A DNA stretch of 64,000 nt from a virus: IMG/VR virus record IMGVR_UViG_3300043429_000467. One strand, given 5' to 3'. Each line of letters begins with the position of its first letter. Positions within the stretch are counted from its first letter, which is position 1. A program made the translations under genes and the position numbers. The notes under the pieces were generated by a model, which was not told the DNA's origin, made no database searches, and worked only from the letters and a program-made list of their open reading frames with translations. Below are positions 1-64,000 of this stretch, piece after piece.

Positions 1-3000
1 AAAGTTATCAGTTAAGATACCATACTTAGAACGTTCTAATCCGTTAGCATCTAAAACTTTAGTATCAGTCGCAGATTTTTCTAGTCCAGTTAATGCAACA
101 TAGTATTCCAAACTCTTAATACGATTTTCAAATGCACCAATATCTTTCATCGTGAATCGACGATTGTTTTTAAAGTCTGCACGAACTTCTTTAACTGATT
201 CTGTGTAAGCAGGAATAGTTAATGTGTAAATCAACATATCTTGTTGGTCTACTGGTGGTGCAATAGGTTTAACTGAAGGTTTACCTTTAATTACAGCAAA
301 TTCACGTGAAGGTTTAACTACAAGTTGGTCGATACGAGACAAGTAGTATTCAGCATTTAGTGTAGCAACACTATCAACATCAACGTTAACTGCACCGCTT
401 AAAGTGTCTGAACCAATTGTTCTAGATGGTCTAAAGTCTAATGCTGAACGAAGTGGAGTTACTTTACTATCAGATTTGTTATTGAAGTATGGAACTTCAG
501 CATATGTAAAGTTAGAACCAGATTTCAAATAAGAATCAACAGTAAACAAACCATCAATTTGTGGTGATGGTGCTGATTGGTGTTTCAAGTATTTGTATTG
601 AACATAGATGTTACCACGAGGTGAACTATATCCACGTTTAAGTTTGATTGTAGCATGGTCGTAATGTGTTTTTCTTTGACCATTATCAAACTCATAACTT
701 GATGTAACATCATGTGCATCACTTGTTAACATTGCAGTTGTTAAGTTTGATGAAGTTGATAATGAATCTGTAATACGAACAATTTGATATACATCAGGAA
801 CTTGTAAGCTTACAGTTTTACCTGGTGTTCTTAAATCTAATAATGCCGCAGTCTCATTGAAGAATGTTGCGCCAATATCAGTAAATACAATACCAACGTT
901 AGATACAGCAACTTGATTCACAGAATTAGAAGCATCTAATGTGTCTGTTCCATCTAATTCAACAGGAACTTTATCGTGCATCAATGGTAATAATGGATTT
1001 AATTGTTTGCCACGAATAGCACCAGTTGTTCCGTTTTCTGCATTATTAACTTTAGTTTTAACGATAAAGTCAGCACGAACACCGATAGTGCCCATATCAA
1101 TACTTAATGTCGTAGGACTTACTGCCGTAACAGTGAAGTAATTATTAGCTAAACTTAATATAGTGTTTGCAACAATACCAGAAGTACCGTTTGAAGCTGT
1201 GTTATAGTTTGTGAAACAAATAATGTTATTAATAATTGTTGAATCATCTAATACGCCACCTGCACCTGCAAAGGCGAAAGTATCAGTACCTTCAGTAGAA
1301 AGTGTGATGATACCTGAAGCGTCAGATACTTTAGAAGCGTATAATTTACGAGCATAGAAGTCTAGATTATCAATAGAATCTTCTTTAACCGCATCAAAAG
1401 GTAAATCAAAAATCAAACTTTGTCTATTTGGTTCTGAGATATATGCAAAACCTGTTAGAGTATCTTTAGAATCAGCATCAATATTTGCCGCAAAAGTTTT
1501 TGATAAACCATTACGTGAGATTACAGATTCAGCAACTTTAAAGTCTGAAACGATTGCAAAAGTGTTTGCGCTTGATGGTGTAAATGGTAAACTAGATGAT
1601 AAGAAAATAGTTTTATTTGAACCATTTGACGAAGCGATTTTAATTGGAGAAATAGAAGCACCGCCAGCATCAGTGATGCGGAAGTACATATTAGCATATG
1701 CATTATCTCCAGTAGTACTTGAGAAGCTTGCTGGTAATGTAATAGTCTGTGTGTTTGAAGCACTTGCTATAGTACCAGTAATAGATGAACCATTAACATC
1801 AAATACGTTTGTAGATAATGAGAAGGTTTGTCCGTTAGCAGAATCTGTAGAGTCGTTATATTTAACAGTACTTACACGAAGAGAACCGATTAAAGTTGAA
1901 GTGTACGCTGTATTTGTTGATACGTTTACGTTTGTTACAGGAACACAGTGAATATCAAACTTAGGAAAGTCTGTGATTAATAAACTACCACTAATATCTT
2001 TAAAAACAACAGAACTTCTTACCGCTGTAGGTAAGTCGTAATCTGCAATATTCGAAGTATCTCTACCTCTATCAACAGTGATTGTTGACGGTGCAATTGT
2101 TTGGAATTCATAACCACCAACATATGCTTTACCTGGGTCTAATACAGCAGAAAATTTACCTGTTTGTAAATTATTGTTAGCATCGAAGCTTTCTTCTTGT
2201 AATGAAATTACAAATGGGTCAACTGTATAGTTACCTGATTCATCAAAAGTACGACGAGCAAGTGTTTTTTCAATTTCGCTGTAGATTGGATATTCAATCT
2301 CTTTAGTTTTAACACCATTTACAATACGAATGATTTCAAAGAATGAAGATGTATCAGCAGAATCTAAAGTGCGTTTTGCTAGTGTTGTTGTAATTTTATA
2401 ACGATTTGCACCTGGTGCTTGATAGTTATATGCACCTTGCGCTGGGTCTAATAAAGATGAATCGTCGATATAATCAACAATAGATTCTTCAAACTCGATA
2501 CCAATTTTGTATGATGGTTGTGTAAATACTGTAGCTGATTGGTGACCAATTCTATAAAACGTTTCTAATACTAAGAATTGAGGACTAACTTTAACAAATT
2601 GTCCTTGGAAGTAATATACACCATCTTGGATGTTTGCAACGTAAGAACGACCAACAGCGTTAGCTGAAACTAATTGAGCAAAGTAGTTTTGTCCGTAAAC
2701 TTTAAGTTCATCATTCTCAGCAAATAACTCACCACTTAAATATTTTAAAATAAGAACTGGATATGCACCTGAAGTATCGACAGCGATAACTTTGGCACGA
2801 ATCTGTTTTGTTGAATTATATGATATAATAGTTTTATCTAAGAAATCACTAGCATTAATATCTATACCATTATATTGTGTGTTCAATGTGATATAGTTTG
2901 CTCTATCATCTAAAGAAATTTTACCGCCTACAATAGGACTACCACTTTTGAAAATGTGATTACCAAATTTTTCAATTTGATTAGATAAAATTGTTTGTAG

Positions 3001-3114
3001 TTGTGTTAGTTCACGTGCCTGAACAGAATATCCTGGTTGAAACAGAACTCTTAAAAAGTTCTTGTCTTCATCAAAGTCATCGTAATATGGCTGATAGTTG
3101 AACGTGGTTGTCAT
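1..3114 (-). CDS. Large baseplate/tail-fibre-like structural protein, partial; start codon at 3114, continues beyond window start (>1030 aa in window)
   Basis: Continuous minus-strand reading frame with no stop from 3114 to position 1 (N-term MTTTFNYQPYYDDFDEDKNF...); consistent with no complete minus ORF listed in the track. RBS-like AAGGT upstream. Lies downstream of the gp8 homolog in the baseplate module. Thr/Ser/Asn-rich, as in fibre/wedge proteins. Confidence 0.5.
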   Translation of the reverse strand, partial: MTTTFNYQPYYDDFDEDKNFLRVLFQPGYSVQARELTQLQTILSNQIEKFGNHIFKSGSPIVGGKISLDDRANYITLNTQYNGIDINASDFLDKTIISYNSTKQIRAKVIAVDTSGAYPVLILKYLSGELFAENDELKVYGQNYFAQLVSANAVGRSYVANIQDGVYYFQGQFVKVSPQFLVLETFYRIGHQSATVFTQPSYKIGIEFEESIVDYIDDSSLLDPAQGAYNYQAPGANRYKITTTLAKRTLDSADTSSFFEIIRIVNGVKTKEIEYPIYSEIEKTLARRTFDESGNYTVDPFVISLQEESFDANNNLQTGKFSAVLDPGKAYVGGYEFQTIAPSTITVDRGRDTSNIADYDLPTAVRSSVVFKDISGSLLITDFPKFDIHCVPVTNVNVSTNTAYTSTLIGSLRVSTVKYNDSTDSANGQTFSLSTNVFDVNGSSITGTIASASNTQTITLPASFSSTTGDNAYANMYFRITDAGGASISPIKIASSNGSNKTIFLSSSLPFTPSSANTFAIVSDFKVAESVISRNGLSKTFAANIDADSKDTLTGFAYISEPNRQSLIFDLPFDAVKEDSIDNLDFYARKLYASKVSDASGIITLSTEGTDTFAFAGAGGVLDDSTIINNIICFTNYNTASNGTSGIVANTILSLANNYFTVTAVSPTTLSIDMGTIGVRADFIVKTKVNNAENGTTGAIRGKQLNPLLPLMHDKVPVELDGTDTLDASNSVNQVAVSNVGIVFTDIGATFFNETAALLDLRTPGKTVSLQVPDVYQIVRITDSLSTSSNLTTAMLTSDAHDVTSSYEFDNGQRKTHYDHATIKLKRGYSSPRGNIYVQYKYLKHQSAPSPQIDGLFTVDSYLKSGSNFTYAEVPYFNNKSDSKVTPLRSALDFRPSRTIGSDTLSGAVNVDVDSVATLNAEYYLSRIDQLVVKPSREFAVIKGKPSVKPIAPPVDQQDMLIYTLTIPAYTESVKEVRADFKNNRRFTMKDIGAFENRIKSLEYYVALTGLEKSATDTKVLDANGLERSKYGILTDNF

Positions 3115-3124
3115 TTTTTACCTT

Positions 3125-4453
3125 TTAAAAACTTATTATAAATCGAATTTTATCTATTTGGTTATCGTCTCGACTGATTTTTTCTTTTTCAGAAACGAAT
3201 AGTATTTTACCAGAATACTTTTTCATCTTAGGTTCTGTAACACTTGATGCAATACGAGTAGCACCAGATGTAAATCCTTTAATTGCTTGGTTTACTGCTA
3301 GTGTTCCTTTAAGATTATTTACATATAGTTTATTGTTAACTTCATCAAAAGAAACTACTTCGGCTGAAAATGATGATGAGCCGTATGTTAAACCTTGAAA
3401 CACAATTTCATCGTTACTGAAATCACCAATACCTGGTGAAGTATTTATAGTCGTATATAATGGGTAATATTCGTCTGTACATAATTCACCCGTAGTAGCA
3501 TCAACGGGATTATGTACTAACAATACTTCACGAAAGTCATTGTCTGTTGGATATATTCCATTAGGACCAGGACCTTCAAACTGAATACATGTCATAATAT
3601 TATTAGCACCCAATTCATAAACTGGGTCAAAACCGTGTCCGTTTTGTGGTGAAATTTTAATTACAGCTTCAGCACCTGAACCATTGCCGCCAGAAACATC
3701 TGAGAATCTAACATTCGCACGAGTGTAATTTTCACCTCTATTTTGAATAATGATGTCACTAACTCTACCACTAACAACGTTAGCTTTTAAAATAGCACCA
3801 GTTCCATCACCTTCAACGGTAATAATACTTTGAACAGGACCACTCACATAATTGTTACCTGCATTCGTGATATTAACAACATCAATACTTCCATTGATAG
3901 CGGCATCAGCTACGAATTTGTTTGTTAACGCTGGCATCCAATCTTCATTCATAAACCATTGTTTTTCGAATGATGAAATTGTATATAAGTATTTCCACCT
4001 ATATGAATCAGCAGTAATAATATAAGGTTCTTCAAGTGAAGTTGTTGATAATACTAGTGATGGTTCAGCAGTTGATTGAGCACCATTATTATTAAATAAA
4101 CATTTAAAAACTTGGTCATTAGAATTCTTTACATAAAAATTTGAGCTAGATTCGTATGTGTTATATACTGTATTTGCTCTCCAGTCGATTCTAGGAACAA
4201 CATAGTTAGCATTAACTAAAGAAGCAACACGAGCACCGTAAGCACGTCTCCAATATTCATTCAAATCATCAATAGATTCACCAGGAGTTGGAACAATTTC
4301 TGTACCTGAATTCCATGGAGTTTGTTTACCAATAACAGCGAATACATATGATTTTCTGTCGGCTGGTAAATATGAGTTTGCACCAAGATTAAGCAGATTT
4401 AAAAACTGCGTGGTCATTAGTGTTCTGAAGTTTTTTGTGATTAGATTATTCAT
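3125..4453 (-). CDS. gp8: Baseplate wedge protein, T4 gp8 homolog
   Basis: Motifs FAVIGKQTPWNSGTEIVPTP and VVPRIDW resemble T4 gp8 (FITFGRSEPWSSNENEV, VIPRRDW). Synteny after the gp6/gp7 homologs. Confidence 0.65.
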   Translation of the reverse strand: MNNLITKNFRTLMTTQFLNLLNLGANSYLPADRKSYVFAVIGKQTPWNSGTEIVPTPGESIDDLNEYWRRAYGARVASLVNANYVVPRIDWRANTVYNTYESSSNFYVKNSNDQVFKCLFNNNGAQSTAEPSLVLSTTSLEEPYIITADSYRWKYLYTISSFEKQWFMNEDWMPALTNKFVADAAINGSIDVVNITNAGNNYVSGPVQSIITVEGDGTGAILKANVVSGRVSDIIIQNRGENYTRANVRFSDVSGGNGSGAEAVIKISPQNGHGFDPVYELGANNIMTCIQFEGPGPNGIYPTDNDFREVLLVHNPVDATTGELCTDEYYPLYTTINTSPGIGDFSNDEIVFQGLTYGSSSFSAEVVSFDEVNNKLYVNNLKGTLAVNQAIKGFTSGATRIASSVTEPKMKKYSGKILFVSEKEKISRDDNQIDKIRFIISF

Positions 4454-4465
4454 ATTGTATATTTA

Positions 4466-7225
4466 TTATAGATTTTCTAAAATAGTTATTACAGAATTAG
4501 AATTTGTTCTGAAATTTACGTCTACTGTAATGGTATTACTTGAAACATTTGAAACTGTTCTAACTTCATTGTATATAATTGAAAGATTTATGGTGTTTGC
4601 AGTAATATTAAGTGTGTTTGCAATATACAAATTATTAGCACTAATAACATTAGATACAACAACAGTATTTCCAGATTCTAGATAAATCGTATCACCTTCA
4701 AGAAGGTCATTAATAAAGTTTGTATTTGTTCCGTAAATAACATTACCTGATACATTAATAGTACCATTGATTTGTCGTGATATGTTTGTTAAAATTACAG
4801 TATCACCAACAGTTACTGTATTTGCTAAATCAACAGAAGTGTTAGCAATCATCAAGTTAGAACCATTTGACACATTAAATGTAGGAGATAATGTAGTAAC
4901 AATTTGATGACTAACATTACCTTGACCTAATACTGAAACTTCATGAGTCTCAATTCTAGTAGCAAAAACTTTCATACCTGCCGGATGAATTATATTTGAT
5001 ACTGTATTCTTAAAGAATTTATAATCATAATTAGATTTAATCGCATAAGTGAAGTTGTTATATCTAATAGCATCTTGAAGTTTTTTATCCCAATTCAAGA
5101 AACCTTCAGTATTCAAGTAAATACCAGGATATCTAATTAGACCATTTTCAAATTTAGCAGTCGCTCTAGCTAAACCGTTTCCGTAATATGAAATTGAATT
5201 TGAAACAACGTTAGCTGAAATTAAACCATCGTCTGTAATTAAAGGAAGACTTTCGTTTAAAGTACCTGCATAATCAAAAATTCTTAATGAATTATTAGCT
5301 TCAAAATATCTATCAACATAAGCGGTAAATGTTGAAACTGTGTTTGATGCACCTTGATAAATTTTTGTGTTTGTTGAAAAAACTTGGCCGGATGTGATGT
5401 TACTAACAACTAAATCAGCATTTCTTAAAGAAACTGTAGGTGTTTGAACATAGTCATAACCATAACTAGATACTTTTAATTTTGAAATAGCACCAATTCT
5501 ACTTGTCGCTAAATCTAATTCTTCACCGTCACCTGCAATTTCAGTAACTCGAATAACAGCGTTTGAGCCGTTAGCTGAAACTACTGATACTGAAGGTAAC
5601 AAAGCTTGAGTATAACCTTCACCTGCAATAATATATTCATTATTAGCTGGCGCAACGAACGCCACTTCAATAATTGTATTTGAATTAGAAGCGTCTACTT
5701 GAGTAACAATAGCATTAGCACCATAACCTGTTCCTCCAGTGAATACTAGAACATCGTTTGCTCTATAGTTTTGACCACCAGATTCAATTTTTAATCTACC
5801 TAAAGAACCTAATCTGTCAAGTCTTTTTCTCAAGAAAGAATATACTTGAGCATTCACTAGTTCGTTTTCTAGAGGTGCCTCAAATGTTACTGTGTTTGCA
5901 GTTACTGTTTGTACTGTTCGAACGGCTTCGTATCGTGAAGGAATAACAAATTTAAAAGATTCACCTGGTGCAAATTTTGATGTTAAATCAACAGAAGAGT
6001 TTACAAAATACGATGCTCCGTTAGTTACGTTTACTGTATTTAATAATAAAACTTCGTTTGAAATCAATTCTTCAGCATATAAACTTAATACATTGGTTTC
6101 AGGTTTTCTAATATAACCGACACCTTCACCAGTAACAGTTAAGTGAGATATTGGTTGAACGTCGAAAGATTGTAAGGTTGATAAAGATAAAATACTATTA
6201 CTTTCAACGTTAGCAATCGCAATAACATAAATTGTTTCTAGTGTAGTTCTACTTACGTTCATTTGACGTGCGTTTGCTGTGTCAACCAAATCGATATTAG
6301 CAACGGCTTCAGTAACATCAGATATACTTTGGAAACCGCCTCTAAAAACAACTAGACTTGAATTTGGGTCTGTGATAGGATTTCTAAATCCAAAGCCTTC
6401 TTTTTTTACCCAAATATCTGTTACAGAACCTTGAGTAACTTCACCTACAGTTGCAATAGCACCAATAGGAGTATTTGCGATACCATCAAAACCACCAACA
6501 ATAGAAACAGGGTCACCTACTTTGTAATATAAACCTCTAGCATCAGGGTTAATATTAATTTCAGATAAAGAACCAACTAATCGTCCTGTTACTGTAACCG
6601 GTAAGTTATTATCATCATAATAAGTTGAATATACAGTCTCACCTGTAGAAAATGTTCGGTCAACATTTGAAACATAAACTTCAATGTATTGAATACCTAA
6701 TTGTCTATCAATAGACTTAACAACGTTTTCAACAATAGCTGTAGCTTTTGATGTAACACCAGTTAATTTTGTTTTTGTAATATTAAATATGTTTGTGTCG
6801 GCTGTATCGATACGTAGTGCTAAAGGTAAAGCCCAACGACCATCAGACGCTTTAAAAATATCATCTTTAGGTAAATAGATATCAATATTCTCATTAAATA
6901 GTGTTCTGAACAAGAATTTGATTGCTGGTACAGTACCTTTAGATTTATAAAATTCTGTGGCAAACTTTAAGAATTTTCTTTTATCTAGAGCAATATCTAC
7001 AGGTAAAAAAGGTAATAATTCTTTTTTAAGTTCTTCGATATAAAAATCATCAGCTAAATCAATATTGTTAGCGTTTTGTAAATCACCGGCTTCTTTTGAA
7101 ATGTTTGAATTCTGCTCAGTCCATTCATAGTATTTCTCTAAGAATGTGACGAACATAGGATATTCACTGCGAATGAAATCCGGGATTTGTGATTTGACTA
7201 TACTAGAAACTAAGATGTCGGTCAT
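4466..7225 (-). CDS. gp7: Baseplate wedge protein, gp7-like (919 aa)
   Basis: Size and position between the gp6 and gp8 homologs, as in the T4 order 6-7-8. No motif-level match recalled. Confidence 0.45.
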   Translation of the reverse strand: MTDILVSSIVKSQIPDFIRSEYPMFVTFLEKYYEWTEQNSNISKEAGDLQNANNIDLADDFYIEELKKELLPFLPVDIALDKRKFLKFATEFYKSKGTVPAIKFLFRTLFNENIDIYLPKDDIFKASDGRWALPLALRIDTADTNIFNITKTKLTGVTSKATAIVENVVKSIDRQLGIQYIEVYVSNVDRTFSTGETVYSTYYDDNNLPVTVTGRLVGSLSEININPDARGLYYKVGDPVSIVGGFDGIANTPIGAIATVGEVTQGSVTDIWVKKEGFGFRNPITDPNSSLVVFRGGFQSISDVTEAVANIDLVDTANARQMNVSRTTLETIYVIAIANVESNSILSLSTLQSFDVQPISHLTVTGEGVGYIRKPETNVLSLYAEELISNEVLLLNTVNVTNGASYFVNSSVDLTSKFAPGESFKFVIPSRYEAVRTVQTVTANTVTFEAPLENELVNAQVYSFLRKRLDRLGSLGRLKIESGGQNYRANDVLVFTGGTGYGANAIVTQVDASNSNTIIEVAFVAPANNEYIIAGEGYTQALLPSVSVVSANGSNAVIRVTEIAGDGEELDLATSRIGAISKLKVSSYGYDYVQTPTVSLRNADLVVSNITSGQVFSTNTKIYQGASNTVSTFTAYVDRYFEANNSLRIFDYAGTLNESLPLITDDGLISANVVSNSISYYGNGLARATAKFENGLIRYPGIYLNTEGFLNWDKKLQDAIRYNNFTYAIKSNYDYKFFKNTVSNIIHPAGMKVFATRIETHEVSVLGQGNVSHQIVTTLSPTFNVSNGSNLMIANTSVDLANTVTVGDTVILTNISRQINGTINVSGNVIYGTNTNFINDLLEGDTIYLESGNTVVVSNVISANNLYIANTLNITANTINLSIIYNEVRTVSNVSSNTITVDVNFRTNSNSVITILENL

Positions 7226-9321
7226 TACATTGATTCTATGTTAGAAGCGTATACTGGAACCATTTCAACCACAACCGATGTTGGGTCTTCTTCATCCAAT
7301 ACAAGCATTTTATTTTTTTCTGATTTGATTGTTGTTGCTTTTGGTCTAATATTTATAGACAAATAACCAAACAAATCTGATACCGATATAGGATTAAAAT
7401 CTGTTAAGGTAACTTTACCCATCAAGTAATCAATTGTTCCAGCAACACCATTATTTCTATTCTGATTAATTACAACTTTTGTGTTTTGGCTTGTGACTTC
7501 ATCAGCTTTGTAATAAACAATACGTAATTGGCCATATCTTCCTTGCAATACTGCATTAGCACTTGCTGATTGTCCGCCACCTCCAACAATTCGAATTGAA
7601 GTTGAAGTGTAACCAATACCAGGATTAGTTACTGTGATAGAATTAATTTTACCATTTACAACAGTTGCGAACGCTGAAGCACCAGTACCATCACCAATAA
7701 TTTCAATAGATGGAGTTCCTGTGTAATTAAAACCAGGATTAGATACTGCTATCGATTCAACGCCTGTATATGATGAAGGAATTTCTTCAATTAAACATTC
7801 ACGCAACACACCATCTTCATCTAGCATTGAGAAAGCAGGTGATGAATAGAAGTTATCGAATGTAGTACCTCTTTGTAGTTCTATACCAAAATCTAATTCA
7901 TAACTGTTTGATGTAATTAAATTTGGTCTAAATCTTTTACTAATAAACACTTCTAAGTCGTTAGATAAAATAGAATTACTATATCTATCAACAGTTGTTT
8001 TTAATCCTGAAGATTTAAATATAGTATTAAACTTGTTTAAGTTAGTTGTACAATAATCTTCAACAGCAGATTTTACACCAGCTTGAAGAGTTGTTTGATT
8101 TGTTGTTGTCTTAGCTGGGTCAAAATAAACTTTACTTGTCAATTTTAAATAGTTATAATCAACATCAACAATCTCAGGTGTAACAGTTAACACACTGATT
8201 GGCTTAATAATTTTATTAATTACATAATCTTTTTCAGTTTGAGTTACTTCAAAACCTAATTTAGGTTTAGCTGAGATGAATACTTTACCAAAAATAGGAG
8301 GTATGTTTTCTTCACCACCCCAAACATTTACTGCTTCGAATGCTGGATATTTTTGTTGAATCAATCTAACATAATCGTTTTTAGTAACAGCACGATTTTG
8401 TGAAGTCAAAGATAACGGTGCTGAATATTTAATCTCATCAACAGTTTCTCTAGCGGCTCCTGACGAAGCTTTAACTACTGAGTCGATTGTTACATTAATA
8501 TAGCTTCCGATAGCTGTGGCTAATGTGAAGTTGTTTGCACCATTAGGTACTGGTCCGTTTGTGATTAAGTATGTCAAAGTAACAATAGCACCATCAGGTA
8601 GTTTCTTACCTACAACATCATCACCAAAGAAGATTTGATACTTGCCATCTAATGACTCTTCGATATAATACACTTCATCAGTTTGAGCAACATTGATAAC
8701 ATCGGTTGCTCTATTATAAACAGAAACTTGTGTGTTACTTGCTGAAGGTCGAACAGATACTTTTAATGTAGAGATGTCTACATTAGGGTCATTAATCGTA
8801 AATGTTTGTCTAGGATTAGATGATTGAGTGTGTGTATAGTTGTAAGATACTAATTCACCTTCATAAACTGGTACATTAATAAAGTTAAATTTAGTGTTTG
8901 ATTTTGATACTGAAACTGCATCAAGAACAATAAATCTGTAAGGACGATTATCAATCATATTAGATATGAATGTTTGTCCTGCTTCCATTGTTAGAGTGCC
9001 TGTATTTGAAGAGTTGGTTTCTACAGATACATTAATAATAGCTTTTGATGCTTTAGTTGAACGTGGAGTGTAACCCATCTTTTTAGCATGAGAAACAACA
9101 GAATTTCTTAATAATGCAGTGTCTAAGAATGATTCGTTAGCAATCATGTTTAGATAGTATGCATTATAGTGAGTGTTATAGGCTAATAAATCTAATAAAA
9201 CAGCCATACCAGAACCTTCAAAATCATAGTCTTGAAATTCTGATTGTTGTTTTAAGAAATTCTTTAAGTTAGATTTAATTGTATCAAAATCTAATGCTGT
9301 AACTTGTAAGCGGTCTGCCAT
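7225..9321 (-). CDS. gp6: Baseplate wedge protein, T4 gp6 homolog
   Basis: N-terminal region QDYDFEGSGMAVLLDLLAYNTHYNAYY matches T4 gp6 (LDYDFEGSRLNVLCDLLAYNTLYIQQF). 698 aa versus 660 aa in T4. Confidence 0.8.
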   Translation of the reverse strand: MADRLQVTALDFDTIKSNLKNFLKQQSEFQDYDFEGSGMAVLLDLLAYNTHYNAYYLNMIANESFLDTALLRNSVVSHAKKMGYTPRSTKASKAIINVSVETNSSNTGTLTMEAGQTFISNMIDNRPYRFIVLDAVSVSKSNTKFNFINVPVYEGELVSYNYTHTQSSNPRQTFTINDPNVDISTLKVSVRPSASNTQVSVYNRATDVINVAQTDEVYYIEESLDGKYQIFFGDDVVGKKLPDGAIVTLTYLITNGPVPNGANNFTLATAIGSYINVTIDSVVKASSGAARETVDEIKYSAPLSLTSQNRAVTKNDYVRLIQQKYPAFEAVNVWGGEENIPPIFGKVFISAKPKLGFEVTQTEKDYVINKIIKPISVLTVTPEIVDVDYNYLKLTSKVYFDPAKTTTNQTTLQAGVKSAVEDYCTTNLNKFNTIFKSSGLKTTVDRYSNSILSNDLEVFISKRFRPNLITSNSYELDFGIELQRGTTFDNFYSSPAFSMLDEDGVLRECLIEEIPSSYTGVESIAVSNPGFNYTGTPSIEIIGDGTGASAFATVVNGKINSITVTNPGIGYTSTSIRIVGGGGQSASANAVLQGRYGQLRIVYYKADEVTSQNTKVVINQNRNNGVAGTIDYLMGKVTLTDFNPISVSDLFGYLSINIRPKATTIKSEKNKMLVLDEEDPTSVVVEMVPVYASNIESM

Positions 9322-9322
9322 A

Positions 9323-9727
9323 TTATCTTACTCTGTTTAATGAAAATTGAATTGTTATTGGTTCTGTTCTTGATAGAATGTAAAATTCCATACTAATTCT
9401 ATACGCATTATTATCAAAATCAGGTGATGCTGAGATTCTAGATACTTTTGCTCTTGGTTCATAAGTTGCGATTACTTGACTAATTTCACGCTCGAGTGCG
9501 GCTGAAGTAATCTTGTCCATATTTTCAAACAATAATGAATAGACATTAGAACCAATATCTGGCTGAAAAGGACGCTCATAATGTTTTGTCATAACCAAAT
9601 TCTTAATAGAATTGATTACTGCCATAGCATCGGTGTTTTTATTAATATCTTTCTTAACTGGATGTGGAATAAAGTTTAAATCCAGGTCGATATATGATTT
9701 ATTTGTATTTAGTGTCGTAGTAGCCAT
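9323..9727 (-). CDS. gp25: Baseplate wedge protein, T4 gp25 homolog (lysozyme-like fold)
   Basis: 134 aa; RPFQPDIGSNVYSLLFENM...YEPRAKV parallels T4 gp25 RPFDPEFGCDLSDQLFENM...YEPRIDK. Adjacent to gp6, as in many distant T4-like phages. Confidence 0.8.
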   Translation of the reverse strand: MATTTLNTNKSYIDLDLNFIPHPVKKDINKNTDAMAVINSIKNLVMTKHYERPFQPDIGSNVYSLLFENMDKITSAALEREISQVIATYEPRAKVSRISASPDFDNNAYRISMEFYILSRTEPITIQFSLNRVR

Positions 9728-9734
9728 CTATTAT

Positions 9735-10583
9735 TTATGTGTTGATTCTAGATAAAAGTTTAGGAGTACCAATAAATTCATCAAGTAATTTGTCTGCGGT
9801 CTCACCTCTATTACTAAAAACACGCAAGCTTCGCATTTCTTCTAAGACATCGTTAGAATTTCTAAAGAAATTAATATCATGGTCAGTTCTTTCTTTCAAC
9901 ACAGCATCTATAGTGTTCACAGTCGAATACATGGTTTGTAATGTAGATTCAGATAGATTTGAAGTTAAAATACTATAGGTGTTTGGGAAAATACCACCAA
10001 TCGTAATCGTAATACTATTTTTAATAATCTGAGGATATGTTTGTGCAGTTATAACTAAACTACTTACGTTAGAGTCAACAAACAAACTAGTAAAACTTCC
10101 CATAATTGGTGCATTGTTTTGAATGTTATCAGTCTGATTTGTTAAATACATCACGCCTTGTCCCGTAGACATTGCAGTAACATAGTACGGAAATAAAGCA
10201 TCTTCTTCAACCGAACCTAATGGAGTAACACCTGAAATTTTATCTGTGTGTTCAATAAACAAATCTGCGGCACCATTAGATGATGCTAAGTTTGCTGATT
10301 TCGCATATAATTGATTAATCAATATTGAAGTGGCACTTGATGTACCATTGACATTAAATGTGTTTGAAGCTATTAAACCTGAAACAACAATAACATTATT
10401 TGCGACATTAGATACTGGATTCTTAAAATATCCATTCACATCATCGTTCGCTAAGTCGGTAACTTGCCAAGGCTCTAAAAGCTGAGGCACTGTGTTTAAA
10501 TATTCTAAAACTTTATCAGACAATGCTATGACATTATTTGAATCTGTATAGTTAAAACCTAATCTTTCAAAAACTCCGCTCAT
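9735..10583 (-). CDS. Hypothetical baseplate-associated protein (282 aa)
   Basis: Lies between the hub spike ORFs and gp25. Ser/Thr/Asn-rich. No recognisable motif. Confidence 0.35.
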   Translation of the reverse strand: MSGVFERLGFNYTDSNNVIALSDKVLEYLNTVPQLLEPWQVTDLANDDVNGYFKNPVSNVANNVIVVSGLIASNTFNVNGTSSATSILINQLYAKSANLASSNGAADLFIEHTDKISGVTPLGSVEEDALFPYYVTAMSTGQGVMYLTNQTDNIQNNAPIMGSFTSLFVDSNVSSLVITAQTYPQIIKNSITITIGGIFPNTYSILTSNLSESTLQTMYSTVNTIDAVLKERTDHDINFFRNSNDVLEEMRSLRVFSNRGETADKLLDEFIGTPKLLSRINT

Positions 10584-10592
10584 AATTTTCCC

Positions 10593-11429
10593 TTAAATCA
10601 TTTTCAATATAGGTGGACTTGTCCAGCCTCTTGGTGCTTTGTGAATGTGTGTATTGTAGAAATTCGTGTTTATTGTATCTGTCATTAAAATTGCAGTCAT
10701 TAAACCAAAATTACCCATAGGCGCATTTACTGAAATTGCCGCATTTACAGTTGTAACAGCGTTTACTGAACCTAAAGCATAAACACAGAATGGAACAGCA
10801 ACAGGAATACCTAAAGATAAACCACCTAATACAGACACGAATCCTAAAGGACCTGCACTAACACCAGTTCCTGCATCAACTCTAGTCATCGATGTGATTT
10901 TATCTGCGGTTAATTCACCAGCAATAGCCAAATCAGAATTTAAATATACGTGGTCACCAGTTGAGATTGTGATTGAACCTAGAGCACCAGCATTAGCACC
11001 AATCGTCATATCATCTTCAGATAGAATCTTAGATTTACCTTTAACTACTTGAGTTAAATCGCCTCTAATTTCTTGTTCTAAATTACCATCAATACGTTCA
11101 TATTTGTTACCTTTGACGTGCATTGTGGCATCACCTTCAATAGTGATATTACAATGTCCTTTAATTAGTATATTTTTGTCTTTAGCAACAATTTCATAAC
11201 CTTCACCAACAATCTTAGTAACTTGAGTGCCGTCAGAATGAGTTTCTGTAAATGTTCCTGAACGGTGTTGAAGTCGAACACGTTCTCTACCAGGAGTATC
11301 ATCCATTTCGAATGAGTGTCCTGATTCTGTTTGTGTTACGTTATTATATGGATACTGAGGTGGATTTTCAGCCGTCGCTTGCGACTCTGGTTCGGTCCAT
11401 CCTCTATCAAAATCTGGTTTAACTGCCAT
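10593..11429 (-). CDS. Beta-helix spike protein (gp5 C-terminal needle-like / VgrG-like)
   Basis: Repetitive beta-strand octad-like segments (ILIKGHCNITIEGDATMHVKGNKYERIDGNLEQEIRGDLTQVVKGKSKI). Immediately downstream of the gp5 N-domain ORF, separated by 8 nt. Confidence 0.5.
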   Translation of the reverse strand: MAVKPDFDRGWTEPESQATAENPPQYPYNNVTQTESGHSFEMDDTPGRERVRLQHRSGTFTETHSDGTQVTKIVGEGYEIVAKDKNILIKGHCNITIEGDATMHVKGNKYERIDGNLEQEIRGDLTQVVKGKSKILSEDDMTIGANAGALGSITISTGDHVYLNSDLAIAGELTADKITSMTRVDAGTGVSAGPLGFVSVLGGLSLGIPVAVPFCVYALGSVNAVTTVNAAISVNAPMGNFGLMTAILMTDTINTNFYNTHIHKAPRGWTSPPILKMI

Positions 11430-11437
11430 TTAAATCC

Positions 11438-12532
11438 CTATGGTTGACTCAATAATTCATTAGAATATGTTGGATTAGCTTCAGAAACATCTTTTGCTGA
11501 AGGAACTGTTTCAGATATATATGCCGACAAAATAACGCCAGCCTCGTCGGCTTCTTTTTTAGATGCTGGTGAAGTTAGCACAGAAACAACTTGAGCAGGA
11601 ACATTCAATAATTCAGTTGCGCTCGATACTGTTTGTTTTGATGTTTCTACTATTTGTTCGGCTACATCAAATAATTCGGTTATATCTGAACTATTTCCCA
11701 TACCATCTAATCCAGGTACAGAAATTAAATCTTTAATCGCTGAGACAATAGCACCAGTAAAGTTAGCCAAACAATCTGCTAATAGTTGTAATAATTTTTG
11801 TGGTAAGCTAAGAATATAATCAATCATAGCTTTAACTCTTCTTGCGTAATCAAGTAAAACTTCTTTGAAATCTAAAATCTCTTCTAAAATTCCTTGATAA
11901 TATTTTAATTCTCTTAAAAAGAATTTAGCTAGAGAAACTATTTTTGACACTTCGCCACTAGGGTCTAATCCTAAAGAAGCGATAAAGGCACGAATAGCTT
12001 TTCTAATAGCATCCATTAAATTACTAAATGCCAATCTAACAATCGCAACATCTTTTTTTAATTCGGATGTGATATCACATACGTGGGATTGACTGTTATT
12101 TGATTCGTCAATAGCGGTGTCTTCAATCTTCTCACGAGCCATAGGAGGCAAAGTAGGTTCACCTACTACATCAGCTTTAAGACCTTCAGGCATTTTTGGT
12201 GCTTGAGCATTCTTAGCGATTGCGTTGATACTCTCTTCAGACATCACGCCAGGATAAACACCCATAATCACAGGTTGTTGTCCGTTATTACCGTCTAAGA
12301 AATAACCAGTTACCCATTCACCTTCACGCATTGAAGAGAATGTTCTTGAACCAGTTGTTGGTTGTATAATTTGCGCCCAAGGCAAGCTGTCGTTTGGTAC
12401 TATGTTTTCATCAAAATCATGCCAGCCAATAATTCTAACTCTAGCACGACCAAGCTTAGATGGGTCTTGTCTATCTTCAACGACACCTATCCACCATACA
12501 AATCCATTTAATCCTGCAAAATCGTTTGACAT
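11438..12532 (-). CDS. gp5: Baseplate hub / cell-puncturing protein, gp5 N-terminal OB-fold homolog, without lysozyme domain
   Basis: NGFVWWIGVVEDRQDPSKLGRARVRIIGWHD...DSLPWAQI matches T4 gp5 NWFVGVVEDVMDPKLIGRVRIRVFGIHS...DLPWAIV. No lysozyme catalytic region recognisable in its 364 aa. Confidence 0.75.
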   Translation of the reverse strand: MSNDFAGLNGFVWWIGVVEDRQDPSKLGRARVRIIGWHDFDENIVPNDSLPWAQIIQPTTGSRTFSSMREGEWVTGYFLDGNNGQQPVIMGVYPGVMSEESINAIAKNAQAPKMPEGLKADVVGEPTLPPMAREKIEDTAIDESNNSQSHVCDITSELKKDVAIVRLAFSNLMDAIRKAIRAFIASLGLDPSGEVSKIVSLAKFFLRELKYYQGILEEILDFKEVLLDYARRVKAMIDYILSLPQKLLQLLADCLANFTGAIVSAIKDLISVPGLDGMGNSSDITELFDVAEQIVETSKQTVSSATELLNVPAQVVSVLTSPASKKEADEAGVILSAYISETVPSAKDVSEANPTYSNELLSQP

Positions 12533-13866
12533 TATGTTACCTGCTTAGTTGAACTTTGATAGACACCATCTTTGTTAGTTGAAGACGTTACTGCTTCAAA
12601 AACAACTTCGTGTTTATCAAATTTAATAATATGTCTAGTAGCTACAATCAAATATTTACCGTAAAGTGACTTATCTAATTGGTCAATCAAACTATCAGTC
12701 GGGTCTCTTTCGGCTCTCTTAGGAATATTTAACATAATATTTAAACCTGAAGTAATGTTAAAGTTACCAGGAAGAACTACTTGAACTCGTTGAGAGTATA
12801 AGTTTTCAAACAATGCTTGTCTCTGTAATAAGTATCTGTATGTGTCATCATCATTGTTAAGTGAAGCTGGGTCTGTCTTTTTAAAATGGTCAACATAAGA
12901 CCTATTTGATGTAAAGAAGTAAACAGATTTCTTAGAATTATATGCTTCAGTATTCAGTGTACCATCTTTTCCAACTACTTGAGTTAATTTCTTAGTCTTA
13001 TTACCATGAGTCATAACATCATAGTGGTCTGCATATGTCAGATTCAACTCACCAACATTTCTAGTCATAGGGTCAAATCCCACAAACTTACCAGCATAAA
13101 CTCCAGCTTTTGTGTTTTGAATGAAGTCAAACTGAGATATCACTTTAATATCTCTAGCACCCCAAATCTCGTCGGTGATATTATCAATAATGTTTTTAGG
13201 ATTAAAGTTAACTGTACCAACAACAGCTTGAGACATCAAAGTTGATAGTGTTGCAAAGTTAAAACCTAATTTGTTCTCAAAGAAAATAAAGTTAGGTGAG
13301 CCATAATTGTCAACTGAGCGTCTAGCACACCATTCAATAGCATCAATAGGTTTTAAATTAGGAATGATTAGCTTCTTAATTCCTGAAGACTCTTCAATTA
13401 AACCTAGATTTTGATATGATATTCTTAAATTATTTTGAAGAATTGACTTGACAATTTTAGAATATGGTTCATTATAAGCTTGATTCAGTGTTTGTTGTTC
13501 AGACAAAATGTATTCATCAGATATGAAGTGAAGAACATAAGTTTCACTTGACATATTTGTGATTTGTCTATTAGATTGTTTGTAGATTCTAAATGACTTA
13601 TTGATTTGAGCAATATCACTGTCTTCAGATTTAGTTATCTTAATCTTTAAGACTTCAGAACCATCAAACATTAGTTTTTCTGATAGACCGACAGCATCAC
13701 GAATCAATATTGTTCCTGATAAACATGGATTCAACAAGTTATCAAAAATATTAATCTCTTCAAATAATCCAGACACATCGATTTCACTAAGGCCAACAGA
13801 CTTAGTGATGATTTTCAGTTCTTTAATTACAAACTGGGTGGATTGAACTATGCTAACATCAGCCAT
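12532..13866 (-). CDS. gp27: Baseplate hub protein, gp27-like
   Basis: 444 aa. Segment DGSEVLKIKITKSED..NKSFRIYKQS resembles T4 gp27 DGNEIIQISVANAND..NVKTRIYGCK. Positioned upstream of the gp5 homolog, as in the T4 order 27..5. Confidence 0.5.
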   Translation of the reverse strand: MADVSIVQSTQFVIKELKIITKSVGLSEIDVSGLFEEINIFDNLLNPCLSGTILIRDAVGLSEKLMFDGSEVLKIKITKSEDSDIAQINKSFRIYKQSNRQITNMSSETYVLHFISDEYILSEQQTLNQAYNEPYSKIVKSILQNNLRISYQNLGLIEESSGIKKLIIPNLKPIDAIEWCARRSVDNYGSPNFIFFENKLGFNFATLSTLMSQAVVGTVNFNPKNIIDNITDEIWGARDIKVISQFDFIQNTKAGVYAGKFVGFDPMTRNVGELNLTYADHYDVMTHGNKTKKLTQVVGKDGTLNTEAYNSKKSVYFFTSNRSYVDHFKKTDPASLNNDDDTYRYLLQRQALFENLYSQRVQVVLPGNFNITSGLNIMLNIPKRAERDPTDSLIDQLDKSLYGKYLIVATRHIIKFDKHEVVFEAVTSSTNKDGVYQSSTKQVT

Positions 13867-14513
13867 TATGAAACAACTCTTCTAAGTTCGTTCTCAACTT
13901 CAGCAATGAATTCACTACGTAATATTTTAATTGTTCGTTTCTCTTCGTTTTTATCAACTTCATATTCATAATGAGTTTTAAAATACTTAACAGTTTCGAT
14001 TCTAATACGATTACCATCTTGTAATGTATACGAATTTGTTGATGATGTGGCAGTATTCGCATATGTGTTTGCGTCAATCGCAATATCTTCAACTAAAATT
14101 ACTTTGTTAGTCTTATCATTGATTGTTGTTTTTTTATTATAATATGAATAAACATTCGTCGATGCCCAATCCATACCAGTTTGACCCATTTGTGAGTTTG
14201 CTCTAGGTTCATATTTCTTATCAATATAAAGATATAACGAATTGGTATCCATTAACCAATCAAATTGAGGATGCTGAATATCATTATAGTTTAGAATAAC
14301 CCAATGCTTTTCAGACGAACCATAAATTTTATCTGCAATAATCTCAGGTGTTTCACCATCTTTAATTCTGTAGTCGTAATAGACAGAACTATTTTGCTTA
14401 AATGCAGGGTCAAAATTAAAACGAGTCATAAGATTAGTAACAACTTCAACACTTGTTGAATTGTTCGCTAATGTATATGCTGTCGTTGGAAAGAAGTTAA
14501 AATATTTTGCCAT
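13866..14513 (-). CDS. gp53: Baseplate wedge protein, T4 gp53 homolog
   Basis: ADKIYGSSEKHWVILNYNDIQHPQFDW parallels T4 gp53 ANAIYGNPQLYWVLLMCNDNYDPYYGW. 215 aa versus 196 aa. Confidence 0.7.
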   Translation of the reverse strand: MAKYFNFFPTTAYTLANNSTSVEVVTNLMTRFNFDPAFKQNSSVYYDYRIKDGETPEIIADKIYGSSEKHWVILNYNDIQHPQFDWLMDTNSLYLYIDKKYEPRANSQMGQTGMDWASTNVYSYYNKKTTINDKTNKVILVEDIAIDANTYANTATSSTNSYTLQDGNRIRIETVKYFKTHYEYEVDKNEEKRTIKILRSEFIAEVENELRRVVS

Positions 14514-14521
14514 AGTTATCT

Positions 14522-15751
14522 CTATCTAGTAACCTGACTAGTTTGACCGCCAGGTAAATAAGCGTAATCAAATTTAGTAAGAATTTGAGTTTCTTTAAAT
14601 GTTAATGATAATCTGATACCAACAGGCATACCTGTACCGCCTAATTTAGCGTCTAGTGTATCTGAAGCTTCGTATGCGGCAAACTGTCCGTTAGGTGCAT
14701 AATCGGTATCTATTCCTGCTAACACACAAGTTGATATTTTTGGAATGTTTGGATTAATATCACCGTTATAATAAAAAGATATATCAAATTCAGAAGGAGG
14801 AACTAAAAATAAACCGCCTGTACTTCCAACACTGCCTTGACCTAACACTTCAGGTGCTTGATGAAATCTTAATCTGTTAATAATCTTTTGAATTTCTAAA
14901 GCTTCTTTTTGACTTCTTGGATATAACATGAACTCAAATCTGAATGTTCTAAACTCAGGACTTGAATATAATAATTCTAATTGAGGATTATTGACAGCAC
15001 CAAACTGACCTGCAAAAACAGCATCGCCTGGTCCACCTAACAATGCGCCTGCGGCTCTAGATGCTATGAATGGTGATGCATTTTTTAATGTACTTAATAC
15101 ACTATCCTTTACACCTTTACCACCTTTAAGACCTTCAATCAGTGAATAACCTGCTTCACCACCAACAGCAATTAGAGGTAAAGCACCTTGATTCATACTA
15201 ACATCAGAATAGCCTTGATTATAACTAAACTGTAATGTATCTGGCATGTATAGTGCGATAGTGTCTGTGGTGCGACGAACTGTTCTTAAAAAACTAGGCT
15301 TATTTAATTGTGTTGTTGCTTCTCTATACTTAGCTTCATATGTGTTCGAACTATTTAAATGTAAAGGAGTAATCTTATTAGTTTCGCTACGTAAAGCATT
15401 CACGGCTTCGATACCATAATTGATAGCATCTTCAGTTAAACCTAAAGCTTTACCTACAACATTATTTGTTGCATTAACAACACTAACGGAACCTTTATTT
15501 TCTGTCTGAAGTAAGTTTAGATTTTGTTCTACTGTCATGGCTCCCATATCACCATCAGCAGATTTATATTGTGTTTTTGTTTGTTGACCAATATTAATAA
15601 TCATATAGTGACCTTTGTCGTAATTACCAAGGTCAATAGGATATCTAAATATGTTGTTATGATAACGGAAATCGACACCTAAATTTTGATTGGTGCTCTC
15701 GTTTCTGACTTCTTCTTTAAAGTCGATATCAGTTAGATTAAATAATGACAT
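14522..15751 (-). CDS. Baseplate/tail-tube junction protein (possibly gp48/gp54-class)
   Basis: 409 aa, between gp53 and the divergently transcribed gp4. C-terminal FRTFRFEFMLYPRS segment. A late-promoter TATAAATA (complement of 15774-15781) lies upstream. Confidence 0.35.
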   Translation of the reverse strand: MSLFNLTDIDFKEEVRNESTNQNLGVDFRYHNNIFRYPIDLGNYDKGHYMIINIGQQTKTQYKSADGDMGAMTVEQNLNLLQTENKGSVSVVNATNNVVGKALGLTEDAINYGIEAVNALRSETNKITPLHLNSSNTYEAKYREATTQLNKPSFLRTVRRTTDTIALYMPDTLQFSYNQGYSDVSMNQGALPLIAVGGEAGYSLIEGLKGGKGVKDSVLSTLKNASPFIASRAAGALLGGPGDAVFAGQFGAVNNPQLELLYSSPEFRTFRFEFMLYPRSQKEALEIQKIINRLRFHQAPEVLGQGSVGSTGGLFLVPPSEFDISFYYNGDINPNIPKISTCVLAGIDTDYAPNGQFAAYEASDTLDAKLGGTGMPVGIRLSLTFKETQILTKFDYAYLPGGQTSQVTR

Positions 15752-15773
15752 TTTATTCCTTTAGTTAGCTATA

Positions 15774-15781
15774 TATTTATA
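15774..15781 (-). promoter_or_regulatory. T4-type late promoter TATAAATA (minus strand)
   Basis: Complement reads TATAAATA, in the divergent region between the 14522-15751 gene and gp4. Confidence 0.45.
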
Positions 15782-16230
15782 TGAGTTTCGGACATAAAAC
15801 ATACAAGGGCATTTTCAGTCCCAGTAAACCTGAAAAATATAGAGGTGATGCAACAAACATCATATATCGTTCTTCTTGGGAATTAAGAGTGATGAAATGG
15901 TTTGATTCACATCCTGAAGTTGTATGGTGGTGCTCAGAAGAGTTAGTCATTCCTTATCTTAGTCCAGTTGATAATAAGAGACATCGATACTTTCCAGACT
16001 TTATTGCTAAGATGAAACGTAAAGATGGAACAGTTATGACTTATGTAATCGAAGTTAAACCTGACGCTCAAACTAAGATGCCAACACAAAAGCGTAAAAC
16101 AAAACGTTTTATTGCTGAAGCCGCTACATATGCTATCAATCAAGAAAAATGGAAAGCCGCAGATAGATTCTGCCAAGAACATGGCTGGCAGTTTTTAGTC
16201 TTAACTGAAAAGCATTTAGGTTTGTATTAG
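15781..16230 (+). CDS. gp4: Head completion protein, T4 gp4 homolog
   Basis: YRSSWELRVMKWFDSHPEVVWW...PYLSPVDNKRHRYFPDF...YVIEVKP...FIAEAATYAINQEKWKAA matches T4 gp4 (YRSSWE...PYISPKDNKRHNYHPDF...LVEVKP...YISEMATYAINRAKWNAA). Confidence 0.85.
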   Translation: MSFGHKTYKGIFSPSKPEKYRGDATNIIYRSSWELRVMKWFDSHPEVVWWCSEELVIPYLSPVDNKRHRYFPDFIAKMKRKDGTVMTYVIEVKPDAQTKMPTQKRKTKRFIAEAATYAINQEKWKAADRFCQEHGWQFLVLTEKHLGLY

Positions 16231-16234
16231 TGGT

Positions 16235-16242
16235 ATAAATAG
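16235..16242 (+). promoter_or_regulatory. T4-type late promoter TATAAATA
   Basis: Exact TATAAATA 4 nt upstream of the 16246 start (gp2-like gene). Confidence 0.5.
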
Positions 16243-16245
16243 TTA

Positions 16246-16824
16246 ATGGCATATTTAATTGATAGACTAAAACAACAACTAGGTGAAACTGGAAAACAAT
16301 CTGGTTCTCGTCGTGCTCGTCAATGGATTAGACAAAAAGTAAAAGACTTGGCTAATGCTAGACGAACTATTATGTTAGATAATAAAAGAAAAGTTACATT
16401 ACCATGGATTGGTAAAATGTATTTTTACTTTTACGACCCTAAAACTAAAGATTCTCTTCCGTACTATGATAAGTTTCCTTTAGTTATTCCTATTGAGCAC
16501 TATAAAGATGGCTTTCTAGGTCTAAACTTACACTATATTCATCCTAAACAACGTTTATTGTTATTGGATAGTCTAAGCGAATATGCAACAAATAGCAGAT
16601 ATGATGCATCAACAAAATTAAGATTAAGTTATAGTTTATTAGCGAATGCTTCTAAGCATTACCAATTTGCACCATGTTTAAAAAGATATTTGTATAGTCA
16701 TGTACAAAGTCAGTTTTTAGAAATACAAGCCGACGAGTGGGATATTGCTGTACTATTACCAGCAGAAAACTTTGCAAAAGCTGAAAAATCTCAAGTTTTT
16801 GCTGACTCAAGGAAGAAATTTTAA
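16246..16824 (+). CDS. gp2-like DNA end protector protein (tentative)
   Basis: Follows gp4, as gene 2 does in T4. T4 late promoter TATAAATA at 16235-16242 just upstream. Assignment rests on synteny plus a vaguely remembered FYDPKTKDSLPYYD-type motif. Confidence 0.4.
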   Translation: MAYLIDRLKQQLGETGKQSGSRRARQWIRQKVKDLANARRTIMLDNKRKVTLPWIGKMYFYFYDPKTKDSLPYYDKFPLVIPIEHYKDGFLGLNLHYIHPKQRLLLLDSLSEYATNSRYDASTKLRLSYSLLANASKHYQFAPCLKRYLYSHVQSQFLEIQADEWDIAVLLPAENFAKAEKSQVFADSRKKF

Positions 16825-17582
16825 TGTCATTCAGTCCTAATTTATTTTTGTCAAACGTCAAAGCTAAGGCTGGTTTAGCCAGACCTAATAGATTTGAAGT
16901 TATATTACCTATTCCTACGTATGTTGGTAACTTCGTATCGACTAGTACACTTGAACAGATTGTTAACTTACCGAATACTATATTCACAACAATCACTGAA
17001 GCATTAAATAAAGGTATAGAAGATAGTCCACAATCGATTTCTTCTAGTCCTTCTATCTCTAGATACTTAGCATTACAATGTGAATCAGCAGAATTGCCTG
17101 GTCGTTCTATTCTAACAACCGATGTTAAAATTTATGGACCTACATTTAAAGTTCCATATCAAACACAATATGATGAAATTACATTGACATTCTTGTGTAC
17201 AAACGAATTCTATGAACGCAAGTTGTTTGATAGATGGTTAGAATGCATTATGCCTTCAGATACAAATAACTTAAGATTCCCTAAAGATGATGAAACTCGA
17301 TATATGACTAACATTAAAGTTATTCAGTATGATGATTTCATTAAACAGATTTATGCAGTTGAATTAGTCGATGCGTTTCCTGTTGGAATTGCACCACAAC
17401 AAGTTAGTTGGTCTGACGATGGATTCCATAGAATCTCAATTAGATTTGCGTATCAGAAATATAAAGTAGTATACAAAGGACAATATAATATCAGTCAAGC
17501 AGTTGCGGCTGTATTCGGTTCTTTTGGTGAGCGAGTATTACAATCTTACGGAGATAGATTGGCTCAAGATTTATTTGTTTAA
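16824..17582 (+). CDS. Tail tube family protein (gp19/gp54/gp3-class fold)
   Basis: N-terminal ARPNRFEVIL and C-terminal FHRISIRFAYQKYKV mirror the ARPNLFQV / FEVTLALDYWE ends of T4 gp19 and the QRNNMFSCVF / FDVTFAYRV ends of gp54. 252 aa. Confidence 0.55.
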   Translation: MSFSPNLFLSNVKAKAGLARPNRFEVILPIPTYVGNFVSTSTLEQIVNLPNTIFTTITEALNKGIEDSPQSISSSPSISRYLALQCESAELPGRSILTTDVKIYGPTFKVPYQTQYDEITLTFLCTNEFYERKLFDRWLECIMPSDTNNLRFPKDDETRYMTNIKVIQYDDFIKQIYAVELVDAFPVGIAPQQVSWSDDGFHRISIRFAYQKYKVVYKGQYNISQAVAAVFGSFGERVLQSYGDRLAQDLFV

Positions 17583-17599
17583 TTATTATTGGAGATAAT

Positions 17600-18340
17600 A
17601 TGGCTTTACCCAAAATTGATGTGCCTGAGTATGAATGTATTTTACCTTCTAACAAGAAAAAAGTCAAGTTCAGACCTTTTCTAGTTAAAGAACAGAAATT
17701 ACTATTAATGGCTACCGAAGCTACTGAAGTAAAAGATTCTGTTGATGCGATGAAAAAAGTCGTAAAGAATTGTGTGCTAGGTGACATAAACGTAGACGCT
17801 TTGCCTGTATTTGATTTAGAGTTTTTATTCTTGAATCTAAGAGCAAGGTCAGTTGGCGAAGTTGTTAAAGTTAAATATAAATGTAACAACATCATTCAAC
17901 CTTCTGGTATCGATGAAGAAGAAAAACGATGTGACAACATTGTAGATGTTGATATTAATGTATTGGAAATTAATCCTGATTTTGGACCAAATCACAGTAA
18001 TAAGATTGAGTTGTCTGATAAGTTAGGTATCATGTTCAATTATCCTACATTTGAGATGGTTGAAAACATGACAGGTAAATCTGAGAATGAAGTTATTTTT
18101 GATTTAATCATTAAGAGTATTGATTATATCTATGATGAAGACCAAATTTACTATGCAAAAGATTCATCACAAGAAGAATTGATTGAGTTTATTGATGGAC
18201 TTCAACAAGAACACTTAGAAAAGATTAAAGACTTCTTTGATACTTTACCTAAGATTAAAAAAGATATTCATTTTGAATGTAAGAAATGTGGACATCACGA
18301 AGACATTGTGATTGAGGGTATACAAAATTTTTTCGTATAA
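17600..18340 (+). CDS. Hypothetical virion/assembly protein with C-terminal zinc ribbon (HFECKKCGHHED)
   Basis: 246 aa, acidic, CxxC...C-type terminus. Position compatible with a hub-assembly gene (26/51/28 class); not resolved. Confidence 0.35.
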   Translation: MALPKIDVPEYECILPSNKKKVKFRPFLVKEQKLLLMATEATEVKDSVDAMKKVVKNCVLGDINVDALPVFDLEFLFLNLRARSVGEVVKVKYKCNNIIQPSGIDEEEKRCDNIVDVDINVLEINPDFGPNHSNKIELSDKLGIMFNYPTFEMVENMTGKSENEVIFDLIIKSIDYIYDEDQIYYAKDSSQEELIEFIDGLQQEHLEKIKDFFDTLPKIKKDIHFECKKCGHHEDIVIEGIQNFFV

Positions 18341-18527
18341 GCCTTTCCCATGATTCGTTGAATAATTATTATAAGACTAATTTTGCATTGATACATCATC
18401 ACAAATATAGTCTGACTGAATTAGATGATATGATTCCTTGGGAAAGGGAAATTTATATGACATTGTTGATGCAACACTTAGAACAAGAAAAACAACGGTT
18501 AGAACAACAAAAAATTAGGAAATAAAA

Positions 18528-20567
18528 ATGGCGGCAAAAAGAGGTAGATTCGAAGAGATTTACAGACAGAAGACTCAAGGTGGTGAAAGTACATTTTCAG
18601 CACTGAAGTCTACTGCGGCTGAACGTCGAAAAGAATTGACTGATTTACGTCGTATGTTTCCTACGTCTGGTATCTTGGGTGCCATGCTTGAGTCTGCTTT
18701 CGGTAAAGCTTACAAGTATAAAGGTAAAGGTACACCTGGTGTTGCAGGTAAAGATACCTCGTCTATCGATAACAAAACACTGAATGTTATTAGATTAAAC
18801 ACAGCAATCACCGCTAAAAACTCTATGGTATTGCCTGGTATGGCACGTGACATGAACGTGATGCGCCAAAACATCGTTAAGATGGCTAAACAATCAACAG
18901 GAAGTGCCGCAACAAAAGCGGATGCATTCTTTCTTAAATCTAAAGAGCGTGAAAATGCTTATGAATCCGAAATTGCAGGTAAATCACCTAGTAGAGCAGA
19001 CGGAAAACAATCAGCTAAAGATAAAGAAAAAAGTGGATTCTTTAGTGGCTTATTAGGTAGTATTTTAAGCATGAGTATTAAAGATATATTAGCAGGATTA
19101 TTAAAAGGTGGATTGATTGGAGGACTCTTAGTTGGTATTGGTAAATACTTTACAGACCCTGAATTTAGAAAGTCTGTCAATGACATGCTGAATAATCTTG
19201 GTGAAGCTGTATTTGGTGCTGAATATTGGGAAAAGTTAAAGAAAGACATTCAAGAAAATCTTGTTGATGGTGCTTTAATTGTTGGTGGTTCTTACTTAGC
19301 ATTCAAAGTAGCTTCAAATCTATTATCTACAGCAGTTACTGCATTAGCCACAAACATATCAACCACATTAGCTAGTTTCTTAAGACATCCAGCAGTTTTA
19401 GCTTTTGCGGCAGTTGGTGCCGCTGGTGCGATTGCAGTAAAATCTCAAATGAAAGCAGAAGTTGGTGCGGCTAAGAAAAATCTAAAGTATGCTGAAGAAG
19501 GTGATTTAGAAAAATTGAAATTAGGTGTAGCGGAATCATTCTTAGATGAAAATTATGATAAGAATTTAGGATATAATCCAGGCACAACTAAAGAAGATAA
19601 AAATTTAGATAAAATGGAACGTGCTGAAGTTAGAAAGCTTTTACAGAAAGCTGTTGCAGGTGGTTCTAAGAAAGCACAAAACGCATTGAATAGATTAGAC
19701 GCTTCATATGGCGTTGGTCCTACAATGAATAAAGAACAACAAGAAGTGCAGACTAAGATAGATGCACTTATTGCTGAACGAGAAAACTTAAAGAAAACAA
19801 AACCAGCCGATAGTGAATCTCAAAAACTAAGAATTTCTGAAGAAATTTCTAAGCTTCAAAAACAAAAAAGAGAACTACGAGGTGTATCACCTACTGTTGA
19901 ATCTTCAGTTGATAGTTCTAGTGCGTCACCTACACAATTAACTTCAGACGTTAAATTTAGTGATTTAACTCCTGAACAACAATTAATTGTTATTAGAGAG
20001 CAAAGAAGACAAGAAGGATTCTATCCAGGTTCAGCATCGTATGATTTGAATAATCCTGGCAATATGGTTTATTCAGAACAGACAGCTAAGTTTGGTGCTA
20101 TTAAAGACCCATCAGGTATGAGAGGTACTGGTGATGTTAAAGGTAAACTAGCACAATTTCCTTCACTTGAAGCAGGTGAACAGGCTCAAAGAGATTTACT
20201 TGCGAACGGAGTTAATTACAGAAACCTATCTTTAGATGAAGCATTAAAACGATGGACTGGTTCACAAAAGAATCCACAAGAATCAGCAAACTATAGAAGT
20301 AATATTTTTGCTAAGTTACAGATTGACCATACAGAAGCAGTGAATGAAAACACTGTTGCAGTTAACAATTTGAATAAAAAAATGGATGAAGAAAAAAATG
20401 CTACTATGACTGAGATGTTAGCCGCATTAATTCAAGGCATGAGTGGTTCAGGTACTACAGTTAATAATGTGAATAATACTTCAGTTGCTAGTGCAGGTAG
20501 TGTTGCTTCACCATATAATGAAGATATGCTTGCGCTGTTTAAACAAAGAGCATCAGTAGGACTATAG
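18528..20567 (+). CDS. Tail tape-measure-like protein (gp29-class), 679 aa
   Basis: Long predicted alpha-helical/coiled regions; Gly-rich hydrophobic segments (FFSGLLGSILSMSIKDILAGLLKGGLIGGLLVGIG; LAFAAVGAAGAIAV). Followed by a perfect bidirectional terminator. Confidence 0.4.
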   Translation: MAAKRGRFEEIYRQKTQGGESTFSALKSTAAERRKELTDLRRMFPTSGILGAMLESAFGKAYKYKGKGTPGVAGKDTSSIDNKTLNVIRLNTAITAKNSMVLPGMARDMNVMRQNIVKMAKQSTGSAATKADAFFLKSKERENAYESEIAGKSPSRADGKQSAKDKEKSGFFSGLLGSILSMSIKDILAGLLKGGLIGGLLVGIGKYFTDPEFRKSVNDMLNNLGEAVFGAEYWEKLKKDIQENLVDGALIVGGSYLAFKVASNLLSTAVTALATNISTTLASFLRHPAVLAFAAVGAAGAIAVKSQMKAEVGAAKKNLKYAEEGDLEKLKLGVAESFLDENYDKNLGYNPGTTKEDKNLDKMERAEVRKLLQKAVAGGSKKAQNALNRLDASYGVGPTMNKEQQEVQTKIDALIAERENLKKTKPADSESQKLRISEEISKLQKQKRELRGVSPTVESSVDSSSASPTQLTSDVKFSDLTPEQQLIVIREQRRQEGFYPGSASYDLNNPGNMVYSEQTAKFGAIKDPSGMRGTGDVKGKLAQFPSLEAGEQAQRDLLANGVNYRNLSLDEALKRWTGSQKNPQESANYRSNIFAKLQIDHTEAVNENTVAVNNLNKKMDEEKNATMTEMLAALIQGMSGSGTTVNNVNNTSVASAGSVASPYNEDMLALFKQRASVGL

Positions 20568-20579
20568 ACGTAAAAAAAG

Positions 20580-20608
20580 GGAGACGAATCTCCCTTTTTC
20601 TTTATGCT
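20580..20608. terminator. Bidirectional rho-independent terminator between convergent genes
   Basis: aaaaaaa-AGGGAGA-cgaa-TCTCCCT-tttt: perfect 7-bp stem flanked by an A-run and a T-run, between the tape-measure-like gene (+) and gp32 (-). Confidence 0.75.
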
Positions 20609-20610
20609 AA

Positions 20611-21534
20611 TTAAGCATCAGCTAGATTCTTGAAGTAATCTAAATCATCATTAACAGAATCATTTGTGTTGATTTCTGGAATGTTTGATGCAGATACTTG
20701 AGAAGCTTTCTCTTCAAATTGATGAGTGAAATCATCTTCTTGTTCAGCACGAGACATAGGTGTTGATGGAACATTACCAACAAATCCTAAAGTCTTATCT
20801 AAACGTGCTTTCAATTCATCATATTGCTTGAATTGGTCTTTAGCGATAATCTCATTCAATGAGAATTCTTTCTTCCACAACGCTTCAAGTTTACCGTCAT
20901 CACCATCATACAAAGCTGATTTATCAGCAAAGTCTGATTTATCGTAATTAGGATAACCTTCAACCATACGACGACGTAGTTTGAAGTCTGCGCCTTCCCA
21001 TAAATCAAATGGGTTCACAGGTGTCTCATCACCAAATTCAGGATTCATAGCTTCCGTAAGTTTCTCGAAGATTTTCTTACCGTATTTGAATAGTTTGATT
21101 TGACCTTCATTCTGCGGATTAGCAGGGTCTGAAATAATCAAAACGTTAGACACATAATGCAATCTACGTTTTTGTTTACGTGCGATGTCTTTGTTTGCAT
21201 CGATGCCTGAGTTCCACAATGTTGAATTGTGTTCACATGCGGGACACTTGCCTTCGATTGTTGTTAAGCAGTTTTCAATGTACCAACCGCCTGGTCCTTG
21301 AAAGCCGTGAGAGAATGTTCTTACCCATGGAAGAGCATCATCGCCATCTACAGCAGGTGCTGGAAGAAAACGAATTGTTGCCATACCATTACCTGATTTG
21401 TCAACACTTAGTTGCCAATATCTATCATCATCGTCACGTGACTTTGATTCTGTAGGTTGGTTTGAAGATTCAATTGCTTTGGTTAGTTTATCGAAATCAG
21501 AACGATTGCGTTTTAGACTTGAAAAATCTGACAT
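20611..21534 (-). CDS. gp32: Single-stranded DNA-binding protein, T4 gp32 homolog
   Basis: DKSGNGMATIRFLPAP....PWVRTFSHGFQGPGGWYIENCLTTIEGKCPAC matches the T4 gp32 core (DNAGNGQAVIRFLPS...HGFKKNGKWYIETCSS) including the zinc-binding Cys/His cluster. Start moved to the Met of MSDFSSLKRN (21534), which carries a GAGGT RBS. The track ORF extends in frame to 21630. Confidence 0.85.
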   Translation of the reverse strand: MSDFSSLKRNRSDFDKLTKAIESSNQPTESKSRDDDDRYWQLSVDKSGNGMATIRFLPAPAVDGDDALPWVRTFSHGFQGPGGWYIENCLTTIEGKCPACEHNSTLWNSGIDANKDIARKQKRRLHYVSNVLIISDPANPQNEGQIKLFKYGKKIFEKLTEAMNPEFGDETPVNPFDLWEGADFKLRRRMVEGYPNYDKSDFADKSALYDGDDGKLEALWKKEFSLNEIIAKDQFKQYDELKARLDKTLGFVGNVPSTPMSRAEQEDDFTHQFEEKASQVSASNIPEINTNDSVNDDLDYFKNLADA

Positions 21535-21645
21535 ATATTTACCTCGTATAAAAATAGTATTAAAAATGTATATAAAACTTATCCACAATATACATAACGA
21601 CATTCTAACCATCGGCTCCATAGAGTGCAAGCCGAAAGTTAAAAT

Positions 21646-21909
21646 TTATTTAAGTTGATTGATTAGTTCAGTTAGACGGCTTAGACCGCTTTCTGATAAA
21701 TTATAATCATGCAACTTCTCTACAGGGTCTTCAACAATCTCGATATTGTTTTGTTCCAAGATTGCTCGTAGTTCTTGACCTCGTGCAGAATTATAACTAG
21801 TTACTGCAACAAATCCTAGTTTAGGACTCGCTTCAACATTCTCGTTATAATATTTAATGTAATGGCCTAAGGCCTCATTAAACTGACTCTTAGTAATAGT
21901 TTCTTTCAT
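21646..21909 (-). CDS. Hypothetical protein (87 aa)
   Basis: Intact ORF tightly packed between gp32 and the neighbouring genes; no recognisable motif. Confidence 0.35.
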   Translation of the reverse strand: MKETITKSQFNEALGHYIKYYNENVEASPKLGFVAVTSYNSARGQELRAILEQNNIEIVEDPVEKLHDYNLSESGLSRLTELINQLK

Positions 21910-21919
21910 AATATACTCC

Positions 21920-22447
21920 TTACTTCACTGTTGTAAACGAATGACCGCCTTTTTTCATTTGAGTTCTTCCTGTCTCATGTGAAAGTGGTTTATCATACTT
22001 AACTTTACCTTGATACTCTTTTTCGCCTGATTTAGCAGACGCTTTCAGGTGATGCCAATGTCCTTCTTTTTCTTTATTAACAGATAGAACAGACTCTTGT
22101 TTATGTGTGTTACCAATCTTCTTCAATGCTTTAACCATATGTTCATGATGTTCTGGTTTATCACCGGCCGCATGAACTAGATACGAACCTTCTTTAGCAA
22201 CTTCATCTTTACCGCCATATTGATACTGACCTTTATGTGGACCAGACCAACCACCTATATGACCTGCTTTTCTTGCGGCTTCTAGATGACCTTTAATATC
22301 AGCGTGTGCTTTATCGTGAGATGCTTTATCTTGCGTGTGAGCACCTTCAGGTGATACTGCACCGATACTAACACCTTTAGATAGATGTTTATTAACTCGT
22401 TGTTGAAGTTCGTTACCTTCAGTTAAGAATTGATTGAATGTTAACAT
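21920..22447 (-). CDS. His/Lys-rich hypothetical protein (175 aa)
   Basis: Unusual His-rich composition (HHEHMVKALKK, GHWHHLK); possible metal binding. Confidence 0.35.
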   Translation of the reverse strand: MLTFNQFLTEGNELQQRVNKHLSKGVSIGAVSPEGAHTQDKASHDKAHADIKGHLEAARKAGHIGGWSGPHKGQYQYGGKDEVAKEGSYLVHAAGDKPEHHEHMVKALKKIGNTHKQESVLSVNKEKEGHWHHLKASAKSGEKEYQGKVKYDKPLSHETGRTQMKKGGHSFTTVK

Positions 22448-22487
22448 ATAAATTCCTTGATGTAAATCTTATTTTGTATTTATATGA

Positions 22488-22991
22488 TTAATTGTTTAAC
22501 AATTCTTTCAATCTAGCTATAGTTACGTTCACATCTTTGTGGTAGATACCTTCACCACCTGCTTCAATGAACTGTTTAATGTTATCTTCTGTATCATCAA
22601 TCAACACAGCACCGGCTTCAGCATACAATTTTTTCTTGCTACGACCAGACACAATGTTAGGATGATATGGAATGCCGTGCTCACACAGCCAAATAATTTT
22701 GTCTTGTTCAACAATATTGTGGTATTTCTCACCACCGCTTGAAGACAGAATCTCAATCTCTACATCAAGACCTTGTAGAAACTCAAGCAATTCTAAAGCA
22801 CCTTCATGATAATCTAAACAATTGAAATGATGTCCTTCAACGAACTCAGTCCAATGTTCTGAGAATTGTTTATGTGCTCGAACTAATGCAGGGTCAGTAC
22901 CGAAGATTTCTCGATAACGACGTTCAAAATCAGACAGTACTCCGTCCATATCTAAATAAATTTTATTAATCATATACACACTTTCTCTCAA
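22488..22991 (-). CDS. HAD-superfamily 5'(3')-deoxyribonucleotidase-like protein
   Basis: N-terminal YLDMDGVLSDF (HAD motif I, DxDGV). 167 aa, typical of NT5C-type nucleotidases found in T4-like phages. Confidence 0.6.
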   Translation of the reverse strand: MRESVYMINKIYLDMDGVLSDFERRYREIFGTDPALVRAHKQFSEHWTEFVEGHHFNCLDYHEGALELLEFLQGLDVEIEILSSSGGEKYHNIVEQDKIIWLCEHGIPYHPNIVSGRSKKKLYAEAGAVLIDDTEDNIKQFIEAGGEGIYHKDVNVTIARLKELLNN

Positions 22992-23019
22992 TTACAAATC
23001 ATTATATCAGACTTATTTC

Positions 23020-23604
23020 TTATGTCAAGCACTTTTTAAGTATAAGTCTGAACTTCGTTTCATCAAATCTTAAGAATCCTGAATAGTTTTCTATCTTACT
23101 TTGGAAGTTAGGCCAAACAATCGTATCAGATATCTTTTGTTTCCATGCAGGAACAAAGTCAATAAACTTGTTTAGTATGAAAAATGTTTGTATTGATATC
23201 TCATTCCTCATCACTTTCTTCAATAGAATAGGATGTTCACCTGATGTTTTAAACAACTCATTAGGCTTTTCTACTGAGTTAAACAATTCAGTACATTCAT
23301 TCTCGAAGATATAACTTAGACTTTGATTGACTTTTTGATAGTTAAGATAACGTTCATTAGCTTCTTCATCCATCAACTTACCAATCCAAATGTTTGGCTC
23401 ATGTAAGAAGTTAGACACCAGAAACTCAATGTAATCATCTTTATTGAATTTTCTAGATATTTTGTGAAAGTAATACTTGTCTTTACGATTATCGAACGAA
23501 TCGATTGTGACTTTCAATTTACCGCCATACTTAAAGTAATCATATGAACTGGTAAAATGAAGCTTTAAGCTTGAGTAAAGACAGAAAGCTTCATAACCGG
23601 TCAA
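23020..23604 (-). CDS. gp59: Helicase loader, T4 gp59 homolog
   Basis: RKDKYYFHKISRKF, NIWIGKL and ISIQTFFILNKF parallel T4 gp59 RRDKYFFQKLSEKY, DAWIGDI and ISFETFILLDSF. 194 aa versus 217 aa. Confidence 0.8.
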   Translation of the reverse strand: MTGYEAFCLYSSLKLHFTSSYDYFKYGGKLKVTIDSFDNRKDKYYFHKISRKFNKDDYIEFLVSNFLHEPNIWIGKLMDEEANERYLNYQKVNQSLSYIFENECTELFNSVEKPNELFKTSGEHPILLKKVMRNEISIQTFFILNKFIDFVPAWKQKISDTIVWPNFQSKIENYSGFLRFDETKFRLILKKCLT

Positions 23605-23834
23605 AATGGTAACCTCACAACTTTTTCTTTTAACATGTTATTGCGTTGAGCATCATAGTGTAGTTTACTCTTCAAAGCTGGTGAGATGAGTGATGCGGCA
23701 ACCTCAATCTCGAGTCCAGTCTTATTACAGTATTCAACGATTGCTTCGATGTGATTATAATCTGTTTGATTAACAATCGCTTCGATTTCTCTAGAGAATA
23801 CTGCCATTTCTTCTTTTGATGCTTTTATAGCCAT
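23601..23834 (-). CDS. gp33-like late transcription co-activator (tentative)
   Basis: 77 aa acidic protein between the gp59 and DsbA homologs, matching the T4 order 59-33-dsbA. Weak similarity to the gp33 central helix region. Confidence 0.4.
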   Translation of the reverse strand: MAIKASKEEMAVFSREIEAIVNQTDYNHIEAIVEYCNKTGLEIEVAASLISPALKSKLHYDAQRNNMLKEKVVRLPF

Positions 23835-23835
23835 G

Positions 23836-24108
23836 TTATTTTACCACTGATTCATAAAGAGTTTCAAATTGTTCATGTACCGCAACTTCTTCATCATAGT
23901 TTTGTTTATGATAAACTTTTGCCATCTTAGAAACTAATTTCTTAGGAATCTTTAGTTGGTCGCTAATATCAGCAGATGCTTCTTTCATAAAGCTACGTTC
24001 ACCTTCGATACGTGCCATAGAAGCAGATAATTCTTTTAATACACCTAAAAGCTTATCTCTATCAGCAGGATTAGATAAAATGTTTACTTCTAATTGTTCA
24101 ATACTCAT
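23836..24108 (-). CDS. DsbA-like double-stranded DNA-binding late transcription protein (tentative)
   Basis: 90 aa; position and size match T4 dsbA (89 aa) next to gene 33. Confidence 0.45.
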   Translation of the reverse strand: MSIEQLEVNILSNPADRDKLLGVLKELSASMARIEGERSFMKEASADISDQLKIPKKLVSKMAKVYHKQNYDEEVAVHEQFETLYESVVK

Positions 24109-24124
24109 AATTACTCCATATTAA

Positions 24125-24550
24125 TTAAATACACCAATCAGACTTCTTCTCACCGAAATAAGCACGTGCGTGTCCGTTTTGTATTAGCATTTGTGATAAT
24201 GGTTTACCATCAATCAACACATCACCTAATACACGACCACCATACTTATCCCATTCAACTAATTTTACTTGAATAGTTTTAGCTTTCGCAACTGATTCTT
24301 TAGTAAAAGCAGAAGCCTTTTGGGCCATTACATCTTCTTTATCACACTTGTTTCTAGGTTTCTTCTCAGGCGTATCTACGCCTAATACTCGAACAGATAA
24401 AACAGGTTTTAAAGGTGCTGGCAAGAAAGGTACTTGAAACTTGATAGTATCTCCATCAAGTACTTTCTCGACTTTCCAAGTATATACATTATCTTGCGCT
24501 TGTGCAAGTGTTGATAGTAATAATAAACTTAATAGTACTAGTTTTTTCAT
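24125..24550 (-). CDS. Secreted thermonuclease (SNase-like) with signal peptide
   Basis: Signal peptide MKKLVLLSLLLLSTLAQA, then DGDTIKF...RVLGVDTPE, characteristic of staphylococcal-nuclease-fold proteins. Confidence 0.65.
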   Translation of the reverse strand: MKKLVLLSLLLLSTLAQAQDNVYTWKVEKVLDGDTIKFQVPFLPAPLKPVLSVRVLGVDTPEKKPRNKCDKEDVMAQKASAFTKESVAKAKTIQVKLVEWDKYGGRVLGDVLIDGKPLSQMLIQNGHARAYFGEKKSDWCI

Positions 24551-25035
24551 GCGTTATAATCTTTCTTTTTAGGTTTGTAGAAAACATGATTACCAATTCT
24601 CATAGTTTTCTTTAAGTTAGTCCAACCAGGTTGAACTGTAGAAGCATGAAAGTATAATGCACCTTTAGTGACATCAGGCATATCTTCATGCTCTAGATAT
24701 ATATGCGTTGCTATTTGTAATGCATTCTTATATGTATCAGTCTGTTTAAATTTACTAATACGCTTCGCAGGATTACACACCCACGAAAACTGACAGAATC
24801 CTTTTACTTTTTGTTTGACAACACCACATACAGAATCAGGAAACATACCTGACTTAGTTCGATTCATCGTGACCATGCCTACAGCCAATTGTCCTTTGAC
24901 AGGTTCAGCACCAGATTCAAAGAATATGTTTTCTGCTAGACAAGATATTTGTTTTTGTTCGTATGAACTTAAATCATCAAAAGCAAAAGCATTAGATGAT
25001 AATAGTAAAAATAGAGATAAAATTAATGACCTCAT
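24547..25035 (-). CDS. SleB/CwlJ-like cell wall hydrolase (Hydrolase_2 domain) with signal peptide
   Basis: Signal peptide MRSLILSLFLLLSSNAFA. Motif GQLAVGMVTMNRTKSGMFPDSVCGVVKQ...QFSW typical of the SleB family. Preceded by a TATAAATA late promoter (complement of 25331-25338); candidate secreted endolysin. Confidence 0.6.
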   Translation of the reverse strand: MRSLILSLFLLLSSNAFAFDDLSSYEQKQISCLAENIFFESGAEPVKGQLAVGMVTMNRTKSGMFPDSVCGVVKQKVKGFCQFSWVCNPAKRISKFKQTDTYKNALQIATHIYLEHEDMPDVTKGALYFHASTVQPGWTNLKKTMRIGNHVFYKPKKKDYNA

Positions 25036-25330
25036 AGGTTTTTCCTTTCTTTGGGTTGAGACGATATGCAGTCTCTGACTTACAGTTAGTTGGAACTTAT
25101 TTTGGTATAACTGAAATTGATTGAATGAATAGAATCAATAGACTCTCATAATTATGGCGTACTCATAATACGCACTGTGTAATATTAACATAGATGTATT
25201 TATATGTCAAATGAGGTTTTACTGGTTATCCTCTTCCAGCTTAACGGTCCAAGGCTAAGACAAGTACTTATCGACATGTCATCACTGAATCTACAAACCA
25301 GGTGAGAGAGGTTGATAAGTCGGTGTATGG

Positions 25331-25338
25331 TATTTATA
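25331..25338 (-). promoter_or_regulatory. T4-type late promoter TATAAATA (minus strand)
   Basis: Complement reads TATAAATA immediately downstream (in the minus direction) of the terminator at 25343-25367; ~300 nt upstream of the SleB-like gene. Confidence 0.4.
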
Positions 25339-25342
25339 CAAC

Positions 25343-25367
25343 AAAAAAGCCAGTCTTTTGGACTGGC
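25343..25367 (-). terminator. Rho-independent terminator (minus strand)
   Basis: aaaaaa-GCCAGTC-ttttg-GACTGGC; on the minus strand the hairpin is followed by a U-run. Confidence 0.65.
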
Positions 25368-25780
25368 TTCGATACTACAAACTTCTAATTACTTGTTCAT
25401 TACGTACATAGTAACTTCGAAGCCGAAACGCATTTCAGTTGCAGATGGTTTTGTCCACATGGTAATATCCTTTTTAAAAAGTTAGTAAACAGTACCTAAT
25501 TACCTATTAAGTACTGTATATAATTATATATTAAACTTATCAAAATTTGACATAGAGAAAATCATTAAACAAAGGTACTGATTAAACGCAATCTGATTGA
25601 GACTCTAAAAGCTTATATAATGCTTCTTTAGCTGTCATTGTCTCACCACTGGCGAGAGTTTTATCTTCTACGTGTAAAACTTCTTCACTTAAGTTTTGTG
25701 ATTGTTCTTGCATAATAGTACCTTATTTTGTTAGGTGTTAATCAGTTGAATTTTGTTCGTCTGATTGTTCTATATTTATG

Positions 25781-26053
25781 TTATTTGTCAGCTAAAGCTT
25801 TTCGGTATATTTCATTTTGAGTTTTTGTTGAAGACAGTTCTTTTTCTAACTGATTAATTTTATGAGACATCTCATTATATTGAGTAAGACCCTTAACATT
25901 CAGCAAATCTAGAAATATTTCTGCGCTTTCATCCATATTACCTTCATGAGTCAAAACACCTTTGTCCCATTTTAGTTTTGCAACAATACCATCTTCATTA
26001 GCAAAAGTCATCTCATATGCAGGCAGAATACTGTGTAATTTAAAACCACTCAT
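25781..26053 (-). CDS. Hypothetical protein (90 aa)
   Basis: Intact ORF in the early region; coiled-coil-like C-terminus. Confidence 0.3.
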   Translation of the reverse strand: MSGFKLHSILPAYEMTFANEDGIVAKLKWDKGVLTHEGNMDESAEIFLDLLNVKGLTQYNEMSHKINQLEKELSSTKTQNEIYRKALADK

Positions 26054-26318
26054 CTTTAAAACTTTCTTTATTGTTTATTATTTCATTTTTACATTTTATG
26101 ATATAAATCGCCTGTTTGATTTTATCGATGTCTTCTCTTTGTTCATATGTTCCTATGTAAAATCCATTCACTCGAGACATACCCATTAATGTATAAACAT
26201 CACGCACGAATTTAAAATTCATGATAGTAAGATGAGGAAACTCTTTAAGTTTCTTAGTAACAAAGTCTTGGTACTCTCGAAAAGTACCAGACACAACAAA
26301 ATACATCTTATCTTCCAT
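26040..26318 (-). CDS. Hypothetical protein (92 aa)
   Basis: Intact ORF, overlapping stop/start with neighbours, as in phage early operons. Confidence 0.3.
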   Translation of the reverse strand: MEDKMYFVVSGTFREYQDFVTKKLKEFPHLTIMNFKFVRDVYTLMGMSRVNGFYIGTYEQREDIDKIKQAIYIIKCKNEIINNKESFKDEWF

Positions 26319-26622
26319 AAACTTTATTTAAATTTGTAATTTCTTCATTCAATAACAAAACAGAATGCTCACCACGTTGTTCAGAAACTCGCCATGCTTT
26401 ACCACATTCAGTACATTGATATGTTGAAGTTGTAATGTTACCGTCAGGATTTAAATTGTTTCCATCTTTATCATAGACAGGCGCAAAATACATTGCTGTC
26501 GTTGAAGAAGGACCAGTTTGTCTAAACTTACAATCTCTATCACATCCTTGTGACAATTCTTTGAATATGTTTTTTGGTTGAGGATTGATTATCATTTTAT
26601 TTTTTCCCGAAAGAAGCACCAA
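26308..26622 (-). CDS. Hypothetical zinc-ribbon protein (104 aa)
   Basis: CDRDC and YQCTECGKAW Cys pairs. Confidence 0.3.
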   Translation of the reverse strand: MVLLSGKNKMIINPQPKNIFKELSQGCDRDCKFRQTGPSSTTAMYFAPVYDKDGNNLNPDGNITTSTYQCTECGKAWRVSEQRGEHSVLLLNEEITNLNKVYGR

Positions 26623-26732
26623 ACACCAGTGTCAATACAAACCACCAAGGTGACCAGTCAAATACTTGTACAAGATAGGCTGTTCCAGCAACTAGAATAA
26701 GATTATACACACACGCTGTAATAAAAGTCATA

Positions 26733-27449
26733 CTAATCTCCATTCCAATTTTTATACCAGCGATTAAATGCACTAATCATTGATTCATCTTTTCGCCATT
26801 CACAAGACCAACCCATGCGACCGCCTTTCCATGAACCTGCACGTTCACCTAATTCAATATCAGAATTACAGTCAACAGTACGTTGAATCTTTCTAAACAA
26901 AGGAAGCCAAGTAAACCACTTCATTCTCCATTCACGTTCTTCACCAGCTAATCTAATCTTAGCAACTTGTTTCTTACCTGTTTTAGTATAGTGAATGACA
27001 TCAACAAACTTAGCACATTCTACTTGAGTTCCTGATACTCTAGTTTTCTTCTTAGTTTTCTCAAATACATCAAACCATGTAATATATCTATTCTTTTGTC
27101 CTAGTCTATATTTTGGATAGTTGTTTCTATGATATAAACTACCGTTAGGTAAAAGCAAGTCATGTCTAACAATTGTATATTGCCAAGGCATGTCAAAAGT
27201 AATCCATCTATCACCTTTACCTAAGTAAATCCAAAACATATCACTATGAAATGAAAAGCCATACCTTGGAGAAGACTCTCCAAATTGTCGATAAATCTTA
27301 ACTTTGATGAATTTAATAGGAATATTTACGTACAATCTATACAGCGCAAATGTTAGTTTTAAGTATTTGTCATCAAATTGTTCAGTAGGCCAATCTAAAG
27401 TGATTGAAAAGAATTTAAAATCGGACCAGGCAGTATATATTTTATTCAT
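26733..27449 (-). CDS. Hypothetical protein (238 aa, Trp-rich)
   Basis: Intact ORF; no recognisable motif. Confidence 0.35.
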   Translation of the reverse strand: MNKIYTAWSDFKFFSITLDWPTEQFDDKYLKLTFALYRLYVNIPIKFIKVKIYRQFGESSPRYGFSFHSDMFWIYLGKGDRWITFDMPWQYTIVRHDLLLPNGSLYHRNNYPKYRLGQKNRYITWFDVFEKTKKKTRVSGTQVECAKFVDVIHYTKTGKKQVAKIRLAGEEREWRMKWFTWLPLFRKIQRTVDCNSDIELGERAGSWKGGRMGWSCEWRKDESMISAFNRWYKNWNGD

Positions 27450-27627
27450 TGAAAGATTCAGTTCCTATTGATTGATACACTTCATGAAGTAACATGAAAG
27501 CTTGTGCCACTAAGTCATTATATTTCTTATTCTCAAGAATATATGGATGACCTAATAAATAATTATCGATACTATCCATGATTACATGAGTTCTGTCAAG
27601 TGCTTCGTGTCTATGAAATTTATCCAT
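27442..27627 (-). CDS. Small hypothetical protein (61 aa)
   Basis: Overlapping start/stop with neighbours. Confidence 0.25.
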   Translation of the reverse strand: MDKFHRHEALDRTHVIMDSIDNYLLGHPYILENKKYNDLVAQAFMLLHEVYQSIGTESFNE

Positions 27628-27862
27628 TTAATAATGCCCTATTCAATCTAGTATTATGTTTTTCTTCTACGGCTATCTTTGCTGAAGATAGTTTTATATA
27701 CTCACCAATAAGTAAATCTTTTTGTTCTTCATCTTTTACATAAGCAGAACAAATAGAACTACTGAATGATTCATATACTCTACCAACAATCTTTTCAGAA
27801 TCAGCATCATAGCAATAATGCATCTGACCACTATTTTTAGTTACCCATTTAAGACTCATCAA
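27620..27862 (-). CDS. Small hypothetical protein (80 aa)
   Basis: Intact ORF in an operon-like series. Confidence 0.25.
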   Translation of the reverse strand: MMSLKWVTKNSGQMHYCYDADSEKIVGRVYESFSSSICSAYVKDEEQKDLLIGEYIKLSSAKIAVEEKHNTRLNRALLNG

Positions 27863-28074
27863 ATACTCCCATACTGTGCTAAGATTTTATTATCATAATA
27901 TGCTCGAACACAAACAATAGTTTTCAGTACACCTAGTTGACGTAACTTTTGTAAAGGCATATACAATTCATGCATTAAATCAGAATAGTTTTCTTCGGTT
28001 GTACTTGTGAATACTTCAAGATAACCTTTAGTTGCAGATTCATAACCTATACTAACATCATTATAGTTAATCAT
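27859..28074 (-). CDS. Small hypothetical protein (71 aa)
   Basis: Intact ORF in an operon-like series. Confidence 0.25.
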   Translation of the reverse strand: MINYNDVSIGYESATKGYLEVFTSTTEENYSDLMHELYMPLQKLRQLGVLKTIVCVRAYYDNKILAQYGSI

Positions 28075-28490
28075 TTAGTGGCCTCAGATAGTTCTTTATA
28101 TCCAGCCCAACTAGGATGAATCTTGTCTGCTTGCAATCGTTTAGTTGCAACAACAACATCATTATGCTTTTCAGCAATCTCAGCAACGATTTGTTGAAGG
28201 TCTTCTAACTCAACTCCGCTCTTAGGACTATTACCCATAGGAAGAATCCAGTAAACACGTTCAGCTTTGACTCGTGCTCTCATAGTTTCCAATTCTTTAC
28301 GTGTTTTCACATACTGATGGTCGTTAGTACCTAAACTGATAATAACACTCTTAGCTTTCAAGTCAGCATCTTTGTACTTCTTATTCCATTGCCAACTATT
28401 CAAACCACCTGTAGCATATTGAGAACATTCTGTACGTACCATATGAGTACCTACAGCGATACTATCACCTAATATTAAACAATCAATCAT
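28071..28490 (-). CDS. SGNH/GDSL-family hydrolase (139 aa)
   Basis: Block I ILGDSIAVG (GDS-x), block III SLGTNDH, block V DKIHPS (DxxH). Confidence 0.55.
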   Translation of the reverse strand: MIDCLILGDSIAVGTHMVRTECSQYATGGLNSWQWNKKYKDADLKAKSVIISLGTNDHQYVKTRKELETMRARVKAERVYWILPMGNSPKSGVELEDLQQIVAEIAEKHNDVVVATKRLQADKIHPSWAGYKELSEATK

Positions 28491-28493
28491 ACA

Positions 28494-28706
28494 TCAAACT
28501 CCAAACAAAACATCACCAGCATCTGGTGGAAATGTAGAACCCCATGACGCAATAAAATTAACATCATTCATTTCATCAAGACCTTCTACTGCCGCAATAT
28601 AGTATTTGATACCTTCATAGTCTGTTTCAACTCGAACAATACCTACATTAGTTCTTCCACAAAACCATTTATAATCAAGTACTCTCTTCATAATAAAAAA
28701 CCTCAT
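28494..28706 (-). CDS. Small hypothetical protein (70 aa)
   Basis: Intact ORF. Confidence 0.25.
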   Translation of the reverse strand: MRFFIMKRVLDYKWFCGRTNVGIVRVETDYEGIKYYIAAVEGLDEMNDVNFIASWGSTFPPDAGDVLFGV

Positions 28707-28720
28707 CTATTAAGATGAGG
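28695..28720 (-). terminator. Rho-independent terminator (minus strand)
   Basis: aaaaaa-CCTCATC-tattaa-GATGAGG immediately after the stop of gene 28752-29021. Confidence 0.6.
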
Positions 28721-28751
28721 TCAGTCTATATCAAAACACAATTCTTGTCAA

Positions 28752-29021
28752 CTAGTACCACTTGGCTTCGTCTACACCTTGTTCAACATCTTTAATCATA
28801 ACAAACTGAGCAAGCATCAAGAAAGCCCACCAAAACGTAATCTGCATCAATCCGTGTACGATTCCTTCACTTAAAGTCACTTGAAATGTCTCAAGTAAAC
28901 CTATCGTCCAAAAAGTAACACGATACCAATTACGTTCATTTAACCACTCTTTTACAGTATACCACATTTTAAATCTCCAGTATTTTATCAACAATAAAAC
29001 CATCTTTATTCTCATCACCAT
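28752..29021 (-). CDS. Small membrane protein (89 aa, 2-3 TM segments)
   Basis: Hydrophobic segments. Followed by a hairpin terminator at 28695-28720. Confidence 0.3.
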   Translation of the reverse strand: MVMRIKMVLLLIKYWRFKMWYTVKEWLNERNWYRVTFWTIGLLETFQVTLSEGIVHGLMQITFWWAFLMLAQFVMIKDVEQGVDEAKWY

Positions 29022-29766
29022 AGCCGTATGGATTCGAGACTAATCTTGTACCATCAATCATAAAATCAAAAGATGTGTGAGTATGTCCAAATAACCACAT
29101 ATCTATACCAGGCATATAATGTTCCATATCTTGAATAAAGTATGGATTCAATGCAGACTTTTCAAATTGAGGTGCTAGTGCCTTATATGTAGGCACGAAA
29201 TGACTAACAACAACTCGCTTTTTATGGTCATTCTTTTTCCAATAACCTAACTCTTTACAGAATTTTTGATGTGCTTCACGATGGTCTTCAGTATTCCATC
29301 TAGGATTAAAATTTAAATATTGTTCTTCAGATACTAGATTCTCTAATCTAATTTCTTTATGTATAACTGAAAAATCAGGTATGTATCTAACACACAAACT
29401 ATCAATATCAGCACCTTCAAGATTTGTGTACATGATACCACCGAAGAATGAGACATCATCAATCGTTACACTACTATCATTTAAATAATAGAAGTTGGCA
29501 TGAGTCTCATCAATACTCTTTAGATTCTCATGTACTGCTTGAAAAGAAGCACCGTATGCTTCATGGTTACCAGCAACCATAACCACTTTAGCATCACTTG
29601 CAAGAATTCTATGAATAAGAGAAAGATGTCTGCCTTGCGTGTGTATATCACCAGCAAGAACAACAACATCTTCACCTAGATTTTCATATTCAAAAGGATT
29701 AGCACATATCGGTGCCTTGTTGTAAGGCATCTCAAGGTGCATATCTGATAGTAATCTAATTTTCAT
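28969..29766 (-). CDS. Calcineurin-like metallophosphoesterase
   Basis: Motifs LSDMH, LAGDIHTQG (GDxHG-like) and GNHE. Start overlaps the stop of the upstream ligase gene (operon). Confidence 0.7.
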   Translation of the reverse strand: MKIRLLSDMHLEMPYNKAPICANPFEYENLGEDVVVLAGDIHTQGRHLSLIHRILASDAKVVMVAGNHEAYGASFQAVHENLKSIDETHANFYYLNDSSVTIDDVSFFGGIMYTNLEGADIDSLCVRYIPDFSVIHKEIRLENLVSEEQYLNFNPRWNTEDHREAHQKFCKELGYWKKNDHKKRVVVSHFVPTYKALAPQFEKSALNPYFIQDMEHYMPGIDMWLFGHTHTSFDFMIDGTRLVSNPYGYGDENKDGFIVDKILEI

Positions 29767-30794
29767 TAATCATCATTCTTCAATAAGAATTTATTAGAAA
29801 TTGCTTTGAATGAATTCTTACCATCAACTGATTTGAATACAACACCTTCAGCTTCAGTTTGTTTGTTCAAGTAAGATTTAAACTCAGCATTTGTTAATAC
29901 ATAATCGATAGTCCAGTTATTCTCTTTGAAGTTAATCGAATGAGATATAATAGGAGTATGATTAATACCTAATTCCATAGATAAACATAATCGTTCTTTA
30001 GGATTGTAGTATTCTTGTTTATCGATATCATATATATCAAACAAATAGAAGTCAAGTTCAGAAAGATTGTATTTGTTACCTTGTACTCCTGGTCCTACAA
30101 GTTCACCTTGTAACGCAAGATTCTTACCTGTTGATTTAATCTTATCAATGAAACTTTCACGTAACGCAACTTTCCAGAATGAATTCTCTTCAGTCTCTTT
30201 TAGATTTAGATTACGTGAACAGACACCAGATTCTTCACCGTTAACATATACAGTCATAGATGAACCATCAAGTTTCTCAGTCATTTCCCATTCAACACCT
30301 TCTTCTTGCCACTGAGTATACTCACGTTTCAAGTTTTGAATACGTTCTTGGTCAGTCTTACGGATGAATGAAGGAAAACTACCACGACTAATACCAGCTA
30401 ATTGTGCTGGCATCTCACGTTCCCATTTCTGAATCAGCAGATTATCAGTCAAGTCTAAGTCTTCTTCAACTTGAGAACCTGCACCATCATAAACTGATTG
30501 AGGAATAGGCATCAAAAGACCTTGACTTAATTGTCCTCGTAAACGAATAGTCTTTAGTCTTTGTCCTTCGACACCATTATAAACTTTAGGAAACTGACCA
30601 GGCTTAGTTAAGAATGGAGCAAGTTCATTAGGAATCCATGAGTCAATCTCAAAGTATACTGCTAGGTCACCAGCTTTATACTCATTCTTTTTGACTACAA
30701 CTTTCCATCCACCAACTGTTGCTACTTCAATAGCATCAGCACCAAGGATTGCACTAATCTCATCAATTTTAACTACTCTGGCTAATTTTCTCAT
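29766..30794 (-). CDS. ATP-dependent RNA ligase-like nucleotidyltransferase (N-terminal OB-like domain plus KxDG ligase domain)
   Basis: Motif I MTEKLDGSSM (KxDG). Domain order resembles DraRnl/Rnl5-type ligases. Co-operonic with the metallophosphoesterase. Confidence 0.5.
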   Translation of the reverse strand: MRKLARVVKIDEISAILGADAIEVATVGGWKVVVKKNEYKAGDLAVYFEIDSWIPNELAPFLTKPGQFPKVYNGVEGQRLKTIRLRGQLSQGLLMPIPQSVYDGAGSQVEEDLDLTDNLLIQKWEREMPAQLAGISRGSFPSFIRKTDQERIQNLKREYTQWQEEGVEWEMTEKLDGSSMTVYVNGEESGVCSRNLNLKETEENSFWKVALRESFIDKIKSTGKNLALQGELVGPGVQGNKYNLSELDFYLFDIYDIDKQEYYNPKERLCLSMELGINHTPIISHSINFKENNWTIDYVLTNAEFKSYLNKQTEAEGVVFKSVDGKNSFKAISNKFLLKNDD

Positions 30795-30963
30795 TTTAAG
30801 ATTCTAAAACTCACTATTAATTGAACAATAACAACTAAAGGTAATAGTCCACAAGCTAAAGCAAATAAAGCACCTTGTGTTGTTTTTGTTCTATTTAGAA
30901 CAAAGTCCATAATTTTCATTGCAGAAAACAAATATGCAAAGAAAGCTAAGAAAATTACAATAA

Positions 30964-31335
30964 TCATTTGTTTACCTTTTTAGGTTGTGCTTTCACATAT
31001 TCGACAAACTTTTCTGCTAATCGATTATGTTCTTTTTGTGAACAATAGAATATCCATTGTCCTACTGAAACATTACCGCTATCATCTTTACCTCTTTGAT
31101 AACCAATCACAGTATGTGGTGTACGGTTATCAATAATACGTTCAATTGAGAAAGCATTTAAAGCTTTAAAATCAAATTCAAAAGTAGAACCGTCTAAGTC
31201 TTTTTTGAATTCATATTCTTTAATATCTTTTAGTTTAGTGATTTCTTTTTTTAAGTCTCGCACTTGCGCTTCTAAATCACCAATAAGTTCAACATCTTCT
31301 TTACTTCTAAACATAATCTTACTCCTTTTTACCAT
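30964..31335 (-). CDS. Hypothetical protein (123 aa)
   Basis: Intact ORF. Confidence 0.3.
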   Translation of the reverse strand: MVKRSKIMFRSKEDVELIGDLEAQVRDLKKEITKLKDIKEYEFKKDLDGSTFEFDFKALNAFSIERIIDNRTPHTVIGYQRGKDDSGNVSVGQWIFYCSQKEHNRLAEKFVEYVKAQPKKVNK

Positions 31336-31894
31336 ATAATAACATCATCGCATCATAAACACAATCATCAATAGGATTATGTTTAGTAATATCTAGTGCC
31401 GAATTAAAACCTTCATAATCAACATCACAATAACCATTATCAGAACCTGTCAAAAAGTCAACTGCGGTTCTTACATCTCGCCATTTACTATAATGAAAGA
31501 TAGGTTCAAGACCTAGTTTCTCTTCAATAGAATCAAGTACTAGCTGGTCAAGATTACCTCGTGCCCATACTGTACATGTTTTATGGTTAGGAAAACGCTG
31601 TGCATATTGACGCATTCTTTCATAACCTTCTTCAATCTTAATATCATGTTCAGAAGGTTTAAATGAAGCAATTTTAACGTTCAGACATTGTTTAGCCCAC
31701 CACTCAAGTGAAGACTTTGTGACTGTTCGTTTTAGTCTAGTCATTTGGTCTTCAGCATCAAGCTTCACAAAGAATGCATTATCTCGCAACTCTTTATGTG
31801 AAGGTTTCTTATCAGGGTCAAAGTAAATCAACGACATCGACAAAATCACTGCCGTTGATTCTTTACCTAGCGTTTCTACGTCGAAGATAAACAT
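31319..31894 (-). CDS. DnaQ-like 3'-5' exonuclease (T4 DexA-like)
   Basis: Exo I motif MFIFDVETLG (DxE); ~190 aa, as in exonuclease A of T4-like phages. Confidence 0.6.
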   Translation of the reverse strand: MFIFDVETLGKESTAVILSMSLIYFDPDKKPSHKELRDNAFFVKLDAEDQMTRLKRTVTKSSLEWWAKQCLNVKIASFKPSEHDIKIEEGYERMRQYAQRFPNHKTCTVWARGNLDQLVLDSIEEKLGLEPIFHYSKWRDVRTAVDFLTGSDNGYCDVDYEGFNSALDITKHNPIDDCVYDAMMLLYGKKE

Positions 31895-32703
31895 TATTTA
31901 ACGTTAATCAAAGGTGCTACGTTCATACCTGCTGGAACAACAACTGTGTGAGTACCGTTATTATCAGCAAACTTTTGTAAAGCAATGTTAGCTTCATGCT
32001 GTAGATATTCACGTGTTAATGAACCGTTGATAATCTGGTTAGCTTTTGAAACACCTTCTGCTTTAGTAATTTCAATCTGTGCTTGTTTCTTAGCAATCTC
32101 TTCTTGAACACTCATTTGCTCTAGTTGCTTTTGTGCCGCTACAGCTTTTTGAATTTGTTGTTCGATACTAGGGTCAGTTACAATGCTACGAGCAACAACA
32201 CGAGTAATCGTGAATGTATCAGGGTCATTTGCATTTAGTTCTTTCTGCACGTTTTCTTTGATTGTTGTCTCAAGTTCATCACGTTTTGTGTGAATCACTA
32301 AAGAGTCGTAGCGGCTGATTGTGTCATACACTACGCTTCGTGCAATGTTTTCGACCATCACACTACCTGGATAATAGATACCACTGTTATATCCACTTTG
32401 ATTACTATACTTAACTTTTAAAGAAGGAATCTTTTGACCGTTTGTTTTATAGTAAATCGCAACATCCATATCTTTAAGACTTAGATTGTCTTTAGCTTTA
32501 GGTGTCAAGTTAGATAGTTCTAAGTTAGTTTCTTTAGTTGTATATTCATCAACATTAGAAAAGAAGCTTGTATAGAAACCTGTATCAACTGGCTCCATAT
32601 TCACAGTACCGAATGTTGTTCGAACACCTACGTTACCTTGGTCAACAATACCGCATCCAACCAAAGCCATTGTTAAAGCACTTACTAGCATCACTTTTTT
32701 CAT
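31894..32703 (-). CDS. SPFH/band-7 (prohibitin/HflC-like) lipoprotein
   Basis: Start placed at MKKVMLVSALTMALVGCG (lipobox LVGC), which carries an AGGAAA RBS. C-terminal coiled region EQMSVQEEIAKKQAQIEITKAEG is typical of SPFH domains. The track ORF extends 27 codons further upstream. Confidence 0.55.
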   Translation of the reverse strand: MKKVMLVSALTMALVGCGIVDQGNVGVRTTFGTVNMEPVDTGFYTSFFSNVDEYTTKETNLELSNLTPKAKDNLSLKDMDVAIYYKTNGQKIPSLKVKYSNQSGYNSGIYYPGSVMVENIARSVVYDTISRYDSLVIHTKRDELETTIKENVQKELNANDPDTFTITRVVARSIVTDPSIEQQIQKAVAAQKQLEQMSVQEEIAKKQAQIEITKAEGVSKANQIINGSLTREYLQHEANIALQKFADNNGTHTVVVPAGMNVAPLINVK

Positions 32704-33020
32704 TATAAATTTCCTTCTAAAAACATTAAAAAAGATAGCACAATCGCAACGACTGCACCAATTACAAACACTCGTCTTCCCCATTTCTTAGTTTCTGTTT
32801 TCGATGTTACTGAAAGCAAATAACCAAAACTTACGAAAAAGAATGTAAAAGTTAACCACAAAATAAAAAATTTAGCCATTATACGTTATTCACCAATCTA
32901 TGTTTTTTCCTGTTGCAAACACTGCAAAACGTATATTGTCGTTCTGCATACCCATATGGTTTATCACACATTTCCCATCGATTATAGAAATGCACAAAAG
33001 GAATTAAGTGTAAAATCTTT

Positions 33021-33224
33021 TTAATCATCTTCACCTCTCATAACAACAATTTTCAATACTGCTTCGACTGCGGTTTCTTGAGAAATATATTCACCAATAA
33101 ACTCACCAAAAAAGTAAGCATTAAAGGTACCATCATGTTCTCGTACACCACCTAACACTCGACCATCAGTTTTTCGATAGCATTTATAAGTGTTACCAGT
33201 TAGCATCCATGTAATATTATCCAT
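33021..33224 (-). CDS. Small hypothetical protein (67 aa)
   Basis: Intact ORF. Confidence 0.25.
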   Translation of the reverse strand: MDNITWMLTGNTYKCYRKTDGRVLGGVREHDGTFNAYFFGEFIGEYISQETAVEAVLKIVVMRGEDD

Positions 33225-33228
33225 AATG

Positions 33229-33510
33229 TCACCTAGTATATAAGTTATTCATAATTGAGTCAACTAATTTCTCAGCTTCTTTCATCAAATCTTCATCAGC
33301 ATGTCGTTTAGATACTTCAGAATAAATTTCACCGTCAGTCATTTCATTGATGGGACACCATCTAGGTATCACTTCAATATCTTTGATGATGTTGTCATAG
33401 CCTTCTGGACTTTCAGGATGAGAACAATAATCAAAGTTCTCACCATGTCCATAGTGATTACGTCTGCACAGACAATCTCGACAATCTGTAACGTCTATAG
33501 TTAACTTCAT
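33229..33510 (-). CDS. Cys-rich hypothetical protein (93 aa)
   Basis: CRDCLCRRNHYGH...C...C pattern; possible metal binding. Confidence 0.3.
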   Translation of the reverse strand: MKLTIDVTDCRDCLCRRNHYGHGENFDYCSHPESPEGYDNIIKDIEVIPRWCPINEMTDGEIYSEVSKRHADEDLMKEAEKLVDSIMNNLYTR

Positions 33511-33938
33511 AGAATATTAAAACTACTTTGAATACCGAATTCTTGTTTTTTTCTATCATCTTTATGATAGTTGTAAGGTCGACTGTCAATCAATTTAATA
33601 ACTCGTGCATGAGGTTTAATTGCTTGTTCGTGTTTATATCTTTCATCAAACTCTTTCTGAATCTGCTCTCTAGTTCGAGCAACAAAAGGGTAATCTATGT
33701 TAGCCAAAAAAATATGTACTTTATCTTTTTTATGTAATTTACATTTACCTACAGTAATTTTTACATGCATATTCTCAACAAGATAATTTATGTAATGAGT
33801 AAACTGATTCTTAGTCAATCCCATCATATCAGCACATTCTTTACGTGACATGTTTTTCTTAACAAGTGCTTCATAGATATCTTGTTTAATTTGGTCACCT
33901 TCAACCATTTTTGTAATAAAGTCTTTTTTGTTATTCAT
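33507..33938 (-). CDS. Hypothetical protein, possible DNA-binding regulator (143 aa)
   Basis: Basic protein with a helix-turn-helix-like segment (MSRKECADMMGLTKNQFTHYINYLV). Confidence 0.3.
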   Translation of the reverse strand: MNNKKDFITKMVEGDQIKQDIYEALVKKNMSRKECADMMGLTKNQFTHYINYLVENMHVKITVGKCKLHKKDKVHIFLANIDYPFVARTREQIQKEFDERYKHEQAIKPHARVIKLIDSRPYNYHKDDRKKQEFGIQSSFNIL

Positions 33939-34067
33939 AATAATCCAGAGAATCGTAAGGTTTAATTTCTTGTTTTAATTTAATGCGGCAAATTCTAATA
34001 CGTTCTAATCTTTTTTTCAACCGTTTTTTATTAATCAACGATAAGATAAACACTATTAGTTTCCTTT

Positions 34068-34334
34068 TCATTTAGTATAAAATTTTACTGTTTCTTGAAG
34101 TTCAGGAAAGTCTTGAAGAATAACATTAATTTTAGAAGTTAAATTAAGTAGTTCGTTTGAAGCTTCTTCTTTTATCTTTGTTTGAGATATTTTTTTCAAA
34201 CTTCTTTCATACATTCGATTAAAAACTTCAGCATCTTCTTTTGATATATCACCTAAATCCATAGAACCTAAGATGTATATGATAAAGTCTAATTGGTCTT
34301 CAATACGTTTTAACTTGAATTCTTCGTTAGTCAT
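34068..34334 (-). CDS. Small hypothetical protein (88 aa)
   Basis: Intact ORF. Confidence 0.25.
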   Translation of the reverse strand: MTNEEFKLKRIEDQLDFIIYILGSMDLGDISKEDAEVFNRMYERSLKKISQTKIKEEASNELLNLTSKINVILQDFPELQETVKFYTK

Positions 34335-34336
34335 AA

Positions 34337-34555
34337 TTAACGCTCACATATAACAGTACATTTAGATTTGGTACCATCATACCAACATAATTGTTTCTTA
34401 GCATCTTTTAGTGTTGTATATGTATCTTGAACATATGCATCCCAAGAATTACAACCAACACCAACCCACATCCAACGAAACAACCAGTGCTTTTGTTGAA
34501 TCTGATACCTAACATCACCATTAGGTTTTATAATTTCTACAATTCTAGCTTTCAT
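34337..34555 (-). CDS. Small hypothetical protein (72 aa)
   Basis: Intact ORF. Confidence 0.25.
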   Translation of the reverse strand: MKARIVEIIKPNGDVRYQIQQKHWLFRWMWVGVGCNSWDAYVQDTYTTLKDAKKQLCWYDGTKSKCTVICER

Positions 34556-34968
34556 TATTCAATCTCAACTTTCACGCAAGTTTTATTCTTAAATTTCTGA
34601 TAAGCAAGCGACATGAAGGTTGGTTCTTTTTTAACATATTCAGATTTACGTTCATCTCGATAATCAAGATATTTTACTAAAGCCCAAGCTAATCCTAAAA
34701 CTACTGGTATTGATGTTGATATAATCACTATAGTAATAGCGCCTTCACTCATTTTTACATCATGAAAATACCACATATATAATTCATAATAACCACCACC
34801 TATTAATAAACAGGCAATCAAAATCCCTAATACACACAATAGTATTTTACATATACCAAGAACGACAGACCAAAAGTAACTACAAAAATTGGTCTTCATT
34901 CCTTTGTACATGTAAAGTCCGCTGAATTTGGCAAGCTTATAGTGCCAAGAGTTTTGTTTGATTATCAT
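34555..34968 (-). CDS. Membrane protein (137 aa, 2 TM)
   Basis: Two hydrophobic helices. Confidence 0.3.
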   Translation of the reverse strand: MIIKQNSWHYKLAKFSGLYMYKGMKTNFCSYFWSVVLGICKILLCVLGILIACLLIGGGYYELYMWYFHDVKMSEGAITIVIISTSIPVVLGLAWALVKYLDYRDERKSEYVKKEPTFMSLAYQKFKNKTCVKVEIE

Positions 34969-34969
34969 A

Positions 34970-35269
34970 TTAAAATACTACCCTTTTACCTGTGAATACA
35001 TCGACAACTTCTTCGTCACCGAATGCGGCACGCATCTCAAACTTCTCTTCGTCTGAGTAACCGTATTTTTGACGACGAGCAACATATTGTTCTAAGAATT
35101 TCGCATCTTCGATTTTACGAGCAGACATTGAGCGTAAAACTTGTTCTTGGCAGATTAAGTCTGCTAACAAAAATTCTGTAAGAATATCGTTTGGAGGAAC
35201 GTTATCGCTTGACTTCCAGCGAATCACGTCGTTGTTATCTACATAAAAATCGTTTGCATGTTTTGACAT
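34970..35269 (-). CDS. Hypothetical protein (99 aa)
   Basis: Intact ORF preceded by a sigma70-like promoter at 35301-35330. Confidence 0.3.
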   Translation of the reverse strand: MSKHANDFYVDNNDVIRWKSSDNVPPNDILTEFLLADLICQEQVLRSMSARKIEDAKFLEQYVARRQKYGYSDEEKFEMRAAFGDEEVVDVFTGKRVVF

Positions 35270-35300
35270 ATCAACCTCACATAATTAATGAACTCAATAC

Positions 35301-35330
35301 GATTATACAGAAGTTGGTCTGTATGTCAAC
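35301..35330 (-). promoter_or_regulatory. Sigma70-type promoter P7 (TTGACA-N18-TATAAT)
   Basis: tgtcaa at 35325-30 and attata at 35301-06; upstream of gene 34970-35269. Confidence 0.45.
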
Positions 35331-35336
35331 AACAAT

Positions 35337-35552
35337 TTACAATATTTCTCTAGTTTTCTTTTTAACACATAGCACTTGACTGGTTGGAATCCAAAAAACG
35401 TTGTCTGATAATTTAGTATATTCGAAGTCTTCGTTTACCCAAAAACCTTTTCCAATGTCTAAATCATAAATCGTTTGGATTTCAGTTTCTTTAATAAAGC
35501 GTAGTTCTTTGTCTTCGAAACGATAGACACAAACATAATAGGTCTCTCTCAT
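35337..35552 (-). CDS. Small hypothetical protein (71 aa)
   Basis: Intact ORF. Confidence 0.25.
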   Translation of the reverse strand: MRETYYVCVYRFEDKELRFIKETEIQTIYDLDIGKGFWVNEDFEYTKLSDNVFWIPTSQVLCVKKKTREIL

Positions 35553-35785
35553 TTCTTATCCTTTTGAATCCAGTCGATATACTCATCGATTTTTTTAGAG
35601 ATTAAAATATCCAACATTCTTCCTAAGAAATCAAAGAACACAAAGAAAGTAACGATGGGCCAGATAATTATACCGATAATAAATTCATCAGCATTAATAC
35701 TTCTTTTTGATGCATACTTTGTGAATAGAGAAATAACTGTAAATCCAATCACAAAGTAAGCTAATAAAAATAAGAACTCAATCAT
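35549..35785 (-). CDS. Small membrane protein (78 aa)
   Basis: Two hydrophobic segments. Confidence 0.3.
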   Translation of the reverse strand: MIEFLFLLAYFVIGFTVISLFTKYASKRSINADEFIIGIIIWPIVTFFVFFDFLGRMLDILISKKIDEYIDWIQKDKK

Positions 35786-35816
35786 TTTTCAAACTCCATC
35801 GTTACTTTGTTAATTA

Positions 35817-36044
35817 TTAAACAGCGGCCCATTTACGTTCGAGTAAAGGAACCACAACCATTTCAGCACCAGCTTTTTTAAGTTCAGTTGCTGTATATTC
35901 ATTAGAATTGGTTAGTCCGTATCCAGGACTCACAAACTTATTTTTTTGTGCGTAATGTGGTAGATATGTAATATCGTTTAATTGATAGGTAACTGAATTA
36001 ACTAATTCTGCTTTTTCTTTTGTACTCATATATTTCTCCGTCAT
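35817..36044 (-). CDS. Small hypothetical protein (75 aa)
   Basis: Intact ORF. Confidence 0.25.
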   Translation of the reverse strand: MTEKYMSTKEKAELVNSVTYQLNDITYLPHYAQKNKFVSPGYGLTNSNEYTATELKKAGAEMVVVPLLERKWAAV

Positions 36045-36074
36045 AATAAAATTTAAATAAAACTACTCAACTTA

Positions 36075-36485
36075 CTACTTAACTAATTCGTATGGCTTAT
36101 CCCACTGACCTACGTTGATGTGGTAATAATAAGCAGTATCGAAGTAGTCAATCATTGCATCGCTGTTGTTATAGTAGCCTGCACTTTTTAGTGCATCTAC
36201 AGCTTTAAGCAAGAATTCTTTAGCAACACCGGTGAAGTTATCTTCAATCCAGTACACGTTAACTTGCATATAATTTTTATGTCGACCTTCAACACGTTCA
36301 CCATATGAACGATTTGCGGCAACATGATTTGCATTAGCGATAAAGTCGATGTTACCGGCTTTGATGTTTAGGTTGATAGAACTGTAATTATGTACTGACA
36401 AACTACCTTTGAGTCCGTACTGTTTTAAAAGTGGTTTAATTAAAGCGGCAATCTGTGCTTTCTTTTCTTGATTCATGTAAGCCAT
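36075..36485 (-). CDS. Hypothetical early protein (136 aa)
   Basis: Preceded by repeat-promoter P1. Confidence 0.3.
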   Translation of the reverse strand: MAYMNQEKKAQIAALIKPLLKQYGLKGSLSVHNYSSINLNIKAGNIDFIANANHVAANRSYGERVEGRHKNYMQVNVYWIEDNFTGVAKEFLLKAVDALKSAGYYNNSDAMIDYFDTAYYYHINVGQWDKPYELVK

Positions 36486-36522
36486 CTGAGGCTCCTTTCA
36501 TAACGAATTAATCAATCACTAC

Positions 36523-36550
36523 ATAATTAAGTATACAGCAAAATTACTTT
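36523..36550 (-). promoter_or_regulatory. Sigma70-type early promoter P1 (TTGACA-N16-TATACT on minus strand)
   Basis: Plus strand shows agtata ...16 nt... tgtcaa. One of 6 copies with identical geometry, upstream of gene 36075-36485. Confidence 0.6.
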
Positions 36551-36565
36551 TTGTCAACAACTATT

Positions 36566-36904
36566 TTAGTCTGGACGTGAACCTGCATAAGCACGGAACC
36601 CGTATTTCTGTAACACTTCAGCATATGCACGAGCACCTGCTTCTAACACACTCATACTTTGACCGTAGTACTCACCTGCTTTCCACAGGTTCAGACATTT
36701 CTTTCTCCAACTATTGTTGAAGCCTACTACTTTTAATAATTTTGCTTCTTTAGAATTAGTACGTTCGACATAGACATCAACCCATGCGAAACCGCAGTAA
36801 GCGTCTTCACCGTATTGATTTAGATAATTATTTTCAGCTTGAACAGCCGCTTGTTTTGCTTCGTTGTGGATAGCTACGATATTCATAATATATTTCCTTC
36901 TCAA
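36566..36904 (-). CDS. Hypothetical early protein (112 aa)
   Basis: Preceded by repeat-promoter P2. Confidence 0.3.
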   Translation of the reverse strand: MRRKYIMNIVAIHNEAKQAAVQAENNYLNQYGEDAYCGFAWVDVYVERTNSKEAKLLKVVGFNNSWRKKCLNLWKAGEYYGQSMSVLEAGARAYAEVLQKYGFRAYAGSRPD

Positions 36905-36925
36905 TAATTAATCAGTACATTAGTT

Positions 36926-36953
36926 AGTATACATGAATTACATTCTGTGTCAA
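36926..36953 (-). promoter_or_regulatory. Sigma70-type early promoter P2
   Basis: Same TTGACA-N16-TATACT arrangement, upstream of gene 36566-36904. Confidence 0.6.
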
Positions 36954-36956
36954 CAA

Positions 36957-37292
36957 CTATTTTGCTTCTTTAATCATTCCGATAATTTCATCTAAGAAGT
37001 CATCGTCATCAGCATCAAAGCTACGTGAGATACCTAACTTTTCGTTGTATGCATCATTAATCTTGTCAAAGAAGGCAAGCAAGTCTTCATTCTCACGTTC
37101 AAGGCGATATACATCAGACTCTAGTTCATCAATTTGGTCTTTTAAATCTTCGACATCATTATCAACTACTTCAGTATTCGCTTCAGCTTGTTTTAGTAAG
37201 TCATACAGAACGTTTTCTGCATCAGTTTTAGGTTCGATATACTTTAATGCATCATACGCATTATTGATAATTGAAATGTTTAATCCGCTCAT
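36957..37292 (-). CDS. Acidic coiled-coil hypothetical protein (111 aa)
   Basis: Intact ORF. Confidence 0.3.
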   Translation of the reverse strand: MSGLNISIINNAYDALKYIEPKTDAENVLYDLLKQAEANTEVVDNDVEDLKDQIDELESDVYRLERENEDLLAFFDKINDAYNEKLGISRSFDADDDDFLDEIIGMIKEAK

Positions 37293-37477
37293 TGGTTCAC
37301 CTCTTCATAATCAAGTTTAATTAAAATAGAATCTAGTTCTGGTTGAACATCCTCATACTGAGGCATCTTTACTTTTTGCAACACTAACTCTTTTAAAATC
37401 ATAATTTCAAAAGGAGAGAAATTCATTTTAAACCTCCGCAGGAGCAAAGAATTGTTGCGCTTGTCTAATAAACACAC
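37289..37477 (-). CDS. Small hypothetical protein (62 aa)
   Basis: Intact ORF. Confidence 0.2.
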   Translation of the reverse strand: MCLLDKRNNSLLLRRFKMNFSPFEIMILKELVLQKVKMPQYEDVQPELDSILIKLDYEEVNQ

Positions 37478-37643
37478 GGAACGCTAGATTCTCATTTTCG
37501 TCATAGTAGTTATTAACACCGTCTTCATTACAACCGTTACGATAGTCAATCACAGCTTCTAACAACTGAAGATTTTCATTTCTAGCAATCTCAGCAACAA
37601 CGTTACAGGCTTCAGCAATATTCATCTCAAAACTCCTTCTCAA
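37428..37643 (-). CDS. Small hypothetical protein (71 aa)
   Basis: Preceded by repeat-promoter P3. Confidence 0.25.
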   Translation of the reverse strand: MRRSFEMNIAEACNVVAEIARNENLQLLEAVIDYRNGCNEDGVNNYYDENENLAFRVFIRQAQQFFAPAEV

Positions 37644-37663
37644 TTAATCTCGTCTACATGTTT

Positions 37664-37691
37664 AGTATACATGAACTAGATTATATGTCAA
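37664..37691 (-). promoter_or_regulatory. Sigma70-type early promoter P3
   Basis: tgtcaa at 37686-91 and agtata at 37664-69, 16-nt spacer; upstream of gene 37428-37643. Confidence 0.6.
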
Positions 37692-37951
37692 GCATAATAT
37701 GAGTAATAATTGCGAATTTTTGAAGATTTATTTGTATGATTTTCGACAAACTTAAACTCGATACCTCGGTCTTTCAGTTCTTTAATTAGTACTGAACAAT
37801 CACAATCTTCTTCTAAGAATGCATTGTCACCGTTTCGATATGAGAATGGAGAAATCTTATCTGAGATACCTAACTTTTTTAAGACATCTACTTTGATTTT
37901 AACCCAACCGTGTCCTGGGTCTGTGAAGTAATTTAATGTAATCTTTTTCAT
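37688..37951 (-). CDS. Small hypothetical protein (87 aa)
   Basis: Intact ORF. Confidence 0.25.
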   Translation of the reverse strand: MKKITLNYFTDPGHGWVKIKVDVLKKLGISDKISPFSYRNGDNAFLEEDCDCSVLIKELKDRGIEFKFVENHTNKSSKIRNYYSYYA

Positions 37952-37960
37952 GTCTACTCC

Positions 37961-38179
37961 TTATTGTAAGTTAACTTGAATATTGTTAGGACCGTATTGT
38001 TCACCTAAACTTGATACATTTAGATTAAACATTTTAGCTAGAGCAATTGATAATGCTATTCTATGATTTGCATTACCGATAGTATTGAATGCATTTTTAA
38101 TAGTAGTATTAATAACAACGTCGTTAATAATAACTCGAATTTTCTGATTGTTTTTAAAACCTTCAACTATTGCTGGCAT
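37961..38179 (-). CDS. Small hypothetical protein (72 aa)
   Basis: Preceded by repeat-promoter P4. Confidence 0.25.
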   Translation of the reverse strand: MPAIVEGFKNNQKIRVIINDVVINTTIKNAFNTIGNANHRIALSIALAKMFNLNVSSLGEQYGPNNIQVNLQ

Positions 38180-38215
38180 ATCAATTCCTTCTCATAATTA
38201 ATCACTACAAGATTC

Positions 38216-38243
38216 AGTATACATGAACTAGATTATATGTCAA
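38216..38243 (-). promoter_or_regulatory. Sigma70-type early promoter P4
   Basis: Near-identical to P3 (gtatacatgaactagattatatgtcaagc, shared 29-mer); upstream of gene 37961-38179. Confidence 0.6.
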
Positions 38244-38413
38244 GCACTAATTTAATTCTATTTCATCAAGATAAGTTGGGTCTTGGAATATTCGTTTGAA
38301 ATGGTCTTGAACGTTCTCAGGTAAATCTATCAAATCAACTTGGATATCACTACCGTCGGCTTCGTAACCGTAGTCCCACATTCTTGCGTGTTGTTTTTGT
38401 TTTGTTGTCATAA

Positions 38414-38713
38414 TTACATAGCTCTTTCATTCCATTTTTGTGCTATTTTATAATTTTCTTGTGATATAATTTCACGACATATTGCTCTTAACCTCATCAC
38501 TTCACAATATAAATCGGTCACTAAACGATTAATCTCAAGATTATCATCTTTTAATTCATCATGGATTATTTTATAATAAATTCCCTCTAGGTTCGCATTT
38601 GTTATTTTTGCTAAAGCAGAAGAGGGATATTTTTCCGCTCTCTTTAACTTATAGAGTGCTGATTCTCTATCTCGTTGAGTTGCATAATCAATATCTGAAA
38701 CTTCTTCAATCAT
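38414..38713 (-). CDS. Hypothetical protein (99 aa)
   Basis: Intact ORF. Confidence 0.25.
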   Translation of the reverse strand: MIEEVSDIDYATQRDRESALYKLKRAEKYPSSALAKITNANLEGIYYKIIHDELKDDNLEINRLVTDLYCEVMRLRAICREIISQENYKIAQKWNERAM

Positions 38714-38724
38714 AATATATCTCC

Positions 38725-39153
38725 TTATGCGGCTTTATTAAACACCGCTTCACCGTTTGAAAAATGTCCGACTTTATTCAAGCGAACTCCGAATGCATCA
38801 TTTACAATCTGATTTAGTTTTGCTTCGATTTTGTTTGCGAATGCAACACCGAAGGCATAGTGTTCGTCTTCTTTAGGCACTACCCACACTGATACTAGAC
38901 CGCAGTATTCTGATAGACCTATGTACACGAGTTGGTTTTCTAAGATGGCATGGTCTTCTCGACCTAACCACTCATCACATAAACTTAGTGAAGGGAATGC
39001 TTCGATTGAAGCGTCTTTTAGATAATCTACGGCGAAATCAAAATTATCTTGAGTTGCGTATTCACAAAAGTTACCGTCATCGTCATAGATATTATCTGCA
39101 TGACTATAGATAACTACTTCAGAACCGTTTGCGTAGCTTACTGAGCGTCCCAT
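38725..39153 (-). CDS. Hypothetical protein (142 aa)
   Basis: Preceded by repeat-promoter P5. Confidence 0.3.
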   Translation of the reverse strand: MGRSVSYANGSEVVIYSHADNIYDDDGNFCEYATQDNFDFAVDYLKDASIEAFPSLSLCDEWLGREDHAILENQLVYIGLSEYCGLVSVWVVPKEDEHYAFGVAFANKIEAKLNQIVNDAFGVRLNKVGHFSNGEAVFNKAA

Positions 39154-39298
39154 TATAGAACCTCCTCAATACCTAATACTACGTTGTTTTGAGCGAAATA
39201 TGCATTAGCATATTCGATTGCGGCATTCAAAGAATTGAAAACTACTTCATTACAAATAAACATCTCATTCCTTTCAATAATTAATCACTACAGGATTA

Positions 39299-39326
39299 AG
39301 TATACACGAAAGGAACTTAATGTCAA
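39299..39326 (-). promoter_or_regulatory. Sigma70-type early promoter P5
   Basis: tgtcaa at 39321-26 and agtata at 39299-304; upstream of gene 38725-39153. Confidence 0.6.
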
Positions 39327-39334
39327 CAACTATT

Positions 39335-40213
39335 TTATGTCCAAAGAGAATCTCTTACTTTAATTAAACGAATCATCATTTCTTCGTCTTCTTTTGCATA
39401 ATCGTCTTCCATCTTATGCATTTCTTTGAGCATCTTAGATACTTCTTTTTGCTCTTCTTTTGTTTTCTTACCAGAGAATACCCAATTATCAGGTTCGGCT
39501 TCACGTTTACGTTCACAGTACGCAGTCCATCCACATACATCATAAACATCAGGTCGTTTCTTGTAGACTTCTTTCCACCAACGATATAGTGCTAAGATTT
39601 CTTTAGCATTAATCGCTTGTGCTGTCGATTCACCATAATGTTTTTGTCCTGGTTCGATACCCATATGTTCATCGTATTTTAAACTTGATGCCCATTCAAG
39701 GTGCGCTACACCAGCTTCAGCATTTCTCCATTGCATGAACCAACGAGTATACCATTGTTTTCTCCACCAAGGAAGATTGTATTGTTCTCTAGACTCATCA
39801 GAAAAACATACATGCATCCATGCAGATTCGATTTCTACGAAGTCAACTAATTCATTAAACATGCAAGGTAAGAATCGACTACCAACATCACACCATTGTC
39901 CTGGTTTAATATCATCTTTATGTGCAGTCAAACTATTTGAACGAATCATATATCGATTGTTTAGATAATAACGAATATCATTTATACGCTCAGGAATGTA
40001 TTTAACGATATCTTCTGTTTTACCTAATACGTTCTCGGCAAGCCAATATCTGATTTTACTCTTCTTAGCTTGCTTTGTCCATTCATTCCATTCTTCAGAC
40101 GATTTAGCACCGCCTGTTGGAGTACCTCTAATCCAATCTGCAACTTTACCACAAGTCCAATAATTTCTCATGTTTTTCCTATAATGCCATCCAAATAAGA
40201 AGTATTGCGCCAA
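39335..40213 (-). CDS. Trp-rich hypothetical protein (292 aa)
   Basis: Intact ORF; no recognisable motif. Confidence 0.35.
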   Translation of the reverse strand: MAQYFLFGWHYRKNMRNYWTCGKVADWIRGTPTGGAKSSEEWNEWTKQAKKSKIRYWLAENVLGKTEDIVKYIPERINDIRYYLNNRYMIRSNSLTAHKDDIKPGQWCDVGSRFLPCMFNELVDFVEIESAWMHVCFSDESREQYNLPWWRKQWYTRWFMQWRNAEAGVAHLEWASSLKYDEHMGIEPGQKHYGESTAQAINAKEILALYRWWKEVYKKRPDVYDVCGWTAYCERKREAEPDNWVFSGKKTKEEQKEVSKMLKEMHKMEDDYAKEDEEMMIRLIKVRDSLWT

Positions 40214-40320
40214 AAATTTGAACGATTTGTAATTCTAGTAAAATCATGTTTATCTCCTTTGTTGTATTTAACAAAGGTCACATGATTGAAACAAATATTT
40301 AATATTACTGTAACATTAAT

Positions 40321-41070
40321 CTATTCGTTGATATCTTCATACTTCATCTTAGCTAGAATATAATCTTTAACTAAACTTGAACGAACGATGTCATCGGCTG
40401 TAAATTCAATTCTAGTGAATGCACCCATATGTTGAGCGATATCAAAGAATTTAAGAATACCACTCATGTCATTCTTTTTCTTATTCAAATCAGTTTGTCT
40501 GTAGTCACCACACCAAATAATCTTTGAACGATAACCAACACGAGTCATTACAGTGTCAATCTCTTCAAAGGTTAAGTTTTGCATTTCATCCACAATAATG
40601 ATTGCATCATCAAAAGACATACCACGAATAAATGATGTACTGATAAACTGTACATGATGTTGTTCTTCTAATCTAGACCATGCATCTTTACGACCAAATA
40701 ATGTTTCGCATATTTGAACATATGGTTGTTGATAGATTTCCATCTTTTCATTTACATCACCAGGTAAGTGTCCGATTTCACGAGATTGAACTGCCGAACG
40801 AACAACAATAATCTTATCGAAAGGATTACCTTTATCAAGTACTTCTTCTAATGCTTTGTACATAGCACAGAATGTTTTACCTGTACCTGCTACACCATGA
40901 AGTGCAATAAAGTAGTCACCAATCTTGTATGCATCAAAGAATTTCTTTTGATTATCTGTTAGTGGTTGAAATGTTTTCAAGTCGTCTATTCTAATTCTTA
41001 ATGAATTATTAACAACTTTAAGTGGTACTTTTTCATCCATTTGGATTTGTGTATTAGCTTTTCTAGCCAT
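40321..41070 (-). CDS. phoH: PhoH-like ATPase
   Basis: Walker A GVAGTGKT, Walker B-like IIVDEMQN; ~250 aa, as in PhoH proteins common in myophages. Confidence 0.75.
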   Translation of the reverse strand: MARKANTQIQMDEKVPLKVVNNSLRIRIDDLKTFQPLTDNQKKFFDAYKIGDYFIALHGVAGTGKTFCAMYKALEEVLDKGNPFDKIIVVRSAVQSREIGHLPGDVNEKMEIYQQPYVQICETLFGRKDAWSRLEEQHHVQFISTSFIRGMSFDDAIIIVDEMQNLTFEEIDTVMTRVGYRSKIIWCGDYRQTDLNKKKNDMSGILKFFDIAQHMGAFTRIEFTADDIVRSSLVKDYILAKMKYEDINE

Positions 41071-41728
41071 TTAAGAGTTCCATGAGAGGGTTAATGTAAT
41101 TATTTTTATATCTCACAAAGATTTGCGGCTTCTTAGATTCTTCAACCGCAATCGCAATAACAATCTTGTCAATTGGTTCACCGACCAATTCTTCATACAT
41201 CAAGGCATATGCTGTACCTTGCATGAAGTAATTCTGAATATTCTCTTCTAACTTTTGTTTTGTTGATGTCTTATAATCGATAACAGCAATCTCATCATCC
41301 CAATCTGCAATCAAGTCAGTACGACCTGCTACTTTTAGTTTGTCTGAATATAATGCTTGCTCAATAGAATATACTGTTCCTACATGTGCATCGATTTCTG
41401 GTCTTAATTGATTGAATAACTCTTTGATGTTTGGCATCATCATTTTAATTTTCATATCGCTTAGTTTGTTTGCGATATAATCTTCAAAGGCCAAATGAAC
41501 GGCTGAACCTCTACGAGAGGCTCGACCCGCAACTTTATTAGCTTCTTCTTCACCAACAGCATTACGCCATTCTTGAAGAGAATCTTTGTTGTATTTTGAT
41601 AAAGCAGTAGTAATAGATTTATACACATTACCGTTTGGTGTTGTGTATGTTCTACCGCTTTCAGTTGTTACCGCTTCTAATTCAAAATCAAGTTGCGGTA
41701 TCTTTACATGATTAAATGTTCTTACCAT
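41063..41728 (-). CDS. PD-(D/E)xK-type nuclease-like protein
   Basis: TDLIADWDDEIAVIDYKTS fits a D...(D/E)xK catalytic arrangement. Overlaps the phoH start. Confidence 0.4.
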   Translation of the reverse strand: MVRTFNHVKIPQLDFELEAVTTESGRTYTTPNGNVYKSITTALSKYNKDSLQEWRNAVGEEEANKVAGRASRRGSAVHLAFEDYIANKLSDMKIKMMMPNIKELFNQLRPEIDAHVGTVYSIEQALYSDKLKVAGRTDLIADWDDEIAVIDYKTSTKQKLEENIQNYFMQGTAYALMYEELVGEPIDKIVIAIAVEESKKPQIFVRYKNNYINPLMELLNG

Positions 41729-41970
41729 TCTCTAGGGGTACTATACTTTCTAGAAGGTGACGCACCAGGATTTCTACGTTGAATACTATCAACCACATAT
41801 TTCTGAAAGTCTGAAGGTGGTTTCTGACCGGGGTCAACAATAGGTGCAACAGTATCATGATGTCTAATAATATTAGTATTATCTTTCATGTATTGTTCAT
41901 ACTCGGCAATTTTCATTACCTTTTCAAAGATTTCATTTGTATCTGTATTTTTAAGTACGTATGTTGGCAT
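41722..41970 (-). CDS. Small hypothetical protein (82 aa)
   Basis: Intact ORF. Confidence 0.25.
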   Translation of the reverse strand: MPTYVLKNTDTNEIFEKVMKIAEYEQYMKDNTNIIRHHDTVAPIVDPGQKPPSDFQKYVVDSIQRRNPGASPSRKYSTPREW

Positions 41971-41982
41971 AATGTTCCTTTA

Positions 41983-42549
41983 TCATATATTTTTATTTAT
42001 AAAGAAAGGAACATCACGTTTCTTCCATGAAAACATTCTAGTCTTTTCACCGTTGTAATAATTGTGATAAGACTGTACAGAATCACCAGACACTTTGTAC
42101 TGGTCAGGCATTGCAGGTGTAGGTTCAGTGAATTCATCGATTGAGATGTTATCTGGACAATTACCTAATACTGATAATAATCCAGACGATTCACACTTAT
42201 GAACTTTACCGTAACGATATGTGTATTCTTTACACAATTCAATCATTAGTCTATACAACCACTGATAATTAAATAAACTTTTTCGACACCATATCGCAGA
42301 AGGATGATTGATGTGTGTTGCTGAGTATAATGTTTTATCTTGTAATGCGTTAGATAAAACTAATACTTTTTTCTTCTTAACTTGACCTGTAGTTTTATTA
42401 GTGAAATCTACAAGATGCTCAGTGCCGTCAAGAACACGATGAGCAGTAGACAATAGTTGAGCAGTCTCAAGAATCATTTTGACACAGTGCTTGTCTACAT
42501 GATACTGAGCGGCTAATTTGGGGTCATTATCTAAGTAAAATATATTCAT
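41983..42549 (-). CDS. Conserved hypothetical protein (188 aa)
   Basis: N-terminus MNIFYLDNDPKLAAQYHVDKHCVKMILETAQLLSTAH; possible weak relation to pyrimidine-dimer glycosylase-like proteins, not resolved. Confidence 0.3.
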   Translation of the reverse strand: MNIFYLDNDPKLAAQYHVDKHCVKMILETAQLLSTAHRVLDGTEHLVDFTNKTTGQVKKKKVLVLSNALQDKTLYSATHINHPSAIWCRKSLFNYQWLYRLMIELCKEYTYRYGKVHKCESSGLLSVLGNCPDNISIDEFTEPTPAMPDQYKVSGDSVQSYHNYYNGEKTRMFSWKKRDVPFFINKNI

Positions 42550-42740
42550 CTTTTATTTAACAATCTACATTGCTGTTTAACTTGTTGAGGAAAGTCAGGA
42601 CTAATCTCAGCTAGTCTACAGTCATATTGAATAGAAATCAAGTGATTATTATTCTTTGTATCTAAAAGTCCATATATGCATATGATGCTTATTAGTAACA
42701 TAATAATAAAGAATATAAGGTCTGGTACATTCATTCGCAT
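42546..42740 (-). CDS. Small membrane protein (64 aa)
   Basis: Single TM helix. Confidence 0.25.
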   Translation of the reverse strand: MRMNVPDLIFFIIMLLISIICIYGLLDTKNNNHLISIQYDCRLAEISPDFPQQVKQQCRLLNKR

Positions 42741-42872
42741 ATTATTCCCAACCGAATAGGTTAGCTAATAACTCACCGACAAGTAGAAGACCTACGAAAA
42801 GAATCAAACCGGCAACAGCATAAATGGCGTTCAACATCATGATTAATACCTCATAGTTAATTAGTACACTAT

Positions 42873-42900
42873 TAGTATACATGAATTAATTAATATGTCA
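42873..42900 (-). promoter_or_regulatory. Sigma70-type early promoter P6
   Basis: tgtcaa at 42895-900 and agtata at 42873-78; upstream of the 42546-42740 small gene. Confidence 0.55.
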
Positions 42901-43275
42901 ATAGTTTCTTATGATATCTATTAAATTCATTAATTCTTGCTCAGACATAACAATAACTTTAGCTTTAACTCTAGTTAAGGGTAATGGTTCATTAATTTTT
43001 ATCTGAGTATATGTTGCTTTTTGTTTGATAGCTAAAGCGATTCTATTAGCTAAATCAGATTTAACATGCTCCTTAAAGCCTTCTTCATTAATTTGAACAG
43101 CATGATTAAGGTCAGCAATTTCTACATGTGCCTGAAACAAACAACCAGAATCTTCAATAATTCTCTTCTTTTGAAATTCAGATAAGTTTCTAGATGTAGA
43201 AGAGACTACAGCATATGAATCCATGTAGTCTTGATATTTTCCTGCTGTAGGAGGGTTCATTATAGAAGAAATCAT
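42898..43275 (-). CDS. Hypothetical protein (125 aa)
   Basis: Intact ORF whose start coincides with the -35 box of repeat-promoter P6 (42873-42900), which is immediately upstream. Confidence 0.3.
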   Translation of the reverse strand: MISSIMNPPTAGKYQDYMDSYAVVSSTSRNLSEFQKKRIIEDSGCLFQAHVEIADLNHAVQINEEGFKEHVKSDLANRIALAIKQKATYTQIKINEPLPLTRVKAKVIVMSEQELMNLIDIIRNY

Positions 43276-43538
43276 TTTATTCCTAATAGATTCTTAACAA
43301 TTTTCTCTTGAATCATGAATGGAATACTTACATAAGGATATTCGATAGCAAAAGGACATCCTTCTGCACCCCAACCACCCTTTACTAGAAACTTTTTATA
43401 TATTGCTAAGTCTTTTTTGTCAGCAACATTAAAGTTACGTTTTGACTTTTGTTTAAGAATAAATGTATGTGTCATAATATAATACTCCTCAATATTTAAT
43501 AAAAGAAATACTCTGGTGTGAAGATTCATTCGTAACAA
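43272..43538 (-). CDS. Hypothetical protein (88 aa)
   Basis: Preceded by sigma70-like promoter P8. Confidence 0.3.
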   Translation of the reverse strand: MLRMNLHTRVFLLLNIEEYYIMTHTFILKQKSKRNFNVADKKDLAIYKKFLVKGGWGAEGCPFAIEYPYVSIPFMIQEKIVKNLLGIK

Positions 43539-43658
43539 CGCAGTATTACATGGGGTATACTACGGATTCTCTGAATGTTAACTACTAAGTAGCATCTTCA
43601 CTCTTTCCCGCATCCAGACACACGAGTAGAAAGGAGAGAATCAACGAAATCAATCTAA

Positions 43659-43685
43659 TATTATAATCTTTTATTTTGTTTGTCA
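43659..43685 (-). promoter_or_regulatory. Sigma70-type promoter P8
   Basis: tgtcaa at 43680-85 with tattataat at 43657-43665; upstream of gene 43272-43538. Confidence 0.4.
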
Positions 43686-43691
43686 ACCACT

Positions 43692-44450
43692 TTATACAAT
43701 AACTATAGATACGCCATCACTGTTTGAGATAACTTCTTGTTTTTTATGCCAAGGAAAGTCGTCATTATAAACATTCTTCATGATTTTATTACCTTTTTCG
43801 AAGAAAGATTTCTGAACAGAACCCTCATTACCACCTAATCTATAGTTAACAGTATGTTGATTTGTACAAGTAAAGTTTGGAAAGTATTGTTTGATAGCAC
43901 CGAAGAATTTTCTATCGGCACCCCATTGACCATACCAAGCATGTCCTATTTGAATTGCTACATCTTTTCTTACAGCAAAACATGAAGTGTCTATATGATA
44001 AACATTCTCATCAAAGAACGTAGGCCATTTACCAAGTGATTCACAGTTATCTAAACAAACGAATTCACCATCTTCATCATATATGTTTCTAAGAGAAAAC
44101 ACCCATTGATTTGTAGAATTCTCTAGCGTGTCAACAATAGTTTGAACATGTGTTGGTTCAATCCAGTTATCTTCGTCAAGATATACAATCACATCAGCAT
44201 TTACTAAGAACGAACAAGCGGCATATACTCGATGACCATACCAACCTTTACCAACATTCTCTTCTAGAGCAATTAGTTTTGTTTTTGTATATTCATCTTT
44301 ATCAGTAACTTCTTGAATGCTATCAAAGTATTGCATACCATCAGCAAAGATATAATGAACAATATCAGTATATGTTTGATTGTTTACGCTCGCAACACAT
44401 TTTTCTAGATGTTTGCTACCAATAGAAGGAGTGACTACCGCTACTTTCAT
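43692..44450 (-). CDS. Family 2 glycosyltransferase (GT-A fold)
   Basis: VVTPSIGSKHLEKCVASVNNQTY...YLDEDNW (DxD motif). Confidence 0.6.
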   Translation of the reverse strand: MKVAVVTPSIGSKHLEKCVASVNNQTYTDIVHYIFADGMQYFDSIQEVTDKDEYTKTKLIALEENVGKGWYGHRVYAACSFLVNADVIVYLDEDNWIEPTHVQTIVDTLENSTNQWVFSLRNIYDEDGEFVCLDNCESLGKWPTFFDENVYHIDTSCFAVRKDVAIQIGHAWYGQWGADRKFFGAIKQYFPNFTCTNQHTVNYRLGGNEGSVQKSFFEKGNKIMKNVYNDDFPWHKKQEVISNSDGVSIVIV

Positions 44451-45211
44451 TCTTTTCTCTCAATATCACTTTCAACGCATTCTTCACCGTATTGAATTTC
44501 AATAATTCTACATGGTTCATCAAAAGGATTAATTAGTTGATGCCATTGTTCTTTTGCTACAAAATGAGAATCGTGTTTATCTAATCTCACTGTTGGTAAC
44601 TTATATTCACCACTAAGTTGCCCTGATACTAATGATTCACCTTCACTGACTAACCAATACTCTGAACGTTTATTATGCTTTTGCATCGATAATTTCTGAC
44701 CAGGATTAATAGTCAACTCTTTAACTTTAACGCCAGGTGCTTCATGAAGTACTCGATAGTAACCCCATGGCCTGATAGTTTTTGGTGCTTTCCATTCTTC
44801 AAGAATCCATGATGATGAATTCATCTTGTTATCACCACCGATACCAAACTTGAATATTAGATTATCATCTTTAACATCCATTTCAGGAATATTAGCTGAA
44901 GTTCTATCGCCACCATTTGCAAAGATGATTTGATTTGTTGGAAATAGTTTTCTGACTTGTGTAATAGCATCTTTTGCTGAACCATCAGAATCATCAAACT
45001 CAACAACACCCATGACATTTTTTAAACTAGAGACAATCTTTTTTCGCTCAGTATAAGGCATAAAAAAAGCACCCTTCTTGCGAATAAGCCATGCATCGGA
45101 GTTTACTCCAACCATAACTCTTCCCAATTCGGATGCTTCTTTAATATATTCAAGATGTCCGGAATGGATTGGGTCAAATCCACCCGTTACAATAACAATT
45201 GAATCACTCAT
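44447..45211 (-). CDS. Bifunctional sugar-nucleotide protein: N-terminal cytidylyltransferase-like nucleotidyltransferase plus C-terminal cupin
   Basis: IVTGGFDPIHSGHLEYI (HxGH motif of the CTP/ADP-heptose transferase superfamily). C-terminal PWGYYRVL...PGQKLSMQKHNKRSEYWLV is a cupin signature, as in type II mannose-6-phosphate isomerase. Overlaps the GT2 gene start. Confidence 0.55.
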   Translation of the reverse strand: MSDSIVIVTGGFDPIHSGHLEYIKEASELGRVMVGVNSDAWLIRKKGAFFMPYTERKKIVSSLKNVMGVVEFDDSDGSAKDAITQVRKLFPTNQIIFANGGDRTSANIPEMDVKDDNLIFKFGIGGDNKMNSSSWILEEWKAPKTIRPWGYYRVLHEAPGVKVKELTINPGQKLSMQKHNKRSEYWLVSEGESLVSGQLSGEYKLPTVRLDKHDSHFVAKEQWHQLINPFDEPCRIIEIQYGEECVESDIERKE

Positions 45212-45213
45212 TA

Positions 45214-45663
45214 TTAATCTTCCAAGTCACCGATATAAATCTCTGGAAATGCCTCGTGTACTAATTTAGGTGTTAAACCTTTAACTTTAATCTTCTTAGT
45301 CAGCAATTCAACTAATAGTTTAGCTTCATCTTTATGTAAAGACTCAAGTACTACTAATAACAATTCTGATTTCTTTTTGTCTGATAGATTTTCAGGACGT
45401 TTAGGATGACCTACAACGAATCGATATAATCTTTGCATCTCAGCATCTAGATATGTCATCGATAAACCAGGTGGGTCAAACGAAGGACGATAATCAGGAA
45501 TAATAACGTCGAATTGAATATTTGGATTAAATGCTCCACTTAAAAATTCAACGAATGGTTTGTTTGCGACTTTTTGTAAGTACGCAATTTTCTCCGCACG
45601 TGACGGAAGTGATTCAAACTTATCAAAAATTTCACTATATAATAACTCAGAACTCATTTGCAA
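45214..45663 (-). CDS. Hypothetical protein (149 aa)
   Basis: Overlaps the rnh stop; no recognisable motif. Confidence 0.3.
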   Translation of the reverse strand: MQMSSELLYSEIFDKFESLPSRAEKIAYLQKVANKPFVEFLSGAFNPNIQFDVIIPDYRPSFDPPGLSMTYLDAEMQRLYRFVVGHPKRPENLSDKKKSELLLVVLESLHKDEAKLLVELLTKKIKVKGLTPKLVHEAFPEIYIGDLED

Positions 45664-46495
45664 CCTCTATTAAGTTTTTAAGACGATTTGCAACTAAGTA
45701 ATTTATAAATTGCATTTTAGTCTTTGGTTTAGTATTCTCATAACTATGTATAACACTTGTTCGAATATCTTCAGGTATTTTACTTAAATCAATCAAACTT
45801 TCATTACGTCTGTAGTTTTTAAGTATCTCTTCATTCTCACAAAACACTTCAGGACTCTGATTCAACCAGACAGCAAGCTTTTCTTCGTAAATGGATTTCT
45901 GTCTAACTCCGTTTACATATGAATCATCGGCTGATAATATGTTTGGAATACCATCACCTTTATCACCACGAATAATTAATTCTTTAAGATGATTAAGTGG
46001 ATTACTATCTTTAATTTCTTTTTTCAGAATAGGTGAATATTGCTCAACATTCTTCATCGCTTGAAGTTGAACAAAGTCTTTATCCGAAGAAAGAATCATA
46101 ATCTTTTCATAGGGTGATTGTCTCACACATAAAGTAGCAATAATATCATCAGCTTCTACAGTATCAATTTCTAATACTTTATAATGAGAATACTTGATAA
46201 GTTCTTCTTTGATTACTTCTAAACACTTGAAAATTTCTTCCCAATTCAATCCAGAAGCCTGTCTAGTTTTCTTACGTGAAGCTTTGTAGTGTGGAAATAA
46301 AGTTTTGCGCCAATACTTTCTATTGTCACATGCAATAATAACCTCTGGTCCGTGAGTAGCTTTATACTTCTTAACATATGTTCTAAGTGTATTAAGTACT
46401 AAATGACGAGCCAAATCAATACTGATATCTTTATCACTTTCAGCTAACTCTTTTAAACTAGAGATAACTACTTGATTGAAATCAAATATAATCAT
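45647..46495 (-). CDS. rnh: RNase H / 5'-3' flap exonuclease, T4 rnh homolog
   Basis: IDTVEADDIIATL, ILSSDKDFVQLQ and IIRGDKGDGIPNI match T4 RNase H (IDKYEADDHIAVL, IISSDGDFTQL, ILKGDKKDNV). Confidence 0.85.
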   Translation of the reverse strand: MIIFDFNQVVISSLKELAESDKDISIDLARHLVLNTLRTYVKKYKATHGPEVIIACDNRKYWRKTLFPHYKASRKKTRQASGLNWEEIFKCLEVIKEELIKYSHYKVLEIDTVEADDIIATLCVRQSPYEKIMILSSDKDFVQLQAMKNVEQYSPILKKEIKDSNPLNHLKELIIRGDKGDGIPNILSADDSYVNGVRQKSIYEEKLAVWLNQSPEVFCENEEILKNYRRNESLIDLSKIPEDIRTSVIHSYENTKPKTKMQFINYLVANRLKNLIEVANEF

Positions 46496-46746
46496 TATTC
46501 TTCCAATACAGCTACAATAAATTCTTCTTTAACGAACCAGTATTTACCTGCTCGTGCTGATTTTGACCAATCAACAATCAATCTATCACCGACAGATACA
46601 TGTTCTACATCAGGTCCAATAGAGATAACTCGACCTTCAGTCTGAGCATCTTTATCCACTGAAGTCAACACGATACCGCTTGATGTTGTTGACTCTTTAG
46701 CAATTTGTTCTACTAATACGTTATTCTTTAATGGTCTAATATTCAT
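46495..46746 (-). CDS. groES: Co-chaperonin GroES (Cpn10) homolog
   Basis: 83 aa beginning MNIRPL, identical to E. coli GroES; conserved GIVL and mobile-loop region. This is a true GroES family member, not a gp31-type analog. Confidence 0.8.
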   Translation of the reverse strand: MNIRPLKNNVLVEQIAKESTTSSGIVLTSVDKDAQTEGRVISIGPDVEHVSVGDRLIVDWSKSARAGKYWFVKEEFIVAVLEE

Positions 46747-46756
46747 TATTTCATCC

Positions 46757-47845
46757 TCATAAAATTCTCAACAGTATCGTATCAGTATTAATACGACCGG
46801 TCAATGTTGCTTCTTTAGTTGTTAAATCGGTAAGTACGTTTCTAAGATAAACTTTGCCTTCTTTGATGACTTTTGGAACAACTTCATCAGGCTTTCTTAG
46901 AGTCTTAGTAATAGATTTTGCTTCTGAAAAGTTTAGTATCGTACTTCCTTTTACTGATAATCCACTTGCATCTTCGGCAACATATACACCTAACTTTTTA
47001 GTTTTAGTGTTATATACCCATAACTGCTGAGAACCAATAATTTTCTTAGGGTCTTCAGACTTCAATCCTGCAGGAGGATATTCTTTTTGATAAAACATTT
47101 TAGCCACTAATTGCTCAGGTGACTTTTGTTTTCTCTTTCTTGGCTTCCTAGACTTAGTAGCAGTCTCTAAGAATTTCATAATATCAACAATAATGTTGTC
47201 GCAAAATGAGACTACTTTCTTTAATTGTGATTTAGTATAACATGACCAAGCTTCAATCAATTGTTCATCTTCAGTGTTTAATGCTTCATCAAACTGTGCT
47301 CTACGTTTCTTGAATGTTTCTAGCAATCTATTTGCATGAATACCTTTGACCTTATCTTGCATAATTGCATAAGGTGAAGGTGTTATCTTGAAGTCGCTGG
47401 AGATATATGTATCAATTGCACCTTCTAGTTCACCTGCAATTTCTGATACTTTTTCATTAATTCTATCTTGAATAGACACCACATTAGTAGGCTCATCAAT
47501 TTGAATTTGTTTTCTTTCAGGTACATAAGACTTTAGAACATTAAGTCTCTCATCAAACCATACTTGATTCTTTGCGTTTAGAATTAAACCTCTGTCTAAC
47601 ATTCGACATATGAAACCAAACGTGGTTGATTGATTGTTGATTGCTTCGGCTGAAGCTTTAATATGATGCTTCTTAGCATAGTCGACGATTGCTTTATAAG
47701 CAAACTTACTATCTCTATTCTGAGTATACCATGTTAATGCTTGTGCTAATTCAATTTTTGAAACTTCAGTTAATTGTGTGAATCTAGGTTCACCGCCATT
47801 CGACTTTATCTCGAGTTCTTCAAGCGTCTGACGTTTTGTTGCCAT
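46757..47845 (-). CDS. Hypothetical protein (362 aa), basic C-terminal half
   Basis: Intact ORF; no recognisable motif. Confidence 0.35.
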   Translation of the reverse strand: MATKRQTLEELEIKSNGGEPRFTQLTEVSKIELAQALTWYTQNRDSKFAYKAIVDYAKKHHIKASAEAINNQSTTFGFICRMLDRGLILNAKNQVWFDERLNVLKSYVPERKQIQIDEPTNVVSIQDRINEKVSEIAGELEGAIDTYISSDFKITPSPYAIMQDKVKGIHANRLLETFKKRRAQFDEALNTEDEQLIEAWSCYTKSQLKKVVSFCDNIIVDIMKFLETATKSRKPRKRKQKSPEQLVAKMFYQKEYPPAGLKSEDPKKIIGSQQLWVYNTKTKKLGVYVAEDASGLSVKGSTILNFSEAKSITKTLRKPDEVVPKVIKEGKVYLRNVLTDLTTKEATLTGRINTDTILLRIL

Positions 47846-48119
47846 TTAATAATTCCTCAAAAGAGTATCTTGCATAATTTAGTAGCATGATACCGTTATC
47901 TGTTTCACCGTGTAATTTACTTATATGGACAGCTTCTGCCATTGCAGGCTCTTCATGCTTGAATATAAAACAATCTCCAAACATTTGCAAGAGTATTTCT
48001 CTATTCATCTCGAAGTTATTTGTTAAATCATCATATCGACCAAACAAGTTGGTATATTGATTTGAGTAAGCAACTCGAAGTCCATCTTTAGTTATTAGTA
48101 TATATATTCCTGTTTCCAT
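47820..48119 (-). CDS. Small GIY-YIG-like domain protein (99 aa)
   Basis: GIYILITKDGLRVAYSNQ...FGRY...E...N fits the GIY-x10-Y(I/V)G...R...E...N spacing. Confidence 0.35.
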   Translation of the reverse strand: METGIYILITKDGLRVAYSNQYTNLFGRYDDLTNNFEMNREILLQMFGDCFIFKHEEPAMAEAVHISKLHGETDNGIMLLNYARYSFEELLNGNKTSDA

Positions 48120-48201
48120 TTGATTTTTCTTAATTTATTCGTATTCGAGAAAATATTAACATAAATAAGTATATTAGTCAACTATAGATTGAGATATTAA
48201 T

Positions 48202-48480
48202 ATGGAACAATTCTTTAAATTAGTCGCAGACGTTGGATTTCCTATAGCGGCCGCATGTGGTGCTGGATACTTTGTATTCTTAACACTTAAGTTTATTCTT
48301 GAAGGTGTTACAGGTGGTGTTAAAAGTATGGCAGGAATTATTATTGCACTTGATAAACGAGTAGCAACTATGAACCACGACGTACTACGTATCGATACTA
48401 AAGTAAGTCATGCATTAGGTATTCCACCTGATTTAGATAGAATATCACGAGCAGAACAATCTGACGCTAGACGAGACTAA
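48202..48480 (+). CDS. Small membrane protein, paralog A (92 aa)
   Basis: N-terminal TM helix FPIAAACGAGYFVFL, shared with the adjacent paralog. Confidence 0.4.
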   Translation: MEQFFKLVADVGFPIAAACGAGYFVFLTLKFILEGVTGGVKSMAGIIIALDKRVATMNHDVLRIDTKVSHALGIPPDLDRISRAEQSDARRD

Positions 48481-48481
48481 T

Positions 48482-48739
48482 ATGGATATAGTAGAATTAA
48501 TTAATAAATACGGGTTCCCAATTGTTGCCGCTGGTGGTCTAGGTTACTTTGTTTACTACGTTTGGAAATGGGTAACTGAAGAAATTGAACCAGTTATTGG
48601 AGATTCTAAAAAAGTTTTGGTTGATTTGATTGACCGTATCAGAATGCTTGATAATGATTTAATCAGATTAACACAGAAAGTTAATACATTCTTAGCCATT
48701 GAAGATGCTAAGAAAAGGGATAGGAATAATAAGCAATAG
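48482..48739 (+). CDS. Small membrane protein, paralog B (85 aa)
   Basis: FPIVAAGGLGYFVYYVW TM helix, paralogous to 48202-48480. Confidence 0.4.
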   Translation: MDIVELINKYGFPIVAAGGLGYFVYYVWKWVTEEIEPVIGDSKKVLVDLIDRIRMLDNDLIRLTQKVNTFLAIEDAKKRDRNNKQ

Positions 48740-48871
48740 AATCTTATCAAGGGGTAACACCGAGATTCTACAAGTTGTCAAGTAGTTTGTCAAGAGAAAT
48801 TTAAAAATATTGTAAATAATTAGTAACATCATGGTTTAGTTGATTGATTTGAATTACGGAACTGAGCCAAA

Positions 48872-49312
48872 ATGAAAATATTAATATTTGCTATATGTCT
48901 ATTACTATGTGGTAGTGCATATGCTACCGAATTAGTGCACGAGTTTTTTTCACCAGCCTTTTCAGGTAATGGTTATTCAACTCATATATTAACCATTGAG
49001 CAAATTGAGTCTCAGCGTAAACAAAAAATTAAAGATGAACAGAAAGCGGCTGAGACTAAAGCTGAATTAGCCGCTAAACAAACAAATCTTGCTAAGTTTT
49101 TAGTGAATGTTGAGTCTAGAATATATGCTCAATTATCTAAGCAACTTGCAGATGAAATGTTTGCCGAAGGTGGTGCTGATTCCGGTGAAATGAATTTTCA
49201 AGGAACTAACATATCATGGTACAAAACAGGAAGTGATGTAACCTTAACTATTCTTGAAGATAACGGTAATAGAACCGAAGTTACTGTGCCGATAGCAGGA
49301 TTCTCATTTTAA
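48872..49312 (+). CDS. csgF: CsgF-like curli assembly protein (secreted)
   Basis: Signal peptide, then ELVHEFFSPAFSGNGYSTHILT, which parallels the E. coli CsgF N-terminus [22 protein letters not shown]. Stop overlaps the csgG start (TAATG). Confidence 0.55.
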   Translation: MKILIFAICLLLCGSAYATELVHEFFSPAFSGNGYSTHILTIEQIESQRKQKIKDEQKAAETKAELAAKQTNLAKFLVNVESRIYAQLSKQLADEMFAEGGADSGEMNFQGTNISWYKTGSDVTLTILEDNGNRTEVTVPIAGFSF

Positions 49313-50091
49313 TGATTCGTTTATTGATACTAATATTCGTTTTGTCAGGATGTGCTAACGTTCATATGAATGCGGCAAAAGAAGAACCTGTCAAGATAGA
49401 AGCTAGAAAAAAGATTGTTGATGCTTTACCTGAATTGGATGGACCACCGATTCCTATCGCAGTGTATTCGTTCGCAGATAAGACAGGTCAAAAGAAGTCA
49501 TCAGATAATCTGGCATTGTTTAGTACCGCAGTAACGCAAGGTGCAGAAGTGTTTCTAATCAAAGCGTTACAAGATAGTAAGAATTGGTTTAAAGTAGTAG
49601 AAAGGGTGGGACTTGATAATCTTATTAAAGAAAGACAGTTGATAAGAAATCAAAGAGAAGTATATGAAGGTAAAGAAGCAAAGCCATTAAAACCAATGAT
49701 GGTTGCTGGTGTAATGATAGAAGGAGGTATCATTGGATATGATACTAACATCAGGTCAGGTGGTAATGGTGCTAGATTATTAGGTATTGGTGTTTCACAG
49801 CAATATAGAGTAGATGAAATTGTAATCTCTATTAGATTGGTGAATGTCAATTCGGGTGAAGTAATGTTAACTAACGCAGTATCCAAAACGATTTACAGTA
49901 CTCAACATAACTTAGGTATCATGAAGTTTGTTGATTCAGGTACTAAGTCGATTGAGTTTGAAAATGGAGTTGCACTTAATGAACCTACTACATTCGCAGT
50001 AAGAGTTGCGATTGAACAAGCGGTTTATGAATTGATAATAGATGGAGAAAAGAAAGGTTATTGGAAATTTAAAAAGGAAAAACAGCAATGA
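49312..50091 (+). CDS. csgG: CsgG curli secretion channel lipoprotein
   Basis: Lipobox LSGC. IPIAVYSFADKTGQ...FSTAVTQGAEVFLIKALQDS...ERVGLDNLIKERQLIR...MIEGGIIGYDTNIRSGGNGARLLGIGVSQQYRVDEIVISIRLVNVNSGEV aligns along its length with E. coli CsgG (FVSVYNIQDETGQ...FSTAVPQSATAMLVTALKDS...ERQGLQNLLNERKIIR...MVEGSIIGYESNVKSGGVGARYFGIGADTQYQLDQIAVNLRVVNVSTGEI). Confidence 0.85.
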   Translation: MIRLLILIFVLSGCANVHMNAAKEEPVKIEARKKIVDALPELDGPPIPIAVYSFADKTGQKKSSDNLALFSTAVTQGAEVFLIKALQDSKNWFKVVERVGLDNLIKERQLIRNQREVYEGKEAKPLKPMMVAGVMIEGGIIGYDTNIRSGGNGARLLGIGVSQQYRVDEIVISIRLVNVNSGEVMLTNAVSKTIYSTQHNLGIMKFVDSGTKSIEFENGVALNEPTTFAVRVAIEQAVYELIIDGEKKGYWKFKKEKQQ

Positions 50092-50675
50092 AAAAAATAG
50101 CATTAATCTTTATGATGATAATGCTTAGTAATGTATATGCCGCAGAAATTTATATTGAACAGTCAGGAAGTAGTTCTACTGTCAATATAAATCAAGAAGG
50201 TATAGGTAATATTGTAGGTGATTCACTGAATCCGCTTTATATTGGCGGTGGTTCGAATAACGTTGATATCGACCAAATCGGTGATAATAACAACCTTCAA
50301 GGTGTTGTAAATGGTGCAGGAACAGCAACCACAGTAACAACTAATGGTTCAGGTAATATTCAAATTATTAATTGTGGTACAACAACATCAGCAGGATGTT
50401 CATCATCAGTAATCAAACAAGTAGTTACTGGAAGTGATAACACTATAACTCAAGATTTAGGTACTGGTGCTAATCATAACAGTGAGATTACGATTACTGG
50501 AAGTGATAACGCAGTGACTCATACTAGCACAAATGCTGGTGCAAGTACTGTAGATATTTCAGTGAGTGGTAATCAAAATACTGTGGGAGTAACACAAAGT
50601 GGACTTACAGCGAAAACTGTATCAGTTAGTTCTACTGGTAATAGCAATAATATTACTATCAACCAGTCAGAATAG
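50088..50675 (+). CDS. Curlin-repeat (CsgA/CsgB-like) secreted amyloid subunit
   Basis: Signal peptide plus at least six imperfect repeats of the S-x5-Q-x-G-x-x-N type (TVNINQEGIGN, NVDIDQIGDNN, NTITQDLGTGAN, NTVGVTQSG, NNITINQS). Start overlaps the csgG stop. Confidence 0.65.
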   Translation: MKKIALIFMMIMLSNVYAAEIYIEQSGSSSTVNINQEGIGNIVGDSLNPLYIGGGSNNVDIDQIGDNNNLQGVVNGAGTATTVTTNGSGNIQIINCGTTTSAGCSSSVIKQVVTGSDNTITQDLGTGANHNSEITITGSDNAVTHTSTNAGASTVDISVSGNQNTVGVTQSGLTAKTVSVSSTGNSNNITINQSE

Positions 50676-51696
50676 TTATTCAGCAATCGGTAAAGTTTCA
50701 GAACAAACAGGTCCTACCGAGATTGTCCGACAAAGCAAATCAATAGAGAGTAAATTAAACTCTTCTATTGAGATGCTTGACACTGTGGTAACCGCAAAGT
50801 CTAAAGTGTTACTAACGTTCGAAGATGATACAACAGTTAAGATTACTGAACAATCTAAATTAATTATCGATGATTTTGTTTATGATAATAAAAAAGGTGC
50901 TGGTAAATTAGCATTAAAAGTTGCTTTGGGTACGGCAAGATATGCTTCAGGACAGATAGCTAAGAGTAACCCACAATCAGTTAACATACAGACACCAACA
51001 GCAACAATTGCAGTTCGTGGTACTGATTTTAGTATGACTGTAGATGAATTAGGTAGAAGTTTGGTGATGCTTTTACCTTCTTGTGATAAGAAAGCGTGTG
51101 TAACAGGTGCTATTGAAGTGAGTACCGATGCAGGTTCTGTTTTTATGAATCAAGCATATCAAACAACTGTAGTTGCTACACGAGACCAAGCACCAACTAA
51201 GCCTGTGATTGTTAATATAGACCAGGCAAATATTAATAACTTGTTGATTGTTGCACCTCCAAAACAAGTAGAAGAACAAAAGATACAGCAAGATAATAAA
51301 ACTGTATTAGATTATAACTTTTTAGATAGAGATTTATTAGAGTATAACAAACTAGATGAAGATGAATTAAAAAGGTTTAGTTTACTTGATATGAATTTTT
51401 TATCTTTTGATTTGTTACCAAATATTTTGGATGAATCGAATAGGTCATTAGCGGCAAGTCAAGAAGCAATGCTAGAAGAAAAAACTTTGCTTCCTGGATA
51501 TAATGAAGCATCAGGATTGAAATATGGTATAGATGAAAATGGTAAGTTGATTTTAACAAAGATTGCTAATCATACTGCACAAGTGACAGTTGATAAAGAG
51601 CATGATGTGATTGTTAGTATTACGCAGGATAGTTCACCACTGATACAAAAAGTGAATGGTGGTGGAACAACAACAATTAACATTAATCAGAAATAG
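50599..51696 (+). CDS. Secreted FecR-domain-like protein (365 aa)
   Basis: Signal peptide MDLQRKLYQLVLLVIAIILLSTSQNSYSA. Central TPTATIAVRGTDFSMTVDE resembles FecR/DUF4974-type beta-sandwich domains. 5' end overlaps the curlin gene by 77 nt in another frame. Confidence 0.4.
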   Translation: MDLQRKLYQLVLLVIAIILLSTSQNSYSAIGKVSEQTGPTEIVRQSKSIESKLNSSIEMLDTVVTAKSKVLLTFEDDTTVKITEQSKLIIDDFVYDNKKGAGKLALKVALGTARYASGQIAKSNPQSVNIQTPTATIAVRGTDFSMTVDELGRSLVMLLPSCDKKACVTGAIEVSTDAGSVFMNQAYQTTVVATRDQAPTKPVIVNIDQANINNLLIVAPPKQVEEQKIQQDNKTVLDYNFLDRDLLEYNKLDEDELKRFSLLDMNFLSFDLLPNILDESNRSLAASQEAMLEEKTLLPGYNEASGLKYGIDENGKLILTKIANHTAQVTVDKEHDVIVSITQDSSPLIQKVNGGGTTTININQK

Positions 51697-51704
51697 GAGT
51701 AAAA

Positions 51705-53699
51705 ATGCTAAAGCAATCTTTATTAACAGTGGCATTAATCGGTGTGTTTGGTACAGTTCAATCAGCACCTTTAGTATTAGAAGGCGATTACATCAAAATT
51801 GGTGTAAACGAAGTAGGTACATTAGGTTCTAATGGTAATACATCACCTGGTGTTCTATATGATAACACCGGCACAGGAACATTCAACACAGCATATGACT
51901 ACTTAACTCCTGGTTCACCATTCGAAGGATGGACTGTTCAATATAATGGAACAGAATCAGTGATGAATAACAATGCTCAATGGTCATCACCACAAATGAC
52001 AGGTACACTAACAAGTTACAATGGTGTTGCTTACAATGGTACAACATTCGACAATCGAGCAGTTTGGGAAGGTACTTCAGTAAACTTTGATTTGTTACAT
52101 GATGTTCGCTTCAATGATAATCAAAAGTTTGTGGATATTACATCAATATTGACAGCTAAAGTTGCAATGACTGATTTATACTTCGCAAGATATACAGACC
52201 CTGACGCACGTGCGGCCGCTGGTGACAGTTCTGCTACAACAAACACATTAGGATTCTCACCTATTCCAGTAACTCAAGTTGTATTTTCTGAAGCTTTAGT
52301 ATCTAGATATGCACTTGGTTTATACTCAGCGGCACCTAACGTAGGCGCAGGTGTTAGTTCAGGTTGGTCAACAGACGCAACAACATATTACACCGGTGCA
52401 AATGATGGTAATGGTGACTATACGATAGGTTTAGGCTTCCACGTACCAACAGTAGCAATTGGTGACATCGTTACCTTTAATTATGCATACATCTTTGGAC
52501 CTAGCACATTATCTGCTGGTTCTACTGCTGTTACTTCAGGTGCTGGTGGTGGCGTTCCTGGTGAAGTTCCTGGTTGTGTGTCTGATTGTACATTACCACC
52601 TGACCCTAGTTCAACTCCTACATTAGTATCAACAGACGTTGAGTTATCTAGTGTATCTGTAGTTCATAGAGGTGATACTGATACTGCAATCGAATACGAC
52701 TATGCAACATCAAAAGGTTCTAAAGTATTAGCTGTAAATCAAACTACAACTACAACTTTAACAACTCCAGTAACAACTACAGTAGCTTCTACTTCAACTA
52801 CAGTTGAAACATATAGTGATTCATCAGTAGTTCGTACAGTTGGTGCAACTACAACGACATCAAGTACAGTTAATGACGTAACAGAATCAGAATATGATAC
52901 TGCATTCTCAACAAGAATTGACCAATTTGATAGATTGTCAGCATCAAATGAAATGTACAATAGACAGTTAAATAGTAATATCATGGATAGATTTGTAGCA
53001 GGTCAAACTGGTGCTTATTTAAACATCGATAGTCAAACTAGCAATACACAAGATACCTATAAACAAAAAGCAAATCGTTTTGGTGTTGGAGTAGACAAGT
53101 CTATTACTGATAATTTGAATGTAGGTTTTCAATACAATAACATTTCATCAAGATTATCTGGAACTAATGCAGGTGGACGTTTAGATAAAAATCATGTTGG
53201 TGCATATGCTGTATACACTAAAAACAATTGGGTGTTTGTAAACGATATTGGTTTCTCATATAACGATTACAAAACAAATCACAGTTTACCTGAATTGAAT
53301 GCAACAAATAGTTCAAGTGCTAATGGATATGACTTATGGGTTAGCGGTAGAGCATATACTCCATCACTAAAAGGATTCAGACCATATGCTGGTATTAGAA
53401 TTGAAAACAACAACTTAGATTCAGCTAAAGATAAAGGTACTGAATTGACTGCTGTTAGTTATAGTAAAATTAATTCAACAAATACAACAGGTGAATATGG
53501 TATCAGATACGATTATCAATACAAAAAAGTTAACTTGTTAGCTGAAGTTGGTTCTAATTCTGATAATATCAAACTATACAAAGCAGGTATTAACTTTATT
53601 CCAAATGAAAAAGTTATTGGTGGTGTATCATTTACGCAACAAGAATATGATAATATCAAGAATGATGTGATTTCAGCTAATATAAAAGTTAATTTCTAA
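51705..53699 (+). CDS. Autotransporter-like outer-membrane protein (passenger, Thr-rich linker, C-terminal beta-barrel)
   Basis: Signal peptide; Thr-rich linker TTTTLTTPVTTTVASTSTT; C-terminal alternating-hydrophobic strands ending ...ISANIKVNF (aromatic terminal residue typical of OMP barrels). Confidence 0.5.
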   Translation: MLKQSLLTVALIGVFGTVQSAPLVLEGDYIKIGVNEVGTLGSNGNTSPGVLYDNTGTGTFNTAYDYLTPGSPFEGWTVQYNGTESVMNNNAQWSSPQMTGTLTSYNGVAYNGTTFDNRAVWEGTSVNFDLLHDVRFNDNQKFVDITSILTAKVAMTDLYFARYTDPDARAAAGDSSATTNTLGFSPIPVTQVVFSEALVSRYALGLYSAAPNVGAGVSSGWSTDATTYYTGANDGNGDYTIGLGFHVPTVAIGDIVTFNYAYIFGPSTLSAGSTAVTSGAGGGVPGEVPGCVSDCTLPPDPSSTPTLVSTDVELSSVSVVHRGDTDTAIEYDYATSKGSKVLAVNQTTTTTLTTPVTTTVASTSTTVETYSDSSVVRTVGATTTTSSTVNDVTESEYDTAFSTRIDQFDRLSASNEMYNRQLNSNIMDRFVAGQTGAYLNIDSQTSNTQDTYKQKANRFGVGVDKSITDNLNVGFQYNNISSRLSGTNAGGRLDKNHVGAYAVYTKNNWVFVNDIGFSYNDYKTNHSLPELNATNSSSANGYDLWVSGRAYTPSLKGFRPYAGIRIENNNLDSAKDKGTELTAVSYSKINSTNTTGEYGIRYDYQYKKVNLLAEVGSNSDNIKLYKAGINFIPNEKVIGGVSFTQQEYDNIKNDVISANIKVNF

Positions 53700-53723
53700 T
53701 TTTTAACGACTAAATAAGTAATC

Positions 53724-55742
53724 ATGAAAAAATTACTTAATCCATGGTTAGCGTTAATAACGTTAACTTTATTAGTAGTAATCAGATTGGCAGACTTCAG
53801 TTTTATCGAGTCTGTCAGATTGCGATATTTTGACACATTAATTACAAGTGAATCTGTAAAGGTTTCTGAACAAATTCACGTTGTAAATATAGATGATAAG
53901 TCCATAGAAAAGTATGGACAATTTCCGTTTCCTAGAGGTGATTATGCGAGCATTATTGATTCTTTGTATGACCGTGGCGCTGGGCTGGTTGTTTTTAACT
54001 TGTTTCTACCTGATAGTGATAGGTTTGGACAAGATGGTAGACTTACTTCTACCCTTAACAAACACCCTGTAGTATTCCCACAAGCTGGTTCTACTGATAA
54101 ACAAAAAGCTATACCATTTAGACCTGGTGTTTCTGAGATTGGAACACCAGCTTCTAATTTTGCAGTATCTTATCCAAGTATTTTAACTAACATAAAACAA
54201 ATTAATGAAAATGCCGCTGGCATTGGAGTAGTGAATGTATTACCTGAAATTGATGGTGTTGTCCGTCGTGTACCTATGGTCGTCTCAAGCAATGGCGTAT
54301 TGTTTCCCTCAATCACACTTGAAACTTTGCGAGTTGCTTCCGGAGACCCAAGTTTCCAAGTCAAGTCAACAGATTACGGTATCGAGGCCGTCAGAATACC
54401 TAGCTTCAGAAAAGTTGAAACTGACTCTTTCGGACGAGTTTGGATTGACTGGTCCACTAAGCCTACCGAACACAGTCTTGTTGATTTACCCAAGTCCTTT
54501 GATGGGACAATCGTCATTGTTGGACTCAGTGCTAAAGGACTCAACAATCCTGTCGCAACAGCAAGAGGAGAGGTCTATCCGCATTATTTACAGGCAAGCG
54601 TTCTAGATACACTTGTATCAGGTAAAAATATTAGTAGACCTGACTGGTCAAATGGTGTAGAATTATTATTGACAGTTATTCTGTCTGTGATATCTATATT
54701 ATTAACTAGGTGGAAATATGGCTTTATTGCTTTTCTTGCTATCATTGCTGGTGTTGTGGGTGCTTCTAAAGGTGCTTTTGTTTACTATTCGTATCTTCTT
54801 GATTGTATTTTTCCTGTGTTTTGCTTGGGTATTGTTTATTTACATGTGTATACAGTTAAGTTCGTAAGCGAATTAAATCAAAAACTTCAAATCAAAAAAC
54901 AATTTGGCACATATCTGTCGCCAGCACTTGTTGAAAAACTTCAAAAGAATCCTGAATTATTAAGACTTGGTGGTGAGTCTCGTGAACTATCTATTATGTT
55001 CACCGATGTTAGAGGCTTCACTACAATCTCAGAACACTATGGTAAAGATGTTCAAGGATTAACTCAAATTATGAATCGCTACATGACAGCGATGACCGCA
55101 AAGATTATTGAGAACAACGGAACACTGGATAAATACATTGGTGATGCTCAGATGGCTTTCTGGAATGCACCACTTGATGAGCCTAACCACGCTAAATTGG
55201 CATTGAAAACGGCTCTAGAAATGATGGAGAGTTTAGATGCGTTTAATAAAGAGATTCAAAAAGAGGGTATTCCGGCGTTTGGTATGGGACTCGGGATTAA
55301 TACTGGCACTGTTGTCGTTGGTAATATGGGTTCTAGCCAACGCTTTGATTACACCTGCTTAGGTGATGCTGTTAACTTAGCGTCACGTTTAGAAGGACAA
55401 TCGAAACCTTATGGTGTTAAAATCATATTAGGTTCGTTAACTGCTGAACAAGTTAAAGATGAATATCCAGTTGTTGAGTTAGATTGTATTGCTGTTAAAG
55501 GTAAAACAGAAGGTGTTAAGATTTATACTCCTTGTGTTTATCAAGAAGAGCATTATAAGTTACACAAAAAATATCTAAAATCATACTATGATGGTATTTG
55601 GGATTCAGCAATTTTCTTTGCTAAAGATTTAGAGATTAATGGTCCTACAGAATTACGTCAATATTATCATAACATGATAGAGAGAATGCTTGAAGGTAAA
55701 CCTGAAGATTGGGATGGTACGTATAGAGCAACTAGCAAGTAA
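53724..55742 (+). CDS. CHASE2 sensor-domain class III adenylate/guanylate cyclase (membrane-bound)
   Basis: N-terminal TM, periplasmic CHASE2-like region, 3-4 TM helices, then a cyclase homology domain (FTDVRGFTTISE...KYIGDAQMAFWNAP...GINTGTVVVGNMGS...YTCLGDAVNLASRLE) with both metal-binding Asp residues. Confidence 0.8.
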   Translation: MKKLLNPWLALITLTLLVVIRLADFSFIESVRLRYFDTLITSESVKVSEQIHVVNIDDKSIEKYGQFPFPRGDYASIIDSLYDRGAGLVVFNLFLPDSDRFGQDGRLTSTLNKHPVVFPQAGSTDKQKAIPFRPGVSEIGTPASNFAVSYPSILTNIKQINENAAGIGVVNVLPEIDGVVRRVPMVVSSNGVLFPSITLETLRVASGDPSFQVKSTDYGIEAVRIPSFRKVETDSFGRVWIDWSTKPTEHSLVDLPKSFDGTIVIVGLSAKGLNNPVATARGEVYPHYLQASVLDTLVSGKNISRPDWSNGVELLLTVILSVISILLTRWKYGFIAFLAIIAGVVGASKGAFVYYSYLLDCIFPVFCLGIVYLHVYTVKFVSELNQKLQIKKQFGTYLSPALVEKLQKNPELLRLGGESRELSIMFTDVRGFTTISEHYGKDVQGLTQIMNRYMTAMTAKIIENNGTLDKYIGDAQMAFWNAPLDEPNHAKLALKTALEMMESLDAFNKEIQKEGIPAFGMGLGINTGTVVVGNMGSSQRFDYTCLGDAVNLASRLEGQSKPYGVKIILGSLTAEQVKDEYPVVELDCIAVKGKTEGVKIYTPCVYQEEHYKLHKKYLKSYYDGIWDSAIFFAKDLEINGPTELRQYYHNMIERMLEGKPEDWDGTYRATSK

Positions 55743-55790
55743 TTTGCATATCACGCAAATTTAAATATGATTTTTTGCGTCAAGTGCAAA

Positions 55791-56042
55791 TTACTTGTCA
55801 TATCTTGAGTTATATATATTATGGTGGTCATCATAATTTTTTCTATATTCAAACTCTTTATCAGTCAAACAAAATTTACCTTGTTTTATTTCAGATAGAT
55901 ATTTTTTTAATCTTTTTTGTCTGTCATCAATTATAAATTTAGCCATACCTTGTTCTTGAAACATATTTATTTGATTAATTGAATTTTTAATATCAAATAG
56001 TATTTCTTCTTTATATCGAAGAGGTTTCTTTCTATATTCCAT
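55791..56042 (-). CDS. Small hypothetical protein (83 aa)
   Basis: Intact ORF. Confidence 0.25.
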   Translation of the reverse strand: MEYRKKPLRYKEEILFDIKNSINQINMFQEQGMAKFIIDDRQKRLKKYLSEIKQGKFCLTDKEFEYRKNYDDHHNIYNSRYDK

Positions 56043-56056
56043 TATAATATCTCACT

Positions 56057-56251
56057 CTATAAAAACTCGTATTTAAAACACTTGACACATAATGCACCAA
56101 ATGCAGGACCACTTATAGCACTGATAGTCTCTTTACAATTAGAACAATGAATGAAAGCTTGAGTATATATCATACCAGATTTAGGTTCAAGTATTTCTGT
56201 ACCGTCAGTATAATATCCTATTACTTTATCTTTTTCAGTATTGACAGACAT
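56057..56251 (-). CDS. Small Cys-containing hypothetical protein (64 aa)
   Basis: CSNC...C..C pattern. Confidence 0.25.
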   Translation of the reverse strand: MSVNTEKDKVIGYYTDGTEILEPKSGMIYTQAFIHCSNCKETISAISGPAFGALCVKCFKYEFL

Positions 56252-56274
56252 ATTAATCTTTCAATTGGTGGGCC

Positions 56275-56352
56275 CCGTGGGATTCGAACCCACTGTCTAT
56301 CGGTTATGAGCCGATTGCTTATACCAGATTTAAGCTTGAGGCCCGAATATGG
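56275..56352 (-). tRNA. tRNA-Met or Ile2 (anticodon CAU)
   Basis: Hand-folded cloverleaf: CCA encoded; T-arm GTGGG/attcgaa/CCCAC on the plus strand; anticodon loop ctCATaa. Confidence 0.6.
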
Positions 56353-56358
56353 AGCGTC

Positions 56359-56433
56359 CTGCGGGAATCGAACCCGCCTCTTCAGCTTGGAAGGCTGTAA
56401 TAATACCACTATACCAAGAACGCATAACGGATG
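56359..56433 (-). tRNA. tRNA-Gly (UCC)
   Basis: Cloverleaf with T-arm GCGGG/aatcgaa/CCCGC; anticodon loop ctTCCaa. Confidence 0.6.
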
Positions 56434-56700
56434 AAAAAGCAAGTAAAAGACGGGACAATGTACATTAGAAGGGCTATGCCACTAAACTCTAAGACAATCA
56501 ACAAACCACAATAATCAAAACCTGCATATTAGTTAGAAACAAAACACAAAGTCGTCGTTTATAATACTAACACACGCAGAACGATTTCAGGTCGTTTTGG
56601 ATTTGGCGTCCATACTGGAGAGAAATTAATCTCATCTTAGTCAATTCTCATCTCTTTTTCATGCCGAGTAGATTTTTTGAAGAAAACCTACCAGAAAAAC

Positions 56701-57267
56701 TTAAAGAATACCTGCTTTAGTTAGTGTTTCCACTACGTTATCAGGTAACTCAATCTCAGTCTTAATATTCAATTCAAGAATCTTATCTTGAATTTTTTGC
56801 TTCTCTTTTTTGAATGTAGAAACATTCTTTTTAGCAATAGAAATATTACCTTCAGTACATACGGTAGTAGTTACTTCATCGGCTCTACCATATACACTTC
56901 TAGTAGTATCTGTATTGTTTTTAATCTTATCAAGCTTACCTTCGACAATATTAATAGCTGTCGCTGGTGCTGAAGTTGCTATGTTTTGATGTAGATGAAT
57001 AGTCTTTTCAATCAATGCAACATCACTTAACAAATCATTAATTTGATTTGCGTTTGCTTTACCAACTAGTTTTCTAATCGTATACAAACTAACATACAAA
57101 TCATTATTTACCTCAAAAGCTGTTAAATAATCTTTGTTTGCTTTATCAAACTTTTCAGATACATTTTCAAACTCATTGAATGTAACCATATTGTTTAGCT
57201 GATTATTCTTAATAGTATCAAGAATAGTTTGTTGTAATGCATTTGCTTTTCTAAGCGTAATTTTCAT
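56701..57267 (-). CDS. Hypothetical protein (188 aa) inside the tRNA region
   Basis: Intact ORF; predicted helical/coiled. Confidence 0.3.
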   Translation of the reverse strand: MKITLRKANALQQTILDTIKNNQLNNMVTFNEFENVSEKFDKANKDYLTAFEVNNDLYVSLYTIRKLVGKANANQINDLLSDVALIEKTIHLHQNIATSAPATAINIVEGKLDKIKNNTDTTRSVYGRADEVTTTVCTEGNISIAKKNVSTFKKEKQKIQDKILELNIKTEIELPDNVVETLTKAGIL

Positions 57268-57275
57268 AATAACTC

Positions 57276-57461
57276 CTAATGTGCTAAAATCTTAAAGCAC
57301 TTAAATTTAATAACTTTTGTTGTACCTGAAGCCATCTTCTTAGCTTCTTCACCTGCGGCAACACATTCTTGTTGTGAAAAGAAACCTGGTACATTAGTTA
57401 ATGCCATCGAATCAGTATCACTCATCATACCTGCATGTGCAAACAATAATAAAACCCACAT
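57276..57461 (-). CDS. Small secreted hypothetical protein (61 aa)
   Basis: Signal-peptide-like N-terminus. Confidence 0.25.
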   Translation of the reverse strand: MWVLLLFAHAGMMSDTDSMALTNVPGFFSQQECVAAGEEAKKMASGTTKVIKFKCFKILAH

Positions 57462-57483
57462 AATAAATCTCCAATAATAAGAA

Positions 57484-57559
57484 TGGTGTCCCCGGAGAGA
57501 ATCGAACTCCCGTATAATGCTTTAGAAGAGCACTGCGTCATCCACTACGCTACGAGGAC
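57484..57559 (-). tRNA. tRNA-Arg (UCU)
   Basis: Cloverleaf folded by hand; anticodon loop ctTCTaa. Confidence 0.55.
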
Positions 57560-57594
57560 ATTTGAAAGCATATTACTATACTTTACTTTAAATG

Positions 57595-58155
57595 TCAAAT
57601 ATATCTACTATGTTTAGGTAGTTTAGACTTTAAGTATTCCATTTGGTCAGCAACTACGTTTCTATTCTGTAGAATAAAGTGTTCCCATCTACAAGGTCTG
57701 TAAGGTAAAAACAACAATAACATATTAGCTTCTTCAGGTGTTCTATCTGCTTTCTTAGAGTTACAGTGCTTACATGAAGACACTGAGTTTTCCCAAGCAT
57801 TAGAACCACCACGACTTCTTGGATGTACGTGGTCTCTAGTCAAATCTTTTGATTCAAAGAATAGTCCACAGTAAGCACATAAGTTATGGTCTCGTCTGAA
57901 TAACAAAAAGTTACCGTGAGCATTCACAGTTTCTTTAGTATGCAATCTTCGAGTTTCACCTCTTACTGAGATGATAGACTTGATACTGATTTGAGATTGT
58001 AAACCATTCTTTTGATAGCCGCCATGAAACACTTGAAACTCAGTACCTAAGTCCCAAACAACTTTATCTGAGGCGTAGTAATGCACCGCTTCTTCGGGCA
58101 TCAGCCACTTGAAGGGATTACCTGCAATATCTAGTCCTAGTATACGTGCTTCCAT
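57595..58155 (-). CDS. HNH homing-type endonuclease
   Basis: CAYCGLFF...DHVHPRSRGGSNAWENSVSSCKHCNSKK (HNH motif with flanking Cys pairs). Inserted between tRNA genes. Confidence 0.75.
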   Translation of the reverse strand: MEARILGLDIAGNPFKWLMPEEAVHYYASDKVVWDLGTEFQVFHGGYQKNGLQSQISIKSIISVRGETRRLHTKETVNAHGNFLLFRRDHNLCAYCGLFFESKDLTRDHVHPRSRGGSNAWENSVSSCKHCNSKKADRTPEEANMLLLFLPYRPCRWEHFILQNRNVVADQMEYLKSKLPKHSRYI

Positions 58156-58204
58156 GATAGTCTCAAAAAAATAATTTAGATGTTATATGTATATATCTTT
58201 AAAA

Positions 58205-58281
58205 TTGGTGCGGAAGGAGGGAGTCGAACCCTCAAAACTCGGATTTTAAGTCCGATACGTATGCCAATTCCGTCACATCCG
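58205..58281 (-). tRNA. tRNA with anticodon UAA (Leu-type anticodon) but short 5-nt variable region
   Basis: Clean T-arm GAGGG/agtcgaa/CCCTC, 5-bp anticodon stem TCGGA/TCCGA, loop ctTAAaa. Total 77 nt, class I architecture. Confidence 0.5.
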
Positions 58282-58361
58282 CTTATTAAATTTAGAACGT
58301 TGCTGTTTCTGAACCCTAGTAGTAACAATAAAGTTAAAAAATTACAGCAACGCTCTAAAAC

Positions 58362-58438
58362 TGGTAGAAGTAGTGAGATTCGAACTCACGATAGGTTGCG
58401 TATGAAGCAACTGCATTAAGCCACTATGCTACACTTCT
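58362..58438 (-). tRNA. tRNA-Met or Ile2 (CAU), second copy
   Basis: T-arm GTGAG/attcgaa/CTCAC; anticodon stem GTTGC/GCAAC; loop ttCATac. Confidence 0.6.
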
Positions 58439-58650
58439 GTTAAAACTTTTTGCTTCATAAATTGGCAGTATGCTTTATAATCTTCATGCATTGCCTTTTG
58501 TATTAACTCATCAGTGCTTTTATAAAAAATATGTCCAACTAGTTTTAATCTAATAGACTCATATAAACAGTCCATCTTCAATTCTTCAGATGGAGGATAT
58601 TCTTTATAAAACTCTTCATAAGTTAACATAATAATCCTTTGGGGTGTCAT
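58429..58650 (-). CDS. Small hypothetical protein (73 aa)
   Basis: Intact ORF between tRNAs. Confidence 0.25.
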   Translation of the reverse strand: MTPQRIIMLTYEEFYKEYPPSEELKMDCLYESIRLKLVGHIFYKSTDELIQKAMHEDYKAYCQFMKQKVLTEV

Positions 58651-58718
58651 ACGAGATTTGAACTCGTGCTATAACATTCACAGTGTTAGGTGCTAACCAC
58701 TACACTAATGACACCATT
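58640..58718 (-). tRNA. tRNA-His (GUG)
   Basis: Anticodon loop ctGTGaa; discriminator C and extra 5' G(-1), consistent with His identity. Confidence 0.65.
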
Positions 58719-58721
58719 AAA

Positions 58722-58795
58722 TGGCTCCGGTGGAGGGAGTCGAACCCCCGCCAAGAGGTTTGGAGTCTCTTGTGCTACCGTAACACTTCACCGGA
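58722..58795 (-). tRNA. tRNA-Trp (CCA)
   Basis: Anticodon loop ctCCAaa; acceptor stem perfectly complementary. Confidence 0.55.
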
Positions 58796-58802
58796 ATAAA
58801 AC

Positions 58803-58879
58803 TGGAGGATAGAGTGAGATTCGAACTCACGAACCACTGCTTTGCAGGCAGGTACCTTAGACCACTCGGTCATCTATCC
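58803..58879 (-). tRNA. tRNA-Cys (GCA)
   Basis: T-arm GTGAG/attcgaa/CTCAC; anticodon loop ctGCAaa. Confidence 0.55.
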
Positions 58880-59101
58880 TTAACAACAACCTGCATCTGG
58901 AAAAATAAATACTTTTTCTTCAGCAGAATCATCAGTATTATATTCAATAAATGTGTTAATTTCTTCTTGTGCAAATGTAACACCTTCATTCTCTGCTAAA
59001 AACGTAGCATCAGCTAGATTATCAGCAACTACAACTAACCCGCCATCTGAATGGTAATTGTCAGTTAGATTAGCAATCCTTGTCCAAATAAAAACTTTCA
59101 T
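58880..59101 (-). CDS. Small hypothetical protein (73 aa)
   Basis: Intact ORF. Confidence 0.25.
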   Translation of the reverse strand: MKVFIWTRIANLTDNYHSDGGLVVVADNLADATFLAENEGVTFAQEEINTFIEYNTDDSAEEKVFIFPDAGCC

Positions 59102-59104
59102 AAT

Positions 59105-59521
59105 CTACTCCAATGGAAATAATTCTTTAAATTTTGCAGTCATTACATCAATTAAAACTGGATGACGATAATCGTAGTCATCTTCAATTTCTAAATTAAT
59201 TACTTGTTTAAAATCAAAATCAAATGTCCAATTATCCATATCATTAAACATTTTGTTTTGCATTGTATTGATATGTAATTGTTGAATACTATCCATCACT
59301 AGAATAACATCAGCCCAAATAATCAAAGCTTCAGTCACAGGAATAATCGCATATTCTGCACTAGTTCCTGCACATCTAGTATTGAAGTTCCATGGTTCTG
59401 AACTAAGAATATGTGCCGCTGTAGGACTTCTTAGACATCCTGCTGAACATACAGTCAATACTTTCTTATGCTTTCCTTGATAAGCATTGAATATCACCCC
59501 AAGTTGGTTTCTTTTTAGCAT
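59105..59521 (-). CDS. Low-molecular-weight phosphotyrosine phosphatase / ArsC-family fold protein (tentative)
   Basis: VLTVCSAGCLRSPTAAHIL resembles the P-loop CX5R(S/T) signature of the LMW-PTP family. Confidence 0.4.
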   Translation of the reverse strand: MLKRNQLGVIFNAYQGKHKKVLTVCSAGCLRSPTAAHILSSEPWNFNTRCAGTSAEYAIIPVTEALIIWADVILVMDSIQQLHINTMQNKMFNDMDNWTFDFDFKQVINLEIEDDYDYRHPVLIDVMTAKFKELFPLE

Positions 59522-59690
59522 TCTTACTTTCCTTAATAAAAATCTTTAGTGTTCTACCTTCATCTTGAAGACTAAACTCTAATGATTCTACATTCCAATT
59601 AGTATAACTACGACCTTTACCATCAATCACTTCAACTCTAGTGACATCATAATAAGGCTCTTCAAATCTATTAATATGCGGATTGGTCAT
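59466..59690 (-). CDS. Small hypothetical protein (74 aa; 5' end overlaps neighbour)
   Basis: ORF overlapping the phosphatase-like gene by 56 nt; true start uncertain. Confidence 0.2.
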   Translation of the reverse strand: MTNPHINRFEEPYYDVTRVEVIDGKGRSYTNWNVESLEFSLQDEGRTLKIFIKESKNAKKKPTWGDIQCLSRKA

Positions 59691-60243
59691 GGAATGTAAA
59701 TCCTTTATTCTTAAATTTTTGTAATCGCCACTCTTTAATAAATTTGATATCAGTATTATAGATTAGCTTCTTATTCATACATGCGTCATACTGTTCTCGT
59801 GAGATAAACAACTTATCTTGCATCAACAAATAGTAAGGTTTGCAATGAACAAAGTCAAAATGATTTCGAACATCATTAGGATGTCCTGCAAACGTGAAGA
59901 TGAATGAGTCATCAGTCTTCATGGTAATCGCATTAGCGGTAATCATTTTACCATTATTATCTGCGTGTTCCATGTAATTGATATTGACTTCTTTAATCTC
60001 ATCATCATAATTCTTTTCTATGTGTTCTTTAAATGTTACGGCAGAATCTTGGTCATAGAAATAAAAGTCCCAATCTTTAGGTATTTCGCCCCTTAATAGA
60101 GAACCGATTGCACCACCTGAAAGATACACGGCATCATTTTCATACAGCATTTTCCACCAATCAAAATTCTTCAATGCTTCCATATGGAATTTAATGGTGT
60201 CTTTTACATCTTTAATTTTATTCTTTTCGTTTTCAGTAAACAT
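59671..60243 (-). CDS. Polymerase-beta-type nucleotidyltransferase-fold protein (tentative)
   Basis: LSGGAIGSLLRGEIPKDWDFYFYD fits a G[SG]-x8-DxD NTase signature. Confidence 0.35.
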   Translation of the reverse strand: MFTENEKNKIKDVKDTIKFHMEALKNFDWWKMLYENDAVYLSGGAIGSLLRGEIPKDWDFYFYDQDSAVTFKEHIEKNYDDEIKEVNINYMEHADNNGKMITANAITMKTDDSFIFTFAGHPNDVRNHFDFVHCKPYYLLMQDKLFISREQYDACMNKKLIYNTDIKFIKEWRLQKFKNKGFTFHDQSAY

Positions 60244-60307
60244 ACAATCACCTAATCATAATATAAAATAATCATACATCAAAATTAATTTAATGTAAAG
60301 CATTATT

Positions 60308-60383
60308 TGGTAGGACCCCTCGGAATCGAACCGAGTCCTCAGCGTCTTCAGCGCCACGTACTGACCACATATACGTGAGTCCT
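60308..60383 (-). tRNA. tRNA-Phe (GAA)
   Basis: T-arm CTCGG/aatcgaa/CCGAG; anticodon loop ctGAAga; stem has two G-U pairs. Confidence 0.55.
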
Positions 60384-60385
60384 AT

Positions 60386-60461
60386 TGGTACTCGAAGAGA
60401 GAATCGAACTCTCATTTGACGATTATCGGTCGTCTGTTCTAAACCGTTGAACTATTCGAGC
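60386..60461 (-). tRNA. tRNA-Ile (GAU)
   Basis: T-arm GAGAG/aatcgaa/CTCTC; anticodon stem GACGA/TCGTC; loop ccGATaa. Confidence 0.6.
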
Positions 60462-60462
60462 A

Positions 60463-60963
60463 TTAATAAACAACATTATAGCAACAATTAAGTACTACTC
60501 TCTCAATATTGCTATTCTTAACTTGTTCTACTTTATGATAATACCAAGGCATCATATTAACAAAAATACATGTTCCATATTTTGGATATACTGTGAACAC
60601 TTCTTCTTGAGCATTCTTGAAACTGATAGAACCACCAGTTTCTTCGTTCATATCATTAAAGTATACTAAAGCAAACAGATTCCAACCTTCTCTTAAATCG
60701 TTGTGCCAATCACAACTAGTTGGTTCTGTACCTTTCCATAATTCTGTTTTTCCAACATCTACAGATTGAAACGACTTGTTTAATATTGTAACAAGCTTTT
60801 CATTAATAGATTTTATAGCGTTATCTAAATTGTCATCATCTTTAGGTTCATATACATTGTTTAAATGTTCGTCTTTCCATATGATTAATTTTAAATCAAC
60901 ATCCGATAACAACTCAGAAATGTCGATTTGATGATAACCTTTTTCTATTAAATCATTTATCAT
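60463..60963 (-). CDS. 2OG-Fe(II) oxygenase-like protein (tentative)
   Basis: WHNDLREG (HxD) and downstream YYHKVE...ERVV, with spacing compatible with a prolyl-hydroxylase-type facial triad. Confidence 0.35.
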   Translation of the reverse strand: MINDLIEKGYHQIDISELLSDVDLKLIIWKDEHLNNVYEPKDDDNLDNAIKSINEKLVTILNKSFQSVDVGKTELWKGTEPTSCDWHNDLREGWNLFALVYFNDMNEETGGSISFKNAQEEVFTVYPKYGTCIFVNMMPWYYHKVEQVKNSNIERVVLNCCYNVVY

Positions 60964-60975
60964 AATCTTCCTTTA

Positions 60976-61051
60976 TTGGACCCCTCTGCAAGAATCGAAC
61001 TTGCATCATAACGTTCGTAGCGTTGTATTCTAATCCATTGAACTAAAAGGG
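60976..61051 (-). tRNA. tRNA-Arg (ACG)
   Basis: T-arm GCAAG/aatcgaa/CTTGC; anticodon loop ctACGaa. Confidence 0.5.
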
Positions 61052-61057
61052 GTAAAA

Positions 61058-61132
61058 CTGGCGACTCGTGGGGGAATCGAACCCCCGTATCCTACTAGAC
61101 AGGCAGGCATAATAACCATTATATCAACGAGT
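61058..61132 (-). tRNA. tRNA-Asp (GUC)
   Basis: T-arm GGGGG/aatcgaa/CCCCC; anticodon loop ctGTCta. Confidence 0.6.
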
Positions 61133-61183
61133 CAAAAAACTTTCAAGCAATTGTTTTCAGCAATCGATGAAAGCCGTGTTACA

Positions 61184-61258
61184 TGGTGCCCCGTGACGGA
61201 TTCGAACCGCCATAACCTGATTACAAAACAGGCATAATAGCCTTTATATGAACAGGGC
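61184..61258 (-). tRNA. tRNA-Thr (UGU)
   Basis: Anticodon loop ttTGTaa; acceptor with one G-U. Confidence 0.55.
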
Positions 61259-61263
61259 AAAAC

Positions 61264-61340
61264 TGGTACTCAGTGAAGGAATCGAACCTTCCTAAGCTAT
61301 CTTGTAAGGATAGTCTCTAGCCAATCGAGTCAACTGAGTA
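61264..61340 (-). tRNA. tRNA-Val (UAC)
   Basis: T-arm GAAGG/aatcgaa/CCTTC; anticodon stem CTATC/GATAG; loop ctTACaa. Confidence 0.55.
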
Positions 61341-61344
61341 TAAT

Positions 61345-61419
61345 TGGTGGAATAGGCGAGACTCGAACTCGCAACAGTCTGCTTGCAAAGCAGGTGAACT
61401 CCCATTGTTCTACTACCCC
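61345..61419 (-). tRNA. tRNA-Ala (UGC)
   Basis: Anticodon loop ttTGCaa; acceptor stem carries a G3-U70 pair, the Ala identity element. Confidence 0.6.
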
Positions 61420-61425
61420 AAAACT

Positions 61426-61500
61426 TGGTCTCTCAGGTAGGACTCGAACCTACATCGTCTACGCCCCAAACGTAGTGACCAACCTCTGGCCCACTGAGAG
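61426..61500 (-). tRNA. tRNA-Pro (UGG)
   Basis: Anticodon stem CTACG/CGTAG; loop ttTGGgg. Confidence 0.6.
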
Positions 61501-61507
61501 TTAAAAC

Positions 61508-61584
61508 TGGCTGTGTACCTAGGATTCGAACCTAGCGCATCTTGATTAACAGTCAAGCCTTCTCACCTAGAGAAGTCGTACACA
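61508..61584 (-). tRNA. tRNA-Asn (GUU)
   Basis: T-arm CTAGG/attcgaa/CCTAG; anticodon stem CTTGA/TCAAG; loop ctGTTaa; perfect acceptor. Confidence 0.65.
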
Positions 61585-61592
61585 ATAAAACT

Positions 61593-61669
61593 TGGTACCC
61601 TTAGAAGGATTCGAACCTTCAAATTTCTGTTTCTAAGACAGACTCCTTTACCAATTTGGACATAAGGGC
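61593..61669 (-). tRNA. tRNA with anticodon UAG (Leu-type anticodon) but short variable region
   Basis: T-arm GAAGG/attcgaa/CCTTC; anticodon stem TCTGT/ACAGA; loop ctTAGaa; 77 nt, class I architecture. Confidence 0.5.
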
Positions 61670-61677
61670 ATTAAACT

Positions 61678-61767
61678 TGGCGGAAGTTTAGGGAATCGAA
61701 CCCTCGACGATTACTCGTTCCTACTGTTTAGCAAACAGTGCTAGTTTCCCTGACTAGATAAACTTCC
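61678..61767 (-). tRNA. tRNA-Ser (GCU), class II with long variable arm
   Basis: 90 nt; anticodon stem ACTGT/ACAGT; loop ttGCTaa; ~17-nt variable arm. Confidence 0.6.
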
Positions 61768-61837
61768 ATATTGAGCGGTTTGCCGTACTCTCCTAACCTC
61801 GAATACATTATGTTACGGCTTTCTCTCAAACTAAAAC

Positions 61838-61928
61838 TGGCGGAGGGATGGCGGAATCGAACCCCTGGCAATCTCTTGCTCGCTCTGCTTTCAAAACAGA
61901 CGCACTATCCCCGAGTGCATAACCCTCC
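61838..61928 (-). tRNA. tRNA-Ser (UGA), class II
   Basis: ~90 nt; anticodon loop ttTGAaa; variable-arm hairpin GCAA/tctc/TTGC. Confidence 0.5.
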
Positions 61929-61935
61929 ATTACTG

Positions 61936-62013
61936 ATTTGTAGTCTAGGGAATCGAACCCTAATAAAATCTAGAATACGGTGTCAATCGACACTTATTAG
62001 TCCAACCCTACAA
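61936..62013 (-). tRNA. tRNA-like element, possibly degenerate (anticodon not resolved)
   Basis: Good T-arm TAGGG/aatcgaa/CCCTA and partial acceptor complementarity (tttgtag / ctacaaa), but no encoded CCA and no canonical anticodon arm; an internal hairpin GTGTC/aatc/GACAC is present. Confidence 0.3.
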
Positions 62014-62016
62014 AAC

Positions 62017-62093
62017 TGGCAGCCGTGGTGAGATTCGAACTCACTATGTACTAGCTTCAAAGACTAGTGCACTTCCTGTCGTGCGTCACGGCA
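62017..62093 (-). tRNA. tRNA-Gln (UUG)
   Basis: T-arm GTGAG/attcgaa/CTCAC; anticodon arm ACTAG(T)/ctTTGaa/(G)CTAGT with a 6th U-G pair closing a 7-nt loop (or a 9-nt loop alternative). Confidence 0.45.
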
Positions 62094-62101
62094 ATAAATC
62101 T

Positions 62102-62176
62102 TGGTGGGAGCACAGGGACTCGAACCCTGAATGATTGATTAAAAGTCAACTGTGATAACCATTTCACCATACTCCC
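62102..62176 (-). tRNA. tRNA-Lys (UUU)
   Basis: T-arm CAGGG/actcgaa/CCCTG; anticodon loop ctTTTaa. Confidence 0.6.
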
Positions 62177-62218
62177 AAAACTTGGCTCGTTTTTATAGAG
62201 GTGAACACTCCTCATGTT

Positions 62219-62304
62219 TGGTGAGTGTTGTAGGATTCGAACCTACTAAGCACGAGGCAACTGGGTTACAGCCAGCCGAGACACTCCAACGTCCCCGAAC
62301 ACTC
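62219..62304 (-). tRNA. tRNA-Tyr (GUA), class II
   Basis: 86 nt; T-arm GTAGG/attcgaa/CCTAC; anticodon loop ctGTAac; 13-nt variable arm; perfect 7-bp acceptor (gagtgtt / aacactc). Confidence 0.6.
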
Positions 62305-62376
62305 ATTAAACCATACAGAAGCATACTGAACGACCCCAGCAACTACGTTGAAGGCGCCGAACAATACGCTTTTGTA

Positions 62377-62452
62377 TGGTACACGGTACGGGAATCGAAC
62401 CCGTCCTACTGACGTGAAAGGCCAGTGTTCTAAACCGATAAACTAACCGTGT
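62377..62452 (-). tRNA. tRNA-Glu (UUC)
   Basis: T-arm ACGGG/aatcgaa/CCCGT; anticodon loop ctTTCac; perfect acceptor. Confidence 0.6.
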
Positions 62453-62501
62453 ATATAACATCTAAATTGTTAATGAACGATAAAACTAAACTACTAAAAA
62501 C

Positions 62502-62530
62502 AAAAAACCCGACTTTTTTAGGGTCGGGTT
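62502..62530 (-). terminator. Hairpin terminator / processing structure upstream of the tRNA array
   Basis: aaaaa-ACCCGAC-tttttta-GGGTCGGGTT; a second perfect complement AACCCGACCC at 62563-62572 allows an alternative long-range pairing. Confidence 0.5.
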
Positions 62531-62970
62531 CTATAAATTTATTATGATACTCTAAACTTACAAACCCGACCCTCGTTTCTCAATCGCATAATCCCATGAG
62601 CGTGAGCCAGCATTCATCGGCTGTGCATTAAACACTGCTAATAAATTGCTCGTACTGAGATGTAAGTTTGTTTTGTTCATACGTTTATTTATACAACTTT
62701 TTTCTAAAAAATTAAAAAATTTAAAAAATACTTTTAAAATGTGTCATCCAGAAGTTTAGCATAATATGAATACAAGTAATCATTTCTACTATTCTCATGA
62801 ACCACCATATTCTATCTCGTTCAGGATGTTTCATAATTGGTTGCGGTCGAACGAATTGCACGTTGTCTCTAGCTTATGAGGCTAGCGAGTTTCTGTTACT
62901 CTACCACCGCAATATTCTTAATCAATCTTATTTATAAAAAATTATATTCTATTTATAACAGTTTGTCAAC

Positions 62971-63228
62971 TTATTTATCTAAATTCTTATAAGTCACTTC
63001 ACCATTTTCATCTTCATAAGAGACACCAGCCCAAAAGAAAGGTTTCTCTTTGAATACTTTAGCTTGCTCTTCAGAGTATTCATTAATATCAATCTTCAAT
63101 AGACCTAGGTATTCTTCCCAATTGTAGTCTGCTTTATCAGCAATCTCAAAAGCTTTCTCTTTAGATTCAGCTTCAATTACATATACATGTCTAAATGTAC
63201 TGAGTGTTTCAACAATATATCTTGGCAT
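62971..63228 (-). CDS. Small acidic hypothetical protein (85 aa)
   Basis: Intact ORF. Confidence 0.3.
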   Translation of the reverse strand: MPRYIVETLSTFRHVYVIEAESKEKAFEIADKADYNWEEYLGLLKIDINEYSEEQAKVFKEKPFFWAGVSYEDENGEVTYKNLDK

Positions 63229-63608
63229 TATTCATCAACTTTCTCTATAATTAAATCACAATCAATAATCATTTCAGTATCTCCTGCAATCCAGCCATGT
63301 TCTTCTAAATCAAATACTGAATTATCTTCTAGAAATTCTTCTAACCATTCTTTAGTTTCGTCATCACACTCGTCGGTGTCGTGTTCTTCCCAACAACCAT
63401 CAGAAGTCTCAACTAATTCGGTTTCATAATCACAACTGTATATATCTACTCCGGCTTCGATGTCTGGAGGATTATCATCTTCAGTCTCAACTAAAAATTC
63501 ACCCCAACGCCAACCAGTTTCTACAATTAATCTTTCATCGCCTTTTATCCACTCTTGACGCTCGACGATAGATTTCTTTATACTAGGTTTTACTGACCAC
63601 GTTGCCAT
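63228..63608 (-). CDS. Acidic hypothetical protein (126 aa)
   Basis: Intact ORF, Glu/Asp-rich, overlapping start/stop with neighbours. Confidence 0.3.
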   Translation of the reverse strand: MATWSVKPSIKKSIVERQEWIKGDERLIVETGWRWGEFLVETEDDNPPDIEAGVDIYSCDYETELVETSDGCWEEHDTDECDDETKEWLEEFLEDNSVFDLEEHGWIAGDTEMIIDCDLIIEKVDE

Positions 63609-63613
63609 TTTAA

Positions 63614-63886
63614 TTACTCCACTGAATATGTGACTTCATAGCCACCTTTACGGTCTGTCCACCAATCATCTTGGTCGAGCCATTCCCAATCTAAATAAAC
63701 ACCGACTTCATCAGCATCAACTAATACCTCATCAAAATCCAATTCGCCGGATTCTAGTTGTTGCAACTTAAGTTTAATCTCAGACTCATCTGAATCTGGA
63801 TAAATTTCTGATAAAACATCTTCATCAATAGCAATACCATAACGTTTTTCGACTTGATGCCATTCAGATTTTACGACTTGAACCAT
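63614..63886 (-). CDS. Acidic hypothetical protein (90 aa)
   Basis: Intact ORF. Confidence 0.3.
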   Translation of the reverse strand: MVQVVKSEWHQVEKRYGIAIDEDVLSEIYPDSDESEIKLKLQQLESGELDFDEVLVDADEVGVYLDWEWLDQDDWWTDRKGGYEVTYSVE

Positions 63887-64000
63887 TTAATTTTCTCCTA
63901 GTCCTTTAATTGACTCAATTCAACTTCAAAATCTACTAGAGAATCCCATCTAAAACTACGCCAGCCTTCATTATCTAAGTCATAAACAGCTTGCACATCT

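Follow-up and report, generated by a model that had tools for sequence, protein, structure and literature searches.

A T8SS/curli module with a FecR protein, a CHASE2 cyclase and a predicted autotransporter in a T4-like phage genome

Known phage and bacterial systems

Genes related to the curli machinery form in some phages what was published as a "viral T8SS/curli module", carried by the Pelagibacter and OM43 phages HTVC008M and Melnitz and by HTVC023P-type podophages (PMC7029224, PMC9004378, PMC9599517). Module transcripts are present in ocean metatranscriptomes, phage curli modules reportedly account for about 0.1% of the viral proteins assembled from ocean viromes, and published trees place the cellular relatives toward the Alphaproteobacteria (PMC9599517). 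The hosts of the cultured relatives are devoid of these genes (PMC7029224, PMC9004378). In HTVC008M and Melnitz, as in the DNA analysed here, the module occupies a variable part of a T4-like genome and is free of CsgC, CsgD and CsgE. In those two phages it is placed between gp32 and the baseplate hub genes, and a second curlin-repeat protein is encoded between fecR and the cyclase gene. The curli system of E. coli and Salmonella (csgBAC, csgDEFG), in contrast, includes a CsgE adaptor, a CsgC chaperone, a CsgD regulator and a separate CsgB nucleator.

A second point of comparison is offered by bacterial loci in which a secreted FecR-domain protein is encoded beside an inner-membrane CHASE2 receptor. 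The smc02177 gene of S. meliloti presumably adjoins cyaD1, which encodes a CHASE2 cyclase. The smc02177 product bears a FecR domain, and mutation of this gene did not abolish signal perception (PMC5498481), so that the role of FecR proteins as partners is unestablished even in bacteria. The S. meliloti CHASE2 cyclases CyaD1, CyaD2 and CyaK have cAMP as output (PMC5498481, PMC7529298), and CyaK and CyaD1/D2 depend on an outer-membrane beta-barrel protein, NsrA, acting ahead of them (PMC7529298). A biofilm operon of Burkholderia encodes a response regulator, a LysM/FecR protein and a CHASE2 histidine kinase (PMC5192318).

The DNA analysed here is a 64,000-nt stretch of an IMG/VR virus record (hereafter the window), which carries baseplate, RNA ligase and other T4-like genes. 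A block of eight genes in it belongs to the conserved T8SS/curli module of phages, here in a T4-like myophage distant from the pelagimyophages.

Layout of the block

The preliminary description had placed eight plus-strand genes at 48202-55742, between minus-strand rnh/groES genes and a minus-strand tRNA array. The list of open reading frames confirms all eight with unchanged coordinates, the flanks are as described, and nearly every gene call was upheld. The features are as follows.

45647-46495, minus strand: rnh-like gene (phrog_107), one flank of the block
46495-46746, minus strand: 83-aa gene in the same flank (groES), whose homologue in the close relative L079 has Pfam Cpn10
48160-48167, plus strand: CATAAATA, late-promoter-like motif of the T4 type, 35 nt ahead of p1
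48202-48480, plus strand: p1, 92 aa, hydrophobic segment at residues 11-29 (phrog_18771, 4.9e-35)
48482-48739, plus strand: p2, 85 aa, p1 paralogue (phrog_18771, 6.3e-33)
48811-48818, plus strand: TGTAAATA, second late-promoter-like element, inside the 132-nt p2-csgF spacer
48872-49312, plus strand: CsgF homologue with signal peptide (Pfam CsgF, 2.6e-17, full profile)
49312-50091, plus strand: CsgG homologue, predicted outer-membrane lipoprotein channel (Pfam CsgG, 3.7e-52)
50088-50675, plus strand: curlin-repeat protein, presumed secreted fibre subunit (Pfam Curlin_rpt, 1.1e-5)
50599-51696, plus strand: secreted FecR-domain protein, GTG start (Pfam FecR, 1.3e-10; phrog_37870, 5.5e-93)
51705-53699, plus strand: type Va autotransporter-like protein, 664 aa (predicted structure, homologues)
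53724-55742, plus strand: predicted receptor-type class III adenylate cyclase (Pfam CHASE2, 3.9e-37; Guanylate_cyc, 1.5e-20)
55735-55798, no strand assigned: long inverted repeat, candidate bidirectional terminator, spanning the cyclase stop and the gap to the convergent gene
55791-56042 and 56057-56251, minus strand: two small open reading frames between the block and the first tRNA
from 56266, minus strand: array of 24 tRNAs, the other flank of the block

Envelope-targeting features are borne by eight of eight proteins, in line with the earlier view that nearly all products are envelope-directed. Signal-peptide-like N-termini are seen in CsgF, the curlin protein, the FecR protein and the 664-aa protein, and a prediction of Sec export is supported for five of the block's products. 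The FecR gene most likely begins at a GTG (50599) that has GGGAG nine bases before it, since only that start yields the signal peptide of the full-length homologues; the curlin and FecR genes then overlap by 77 nt. An Rfam scan of 47.8-56.3 kb (E up to 1) returned chance-level matches only, and a riboswitch in the p2-csgF spacer, for which there was no sign, was discarded, folding there being no better than that of shuffles (z = -1.07).

Curli secretion genes

The CsgF, CsgG and curlin calls made earlier are all borne out by the Pfam matches listed above. In CsgF, whose identity to its HTVC008M and Melnitz counterparts is 46-47%, the N-terminal motif FFSPAFSGNGYS comes after the predicted cleavage site. 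CsgG has an LSGC lipobox and aligns over its full length with E. coli CsgG structures (E 4.6e-47); the constriction-loop Phe is conserved, while two of the three E. coli constriction residues are changed (Y51 to Ser, N55 to Leu). The Curlin_rpt match is weak (25.7 bits), yet above the 20.7 cut-off, and the same protein matches NCBIfam CsgA at 8.4e-5, starts with a signal peptide, contains about ten x-V-x-I-x-Q-type strands and has NNITINQSE at its end. A search of PDB sequences with CsgF gave nothing useful.

These comparisons support the prediction that CsgG, as a lipoprotein, and CsgF together have the features needed for a curli-type outer-membrane channel, and that the curlin-repeat protein has those of a fibre-forming substrate of that channel. 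The likeness to the E. coli and Salmonella system thus covers a full-length CsgG, the full CsgF Pfam profile and a curlin-repeat subunit. To these the block adds the FecR protein, the CHASE2 cyclase, the autotransporter and two small membrane proteins; a separate CsgB nucleator is among the components that it lacks. No Pfam or NCBIfam match to CsgE, CsgC or CsgD was found in the eight proteins, and with these missing the targeting of the substrate to the channel is unexplained.

FecR protein and CHASE2 cyclase

The secreted FecR-domain protein and the CHASE2 cyclase had both been recognized from the sequence, and the profile matches agree, together with the signal-peptide-like N-terminus of the former. 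Eleven phage FecR homologues, when aligned, have signal peptides and share two Cys and a C-terminal Gln without exception, and the C-terminus of the protein encoded here is a curlin-like strand, TTTININQK.

The catalytic residues of class III cyclases are two metal-binding Asp, a purine-specifying pair of Lys and Asp/Thr, a transition-state Asn, and an Arg. In alignment with solved adenylate cyclases, the last protein of the block keeps both metal Asp, the Lys/Thr pair, the Asn and the Arg; its segments FTDvrGFT, DKyiGDaqMA and DYTclGDaVNlASRLE align with motifs of Spirulina CyaC (1wc1) and P. aeruginosa CyaB (3r5g). One hydrophobic segment precedes the CHASE2 domain and three separate it from the cyclase domain. 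The protein is thus predicted, with support from sequence and structural comparison, to be a CHASE2 receptor of the inner membrane in which the adenylate-cyclase catalytic set is complete, and this membrane sensor should make cAMP. A crude phmmer search with an approximate E. coli CRP query retrieved no cAMP receptor or cNMP-binding protein from the window or the fetched partial-genome loci. PADLOC reports only generic Pycsar-cyclase similarity, for the cyclase domain; a defence or anti-defence reading was rejected in view of the CHASE2 receptor architecture and the adenine-type Lys/Thr pair.

When remote bacterial loci were retrieved with FecR alone, an adjacent CHASE2 gene was present in four out of five. 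The output domain beside FecR is HD-GYP-like in two Acidobacteria loci and a confirmed cyclase in an alphaproteobacterial one (L076); in L077, the pairing was seen by BLAST only. In bacteria, FecR-domain and CHASE2 sensor genes go together regardless of the output domain, and by analogy with these neighbourhoods the secreted FecR-domain protein may be the periplasmic partner of the CHASE2 sensor. Unlike the bacterial pairs, the pair is here joined to a curli secretion set and borne by a phage.

Autotransporter

The 664-aa protein had been called autotransporter-like, with a Thr-rich linker. It matches no Pfam family, PF03797 included, at the reporting limit applied to the block proteins (E 0.01), but PF03797 is recorded for many of its homologues, of which metagenomes hold more than 1500, and the linker is 27% Thr. 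In the AlphaFold model (mean pLDDT 83.9), a signal peptide is followed by a passenger (about residues 23-280), a Thr-rich stalk, a linker helix and a 12-strand barrel ending in a terminal Phe. Foldseek matches the barrel to NalP (1e-11), EstA, BrkA and EspP (E 1e-11 to 1e-8, target TM 0.6-0.8), with which it shares the strand number, the internal linker helix, the signal peptide and the terminal Phe; a search of PDB sequences gave nothing useful. These data support its assignment as a type Va autotransporter, a membership that rests on the predicted structure and the homologues.

The passenger, modelled with a pLDDT of 90.8, is a beta-supersandwich that resembles the supersandwich domains of GH94, GH116, GH38 and YidC-P1 (TM 0.5-0.6) and an FN3-annotated phage protein (E 5e-12). 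In contrast to classical type Va proteins, the passenger has this galactose-mutarotase-like fold rather than a beta-helix or an esterase, and is carried on a Thr-rich beta-hairpin stalk. The model suggests that the autotransporter would display a carbohydrate-binding-like domain on that stalk. The protein occupies the slot between fecR and the cyclase gene that the second curlin proteins hold in HTVC008M and Melnitz, to which it has no similarity, and is a recurrent accessory of the cassette that goes without mention in PMC7029224, PMC9004378 and PMC9599517.

Small membrane proteins

The two small transmembrane proteins at the start of the block are paralogous, as previously noted (32% identity, E 2e-14). 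Each has one N-terminal hydrophobic segment followed by a charged C-terminus, a holin-like build; the segment of p2 is read off the alignment with p1, its own hydropathy peak being below threshold. Among 50,697 phage records, p1 homologues are confined to six, each with CsgG as well, making p1 specific to the module, and a p2 homologue lies no more than about 10 kb from the cassette in loci with long enough flanks. Neither Pfam nor NCBIfam assigns p1 or p2 to a family, and Pfam has none for 14 homologues either.

The module's two small proteins were named 'histidine kinase' in PMC9599517. This label is not supported by the sequences here: HisKA and HATPase_c domains are found in neither p1, p2 nor the 14 homologues, and proteins of only 85-92 aa cannot hold a kinase core. 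We regard p1 and p2 as phage-specific additions, possibly with a holin-like role.

Transcription signals

A late-promoter-like motif had been reported at 48166-48173; it is present, but at 48160-48167. The window contains 14 [CT]ATAAATA sites, six of them at most 35 nt upstream of an open reading frame on the same strand, baseplate genes included, and the motif is kept upstream of the p1 homologue in several relatives (L006, L003, L021/L023, L034/L036), while L064 bears AATAAATA at this place. The csgF upstream regions of relatives contain TATAAATA/CATAAATA or [GCT]TAAATACTA. Over the whole window, counts of TATAAATA and CATAAATA are at or below chance, TATAAATA occurring at the chance rate, and the two are informative solely through their position relative to gene starts. 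Motifs this short are frequent in AT-rich DNA. From their placement, CATAAATA and TGTAAATA may act as late promoters. A scan for sigma-70 promoters found 48, not above the shuffled expectation of 41 ± 7.6.

At the other end, the inverted repeat at 55735-55798 folds with an MFE of -26.3 kcal/mol (z = -7.24), and 0 of 200 shuffles fold as well. The promoter-like motif and the terminal hairpin of the block are sequence patterns only.

Relatives and origin of the block

Pelagibacter phage HTVC008M and Methylophilales phage Melnitz share seven of the eight genes with the block and keep their order, at 26-54% identity (38% for the cyclase). Of the module features of Wittmers et al. (2022), those found here are a phage-borne csgF beside csgG, curlin then fecR downstream, and a closing cyclase gene; their second curlin-repeat gene between fecR and cyclase, 'frequently' present, has no match. 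Where they place one or two small genes before csgF as 'histidine kinase', two are present, homologous to HTVC008M and Melnitz genes. The carrier phages are distant (gp6 40-44% identical), and the cassette lies here between rnh/groES and the tRNA array. Kinship is visible only at the protein level, as a megablast of the 7.5-kb block against the 50,697 phage records gave no match.

Among 59 IMG/VR loci, each sufficiently complete one has six or seven of the eight genes, and the genes, where present, follow the order csgF-csgG-curlin-fecR-[variable slot]-cyclase, with one type of exception, an autotransporter gene inserted after csgF in some loci. The module was also found in L003, L004, L078 and L079, the order being kept in L079 and, with the insertion after csgF, in L004. 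L079, a close relative, shares both the arrangement and the flanks, which argues against misassembly.

Outside phages, csgF, csgG, curlin, fecR and a CHASE2 cyclase gene follow one another in the same order in the chromosome of a Henriciella sp. (L071/L072), flanked in L071 by chromosomal genes (TonB-dependent receptor, metabolic). This cluster differs from the block in having no p1/p2 and no autotransporter, a GC content of 0.53 and a curlin protein of 504 aa. In neighbour-joining trees of the cyclase and FecR proteins, phage and Henriciella sequences group together with 100% bootstrap, but the supports bearing on a place of Henriciella outside or inside the phage clade are 19-47% and 1-34%, which fits either direction of transfer. 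Six loci labelled as bacterial MAGs (L065-L070) look instead like mis-binned phage contigs (GC 0.32-0.39; p1/p2 in five, L070 being too short to tell) and were left out of the bacterial count.

The preliminary description saw in the block horizontally acquired host machinery rather than phage core. The envelope character of the products and their ultimately cellular relatives stand, whereas a moron recently captured from the envelope/biofilm genes of the current host is very improbable and already largely refuted. Such a capture would fit with the opposite strand of the block relative to its flanks, its own promoter-like motif and terminal hairpin, the existence of cellular homologues, and the somewhat atypical codon use of the cyclase gene (z = -3.65, against -0.5 to -2 for six genes and +0.4 for the autotransporter). 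Composition does not set the block apart, a uniformity that the preliminary description had itself named as counting against its reading: GC3 is 0.221 versus 0.232 elsewhere, and no gene departs in GC by more than 2 SD from the others. GC2 is higher (0.39 versus 0.34) because the secreted proteins are rich in Gly, Thr and Ser. The local rise in GC noted earlier is real at 54.2-54.65 kb (0.44 versus about 0.34) but small and inside the CHASE2 coding region, and a similar bump lies at 52.1-52.7 kb. Nor do the homologues point to the host, those closest to every gene being in related phages and in conserved order, the nearest bacterial version, that of Henriciella, being just 30-48% identical, and the hosts of cultured relatives lacking the genes, as mentioned above. 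Judged by its sequence, the block is a long-resident, conserved accessory module of the phage lineage, already present in the literature.

Proposed function

Taken as a whole, the block is best explained as a phage T8SS/curli module that would build late surface fibres and an adhesin, combined with a FecR-CHASE2-cAMP arm, a reading to which we give somewhat better than an even chance. Late transcription may proceed in two units, p1-p2 and csgF to cyclase, as the promoter-like motifs suggest. CsgG/CsgF, the curlin protein and the autotransporter would form a surface-structure arm, and the FecR protein would signal from the envelope to the cytoplasm through the CHASE2 cyclase and cAMP, which may report the envelope or secretion state. 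In the least certain step, which we infer, the phage would coat the host surface late in infection with adhesive fibres and a lectin-like adhesin, and cells coated in this way may clump together ('sibling capture') or be protected from other phages. Against the fibres stand the weak curlin match, the two differing CsgG constriction residues, and the missing CsgE, CsgC and CsgD; in the cultures of Buchholz et al., under the conditions used there, cells infected with Melnitz did not clump (PMC9004378).

This last observation can also be read in another direction. Extending an idea of Buchholz et al. (PMC9004378), the block could be a lysis-timing device in which CsgG/CsgF is a gated pore, p1 and p2 act like holin and antiholin, and the CHASE2 cyclase times progeny release. 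Besides the unclumped Melnitz cultures, the late-type promoter motifs and the holin-like build of p1 and p2, this would account for a GH19 endolysin-like gene directly before p1'-p1-(x)-p2-csgF in two sub-lineages. The matches to holin phrog_4898 (5e-3 for p1, 2.6e-4 for p2) are, however, far from significant for family membership, the window has no endolysin gene near the block, and Pelagibacter phage Mosig is without p1/p2 yet must lyse its host. Moreover, a holin works at the inner membrane, an outer-membrane pore of about 1 nm cannot release virions (PMC7029224), and a simple pore would not need a conserved curlin-repeat substrate and a full-length CsgF, all of which make lysis timing unlikely. 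Less probable still is an uptake channel, suggested in PMC7029224 and PMC9599517, whereby an ungated CsgG/CsgF pore admits nutrients or cofactors and FecR senses iron or a ligand. The lack of CsgE and the origin of the FecR name in ferric-citrate signalling agree with it, but the FecR domain is here in a secreted protein without the anti-sigma and transmembrane parts of E. coli FecR, its conserved bacterial neighbour is a CHASE2 sensor rather than a TonB receptor/sigma pair, and the curlin protein, CsgF and the autotransporter are left unexplained. Equally doubtful is an outside-in sensory device, in which fibres and the lectin-like autotransporter would sense contact with neighbouring cells, particles or superinfecting phages, FecR, with a C-terminus that mimics a curlin strand, would pass the signal on from the CsgG/curlin machinery to CHASE2, and cAMP would set the activity of the holin-like p1/p2 pair in a circuit akin to lysis inhibition; if true, abundant aquatic phages would possess a decision circuit built from the curli machine.

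Significance

The phage curli module is now seen beyond the pelagimyophages in which it was described, in a T4-like lineage rich in tRNA genes, where it adds a predicted surface-displayed, adhesin-like protein that numbers over 1500 relatives in metagenomes. The co-travel of FecR and CHASE2, the five-gene core in a bacterial chromosome and the unsupported kinase label together narrow the hypotheses to testable ones. If the module alters cell stickiness or lysis timing in abundant bacterioplankton, it may bear on aggregation, carbon export and competition between phages.

Gene Content of the Block

The eight plus-strand genes of the block make up a further instance of the viral T8SS/curli module already known, here in a version with an autotransporter in the variable slot, and the phage lineage that carries it is distant from those described. 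ORF calls place the eight genes in succession over 48202-55742, with the following products and flanking features.

Genes of the block and its flanks (window coordinates; values are those of the Pfam matches)
45647-46495, minus strand: rnh-like exonuclease, left flank (phrog_107)
Left flank, minus strand: 83-aa gene, whose counterpart in L079 (a close relative of the window phage) is Pfam Cpn10
48202-48480, plus strand: p1, 92 aa
48482-48739, plus strand: p2, 85 aa
48872-49312, plus strand: CsgF, 146 aa (CsgF, 2.6e-17)
49312-50091, plus strand: CsgG, 259 aa (CsgG, 3.7e-52), lipobox LSGC
50088-50675, plus strand: curlin-repeat protein, 195 aa (Curlin_rpt, 1.1e-5, above cut-off)
50599-51696, plus strand: FecR-domain protein, 365 aa, GTG start (FecR, 1.3e-10)
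51705-53699, plus strand: autotransporter, 664 aa
53724-55742, plus strand: cyclase, 672 aa (CHASE2, 3.9e-37; Guanylate_cyc, 1.5e-20)
Right flank, minus strand: two small ORFs, then a tRNA array

Signal peptides, a lipobox or hydrophobic segments, which the preliminary description had noticed in nearly all products, are present in all eight, which thus look directed to the envelope. Signal-peptide-like N-termini were recognized in four of them, and the cyclase has one hydrophobic segment before its CHASE2 domain and three after it, with a cytoplasmic domain at about residues 380-672. The fecR start is very probably the GTG at 50599, preceded by GGGAG, since this is the sole start giving the signal peptide of full-length homologues.

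The surroundings deserve a few words. The tRNA array (56266-62452, minus strand) comprises 24 genes for 19 amino-acid specificities with small ORFs interspersed, a set unusually large compared with cultured pelagimyophages, and is interrupted by an HNH endonuclease gene (57595-58155; Pfam HNH_5, 3e-15). Directly left of rnh/groES, Pfam matches identify a GT2 glycosyltransferase gene and a cytidylyltransferase/mannose-6-phosphate-isomerase-type fusion gene (43692-45211), predicted to be more envelope-glycan-modifying cargo close to the cassette.

A Viral T8SS/Curli Module in a Distant T4-Like Phage

Outside the block, the window codes for baseplate wedge, hub, and tube-cap proteins of the T4 type and for an RNA ligase. 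Best matches of the gp6-like protein, in Methylophilales phage Melnitz and Pelagibacter phages Mosig and HTVC008M, are 40-44% identical, and no nucleotide-level match to the block was found among 50,697 phage records; the window therefore derives from a T4-like myophage distantly related to pelagimyophages. A tblastn search with CsgG finds HTVC008M and Melnitz, where the annotated series reads two small hypothetical genes, CsgF, CsgG, a curlin-associated gene, a FecR-domain or hypothetical gene, a further curlin-repeat or hypothetical gene, and an adenylate/guanylate cyclase. Seven of the eight window proteins match both phages in order (identities to Melnitz and HTVC008M, respectively: p1, 54% and 45%; p2, 49% and 43%; CsgF, 47% and 46%; CsgG, 47% and 45%; curlin, 26% and 28%; FecR, 40% and 38%; cyclase, 38% and 38%).

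This module has been described as a "curli operon" in pelagimyophages (Zaragoza-Solas et al., 2020; PMC7029224). In Melnitz, a pinholin/secretin role in lysis timing was proposed for it, and clumping was not seen (Buchholz et al., 2022; PMC9004378). A series consisting of "HK", CsgF, CsgG, CsgA/B, FecR, a second CsgA/B, and adenylate cyclase was also reported in myo- and podophages, with transcripts in metatranscriptomes and a share of about 0.1% of assembled viral proteins in ocean viromes; an alphaproteobacterial origin was favored (Wittmers et al., 2022; PMC9599517).

Scanning IMG/VR with CsgG recovered 59 loci (52-90% identity), in which the order csgF-csgG-curlin-fecR-cyclase, with zero to several variable genes before the cyclase, is held wherever the genes are present, except that an autotransporter gene is inserted after csgF in some loci. 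One large sub-lineage (L008-L033; e.g., L031, 9959-11203) has a CsgG of 368-415 aa instead of about 260 aa, owing to a C-terminal extension of about 110-155 aa. The cassette is also borne by L078, a 338-kb JGI contig that encodes HSP70, HSP20, ClpS, and ribosomal protein S21 and has about nine extra genes between autotransporter and cyclase, including those for a metallophosphatase, a GT4 glycosyltransferase, a fatty-acid desaturase, AhpC, and TauD; cargo evidently accumulates between fecR and the cyclase gene, which makes this interval a hot spot.

Composition, Bacterial Counterparts and Origin

The preliminary description had seen in the block a host-acquired moron rather than phage core; its observation of the block is confirmed, while this interpretation is partly supported. 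Cellular relatives do exist, but composition is essentially uniform and homologues occur in related phages, observations of the kind that the preliminary description had itself named as refuting its reading. GC3 is 0.221 in the block versus 0.232 in the rest of the window, and per-gene GC lies within 2 SD of other genes. GC2 is raised (0.39 versus 0.34), as expected for secreted proteins rich in Gly, Thr, Ser, and Ala. The local GC rise invoked earlier is real at 54.2-54.65 kb (0.44), but it is modest, lies within the CHASE2 coding region, and has a similar counterpart at 52.1-52.7 kb. Codon-use scores of six block genes are 0.5-2 SD below the mean and that of the autotransporter slightly above. 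Of all block genes, the cyclase gene (53724-55742) departs furthest in synonymous codon use (z = -3.65 versus other genes), with an ordinary GC3. Misassembly is unlikely because the flanks seen in the window recur in L079.

The cellular side is represented by a chromosomal locus in a Henriciella MAG (L071, 6466-12489), where csgF, csgG, curlin (504 aa), fecR, and a CHASE2 cyclase gene are contiguous in phage order on a 396-kb contig of GC 0.53, flanked by genes for a TonB-dependent receptor, an FAA hydrolase, an oxidase, and an oxygenase. Six other MAG contigs (L065-L070), assigned to Flavobacteriaceae, Luteolibacter, Rhodobacteraceae, Legionellales, Pirellulales, and Bacteroidetes, have a GC of 0.32-0.39; five of them carry p1/p2 and four the full phage cassette, and they are most simply phage contigs mis-binned into bacterial genomes. 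Phage and Henriciella cyclases and FecR proteins grouped together (100% bootstrap), apart from other bacterial pairs, in neighbor-joining trees, which did not separate a sister from a nested placement of Henriciella among the phage sequences. As the window cyclase is, in addition, equally similar to both (42% identical to that of Henriciella versus 38-39% to the HTVC008M and Melnitz cyclases), transfer may have run in either direction.

Expression Signals

The motif [CT]ATAAATA occurs at 14 sites in the window, six of which lie no more than 35 nt before an ORF on their own strand, baseplate genes among them; from this placement, late promoters of the T4 type appear to be in use in this phage. 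p1 has such a site ahead of it, and several relatives share the motif at this place. The late-promoter-like CATAAATA previously noted upstream of p1 is indeed present, but at 48160-48167, i.e., 6 bases off the position first assigned to it. A TAAATA-type element, TGTAAATA (48811-48818), precedes csgF, likewise in many relatives, and a long inverted repeat (55735-55798; MFE -26.3 kcal/mol, z = -7.24) is found at the 3' end of the block. These signals suggest late transcription as two units, p1-p2 and csgF-to-cyclase, ending at a bidirectional terminator-like hairpin.

Other elements were noticed in the same regions. A hairpin at 48737-48770, with a 9-bp stem (AGAAUCU...AGAUUCU) and without a T tract, lies over and directly after the p2 stop codon and would fit p1-p2 being a separate transcript or having a processed end. 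The p2-csgF spacer contains two copies of the direct repeat TTGTCAAG (48775-48782 and 48787-48794). An (A/T)GTCAA box (48176-48181) follows the late-promoter-like motif of p1 at a distance of about 9-10 nt; kept in L006, L003, L021/L023, and L034/L036, all loci related to the block, this box could be a regulatory site.

The Small Proteins p1 and p2

As paralogues, p1 and p2 share 32% identity (E 2e-14); each has a single hydrophobic segment near the N-terminus, that of p2 being read from its alignment with p1, as its own hydropathy peak is below threshold. Both belong to phrog_18771, a PHROG of unknown function, and have no Pfam or NCBIfam family; weak matches to a holin PHROG were obtained (E 5e-3 and 2.6e-4), and no kinase domain was detected in either or in 14 homologues. 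Two observations tie the pair to the module. Among the 50,697 phage records, p1 is found only in the six that carry CsgG, Mosig having neither, and in metagenomic loci p1/p2 stay near the cassette, upstream in the same orientation or a few kb downstream in the opposite one. They are missing from the bacterial version of the core. Two phage sub-lineages (L038, 5938-8646; L046, 7614-9513) have a GH19 endolysin-like gene directly 5' of three p1/p2-family genes, followed by csgF, an arrangement like that of a lysis cassette; no such endolysin-like gene lies near the block in the window.

The FecR Protein and the Cyclase

Among solved structures, class III adenylate cyclases give the best alignments to the cyclase domain (CyaB1 fusion, 8e-33; Spirulina CyaC, 2e-27; P. 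aeruginosa CyaB, 4e-27), which keeps FTDvrGFT, DKyiGDaqMA, and DYTclGDaVNlASRLE. By the residue roles established for class III cyclases, these motifs hold both metal-binding Asp, the Lys/Thr pair, and the transition-state Asn and Arg. Class IIIb adenylate cyclases typically have such a Lys/Thr pair, and the protein is predicted to be an active adenylate cyclase.

A scan of bacteria and archaea, one genome per species, with an alignment of phage FecR proteins as query returned three kinds of loci: the six low-GC MAG contigs, two Henriciella loci, and five remote loci. A CHASE2 gene adjoins the FecR gene in four of these five, with an HD-GYP-like output domain in two Acidobacteria loci, a confirmed cyclase in the alphaproteobacterial L076, and a pairing seen by BLAST only in L077. 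The S. meliloti SMc02177 gene, presumably, is likewise beside a CHASE2 cyclase gene, cyaD1. SMc02177 has a FecR domain and is not required for signal perception (PMC5498481), while NsrA, an outer-membrane beta-barrel protein, is needed upstream of S. meliloti CHASE2 cyclases (PMC7529298); in Burkholderia and P. aeruginosa, LysM/FecR protein genes adjoin CHASE2 histidine kinase genes (PMC5192318). The FecR domain thus travels with the CHASE2 sensor, whatever the output domain, from which we infer that the phage FecR protein is the periplasmic partner of the cyclase; the dispensability of SMc02177 for perception counsels caution here.

A curlin-like strand, x-I-x-I-x-Q, whose Gln is invariant, closes almost all aligned phage FecR proteins and resembles the C-termini of curlin proteins (NNITINQSE). 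Examples from the window and the FecR genes of L001-L064 are TTTININQK (window, 51670-51696), STTITITQK, and NAITINQTN. The Henriciella FecR end is similar (SVFILE), and the strand is absent from remote bacterial FecR proteins. Such a strand may serve to attach the FecR protein to curlin or to the CsgG machinery.

The Autotransporter

The 664-aa protein has no counterpart in HTVC008M or Melnitz and no Pfam match itself, but its metagenomic homologues number more than 1500, and for many of them a PF03797 match is recorded. It lies inside the cassette, after csgF or after fecR, in all contexts examined (L003, L004/L005, L078, L079, and 16 IMG/VR loci). An autotransporter is mentioned in none of the three studies of the phage module (PMC7029224; PMC9004378; PMC9599517), and a wider literature search returned no paper linking one to it.

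The preliminary reading as an autotransporter-like protein with a Thr-rich linker is supported by an AlphaFold model (mean pLDDT 83.9) with four parts: a beta-rich domain (residues 23-280), long beta-hairpins (307-404, a region with 27% Thr), a helix (407-421), and a C-terminal part of twelve strands with a terminal Phe, whose barrel is matched by Foldseek to NalP (1e-11), EstA, BrkA, and EspP. Modeled alone, the passenger is a beta-supersandwich (pLDDT 90.8) resembling non-catalytic domains of GH94, GH116, GH38, and GH15 enzymes and the YidC P1 domain (TM 0.5-0.6); among viral proteins, it is closest to one of 1422 aa with an FN3 annotation from an uncultured phage (E 5e-12, TM 0.69). Fold resemblance suggests that the displayed domain may bind carbohydrate.

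A Proposed Two-Arm Mechanism

Most likely, the module combines surface remodeling with envelope-to-cytoplasm signaling. One arm would be a late-expressed surface-remodeling apparatus made of the CsgG/CsgF channel, the curlin fiber, and the lectin-like autotransporter; in the other, the FecR/CHASE2 adenylate cyclase would convey a signal from the envelope to the cytoplasm. Candidate benefits to the phage are aggregation, keeping other phages out, and the timing of lysis.

Follow-up and report, generated by a model that had tools for sequence, protein, structure and literature searches.

A predicted curli-type (type VIII) secretion cassette with an autotransporter and a FecR-domain/CHASE2 cyclase pair in a distant T4-like phage lineage

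What would a phage do with the machinery for exporting a curli-like fibre? The question is raised by IMG/VR record IMGVR_UViG_3300043429_000467, of which a whole 64-kb stretch (hereafter the window) was analyzed. An earlier note on this DNA had read three coupled plus-strand genes at 48872-50675, inside a T4-like genome, as a CsgF/CsgG/curlin-repeat export operon, and the gene identifications held up, with significant matches to PF10614, PF03783 and PF07012. The three ORFs (48872-49312, 146 aa; 49312-50091, 259 aa; 50088-50675, 195 aa) run into one another, with overlaps of 1 nt and then 4 nt, and are therefore translationally coupled. The boundaries, on the other hand, had been drawn too narrowly: the unit comprises eight genes at 48202-55742, every product of which is an envelope protein. 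As read from the translations and the DNA, five of the eight proteins carry a signal peptide or lipobox, and the remaining three are membrane proteins. On the evidence of sequence and structure models, this cassette is the type VIII secretion (curli) module already known from pelagiphages, now found in a T4-like lineage distant from them. Its components are:

48161..48167, plus strand: ATAAATA, a T4-type late-promoter-like core, 35 nt 5' of the first gene of the cassette (weak evidence)
48202..48480, plus strand: small single-pass membrane protein 1, 92 aa (phrog_18771, E 4.9e-35)
48482..48739, plus strand: small single-pass membrane protein 2, 85 aa (phrog_18771, E 6.3e-33)
48872..49312, plus strand: CsgF-family protein with a signal peptide (MKILIFAICLLLCGSAYA/TE) (PF10614; phrog_35372, E 1.1e-47)
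49312..50091, plus strand: CsgG outer-membrane lipoprotein channel (PF03783), lipobox L-S-G-C at residues 11-14
50088..50675, plus strand: secreted curlin-like beta-solenoid subunit, about seven strand-turn-strand repeats, signal peptide ...SNVYA/AE
50599..51696, plus strand: periplasmic FecR-domain protein, 365 aa, with a signal peptide (PF04773, E 1.3e-10, residues 61-150)
51705..53699, plus strand: classical (type Va) autotransporter, 664 aa, with a signal peptide (Foldseek, AF2 model)
53724..55742, plus strand: membrane receptor adenylate cyclase with periplasmic CHASE2 and class III cyclase domains (PF05226, PF00211)

The T4-like context is borne out by the rest of the window, which encodes baseplate wedge, hub and tail-tube-cap proteins, an RNA ligase, RNase H, gp32 and a T4 baseplate protein, along with 24 tRNAs. 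The cassette sits between RNase H/GroES on one side and the 24-tRNA cluster on the other. A megablast search of 48000-56000 against 50,697 phage records returned no match; thus, the phage itself is not among the deposited genomes. From the ATAAATA core we infer, tentatively, a putative promoter of the island; the motif is depleted in the window (21 copies observed versus 37.8 +/- 5.8 expected), and further copies lie 22-30 nt upstream of a baseplate gene (14522-15751, minus strand) and of 21920-22447 (minus strand). A scan of sigma-70 promoters and terminators did no better than chance, and Rfam recovered only tRNAs in the window, with no riboswitch or tmRNA near the cassette.

The channel and its partner are the most firmly identified components. 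CsgG matches PF03783 with 177.1 bits (cut-off 20.8, E 3.7e-52), and its residues 3-256 align with E. coli CsgG (PDB 3x2r and others; E 4.6e-47), in keeping with the full-length alignment claimed before. The blocks quoted as evidence, namely LSGC, DKTGQ, SGGNGAR and RLVNV in CsgG and F-x-x-P-x-F-x-G-N in CsgF, are all present in the translations. The CsgG protein is 45-47% identical to the CsgG of phages Melnitz and HTVC008M and 52-90% identical to those of 59 IMG/VR contigs, but falls below the NCBIfam equivalog cut-off (175.7 versus 505) and is therefore a family member rather than an orthologue-grade match; a further NCBIfam match is to HfaB (46.5 bits). The constriction residues of E. coli CsgG are Y51, N55 and F56. 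In this region ...KKSSDNLALFSTAV is aligned against ...FKPYPASNFSTAV, such that of these residues the Phe alone is kept and the Asn and Tyr are not, which may count against fibre export; the Phe is retained in this clade and is Leu in the marine clade. CsgF matches PF10614 with 63.6 bits (cut-off 25.8, E 2.6e-17) over 128 of 132 model positions (5-132). Across 52 non-redundant viral CsgFs the N-terminal motif, F-x-x-P-x-F-x-G-x-G-x-S, shows at least 90% conservation, and it can be aligned with the N-terminus of E. coli CsgF. In E. coli this motif plugs into the CsgG barrel; the full-length phage CsgF keeps it and is predicted to dock there.

The curlin assignment by sequence is the sole weak element among the gene identifications, and one that the modeled structure supports. 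The subunit matches a single repeat of Curlin_rpt (PF07012; 25.7 bits, cut-off 20.7, E 1.1e-5) and reaches 22.6 bits against the NCBIfam CsgA model, for which the cut-off is 160. An hhalign comparison of the curlin alignment with E. coli CsgA gave just 31% probability, and phmmer searches of PDB sequences with both CsgF and the curlin-like protein yielded spurious matches alone. The subunit nevertheless combines curlin repeats with a CsgA-type beta-solenoid. It also has an invariant Cys pair (C96/C104) with no counterpart in E. coli CsgA, which, if oxidised in the periplasm, could hinder passage via the constriction of ~1 nm and to that extent counts against fibre export. The eight cassette proteins include no Pfam or NCBIfam match to CsgE, CsgC, CsgD or a recognisable CsgB. 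The missing CsgE, CsgC and CsgB were likewise counted against fibre export.

Downstream, the curlin and FecR-domain genes overlap by 77 nt, with the FecR signal peptide encoded in the +1 frame of the end of the curlin gene. Programmed frameshifting from one into the other was considered and rejected, as the +1 frame contains a GTG start at 50599 with a Shine-Dalgarno sequence of its own (GGGAG, 9 nt upstream, read directly from the DNA) and encodes a complete signal peptide. The FecR-domain protein matches phrog_37870 over residues 12-365 (E 5.5e-93) and ends in a curlin-like repeat of about 55 residues (about 51529-51693), a motif conserved in 43 of 44 homologues. Comparison of this tail with the curlin alignment by hhalign gave 25.6 (E 6.4e-4), versus 10.2 +/- 2.1 for 100 column shuffles; when five FecR-domain proteins were searched with Pfam Curlin_rpt, none matched in its C-terminal tail, even with the threshold relaxed to E<=10. 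Going by these profiles, the tail appears to resemble only the phage's own curlin-like subunit. Published accounts of the cassette label this protein an 'iron-dependent regulator'. PF04773 is its sole match, with neither the cytoplasmic anti-sigma part nor the transmembrane segment of a true FecR found, and its signal peptide is of the cleavable type; therefore the label is not supported, an iron link is without evidence, and the name 'FecR' in the literature is probably misleading. It resembles, rather, the secreted FecR-domain partners of CHASE2 sensors.

Such a sensor is encoded at the end of the cassette. The cyclase matches PF05226 (E 3.9e-37), PF00211 (E 1.5e-20) and phrog_35576 (E 4e-282), and alignment with adenylate cyclases of solved structure brings out the catalytic motifs FTDVRGFT, DKYIGDA and DYTCLGDAVNLASRLE. 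Class III cyclases depend on metal-binding Asp residues, an adenine-specifying Lys/Thr pair and transition-state Asn and Arg residues; the catalytic residues appear intact, and the predicted product is cAMP. Alphaproteobacterial CHASE2 cyclases, S. meliloti CyaK among them, share 31-35% identity with the protein across 85-93% of its length, and FecR-domain genes adjoin both of the two best-matching bacterial ones (Paracoccus and Ensifer). A Pycsar-like defence system was also considered and rejected: PADLOC returned generic cyclase homology to PycC alone.

Between the FecR-domain and cyclase genes lies the autotransporter, which consists of a beta-rich passenger of ~260 aa, a Thr-rich beta stalk, a linker helix and a C-terminal 12-strand barrel ending in Phe. 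Its AF2 model (pLDDT 83.7) matches the NalP translocator in Foldseek (E 1.8e-12, TM 0.81), along with EstA, EspP, BrkA and Hbp (E 1.8e-12 to 1e-8, NalP included). PF03797 is present in many of its homologues; the window protein itself has no Pfam match at E<=0.1, the family profile recovers the EstA barrel alone among PDB sequences (E 0.012), and no relative of the passenger was detected in Pfam, NCBIfam or PDB sequences. The gene recurs within the cassette of other phage contigs; at the present locus it occupies the slot of the second curlin ('CsgA/B') gene of published cassettes, and it is mentioned by none of PMC7029224, PMC9004378 and PMC9599517. At the other end of the cassette, the two small proteins are paralogues with one hydrophobic segment each, and homologues are likewise found 5' of csgF in Melnitz and HTVC008M. 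Published cassettes label this position 'HK' (histidine kinase). As neither protein matches a kinase domain (HisKA, HATPase_c) in Pfam or NCBIfam at E<=0.1, and the match of both is to phrog_18771 (function not assigned), a kinase identity is not supported and the label is probably misleading; residues 2-29 of the second protein weakly match the holin phrog_4898 (E 2.6e-4).

The cassette is not new to phages. The earlier note knew of no description of a phage with a complete CsgF/CsgG/substrate set, but its claim of novelty is wrong: this cassette has been annotated in the Pelagibacter phage HTVC008M (Zhao 2013) and the Methylophilales phage Melnitz, and viral curli modules are discussed in PMC7029224 (2020), PMC9004378 (2022) and PMC9599517 (2022), the last of which explicitly reports both myophages and podophages with CsgF, CsgG, CsgA/B, FecR and adenylate cyclase. 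It has thus been known in marine phages since 2013, and the present locus is a further example with extra parts. Marine versions are expressed in metatranscriptomes, and in phylogenies the viral genes are nearest to those of Alphaproteobacteria (PMC9599517). Against fibre formation, Buchholz et al. report that cells infected with Melnitz were not seen to clump (PMC9004378), and the literature on viral curli modules contains no experimental report of fibres or extracellular amyloid from a phage-encoded version. We found the cassette, flanked by phage genes, in 59 viral contigs; at the assessable loci the curlin-like gene (53/53), CsgF (53/53), FecR (48/48) and the cyclase (32/32) are always present, and so constant a substrate gene speaks for secretion and against CsgG being no more than a pore.

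That the phage cassette exports an amyloid fibre is plausible, and the reading that we favour, and hold to be probable if far from assured, is that the infected cell exports a curli-like surface fibre and that a separate FecR/CHASE2 pair conducts cAMP signalling. The host's Sec, Lol and BAM systems would be used during infection to insert CsgG-CsgF and the autotransporter into the outer membrane; the curlin-like subunit would pass through CsgG unfolded and, once outside the infected cell, polymerise on its surface to give a curli-like fibre; and the altered surface might lead to aggregation or 'sibling capture', or shut out competing phages. The signalling half would be a periplasm-to-cytoplasm pair of the alphaproteobacterial type, FecR-domain protein plus CHASE2 cyclase, that raises cAMP in the infected cell and is not an iron regulator. 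A virion-associated fibre, one of the earlier suggestions, is unlikely, because the subunit, with its Sec signal peptide, leaves the cytoplasm, where virions assemble.

Several other explanations have to be weighed against this one. That the island is host DNA mis-assembled onto phage DNA might be suggested by its strand-switched block, with a GC skew opposite to that of the flanks, and by homologues in MAG bins assigned to many bacterial taxa. This is effectively refuted: an independent assembly from a second data set (L063) has the identical island with the same flanks, the GC content of the island (0.31-0.39) matches that of the window (~0.34), and the cassette recurs in cultured phage genomes as well as the 59 viral contigs, leaving no sign of the chimeric join that the earlier note had wished to see checked. 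Moreover, a search of genomes for a bacterial origin of the complete cassette recovered it only on short MAG contigs resembling binned phage DNA, whereas long, genuinely bacterial contigs contain the plain canonical curli operon alone. Buchholz et al. 2022 (PMC9004378) proposed that CsgG, with or without CsgF, is repurposed as a gated pinholin- or secretin-like pore that times lysis, the curlin-like gene being irrelevant. Their structure models and the synteny in Melnitz back this idea, as do the holin-like N-terminus of the second small membrane protein and the absence of the periplasmic gate CsgE. Nonetheless, CsgG, as an outer-membrane lipoprotein, would be unable to depolarise the inner membrane, the upstream synteny (thyX, tmRNA, glutamine riboswitch) fails here, where RNase H, GroES and tRNAs flank the cassette, the secreted curlin-like gene stands beside csgG at every assessable locus and CsgF keeps its CsgG-docking motif; we accordingly regard a lysis pore as quite unlikely.

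Still less can be said for the uptake role raised by Zaragoza-Solas 2020 (PMC7029224) and Wittmers 2022 (PMC9599517), in which nutrients or cofactors would enter the infected cell through CsgG. A CsgG channel lacking CsgE may be ungated and permeable both ways, but uptake would explain neither why CsgF, the curlin-like subunit, FecR and the cyclase invariably occur together nor the autotransporter, and the FecR-domain protein lacks the architecture of a true FecR, as noted above, making this very unlikely. Alternatively, the beta-solenoid protein and the autotransporter might form a non-amyloid surface structure as adhesins or anchors, comparable to the Caulobacter holdfast anchor HfaA/HfaB/HfaD. 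The match of CsgG to HfaB, the distant CsgG/HfaB-like genes of Brevundimonas phages, the occurrence of the beta-solenoid fold in many monomeric adhesins, the disulfide-capable Cys pair unlike CsgA and the inclusion of an autotransporter all speak for this, and we rate it as rather unlikely. A bolder alternative, and an unlikely one, is that the eight genes form a self-contained surface-fibre system that monitors itself, rather than a borrowed curli operon plus unrelated regulators. Under it, the curlin-like tail of the FecR-domain protein would bind, cap or nucleate the subunit, filling the role of CsgB/CsgE; the same protein would report the status of the fibre or subunit to the CHASE2 cyclase, resetting host cAMP; the autotransporter would be a second surface anchor or adhesin in this lineage; and the system would reach far beyond pelagiphages, to distant T4-like phages and contigs of >300 kb.

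The locus broadens a known trait and does not reveal one. Phage-encoded curli-type secretion is real and widespread. What is new is the distant carrier lineage, with 40-47% protein identity to the cultured carriers and another position in the genome; the autotransporter where published cassettes hold a second curlin gene, by which the cassette proves able to take one up; and the conserved curlin-like repeat ending the FecR-domain protein, a concrete, testable link between the fibre and cAMP-signalling halves.

The closest known system is the pelagiphage/OM43 module (HTVC008M, Melnitz, pelagimyophage MAGs and HTVC023P-type podophages). The gene order is common to both: two small membrane proteins, CsgF, CsgG, curlin-repeat protein, FecR, a variable gene and the CHASE2 cyclase. 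All shared proteins are homologous (26-54% identity), and PHROG families built from those carriers match five gene families here. By contrast, CsgG and the baseplate protein gp6 are just 40-47% identical to those of cultured carriers, nucleotide matches are lacking, the cassette of published phages is situated between gp32 and the baseplate hub and not between RNase H/GroES and the 24-tRNA cluster, and the 77-nt curlin/FecR overlap is a feature of the present locus. Relative to csgBAC-csgDEFG of E. coli and Salmonella, the phage subunit is without a Gly-rich N22-like targeting segment and has about seven repeats instead of five, plus the Cys pair. The closest truly bacterial CsgG found (44% identity) is that of Nitratireductor soli ZZ-1, in a canonical curli operon which, like the phage, has csgF and curlin-repeat genes (two there) and is devoid of CsgE, CsgC and CsgD. 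As CsgB, CsgE, CsgC and CsgD are also missing from this nearest alphaproteobacterial operon, their absence does not exclude a working type VIII secretion system; unlike the phage, it has no FecR-domain gene, CHASE2 cyclase, small membrane-protein pair or autotransporter. The FecR-domain/CHASE2 pairing, for its part, has precedents in clr-cyaD1-smc02177 of S. meliloti (PMC5498481), the BiofilmReg operon of Burkholderia (PMC5192318) and loci of Paracoccus pAMI5 and an Ensifer plasmid, where, as in the phage, the gene for a secreted FecR-domain protein adjoins that for a CHASE2 receptor. These bacterial pairs differ from the viral one in showing no linkage to csgG/csgF, and it is the viral FecR-domain protein that carries the C-terminal curlin-like repeat. 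Finally, the autotransporter shares with the type Va proteins NalP, EstA, EspP, BrkA and Hbp the 12-strand translocator and the preceding helix, and is distinguished from them by being phage-encoded and embedded in a type VIII secretion cassette.

The window is part of the JGI metagenome contig Ga0485304_000043 (91,891 bp), and its T4-like character, recognized in the earlier note, is borne out by genes for baseplate wedge, hub and tube-cap proteins, an RNA ligase, RNase H, gp32 and a T4 baseplate protein. The csgF-csgG-curlin operon proposed there for 48872-50675 is indeed encoded by three plus-strand ORFs in the translated window (48872-49312, 49312-50091 and 50088-50675), which overlap by 1 nt and then 4 nt. 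While these genes stand, the boundaries do not: the unit is a single plus-strand block at 48202-55742, with minus-strand genes on both sides. This cassette and the adjoining tRNA cluster comprise:

48202-48739, plus: two paralogous single-pass membrane proteins, 85-92 aa (phrog_18771)
48872-49312, plus: CsgF, 146 aa (PF10614, E 2.6e-17, whole model length)
49312-50091, plus: CsgG, 259 aa (PF03783, E 3.7e-52), lipobox LSGC
50088-50675, plus: curlin-like subunit, 195 aa, single Curlin_rpt repeat
50599-51696, plus: FecR-domain protein
51705-53699, plus: classical autotransporter, 664 aa (by predicted model, and PF03797 in homologues)
53724-55742, plus: CHASE2 and class III cyclase protein (Pfam, PHROG)
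56266-62910, minus: tRNA cluster, 24 tRNAs by ARAGORN (56266-62452) and one at 62842-62910 by Rfam only
57595-58155: HNH endonuclease gene interrupting the tRNA cluster

A chimeric join with host DNA had been named as a possible refutation, and an assembly artefact can be ruled out: a second, independent assembly (SRR35180403) contains the island together with the same flanking genes (RNase H, GroES and one of 362 aa), the island's GC matches the remainder of the window, and its neighbours are conserved in viral contigs. A CsgG 52-90% identical to that of the window is encoded on 59 IMG/VR contigs, and a tblastn table shows the genes neighbouring csgG to be conserved along with it. Among viral loci whose contigs reach far enough for a call, the counts are 53/53 each for the curlin-like gene and csgF, 48/48 for the FecR-domain gene and 32/32 for the cyclase.

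Elsewhere in the window, a 238-aa minus-strand product (26733-27449) matches Pfam Acb3, a CBASS inhibitor (E 7.9e-26), and is a candidate anti-defence protein; 31894-32784 (minus) encodes an SPFH/Band 7 domain protein (E 1.3e-14). At 59671-60243 the contig record lists a precomputed PF26128 (Gad2) assignment for a 190-aa product, for which our own Pfam scan gave no match.

The Pfam searches recover the CsgF and CsgG identities at the listed E-values, and the solved E. coli CsgG aligns with residues 3-256 of the phage protein (E 4.6e-47). The curlin assignment also holds, by one Curlin_rpt repeat barely over threshold (25.7 versus 20.7 bits). For the core proteins, NCBIfam agrees at the family level, with the enterobacterial equivalog cut-offs not reached. 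The curlin-like protein displays a cysteine pair, C96 and C104 (window 50373-50399; loop NCGTTTSAGCSSS), invariant in 40/40 aligned homologues, whereas E. coli CsgA has no cysteines.

For the two small membrane proteins, 'HK' in published descriptions, Pfam and NCBIfam scans find no kinase domain. The second weakly resembles a holin PHROG at its N-terminus (E 2.6e-4). Some loci carry the pair inverted, at a distance of several kb downstream of the cassette. With the signal peptide gained by starting the FecR-domain gene at GTG 50599, each of the eight products is predicted to be either exported or a membrane protein. ATAAATA, the T4 late-promoter core, is rarer in the window than expected (21 copies versus 37.8 +/- 5.8); one copy stands 35 nt ahead of the first cassette gene and several others just upstream of baseplate genes, a placement that hints weakly at late transcription of the cassette.

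GTG 50599, with a GGGAG Shine-Dalgarno sequence 9 nt upstream, is most likely the true start of the FecR-domain gene; the JGI gene call begins at 50773 and yields a protein without a signal peptide. Consequently, 77 nt (50599-50675) are dual coding, specifying the final repeat of the curlin-like protein and, when read in the +1 frame, the FecR-domain signal peptide. Related loci keep the overlapping open frame; the overlap measures about 80 nt within the close clade, against about 30 nt for the Methylophilales phage Melnitz and the Pelagibacter phage HTVC008M. A PHROG profile spans residues 12-365 of the protein. As both an anti-sigma domain and a membrane anchor are missing from it, the label 'iron regulator' is unjustified, and it is best read as a periplasmic partner of the CHASE2 sensor. 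Its C-terminus (window 51529-51693; '...VIVSITQDSSPLIQKVNGGGTTTININQK') parallels the final repeat of the curlin-like subunit ('...VGVTQSGLTAKTVSVSSTGNSNNITINQSE') in a strand-turn-strand pattern, seen in the window, the compared loci L001 and L002 and about 40 others, and kept in 43/44 non-redundant homologues, including those of Melnitz and HTVC008M. In profile-profile comparisons (hhalign) the tail aligns end to end with the subunit's terminal repeats (score 25.6, E 6.4e-4; 100 column shuffles gave 10.2 +/- 2.1, maximum 16.5). Since the Pfam Curlin_rpt model gives no match to the tail, this likeness is suggestive only. It may mean that the FecR-domain protein binds to the subunit, caps it or nucleates it, thereby linking fibre status to the cyclase.

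Aligned with solved adenylate cyclases, the cyclase domain displays the catalytic motifs of class III. Across 85-93% of its length, the whole protein shares 31-35% identity with CHASE2 receptor cyclases of Alphaproteobacteria, Sinorhizobium meliloti CyaK among them. A FecR-domain gene adjoins the cyclase in 2/2 best-matching bacterial loci inspected (Paracoccus pAMI5 and an Ensifer plasmid). The same pairing is known from S. meliloti, where cyaD1 (SMc02176) is paired with smc02177 (PMC5498481), and from a biofilm-regulating operon of Burkholderia (PMC5192318).

The 664-aa protein has no Pfam match of its own; however, PF03797 occurs in many of its 1,547 detectable metagenomic homologues, and its predicted model (pLDDT 83.7) matches the NalP translocator (E 1.8e-12, TM 0.81), as well as EstA, EspP, BrkA and Hbp. 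It is thus, as modelled, a classical autotransporter, with a passenger of about 260 residues that has no detectable relative in Pfam, NCBIfam or PDB sequences. A gene of this family occurs within 10 kb of csgG in 17/61 viral loci. It recurs in the cassette at varying positions, between csgF and csgG on the 163-kb T4-like contig L077 (9001-11043) and after the FecR-domain gene on contig L079 (9001-11169). L079 (JGI 3300071517; 338,665 bp, jumbo-phage size) carries a variant with CsgF, a 340-aa CsgG, the FecR-domain gene and the autotransporter, has the CHASE2 cyclase 8 kb beyond, and also encodes HSP70, HSP20 and ClpS.

A viral CsgG profile, run over a genome set with a single representative of each species, picked out 13 loci. 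The full phage-type cassette appeared on short MAG contigs labelled Polynucleobacter, Pelagibacter, Rhodobacteraceae, Pirellulales, Flavobacteriaceae, Legionellales and Cellvibrio; these unrelated taxa probably reflect phage DNA mis-binned into bacterial genomes. Genuinely bacterial matches, at 44-45% identity, were to CsgG alone, on a Nitratireductor soli isolate scaffold and on Hyphomicrobiaceae and unclassified alphaproteobacterial MAG contigs. The N. soli operon is of the canonical alphaproteobacterial curli type; it has a pair of curlin-repeat genes and a short csgF, and lacks FecR and cyclase genes. The cassette therefore resembles two modules from Alphaproteobacteria fused together, one being a curli operon and the other a FecR-domain gene paired with a CHASE2 cyclase, in agreement with published phylogenies (PMC9599517).

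The best-supported reading, which we hold with reasonable though incomplete confidence, is that the curlin-like subunit would be exported via CsgG-CsgF to the infected-cell surface, accompanied by a periplasm-sensing cAMP module. It is favoured by the constant presence of the substrate gene in assessable viral loci, the conserved CsgG-docking motif of CsgF and the location of the nearest cellular relatives in true curli operons. Several points weigh against it: no fibres have ever been observed, Pfam and NCBIfam scans find neither CsgB nor CsgE in the cassette, only 1/3 of the E. coli CsgG constriction residues is kept in the alignment, and a disulfide between the invariant cysteines would be awkward for transit through CsgG. 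Instead, though we consider this unlikely, the genes might build a non-amyloid, Hfa-type system of adhesins or anchors.

Modelling of the Melnitz proteins led Buchholz et al. 2022 to propose CsgG as a lysis-timing pore (PMC9004378), a role argued from a neighbourhood with thyX, tmRNA and a glutamine riboswitch. That synteny is lost in the window, where an Rfam scan finds tRNAs only, and CsgG is located in the outer membrane, making this role rather improbable. Use of the channel for uptake would leave the conserved partner genes unexplained and is more improbable still. Phage curli biology is testable.

Phage curli were not first revealed by this locus, and the earlier belief that no phage with such a set had been described is mistaken. 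At 45-47% CsgG identity (tblastn against deposited phage genomes), HTVC008M and four Melnitz isolates carry annotated versions in the same order as here: two small ORFs, CsgF, CsgG, curlin-repeat, FecR-domain, a variable gene and adenylate cyclase. The CsgF/CsgG cluster was reported from pelagimyophages by Zaragoza-Solas et al. 2020, who suggested 'sibling capture' (PMC7029224); Wittmers et al. 2022 found the module in full, with CsgA/B, FecR, 'HK' and cyclase, in podo- and myophages, expressed in metatranscriptomes and present at 65/65 GOV2.0 stations (PMC9599517). A search of the available literature found no later experimental work on the viral module. Judged by CsgG and gp6 (40-47% identical), the window's T4-like myophage is no more than a distant relative of the cultured carriers, and megablast finds no nucleotide match of the cassette region to deposited phage genomes. 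The Melnitz and HTVC008M cassettes are flanked by gp32 on one side and baseplate hub genes on the other; in the window, gp32 (20611-21630, minus) is 27 kb off, and RNase H/GroES and the tRNA cluster border the cassette, so it has moved en bloc. The slot of the second curlin gene in the published cassettes is occupied here by the autotransporter, a term found nowhere in PMC7029224, PMC9004378 or PMC9599517. Thus, the annotation is right and the type of system already published, and the locus is a divergent new example of it with variant features.

Follow-up and report, generated by a model that had tools for sequence, protein, structure and literature searches.

Genes of the curli-like cassette

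The analysed window is a stretch of 64 000 nt from the IMG/VR virus record IMGVR_UViG_3300043429_000467. Among its products are T4-type baseplate wedge subunits, a tail-tube cap, an RNA ligase and an exonuclease; it belongs to a T4-like myophage. Megablast of the region 48000–56000 against phage records gave no match; kinship to known phages was seen at the protein level only.

We observed a block of plus-strand genes (48202–55742) in which two small proteins are followed by homologues of CsgF and CsgG, a curlin-repeat protein, an exported FecR-domain protein, an autotransporter and, as the last gene, a membrane cyclase (Table 1). The cyclase had likewise been placed at the end of a curli-like island in the first-pass annotation, which was made from the sequence without database searches. 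On the 3′ side of the cyclase the block gives way to minus-strand genes and to an array of 24 tRNA genes; immediately beyond the cyclase stands an oppositely oriented ORF of 83 aa, for which PHROG gave no match.

Table 1. Genes of the curli-like cassette and domains of the cyclase, with positions in the window
Feature	Position	Strand	Description	Evidence
Small protein 1	48202..48480	+	92 aa, N-terminal TM helix	phrog_18771, E 4.9e-35
Small protein 2	48482..48739	+	85 aa, N-terminal TM helix	phrog_18771, E 6.3e-33
CsgF homologue	48872..49312	+	146 aa	Pfam PF10614, E 2.6e-17; phrog_35372, E 1.1e-47
CsgG homologue	49312..50091	+	259 aa, outer-membrane curli secretion channel	Pfam PF03783, E 3.7e-52; phrog_20175, E 1.9e-80
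Curlin-repeat protein	50088..50675	+	195 aa, signal peptide, putative fibre subunit	Pfam Curlin_rpt, E 1.1e-5
FecR-domain protein	50599..51696	+	exported	Pfam PF04773, E 1.3e-10; phrog_37870, E 5.5e-93
Autotransporter	51705..53699	+	664 aa	Pfam Autotransporter PF03797, E 7.1e-16
CHASE2 receptor, predicted class IIIb adenylyl cyclase	53724..55742	+	672 aa, ATG start	
Periplasmic CHASE2 sensor domain	53763..54695	+	residues 14–324	Pfam PF05226, E 3.9e-37
Three TM helices	54654..54860	+	~residues 311–379, chain back into cytoplasm	hydropathy
Cyclase homology domain	54981..55511	+	residues 420–596	Pfam PF00211, E 1.5e-20
Helical C-terminal tail	55524..55739	+	residues 601–672, conserved	

The two small proteins are paralogues of one another. 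Small protein 1 opens the cassette, and its homologues were found at the equivalent position in the loci L003, L004 and L086 and in 30 of the 43 IMG/VR loci that extend at least 6.5 kb upstream of the cyclase. The N-terminus of small protein 2 weakly resembles a holin PHROG (E 2.6e-4). In the curlin-repeat protein the Curlin_rpt match scores 25.7 bits against a Pfam cut-off of 20.7, while a weak match to the NCBIfam CsgA model (E 8.4e-5) stays under its cut-off.

For the FecR-domain protein the longest ORF, of 365 aa, begins at a GTG and the true start is uncertain; the product carries a signal peptide and a FecR domain at residues 61–150. A conserved C-terminal motif ends in ...TTININQK, its final Gln being invariant in 48 sequences. 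As to whether this motif is a curlin repeat, Pfam Curlin_rpt matched 0 of the 48 C-termini; an hhalign comparison of the C-terminus with the phage curlin profile (P 0.0016, probability 16%) was suggestive only and was not used.

The autotransporter occupies a variable slot between the FecR and cyclase genes. A signal peptide is followed by a passenger of ∼300 aa outside any known family, by a linker rich in S/T and by a C-terminal beta-barrel with Phe as its last residue; the PF03797 match was obtained by scanning the last 264 aa alone. Homologues of it were found alongside the cassette in other viral loci. L086, the nearest relative, lacks it, and there the cyclase gene comes straight after FecR.

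The frequency of the T4-type late promoter motif TATAAATA in the window was no higher than expected by chance, with no occurrence between 42001 and 62686. A scan for sigma-70 promoters and terminators showed no difference from shuffled sequence.

Architecture of the cyclase

The first-pass annotation described a phage-encoded membrane protein of 672 aa with an N-terminal TM segment, a periplasmic CHASE2-like domain, a multi-TM segment and a C-terminal class III cyclase domain. The ORF, the Pfam matches and the hydropathy profile bear out this description, as do the T4-type structural genes for its phage origin. Both domains that it proposed to search for score far over the curated cut-offs, CHASE2 (PF05226) with 128.6 bits against 26.3 and Guanylate_cyc (PF00211) with 74 bits against 21.9. 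TM helices were located by hydropathy at residues ∼7–29 (TM1), ∼311–329, ∼332–354 and ∼357–379. The order of one TM helix, a sensor domain, three TM helices and an output domain is that of CHASE2 receptors, as judged by hydropathy. The match to the phage family phrog_35576 (E 4e-282) spans the entire protein.

Within CHASE2, a core PEIDGVxRR at residues 174–182 is for the most part unchanged in seven divergent phage homologues, the invariant positions being P174, E175, I176, D177, G178, V179, R181 and R182. The C-terminal tail has conserved positions as well (W, R, Y and DW.G), and bacterial homologues can be aligned up to residue 672.

An AlphaFold2 model of the whole protein, based on 35 sequences with ≥70% identity, had a mean pLDDT of 58 and a pTM of 0.38. 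Its quality is too low to lend support or to allow a fold search, and only its TM helices (∼311–379, pLDDT 82–90) and its tail helices (608–656, block pLDDT 84–93) were used.

Catalytic residues and predicted product

Both catalytic Asp motifs named in the first-pass annotation were found, FTDVRGFT at residues 426–433 and IGDAQ at 472–476. The protein has all six canonical catalytic residues: the metal-binding D428 and D474, the substrate-binding K470 and T544 and the transition-state residues N551 and R555. K592 was also noted within the cyclase homology domain.

A search of the PDB gave matches to 47 cyclase sequences, with E-values of ∼1e-27 among the best. The catalytic residues were aligned with those of two class IIIb enzymes, Spirulina CyaC (1wc1, E 1.8e-27) and Pseudomonas aeruginosa CyaB (3r5g, E 3.6e-27), and the phytochrome-linked cyclase 6fht was aligned residue by residue as well. 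D428 and D474 fall on the Asp residues with which CyaC and CyaB bind metal, and the catalytic residues of these two enzymes are identical to those of the phage protein, including the class IIIb Thr. However, CyaC and CyaB are soluble or modular proteins with other sensor modules and no CHASE2. For the CHASE2 part the PDB search found no solved structure, every match covering the protein only from about residue 360 onwards.

We considered residue conservation in 199 homologues, 120 of them viral (70–100% identity to the window protein) and 79 bacterial (30–37%). Five residues, D428, K470, D474, N551 and R555, are invariant throughout. At position 544 all 120 viral sequences have Thr; the bacterial ones have Ser (68) or Thr (11). 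With its catalytic residues intact and strongly conserved, the cyclase is apparently functional, and the absence or degeneracy of these residues, named in the first-pass annotation as what would speak against its proposal, was not observed. In the homologue from phage Melnitz (38% identity) the transition-state Asn (551) is replaced by Ser and the Thr by Asp; therefore cyclase activity may differ from lineage to lineage.

In the classification of Linder & Schultz, class IIIb enzymes are said to combine an adenine-specifying Lys with a Thr or Ser that replaces the Asp of class IIIa. Because K470 and T544 make up such a Lys/Thr substrate pair, the window protein is predicted to be a class IIIb adenylyl cyclase producing cAMP rather than cGMP. 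The first-pass annotation had spoken of a ‘cAMP/cGMP-type’ cyclase and had proposed an inspection of the substrate-specifying residues; in the alignment with CyaB these point to the cAMP half of that description rather than to the cGMP half. Since a single chain holds every catalytic residue, the enzyme would probably operate as a homodimer.

Relatives among viruses

Relatives of the window cyclase are encoded on at least 574 IMG/VR stretches, and there are >120 protein clusters at ≥70% identity to it; the protein itself falls in a large uncultured lineage with identities of 70–87%. Among the 43 loci with sufficient upstream sequence, 37 have CsgF, CsgG and FecR on the same strand as the cyclase, and in the other six all three were undetected by phmmer.

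Genes for such a cyclase have already been annotated in Pelagibacter phage HTVC008M (AGE60353) and Methylophilales phage Melnitz (gp104, QZI94833), and Wittmers et al. (2022) described the curli clusters of pelagiphages as including FecR and an adenylate cyclase (PMC9599517). The novelty implied in the first-pass annotation is not supported in this respect. The cyclases of HTVC008M and Melnitz show 38% identity to the window protein over 86–96% of the length and belong to the same phrog_35576. Both phages are T4-like myophages in which, as in the window, CsgF, CsgG, curlin and FecR are followed by a variable slot and then by the cyclase as the last gene. With CsgF, CsgG and curlin on one strand, FecR after curlin and the cyclase at the end, the window has the layout of a viral T8SS/curli cluster, and the same gene order is repeated in L003, L004 and L086.

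There are differences too. The slot holds a second curlin-repeat gene in HTVC008M and Melnitz and an autotransporter in the window; comparison showed no relation between the autotransporter and the same-slot genes of these two phages. The window phage, unlike the cultured examples, has the array of 24 tRNA genes beside the cassette. By the baseplate wedge protein the closest isolates are Melnitz (44%), Mosig (42%) and HTVC008M (40%), and at 40–44% identity HTVC008M and Melnitz are only distant kin. The content of the slot between FecR and the cyclase thus differs across phage lineages. According to Wittmers et al. (2022), many podophage curli clusters carry FecR without a cyclase (PMC9599517); whatever the function of the curli genes, the cyclase is therefore not required for it.

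The window is a further example of a published arrangement and is not new in itself. What is added here is that the enzyme is a CHASE2 receptor, and that FecR and the CHASE2 cyclase are an ancestral alphaproteobacterial pairing, with the slot between them varying in phages.

Bacterial homologues and precedents

We collected 80 full-length bacterial homologues with 30–37% identity to the window cyclase, mostly from Alphaproteobacteria. Flanks were fetched up to 10 kb per side. Where ≥6 kb was available on both sides (49 loci), a FecR-domain gene was present in the flanks of 25, about half being without one. CsgG, CsgF and curlin were found in 0 of the 80 loci.

The closest cellular homologues (33–37% identity, full-length including the C-terminal tail) lie in alphaproteobacterial operons for FecR-cadherin(-RTX) proteins and type I secretion. 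In a Pseudolabrys locus (L026) a giant FecR-cadherin protein, a T1SS ABC transporter, HlyD and the CHASE2 cyclase form a tight same-strand operon, with a CRP-like gene nearby. In two Bradyrhizobium loci (L006 and L010) the genes of giant FecR-cadherin proteins stop 4–56 nt ahead of the cyclase ORF, and the protein of L010 has an RTX repeat as well. As in the phage, the neighbours of the cyclase include an exported protein with a FecR domain and a secretion system of the outer membrane; however, secretion is of type I (ABC, HlyD, TolC-like) in the bacteria and of type VIII in the phage. In the bacterial operons the FecR domain forms the N-terminus of a protein of ∼1300–1800 aa without signal peptide, whereas the phage FecR is a Sec-exported protein of ∼350 aa. 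In the literature searched, no paper was found that links CHASE2 to type I secretion or to adhesins. The best explanation is that the FecR and CHASE2-cyclase pair of the phages was inherited from bacteria, mostly Alphaproteobacteria.

A precedent for the function of the phage enzyme, by analogy, is given by Sinorhizobium meliloti CyaD1, CyaD2 and CyaK, which have the same succession of a TM helix, CHASE2, three TM helices and a class III cyclase. Between CyaK and the phage cyclase the identity is 33% over residues 31–602, the phage C-terminal tail lying outside the match. The S. meliloti CHASE2 cyclases differ in being encoded by chromosomal or megaplasmid genes, in having a dedicated CRP-type regulator, Clr, as their reader and in being accompanied by no curli genes. 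The gene cyaD1 is next to a FecR gene, smc02177, an independent precedent for the association of FecR with CHASE2 (PMC5498481).

Another precedent is the Burkholderia BiofilmReg operon, which encodes a response regulator, a LysM-FecR protein and a CHASE2 histidine kinase and was linked to biofilm formation (PMC5192318). There, as in the phage, the gene of a CHASE2 receptor is directly preceded by that of a periplasmic FecR-domain protein; the operon is bacterial, has LysM on the FecR protein and uses a histidine kinase as output, in contrast to the cyclase of the phage. The ligand of CHASE2 is not known in general (PMC5192318).

Proposed mechanism and alternatives

We consider that the cassette may be a relay running from a surface structure through FecR and CHASE2 to cAMP by means of a receptor-type class IIIb adenylyl cyclase, a reading to which we assign a probability of about 0.5. 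The phage cyclase would insert in the inner membrane of the infected cell, with CHASE2 on the periplasmic side and the catalytic domain in the cytoplasm, converting ATP to cAMP. Its input would come from the co-encoded periplasmic FecR-domain protein, which we infer to be the partner of CHASE2 from gene neighbourhood only. The FecR-domain protein would in turn be tied to the phage-encoded CsgG/CsgF channel, the curlin-like subunit and, here, the autotransporter, so that a self-contained relay would keep the infected cell's cytoplasm informed of the state of envelope or fibre. The secretion partner of FecR and the CHASE2 cyclase in the phage would be type VIII (curli), in place of the bacterial type I. 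A search for a cAMP reader by phmmer with E. coli CRP, an approximate query of low sensitivity, found none in the window or in the viral loci. Because none was found in the phage, the reader would presumably be a cNMP-binding protein of the host.

The first-pass annotation had suggested that the phage rewires host signalling along the lines of cAMP-CRP control of curli. That logic belongs to the enterobacterial regulation of csgD. In the cassette we found no csgD or CRP-like gene (the CRP search being made with the same approximate, low-sensitivity query), and SAR11 and OM43, the hosts of the sole cultured relatives, are stated to have no curli genes (PMC9004378, PMC9599517). The analogy thus finds no support here.

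A rather unlikely alternative is plain reprogramming of the host, with cAMP being raised to switch on host cAMP-receptor regulons, e.g. those of nutrient uptake or of catabolism feeding replication. The curli/FecR neighbourhood would then be a hitch-hiking legacy and CHASE2 only a membrane anchor or a constitutive-on module. Such a role is consistent with the intact and strongly conserved catalytic domain, with the failure of the approximate CRP query to find a phage reader, so that any reader would be a host protein, and with the varied slot, which indicates that the cyclase is not rigidly wired to one neighbour. Furthermore, S. meliloti CyaD1 deprived of CHASE2 (plasmid pCyaD1-deltaCHASE2) synthesizes cAMP constitutively (PMC5498481). 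However, the viral CHASE2 is as conserved as the catalytic domain, with many invariant positions in residues 4–330, which argues for a working sensor, and the linkage to FecR has been kept in viruses and bacteria despite very different secretion systems. We regard as improbable a role in lysis timing, where the CsgG or CsgGF pore would be a gated secretin or pinholin-like device and the CHASE2 cyclase, sensing the envelope state or superinfection, would set the time of release in analogy to T4 lysis inhibition. A device of this kind was proposed for the CsgGF pore of Melnitz by Buchholz et al. (2022) (PMC9004378), small TM proteins with a holin-like match stand at the head of the cassette, and the lack of the late promoter motif around it is compatible with non-late expression. 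Yet the holin match is marginal and the promoter scan did no better than chance; the curlin-repeat subunits and the autotransporter point to surface display rather than to a lysis pore, and the cassette contains no endolysin or spanin.

The counter-defence function offered as the other possibility in the first-pass annotation finds no support here. In this scenario the enzyme would exclude competing phages in a Pycsar-like manner, or its nucleotide would interfere with host defence signalling. Pycsar cyclases reportedly share the class III fold (Tal et al. 2021), and the catalytic domain does match the PADLOC models of PycC (best E 1.3e-25, residues 418–559). The match covers the generic cyclase domain only and reflects the shared fold; true adenylyl cyclases are matched no less well, and the substrate pair, Lys/Thr, is the one found in class IIIb adenylyl cyclases. 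No cNMP-binding effector gene is adjacent, the neighbours being the autotransporter and FecR upstream and the 83-aa opposite-strand ORF downstream, and PADLOC gave no match for FecR, CsgG or the autotransporter. The bacterial homologues stand beside secretion genes, with no recognisable defence genes among the recurrent neighbours annotated. An immune role of either kind is highly improbable on these grounds. Still harder to maintain, and already at odds with the sequence, is the view of a degenerate cyclase domain that serves non-catalytic signalling or acts as a scaffold. Only the Melnitz homologue, with Ser for the transition-state Asn, speaks for it, while the window protein has all six canonical residues, which are invariant in the viral sequences at 70–100% identity; five of them are invariant also in the bacterial homologues at 30–37%, with Ser or Thr at position 544.

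Implications

A wider form of the proposed FecR-to-CHASE2 relay could be imagined, although we think it unlikely. It would be a portable outside-in pathway carried by the virus, with FecR tethering the state of a phage-built surface structure, the curli-like fibre and, here, the autotransporter, to CHASE2 and cAMP letting the infected cell respond. The signals could be contact with another cell or particle, aggregation, or attack by a second phage; the responses could be adjusted metabolism or lysis timing.

If this were true, FecR domains would be periplasmic reporters coupling secreted adhesins or fibres to CHASE2, a general rule so far undescribed; it is suggested because bacterial operons carry FecR at the N-terminus of a type-I-secreted giant adhesin beside the same cyclase. 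The recurrent pairing with type-I-secreted FecR-cadherin giants suggests that the same logic operates in many Alphaproteobacteria. Given that the CHASE2 ligand has long been sought, the minimal phage form, with FecR and the CHASE2 cyclase side by side as in L086, would make a compact two-gene system for FecR-to-CHASE2 signalling.

Cassettes of this kind are very common in uncultured aquatic T4-like phages. SAR11 and OM43, the hosts of the cultured relatives, have very few regulators of their own. If the cyclases are active, these viruses would give infected cells a signal-controlled source of cAMP.

Domains, topology and catalytic residues of the cyclase

The first-pass annotation called the 672-aa product a membrane protein with a CHASE2 sensor and a class III cyclase domain, and that call was right: a Pfam search found both domains (see table) and a hydropathy scan found one N-terminal hydrophobic helix (residues ∼7-29) followed by three more (∼311-329, 332-354 and 357-379). 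CHASE2 receptors usually consist of a transmembrane helix, an extracytoplasmic sensor, three transmembrane helices and a cytoplasmic output domain; the helix pattern of the window cyclase thus corresponds to the typical layout. The motifs quoted earlier, FTDVRGFT and IGDAQ, are present at residues 426-433 and 472-476, and the gene does stand last in the curli-like island, closing a same-strand block at 48202-55742.

Features of the window and of one bacterial locus
Feature	Coordinates	Strand	Basis or content
Small TM proteins, tandem paralogues, 92 and 85 aa	48202-48480, 48482-48739	+	phrog_18771
Conserved C-terminal motif of FecR protein	51560-51693		also in L001 (Melnitz locus), L002 and ∼45 IMG/VR loci
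Autotransporter, 664 aa	51705-53699	+	PF03797 on C-terminal part
Cyclase ORF, 672 aa	53724-55742	+	ORF confirmed
CHASE2 domain of cyclase	residues 14-324		Pfam, E 3.9e-37, far over curated cut-off
Adenylate/guanylate cyclase catalytic domain	residues 420-596		Pfam, E 1.5e-20, far over curated cut-off
C-terminal tail of cyclase, ∼70 residues (601-672), after catalytic domain	55524-55739	+	conservation
24-tRNA gene array, small ORFs interspersed, directly downstream of cassette	56266-62452	-	
L026 operon (Pseudolabrys MAG)	2847-13782		FecR-cadherin giant, T1SS ABC transporter, HlyD, CHASE2 cyclase; gaps 5-52 nt

The top match among solved structures was a phytochrome-linked cyclase (6fht, E 7.6e-33), in an alignment that includes the helical linker before the catalytic domain; Spirulina CyaC (1wc1, E 1.8e-27) and Pseudomonas aeruginosa CyaB (3r5g, E 3.6e-27) were among the other best matches. 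Alignment to solved cyclases gave D428 and D474 as metal-binding aspartates, K470 and T544 as the substrate-specifying pair, N551 and R555 as transition-state residues and K592 as a further conserved lysine. Class IIIb adenylyl cyclases carry Lys with Thr or Ser at the substrate positions, while guanylyl cyclases have Glu at the Lys position. The substrate residues, which we inspected against CyaB and also CyaC, are of adenylyl type, and the predicted product is cAMP because the Lys/Thr pair marks a class IIIb adenylyl cyclase.

The alignment took in homologues from viruses (120, at 70-100% identity) and from bacteria (79, at 30-37%). D428, K470, D474, N551 and R555 were invariant in 199/199; position 544 was Thr in all 120 viral and Ser or Thr in all 79 bacterial sequences. 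With catalytic residues so conserved, a degenerate domain, which would have undone the original call, is excluded as far as sequence can tell. As one chain carries all catalytic residues, a homodimer would, by analogy with known class III enzymes, hold complete active sites. We give a probability of about 0.9 to the predicted identity, a catalytically active adenylyl cyclase of class III that carries a CHASE2 sensor. The cyclase of the Methylophilales phage Melnitz (gp104, L001 8917-10968) departs from all 120 sequences of the window lineage at two catalytic positions, with Asp at 544 and the transition-state Asn at 551 replaced by Ser, so its activity or specificity may differ; in the cyclase of the Pelagibacter phage HTVC008M, 544 is Ser and 551 is Asn.

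Alignments with bacterial homologues extend to residue 672, thus the C-terminal tail is common to phage and bacterial cyclases. Its W, R, Y..Y..R and DW.G positions are kept from phages through Bradyrhizobium, and it is predicted to form three helices, a block with pLDDT 84-93 within an otherwise poor model (mean pLDDT 58).

The cassette and its variation among viruses

Genes for baseplate wedge subunits (phrog_219, E 4.8e-163), a tail protein, a tail-tube cap, an exonuclease and an RNA ligase lie in the window, which comes from a T4-like myophage. The cassette runs, all on the + strand, through two small TM proteins, CsgF, CsgG, a curlin-repeat protein, an exported FecR-domain protein, the 664-aa protein and the cyclase. 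Promoter scans of the window were uninformative for the cassette. Each of the small proteins at its head has an N-terminal TM helix, and both are conserved in relatives; the N-terminus of one is marginally holin-like (E 2.6e-4). Histidine kinases occupy this position in podoviral clusters (Wittmers et al., PMC9599517); no histidine-kinase family was found by Pfam (E ≤ 0.01) in either protein of the window.

Neither Pfam nor PHROG matched the 664-aa protein at full length, and the autotransporter beta-domain PF03797 emerged (E 7.1e-16) when the last 264 residues were scanned alone. With a signal peptide, a passenger of ∼300 aa, an S/T-rich linker, a C-terminal beta-barrel and a terminal Phe, its sequence identifies it as a type Va autotransporter, the passenger having no family assignment. 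Homologues occur with the cassette, in varying positions, in at least eight other viral loci (L107-L109, L112, L116, L131, L132 and L168).

The C-terminus of phage FecR-domain proteins reads ..I.I.Q ... GG.T.I.I.Q, and its last Gln did not vary among 48 sequences. This ending looks like the final repeat of the curlin-like subunit encoded next to it; Pfam Curlin_rpt matched 0/48 of the C-termini, and a profile-profile comparison gave no better than P 0.0016. The motif could serve as a docking or secretion element.

More than 120 protein clusters in the protein database have 70-87% identity to the window cyclase, several of them on contigs as long as an entire phage genome (150-165 kb), and a relative is encoded in at least 574 IMG/VR stretches. 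Among 43 viral loci with ≥6.5 kb upstream of the cyclase, CsgF, CsgG and FecR were on the same strand in 37 and a curlin-like gene was present in 36. The distance from FecR end to cyclase start ranged from overlap up to 3.9 kb. In L086, the nearest long-contig relative (82% identity), FecR abuts the cyclase and the slot is empty; in Melnitz and HTVC008M the slot holds a second curlin-repeat protein, and in the window the autotransporter. The related viral loci L003/L004 (cyclase 70% identical) have there, at 8028-10004, DUF4337, a 117-aa protein, a RimK-type ATP-grasp ligase and a 43-aa ORF. Such differing contents amid constant genes define a conserved core (small TM proteins, CsgF, CsgG, curlin, FecR and cyclase) and a variable slot before the cyclase.

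Two side observations concern L003/L004. The RimK-type ligase lies beside a very short ORF. The L004 cyclase, P0092, is found on two contigs, one of 160 kb and one of 280 kb (L004, JGI 3300025383, 280,146 bp). They have the cassette and downstream genes in common and differ upstream: DNA polymerase B and a lipase belong to one contig, ribonucleotide reductase and haem oxygenase to the second. The longer contig may have arisen by chimeric or concatenated assembly, or may represent a rearranged relative.

Searching phage records by tblastn turned up the protein in the four Melnitz strains (37.6% identity, 96% coverage) and HTVC008M (38%), and both sets of records annotate the protein as adenylate/guanylate cyclase. 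Both phages run CsgF, CsgG, curlin, FecR and cyclase in the order of the window, and a second curlin-repeat gene fills their slot between the last two; that second gene of HTVC008M, annotated merely as hypothetical, carries a PA14 domain. The window cyclase matches phrog_35576 over its full length (E 4e-282), a PHROGs family without assigned function. The curli cluster of pelagimyophages was described by Zaragoza-Solas et al. (2020), and Buchholz et al. (2022, PMC9004378) proposed that a CsgGF pore times lysis; neither mentions the cyclase. Wittmers et al. (2022, PMC9599517) named FecR and adenylate cyclase as parts of a viral T8SS cluster of myo- and podoviruses, showed its global distribution and expression, and speculated, with csgD regulation as the analogy, on a role of cAMP; neither CHASE2 nor transmembrane occurs as a word in that paper. 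The window gene is therefore a new, divergent member of an already published phage gene family and cassette.

FecR-domain genes beside bacterial homologues

Scanning prokaryotes at one genome per species gave 80 full-length homologues (30-37% identity), mostly from Alphaproteobacteria, Bradyrhizobium, Tardiphaga, Mesorhizobium, Methylobacterium and marine SAGs and MAGs among them. CsgG, CsgF and curlin homologues were found in 0/80 loci within the fetched flanks (up to 10 kb each side), in agreement with the statement of Wittmers et al. (2022, PMC9599517) that the cyclase is no part of bacterial curli operons. A FecR-domain gene was nearby in 27 of the 80 loci, and in 25/49 of those with ≥6 kb on both sides. 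By rough reasoning this is a strong enrichment, since ∼50% occupancy of a ∼20-kb interval compares with FecR-domain genes making up a small fraction of any genome.

In one arrangement a same-strand upstream gene encodes a giant protein (∼1300-1800 aa) with N-terminal FecR followed by cadherin-like and Ig-like repeats. These giants have no signal peptide, some carry a laminin-G domain or an RTX repeat (RTX in the Bradyrhizobium locus L010), and type I secretion genes often accompany them. The L026 operon is of this kind, with a CRP-like gene ∼1 kb downstream on the opposite strand and an MBL-fold gene also next door; a giant likewise lies upstream of the CHASE2 cyclase in L006 (Bradyrhizobium), L010, L013 and L030. 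The other arrangement (six loci) has genes for a TPR protein and a small FecR protein running divergently from the cyclase. FecR also adjoins a CHASE2 receptor in the Burkholderia BiofilmReg operon (PMC5192318), and cyaD1 with smc02177 of Sinorhizobium meliloti is another such neighbour pair (PMC5498481). The searchable literature yielded no link of CHASE2 to type I secretion or adhesins. 

Possible roles in the infected cell

Firm in this mechanism is that the protein is a receptor adenylyl cyclase of the infected cell's inner membrane. The FecR-domain protein would be the periplasmic partner of CHASE2, tying the sensor to the phage-encoded outer-membrane and surface apparatus. We regard such a FecR-coupled relay, its FecR link being a genomic one, as tentative, at slightly under even odds. 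The S. meliloti CHASE2 cyclases, the sole experimentally studied relatives, fit the FecR-CHASE2 pattern; CyaK has 33% identity to the window protein over residues 31-602. Two reports weaken the relay: smc02177 was dispensable for signal perception (PMC5498481), and the cyclase is missing from many viral curli clusters (Wittmers et al. 2022, PMC9599517). No cAMP reader was found in the window or viral loci, a weak test.

The main rival is plain metabolic reprogramming via cAMP, with CHASE2 having no real sensing role; the strong conservation of CHASE2 speaks against it. A role in lysis timing is possible, and just the marginal holin-like match and one published hypothesis point to it. The first-pass annotation had set the gene in the enterobacterial frame of cAMP-CRP control of curli, which gained no support, with counter-defence as the alternative. 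We consider a role in counter-defence, or one like that of Pycsar, unlikely: what PADLOC matched is a generic fold, an effector gene is absent next to the cyclase, and the substrate residues are those of an adenylyl cyclase.

What is of value, beyond the published cassette, is the reading of the phage enzyme as a receptor (CHASE2, class IIIb) and the ancestral bacterial pairing of the cyclase with FecR-domain secreted proteins. The compact two-gene FecR-cyclase form would permit a direct test of what CHASE2 senses.
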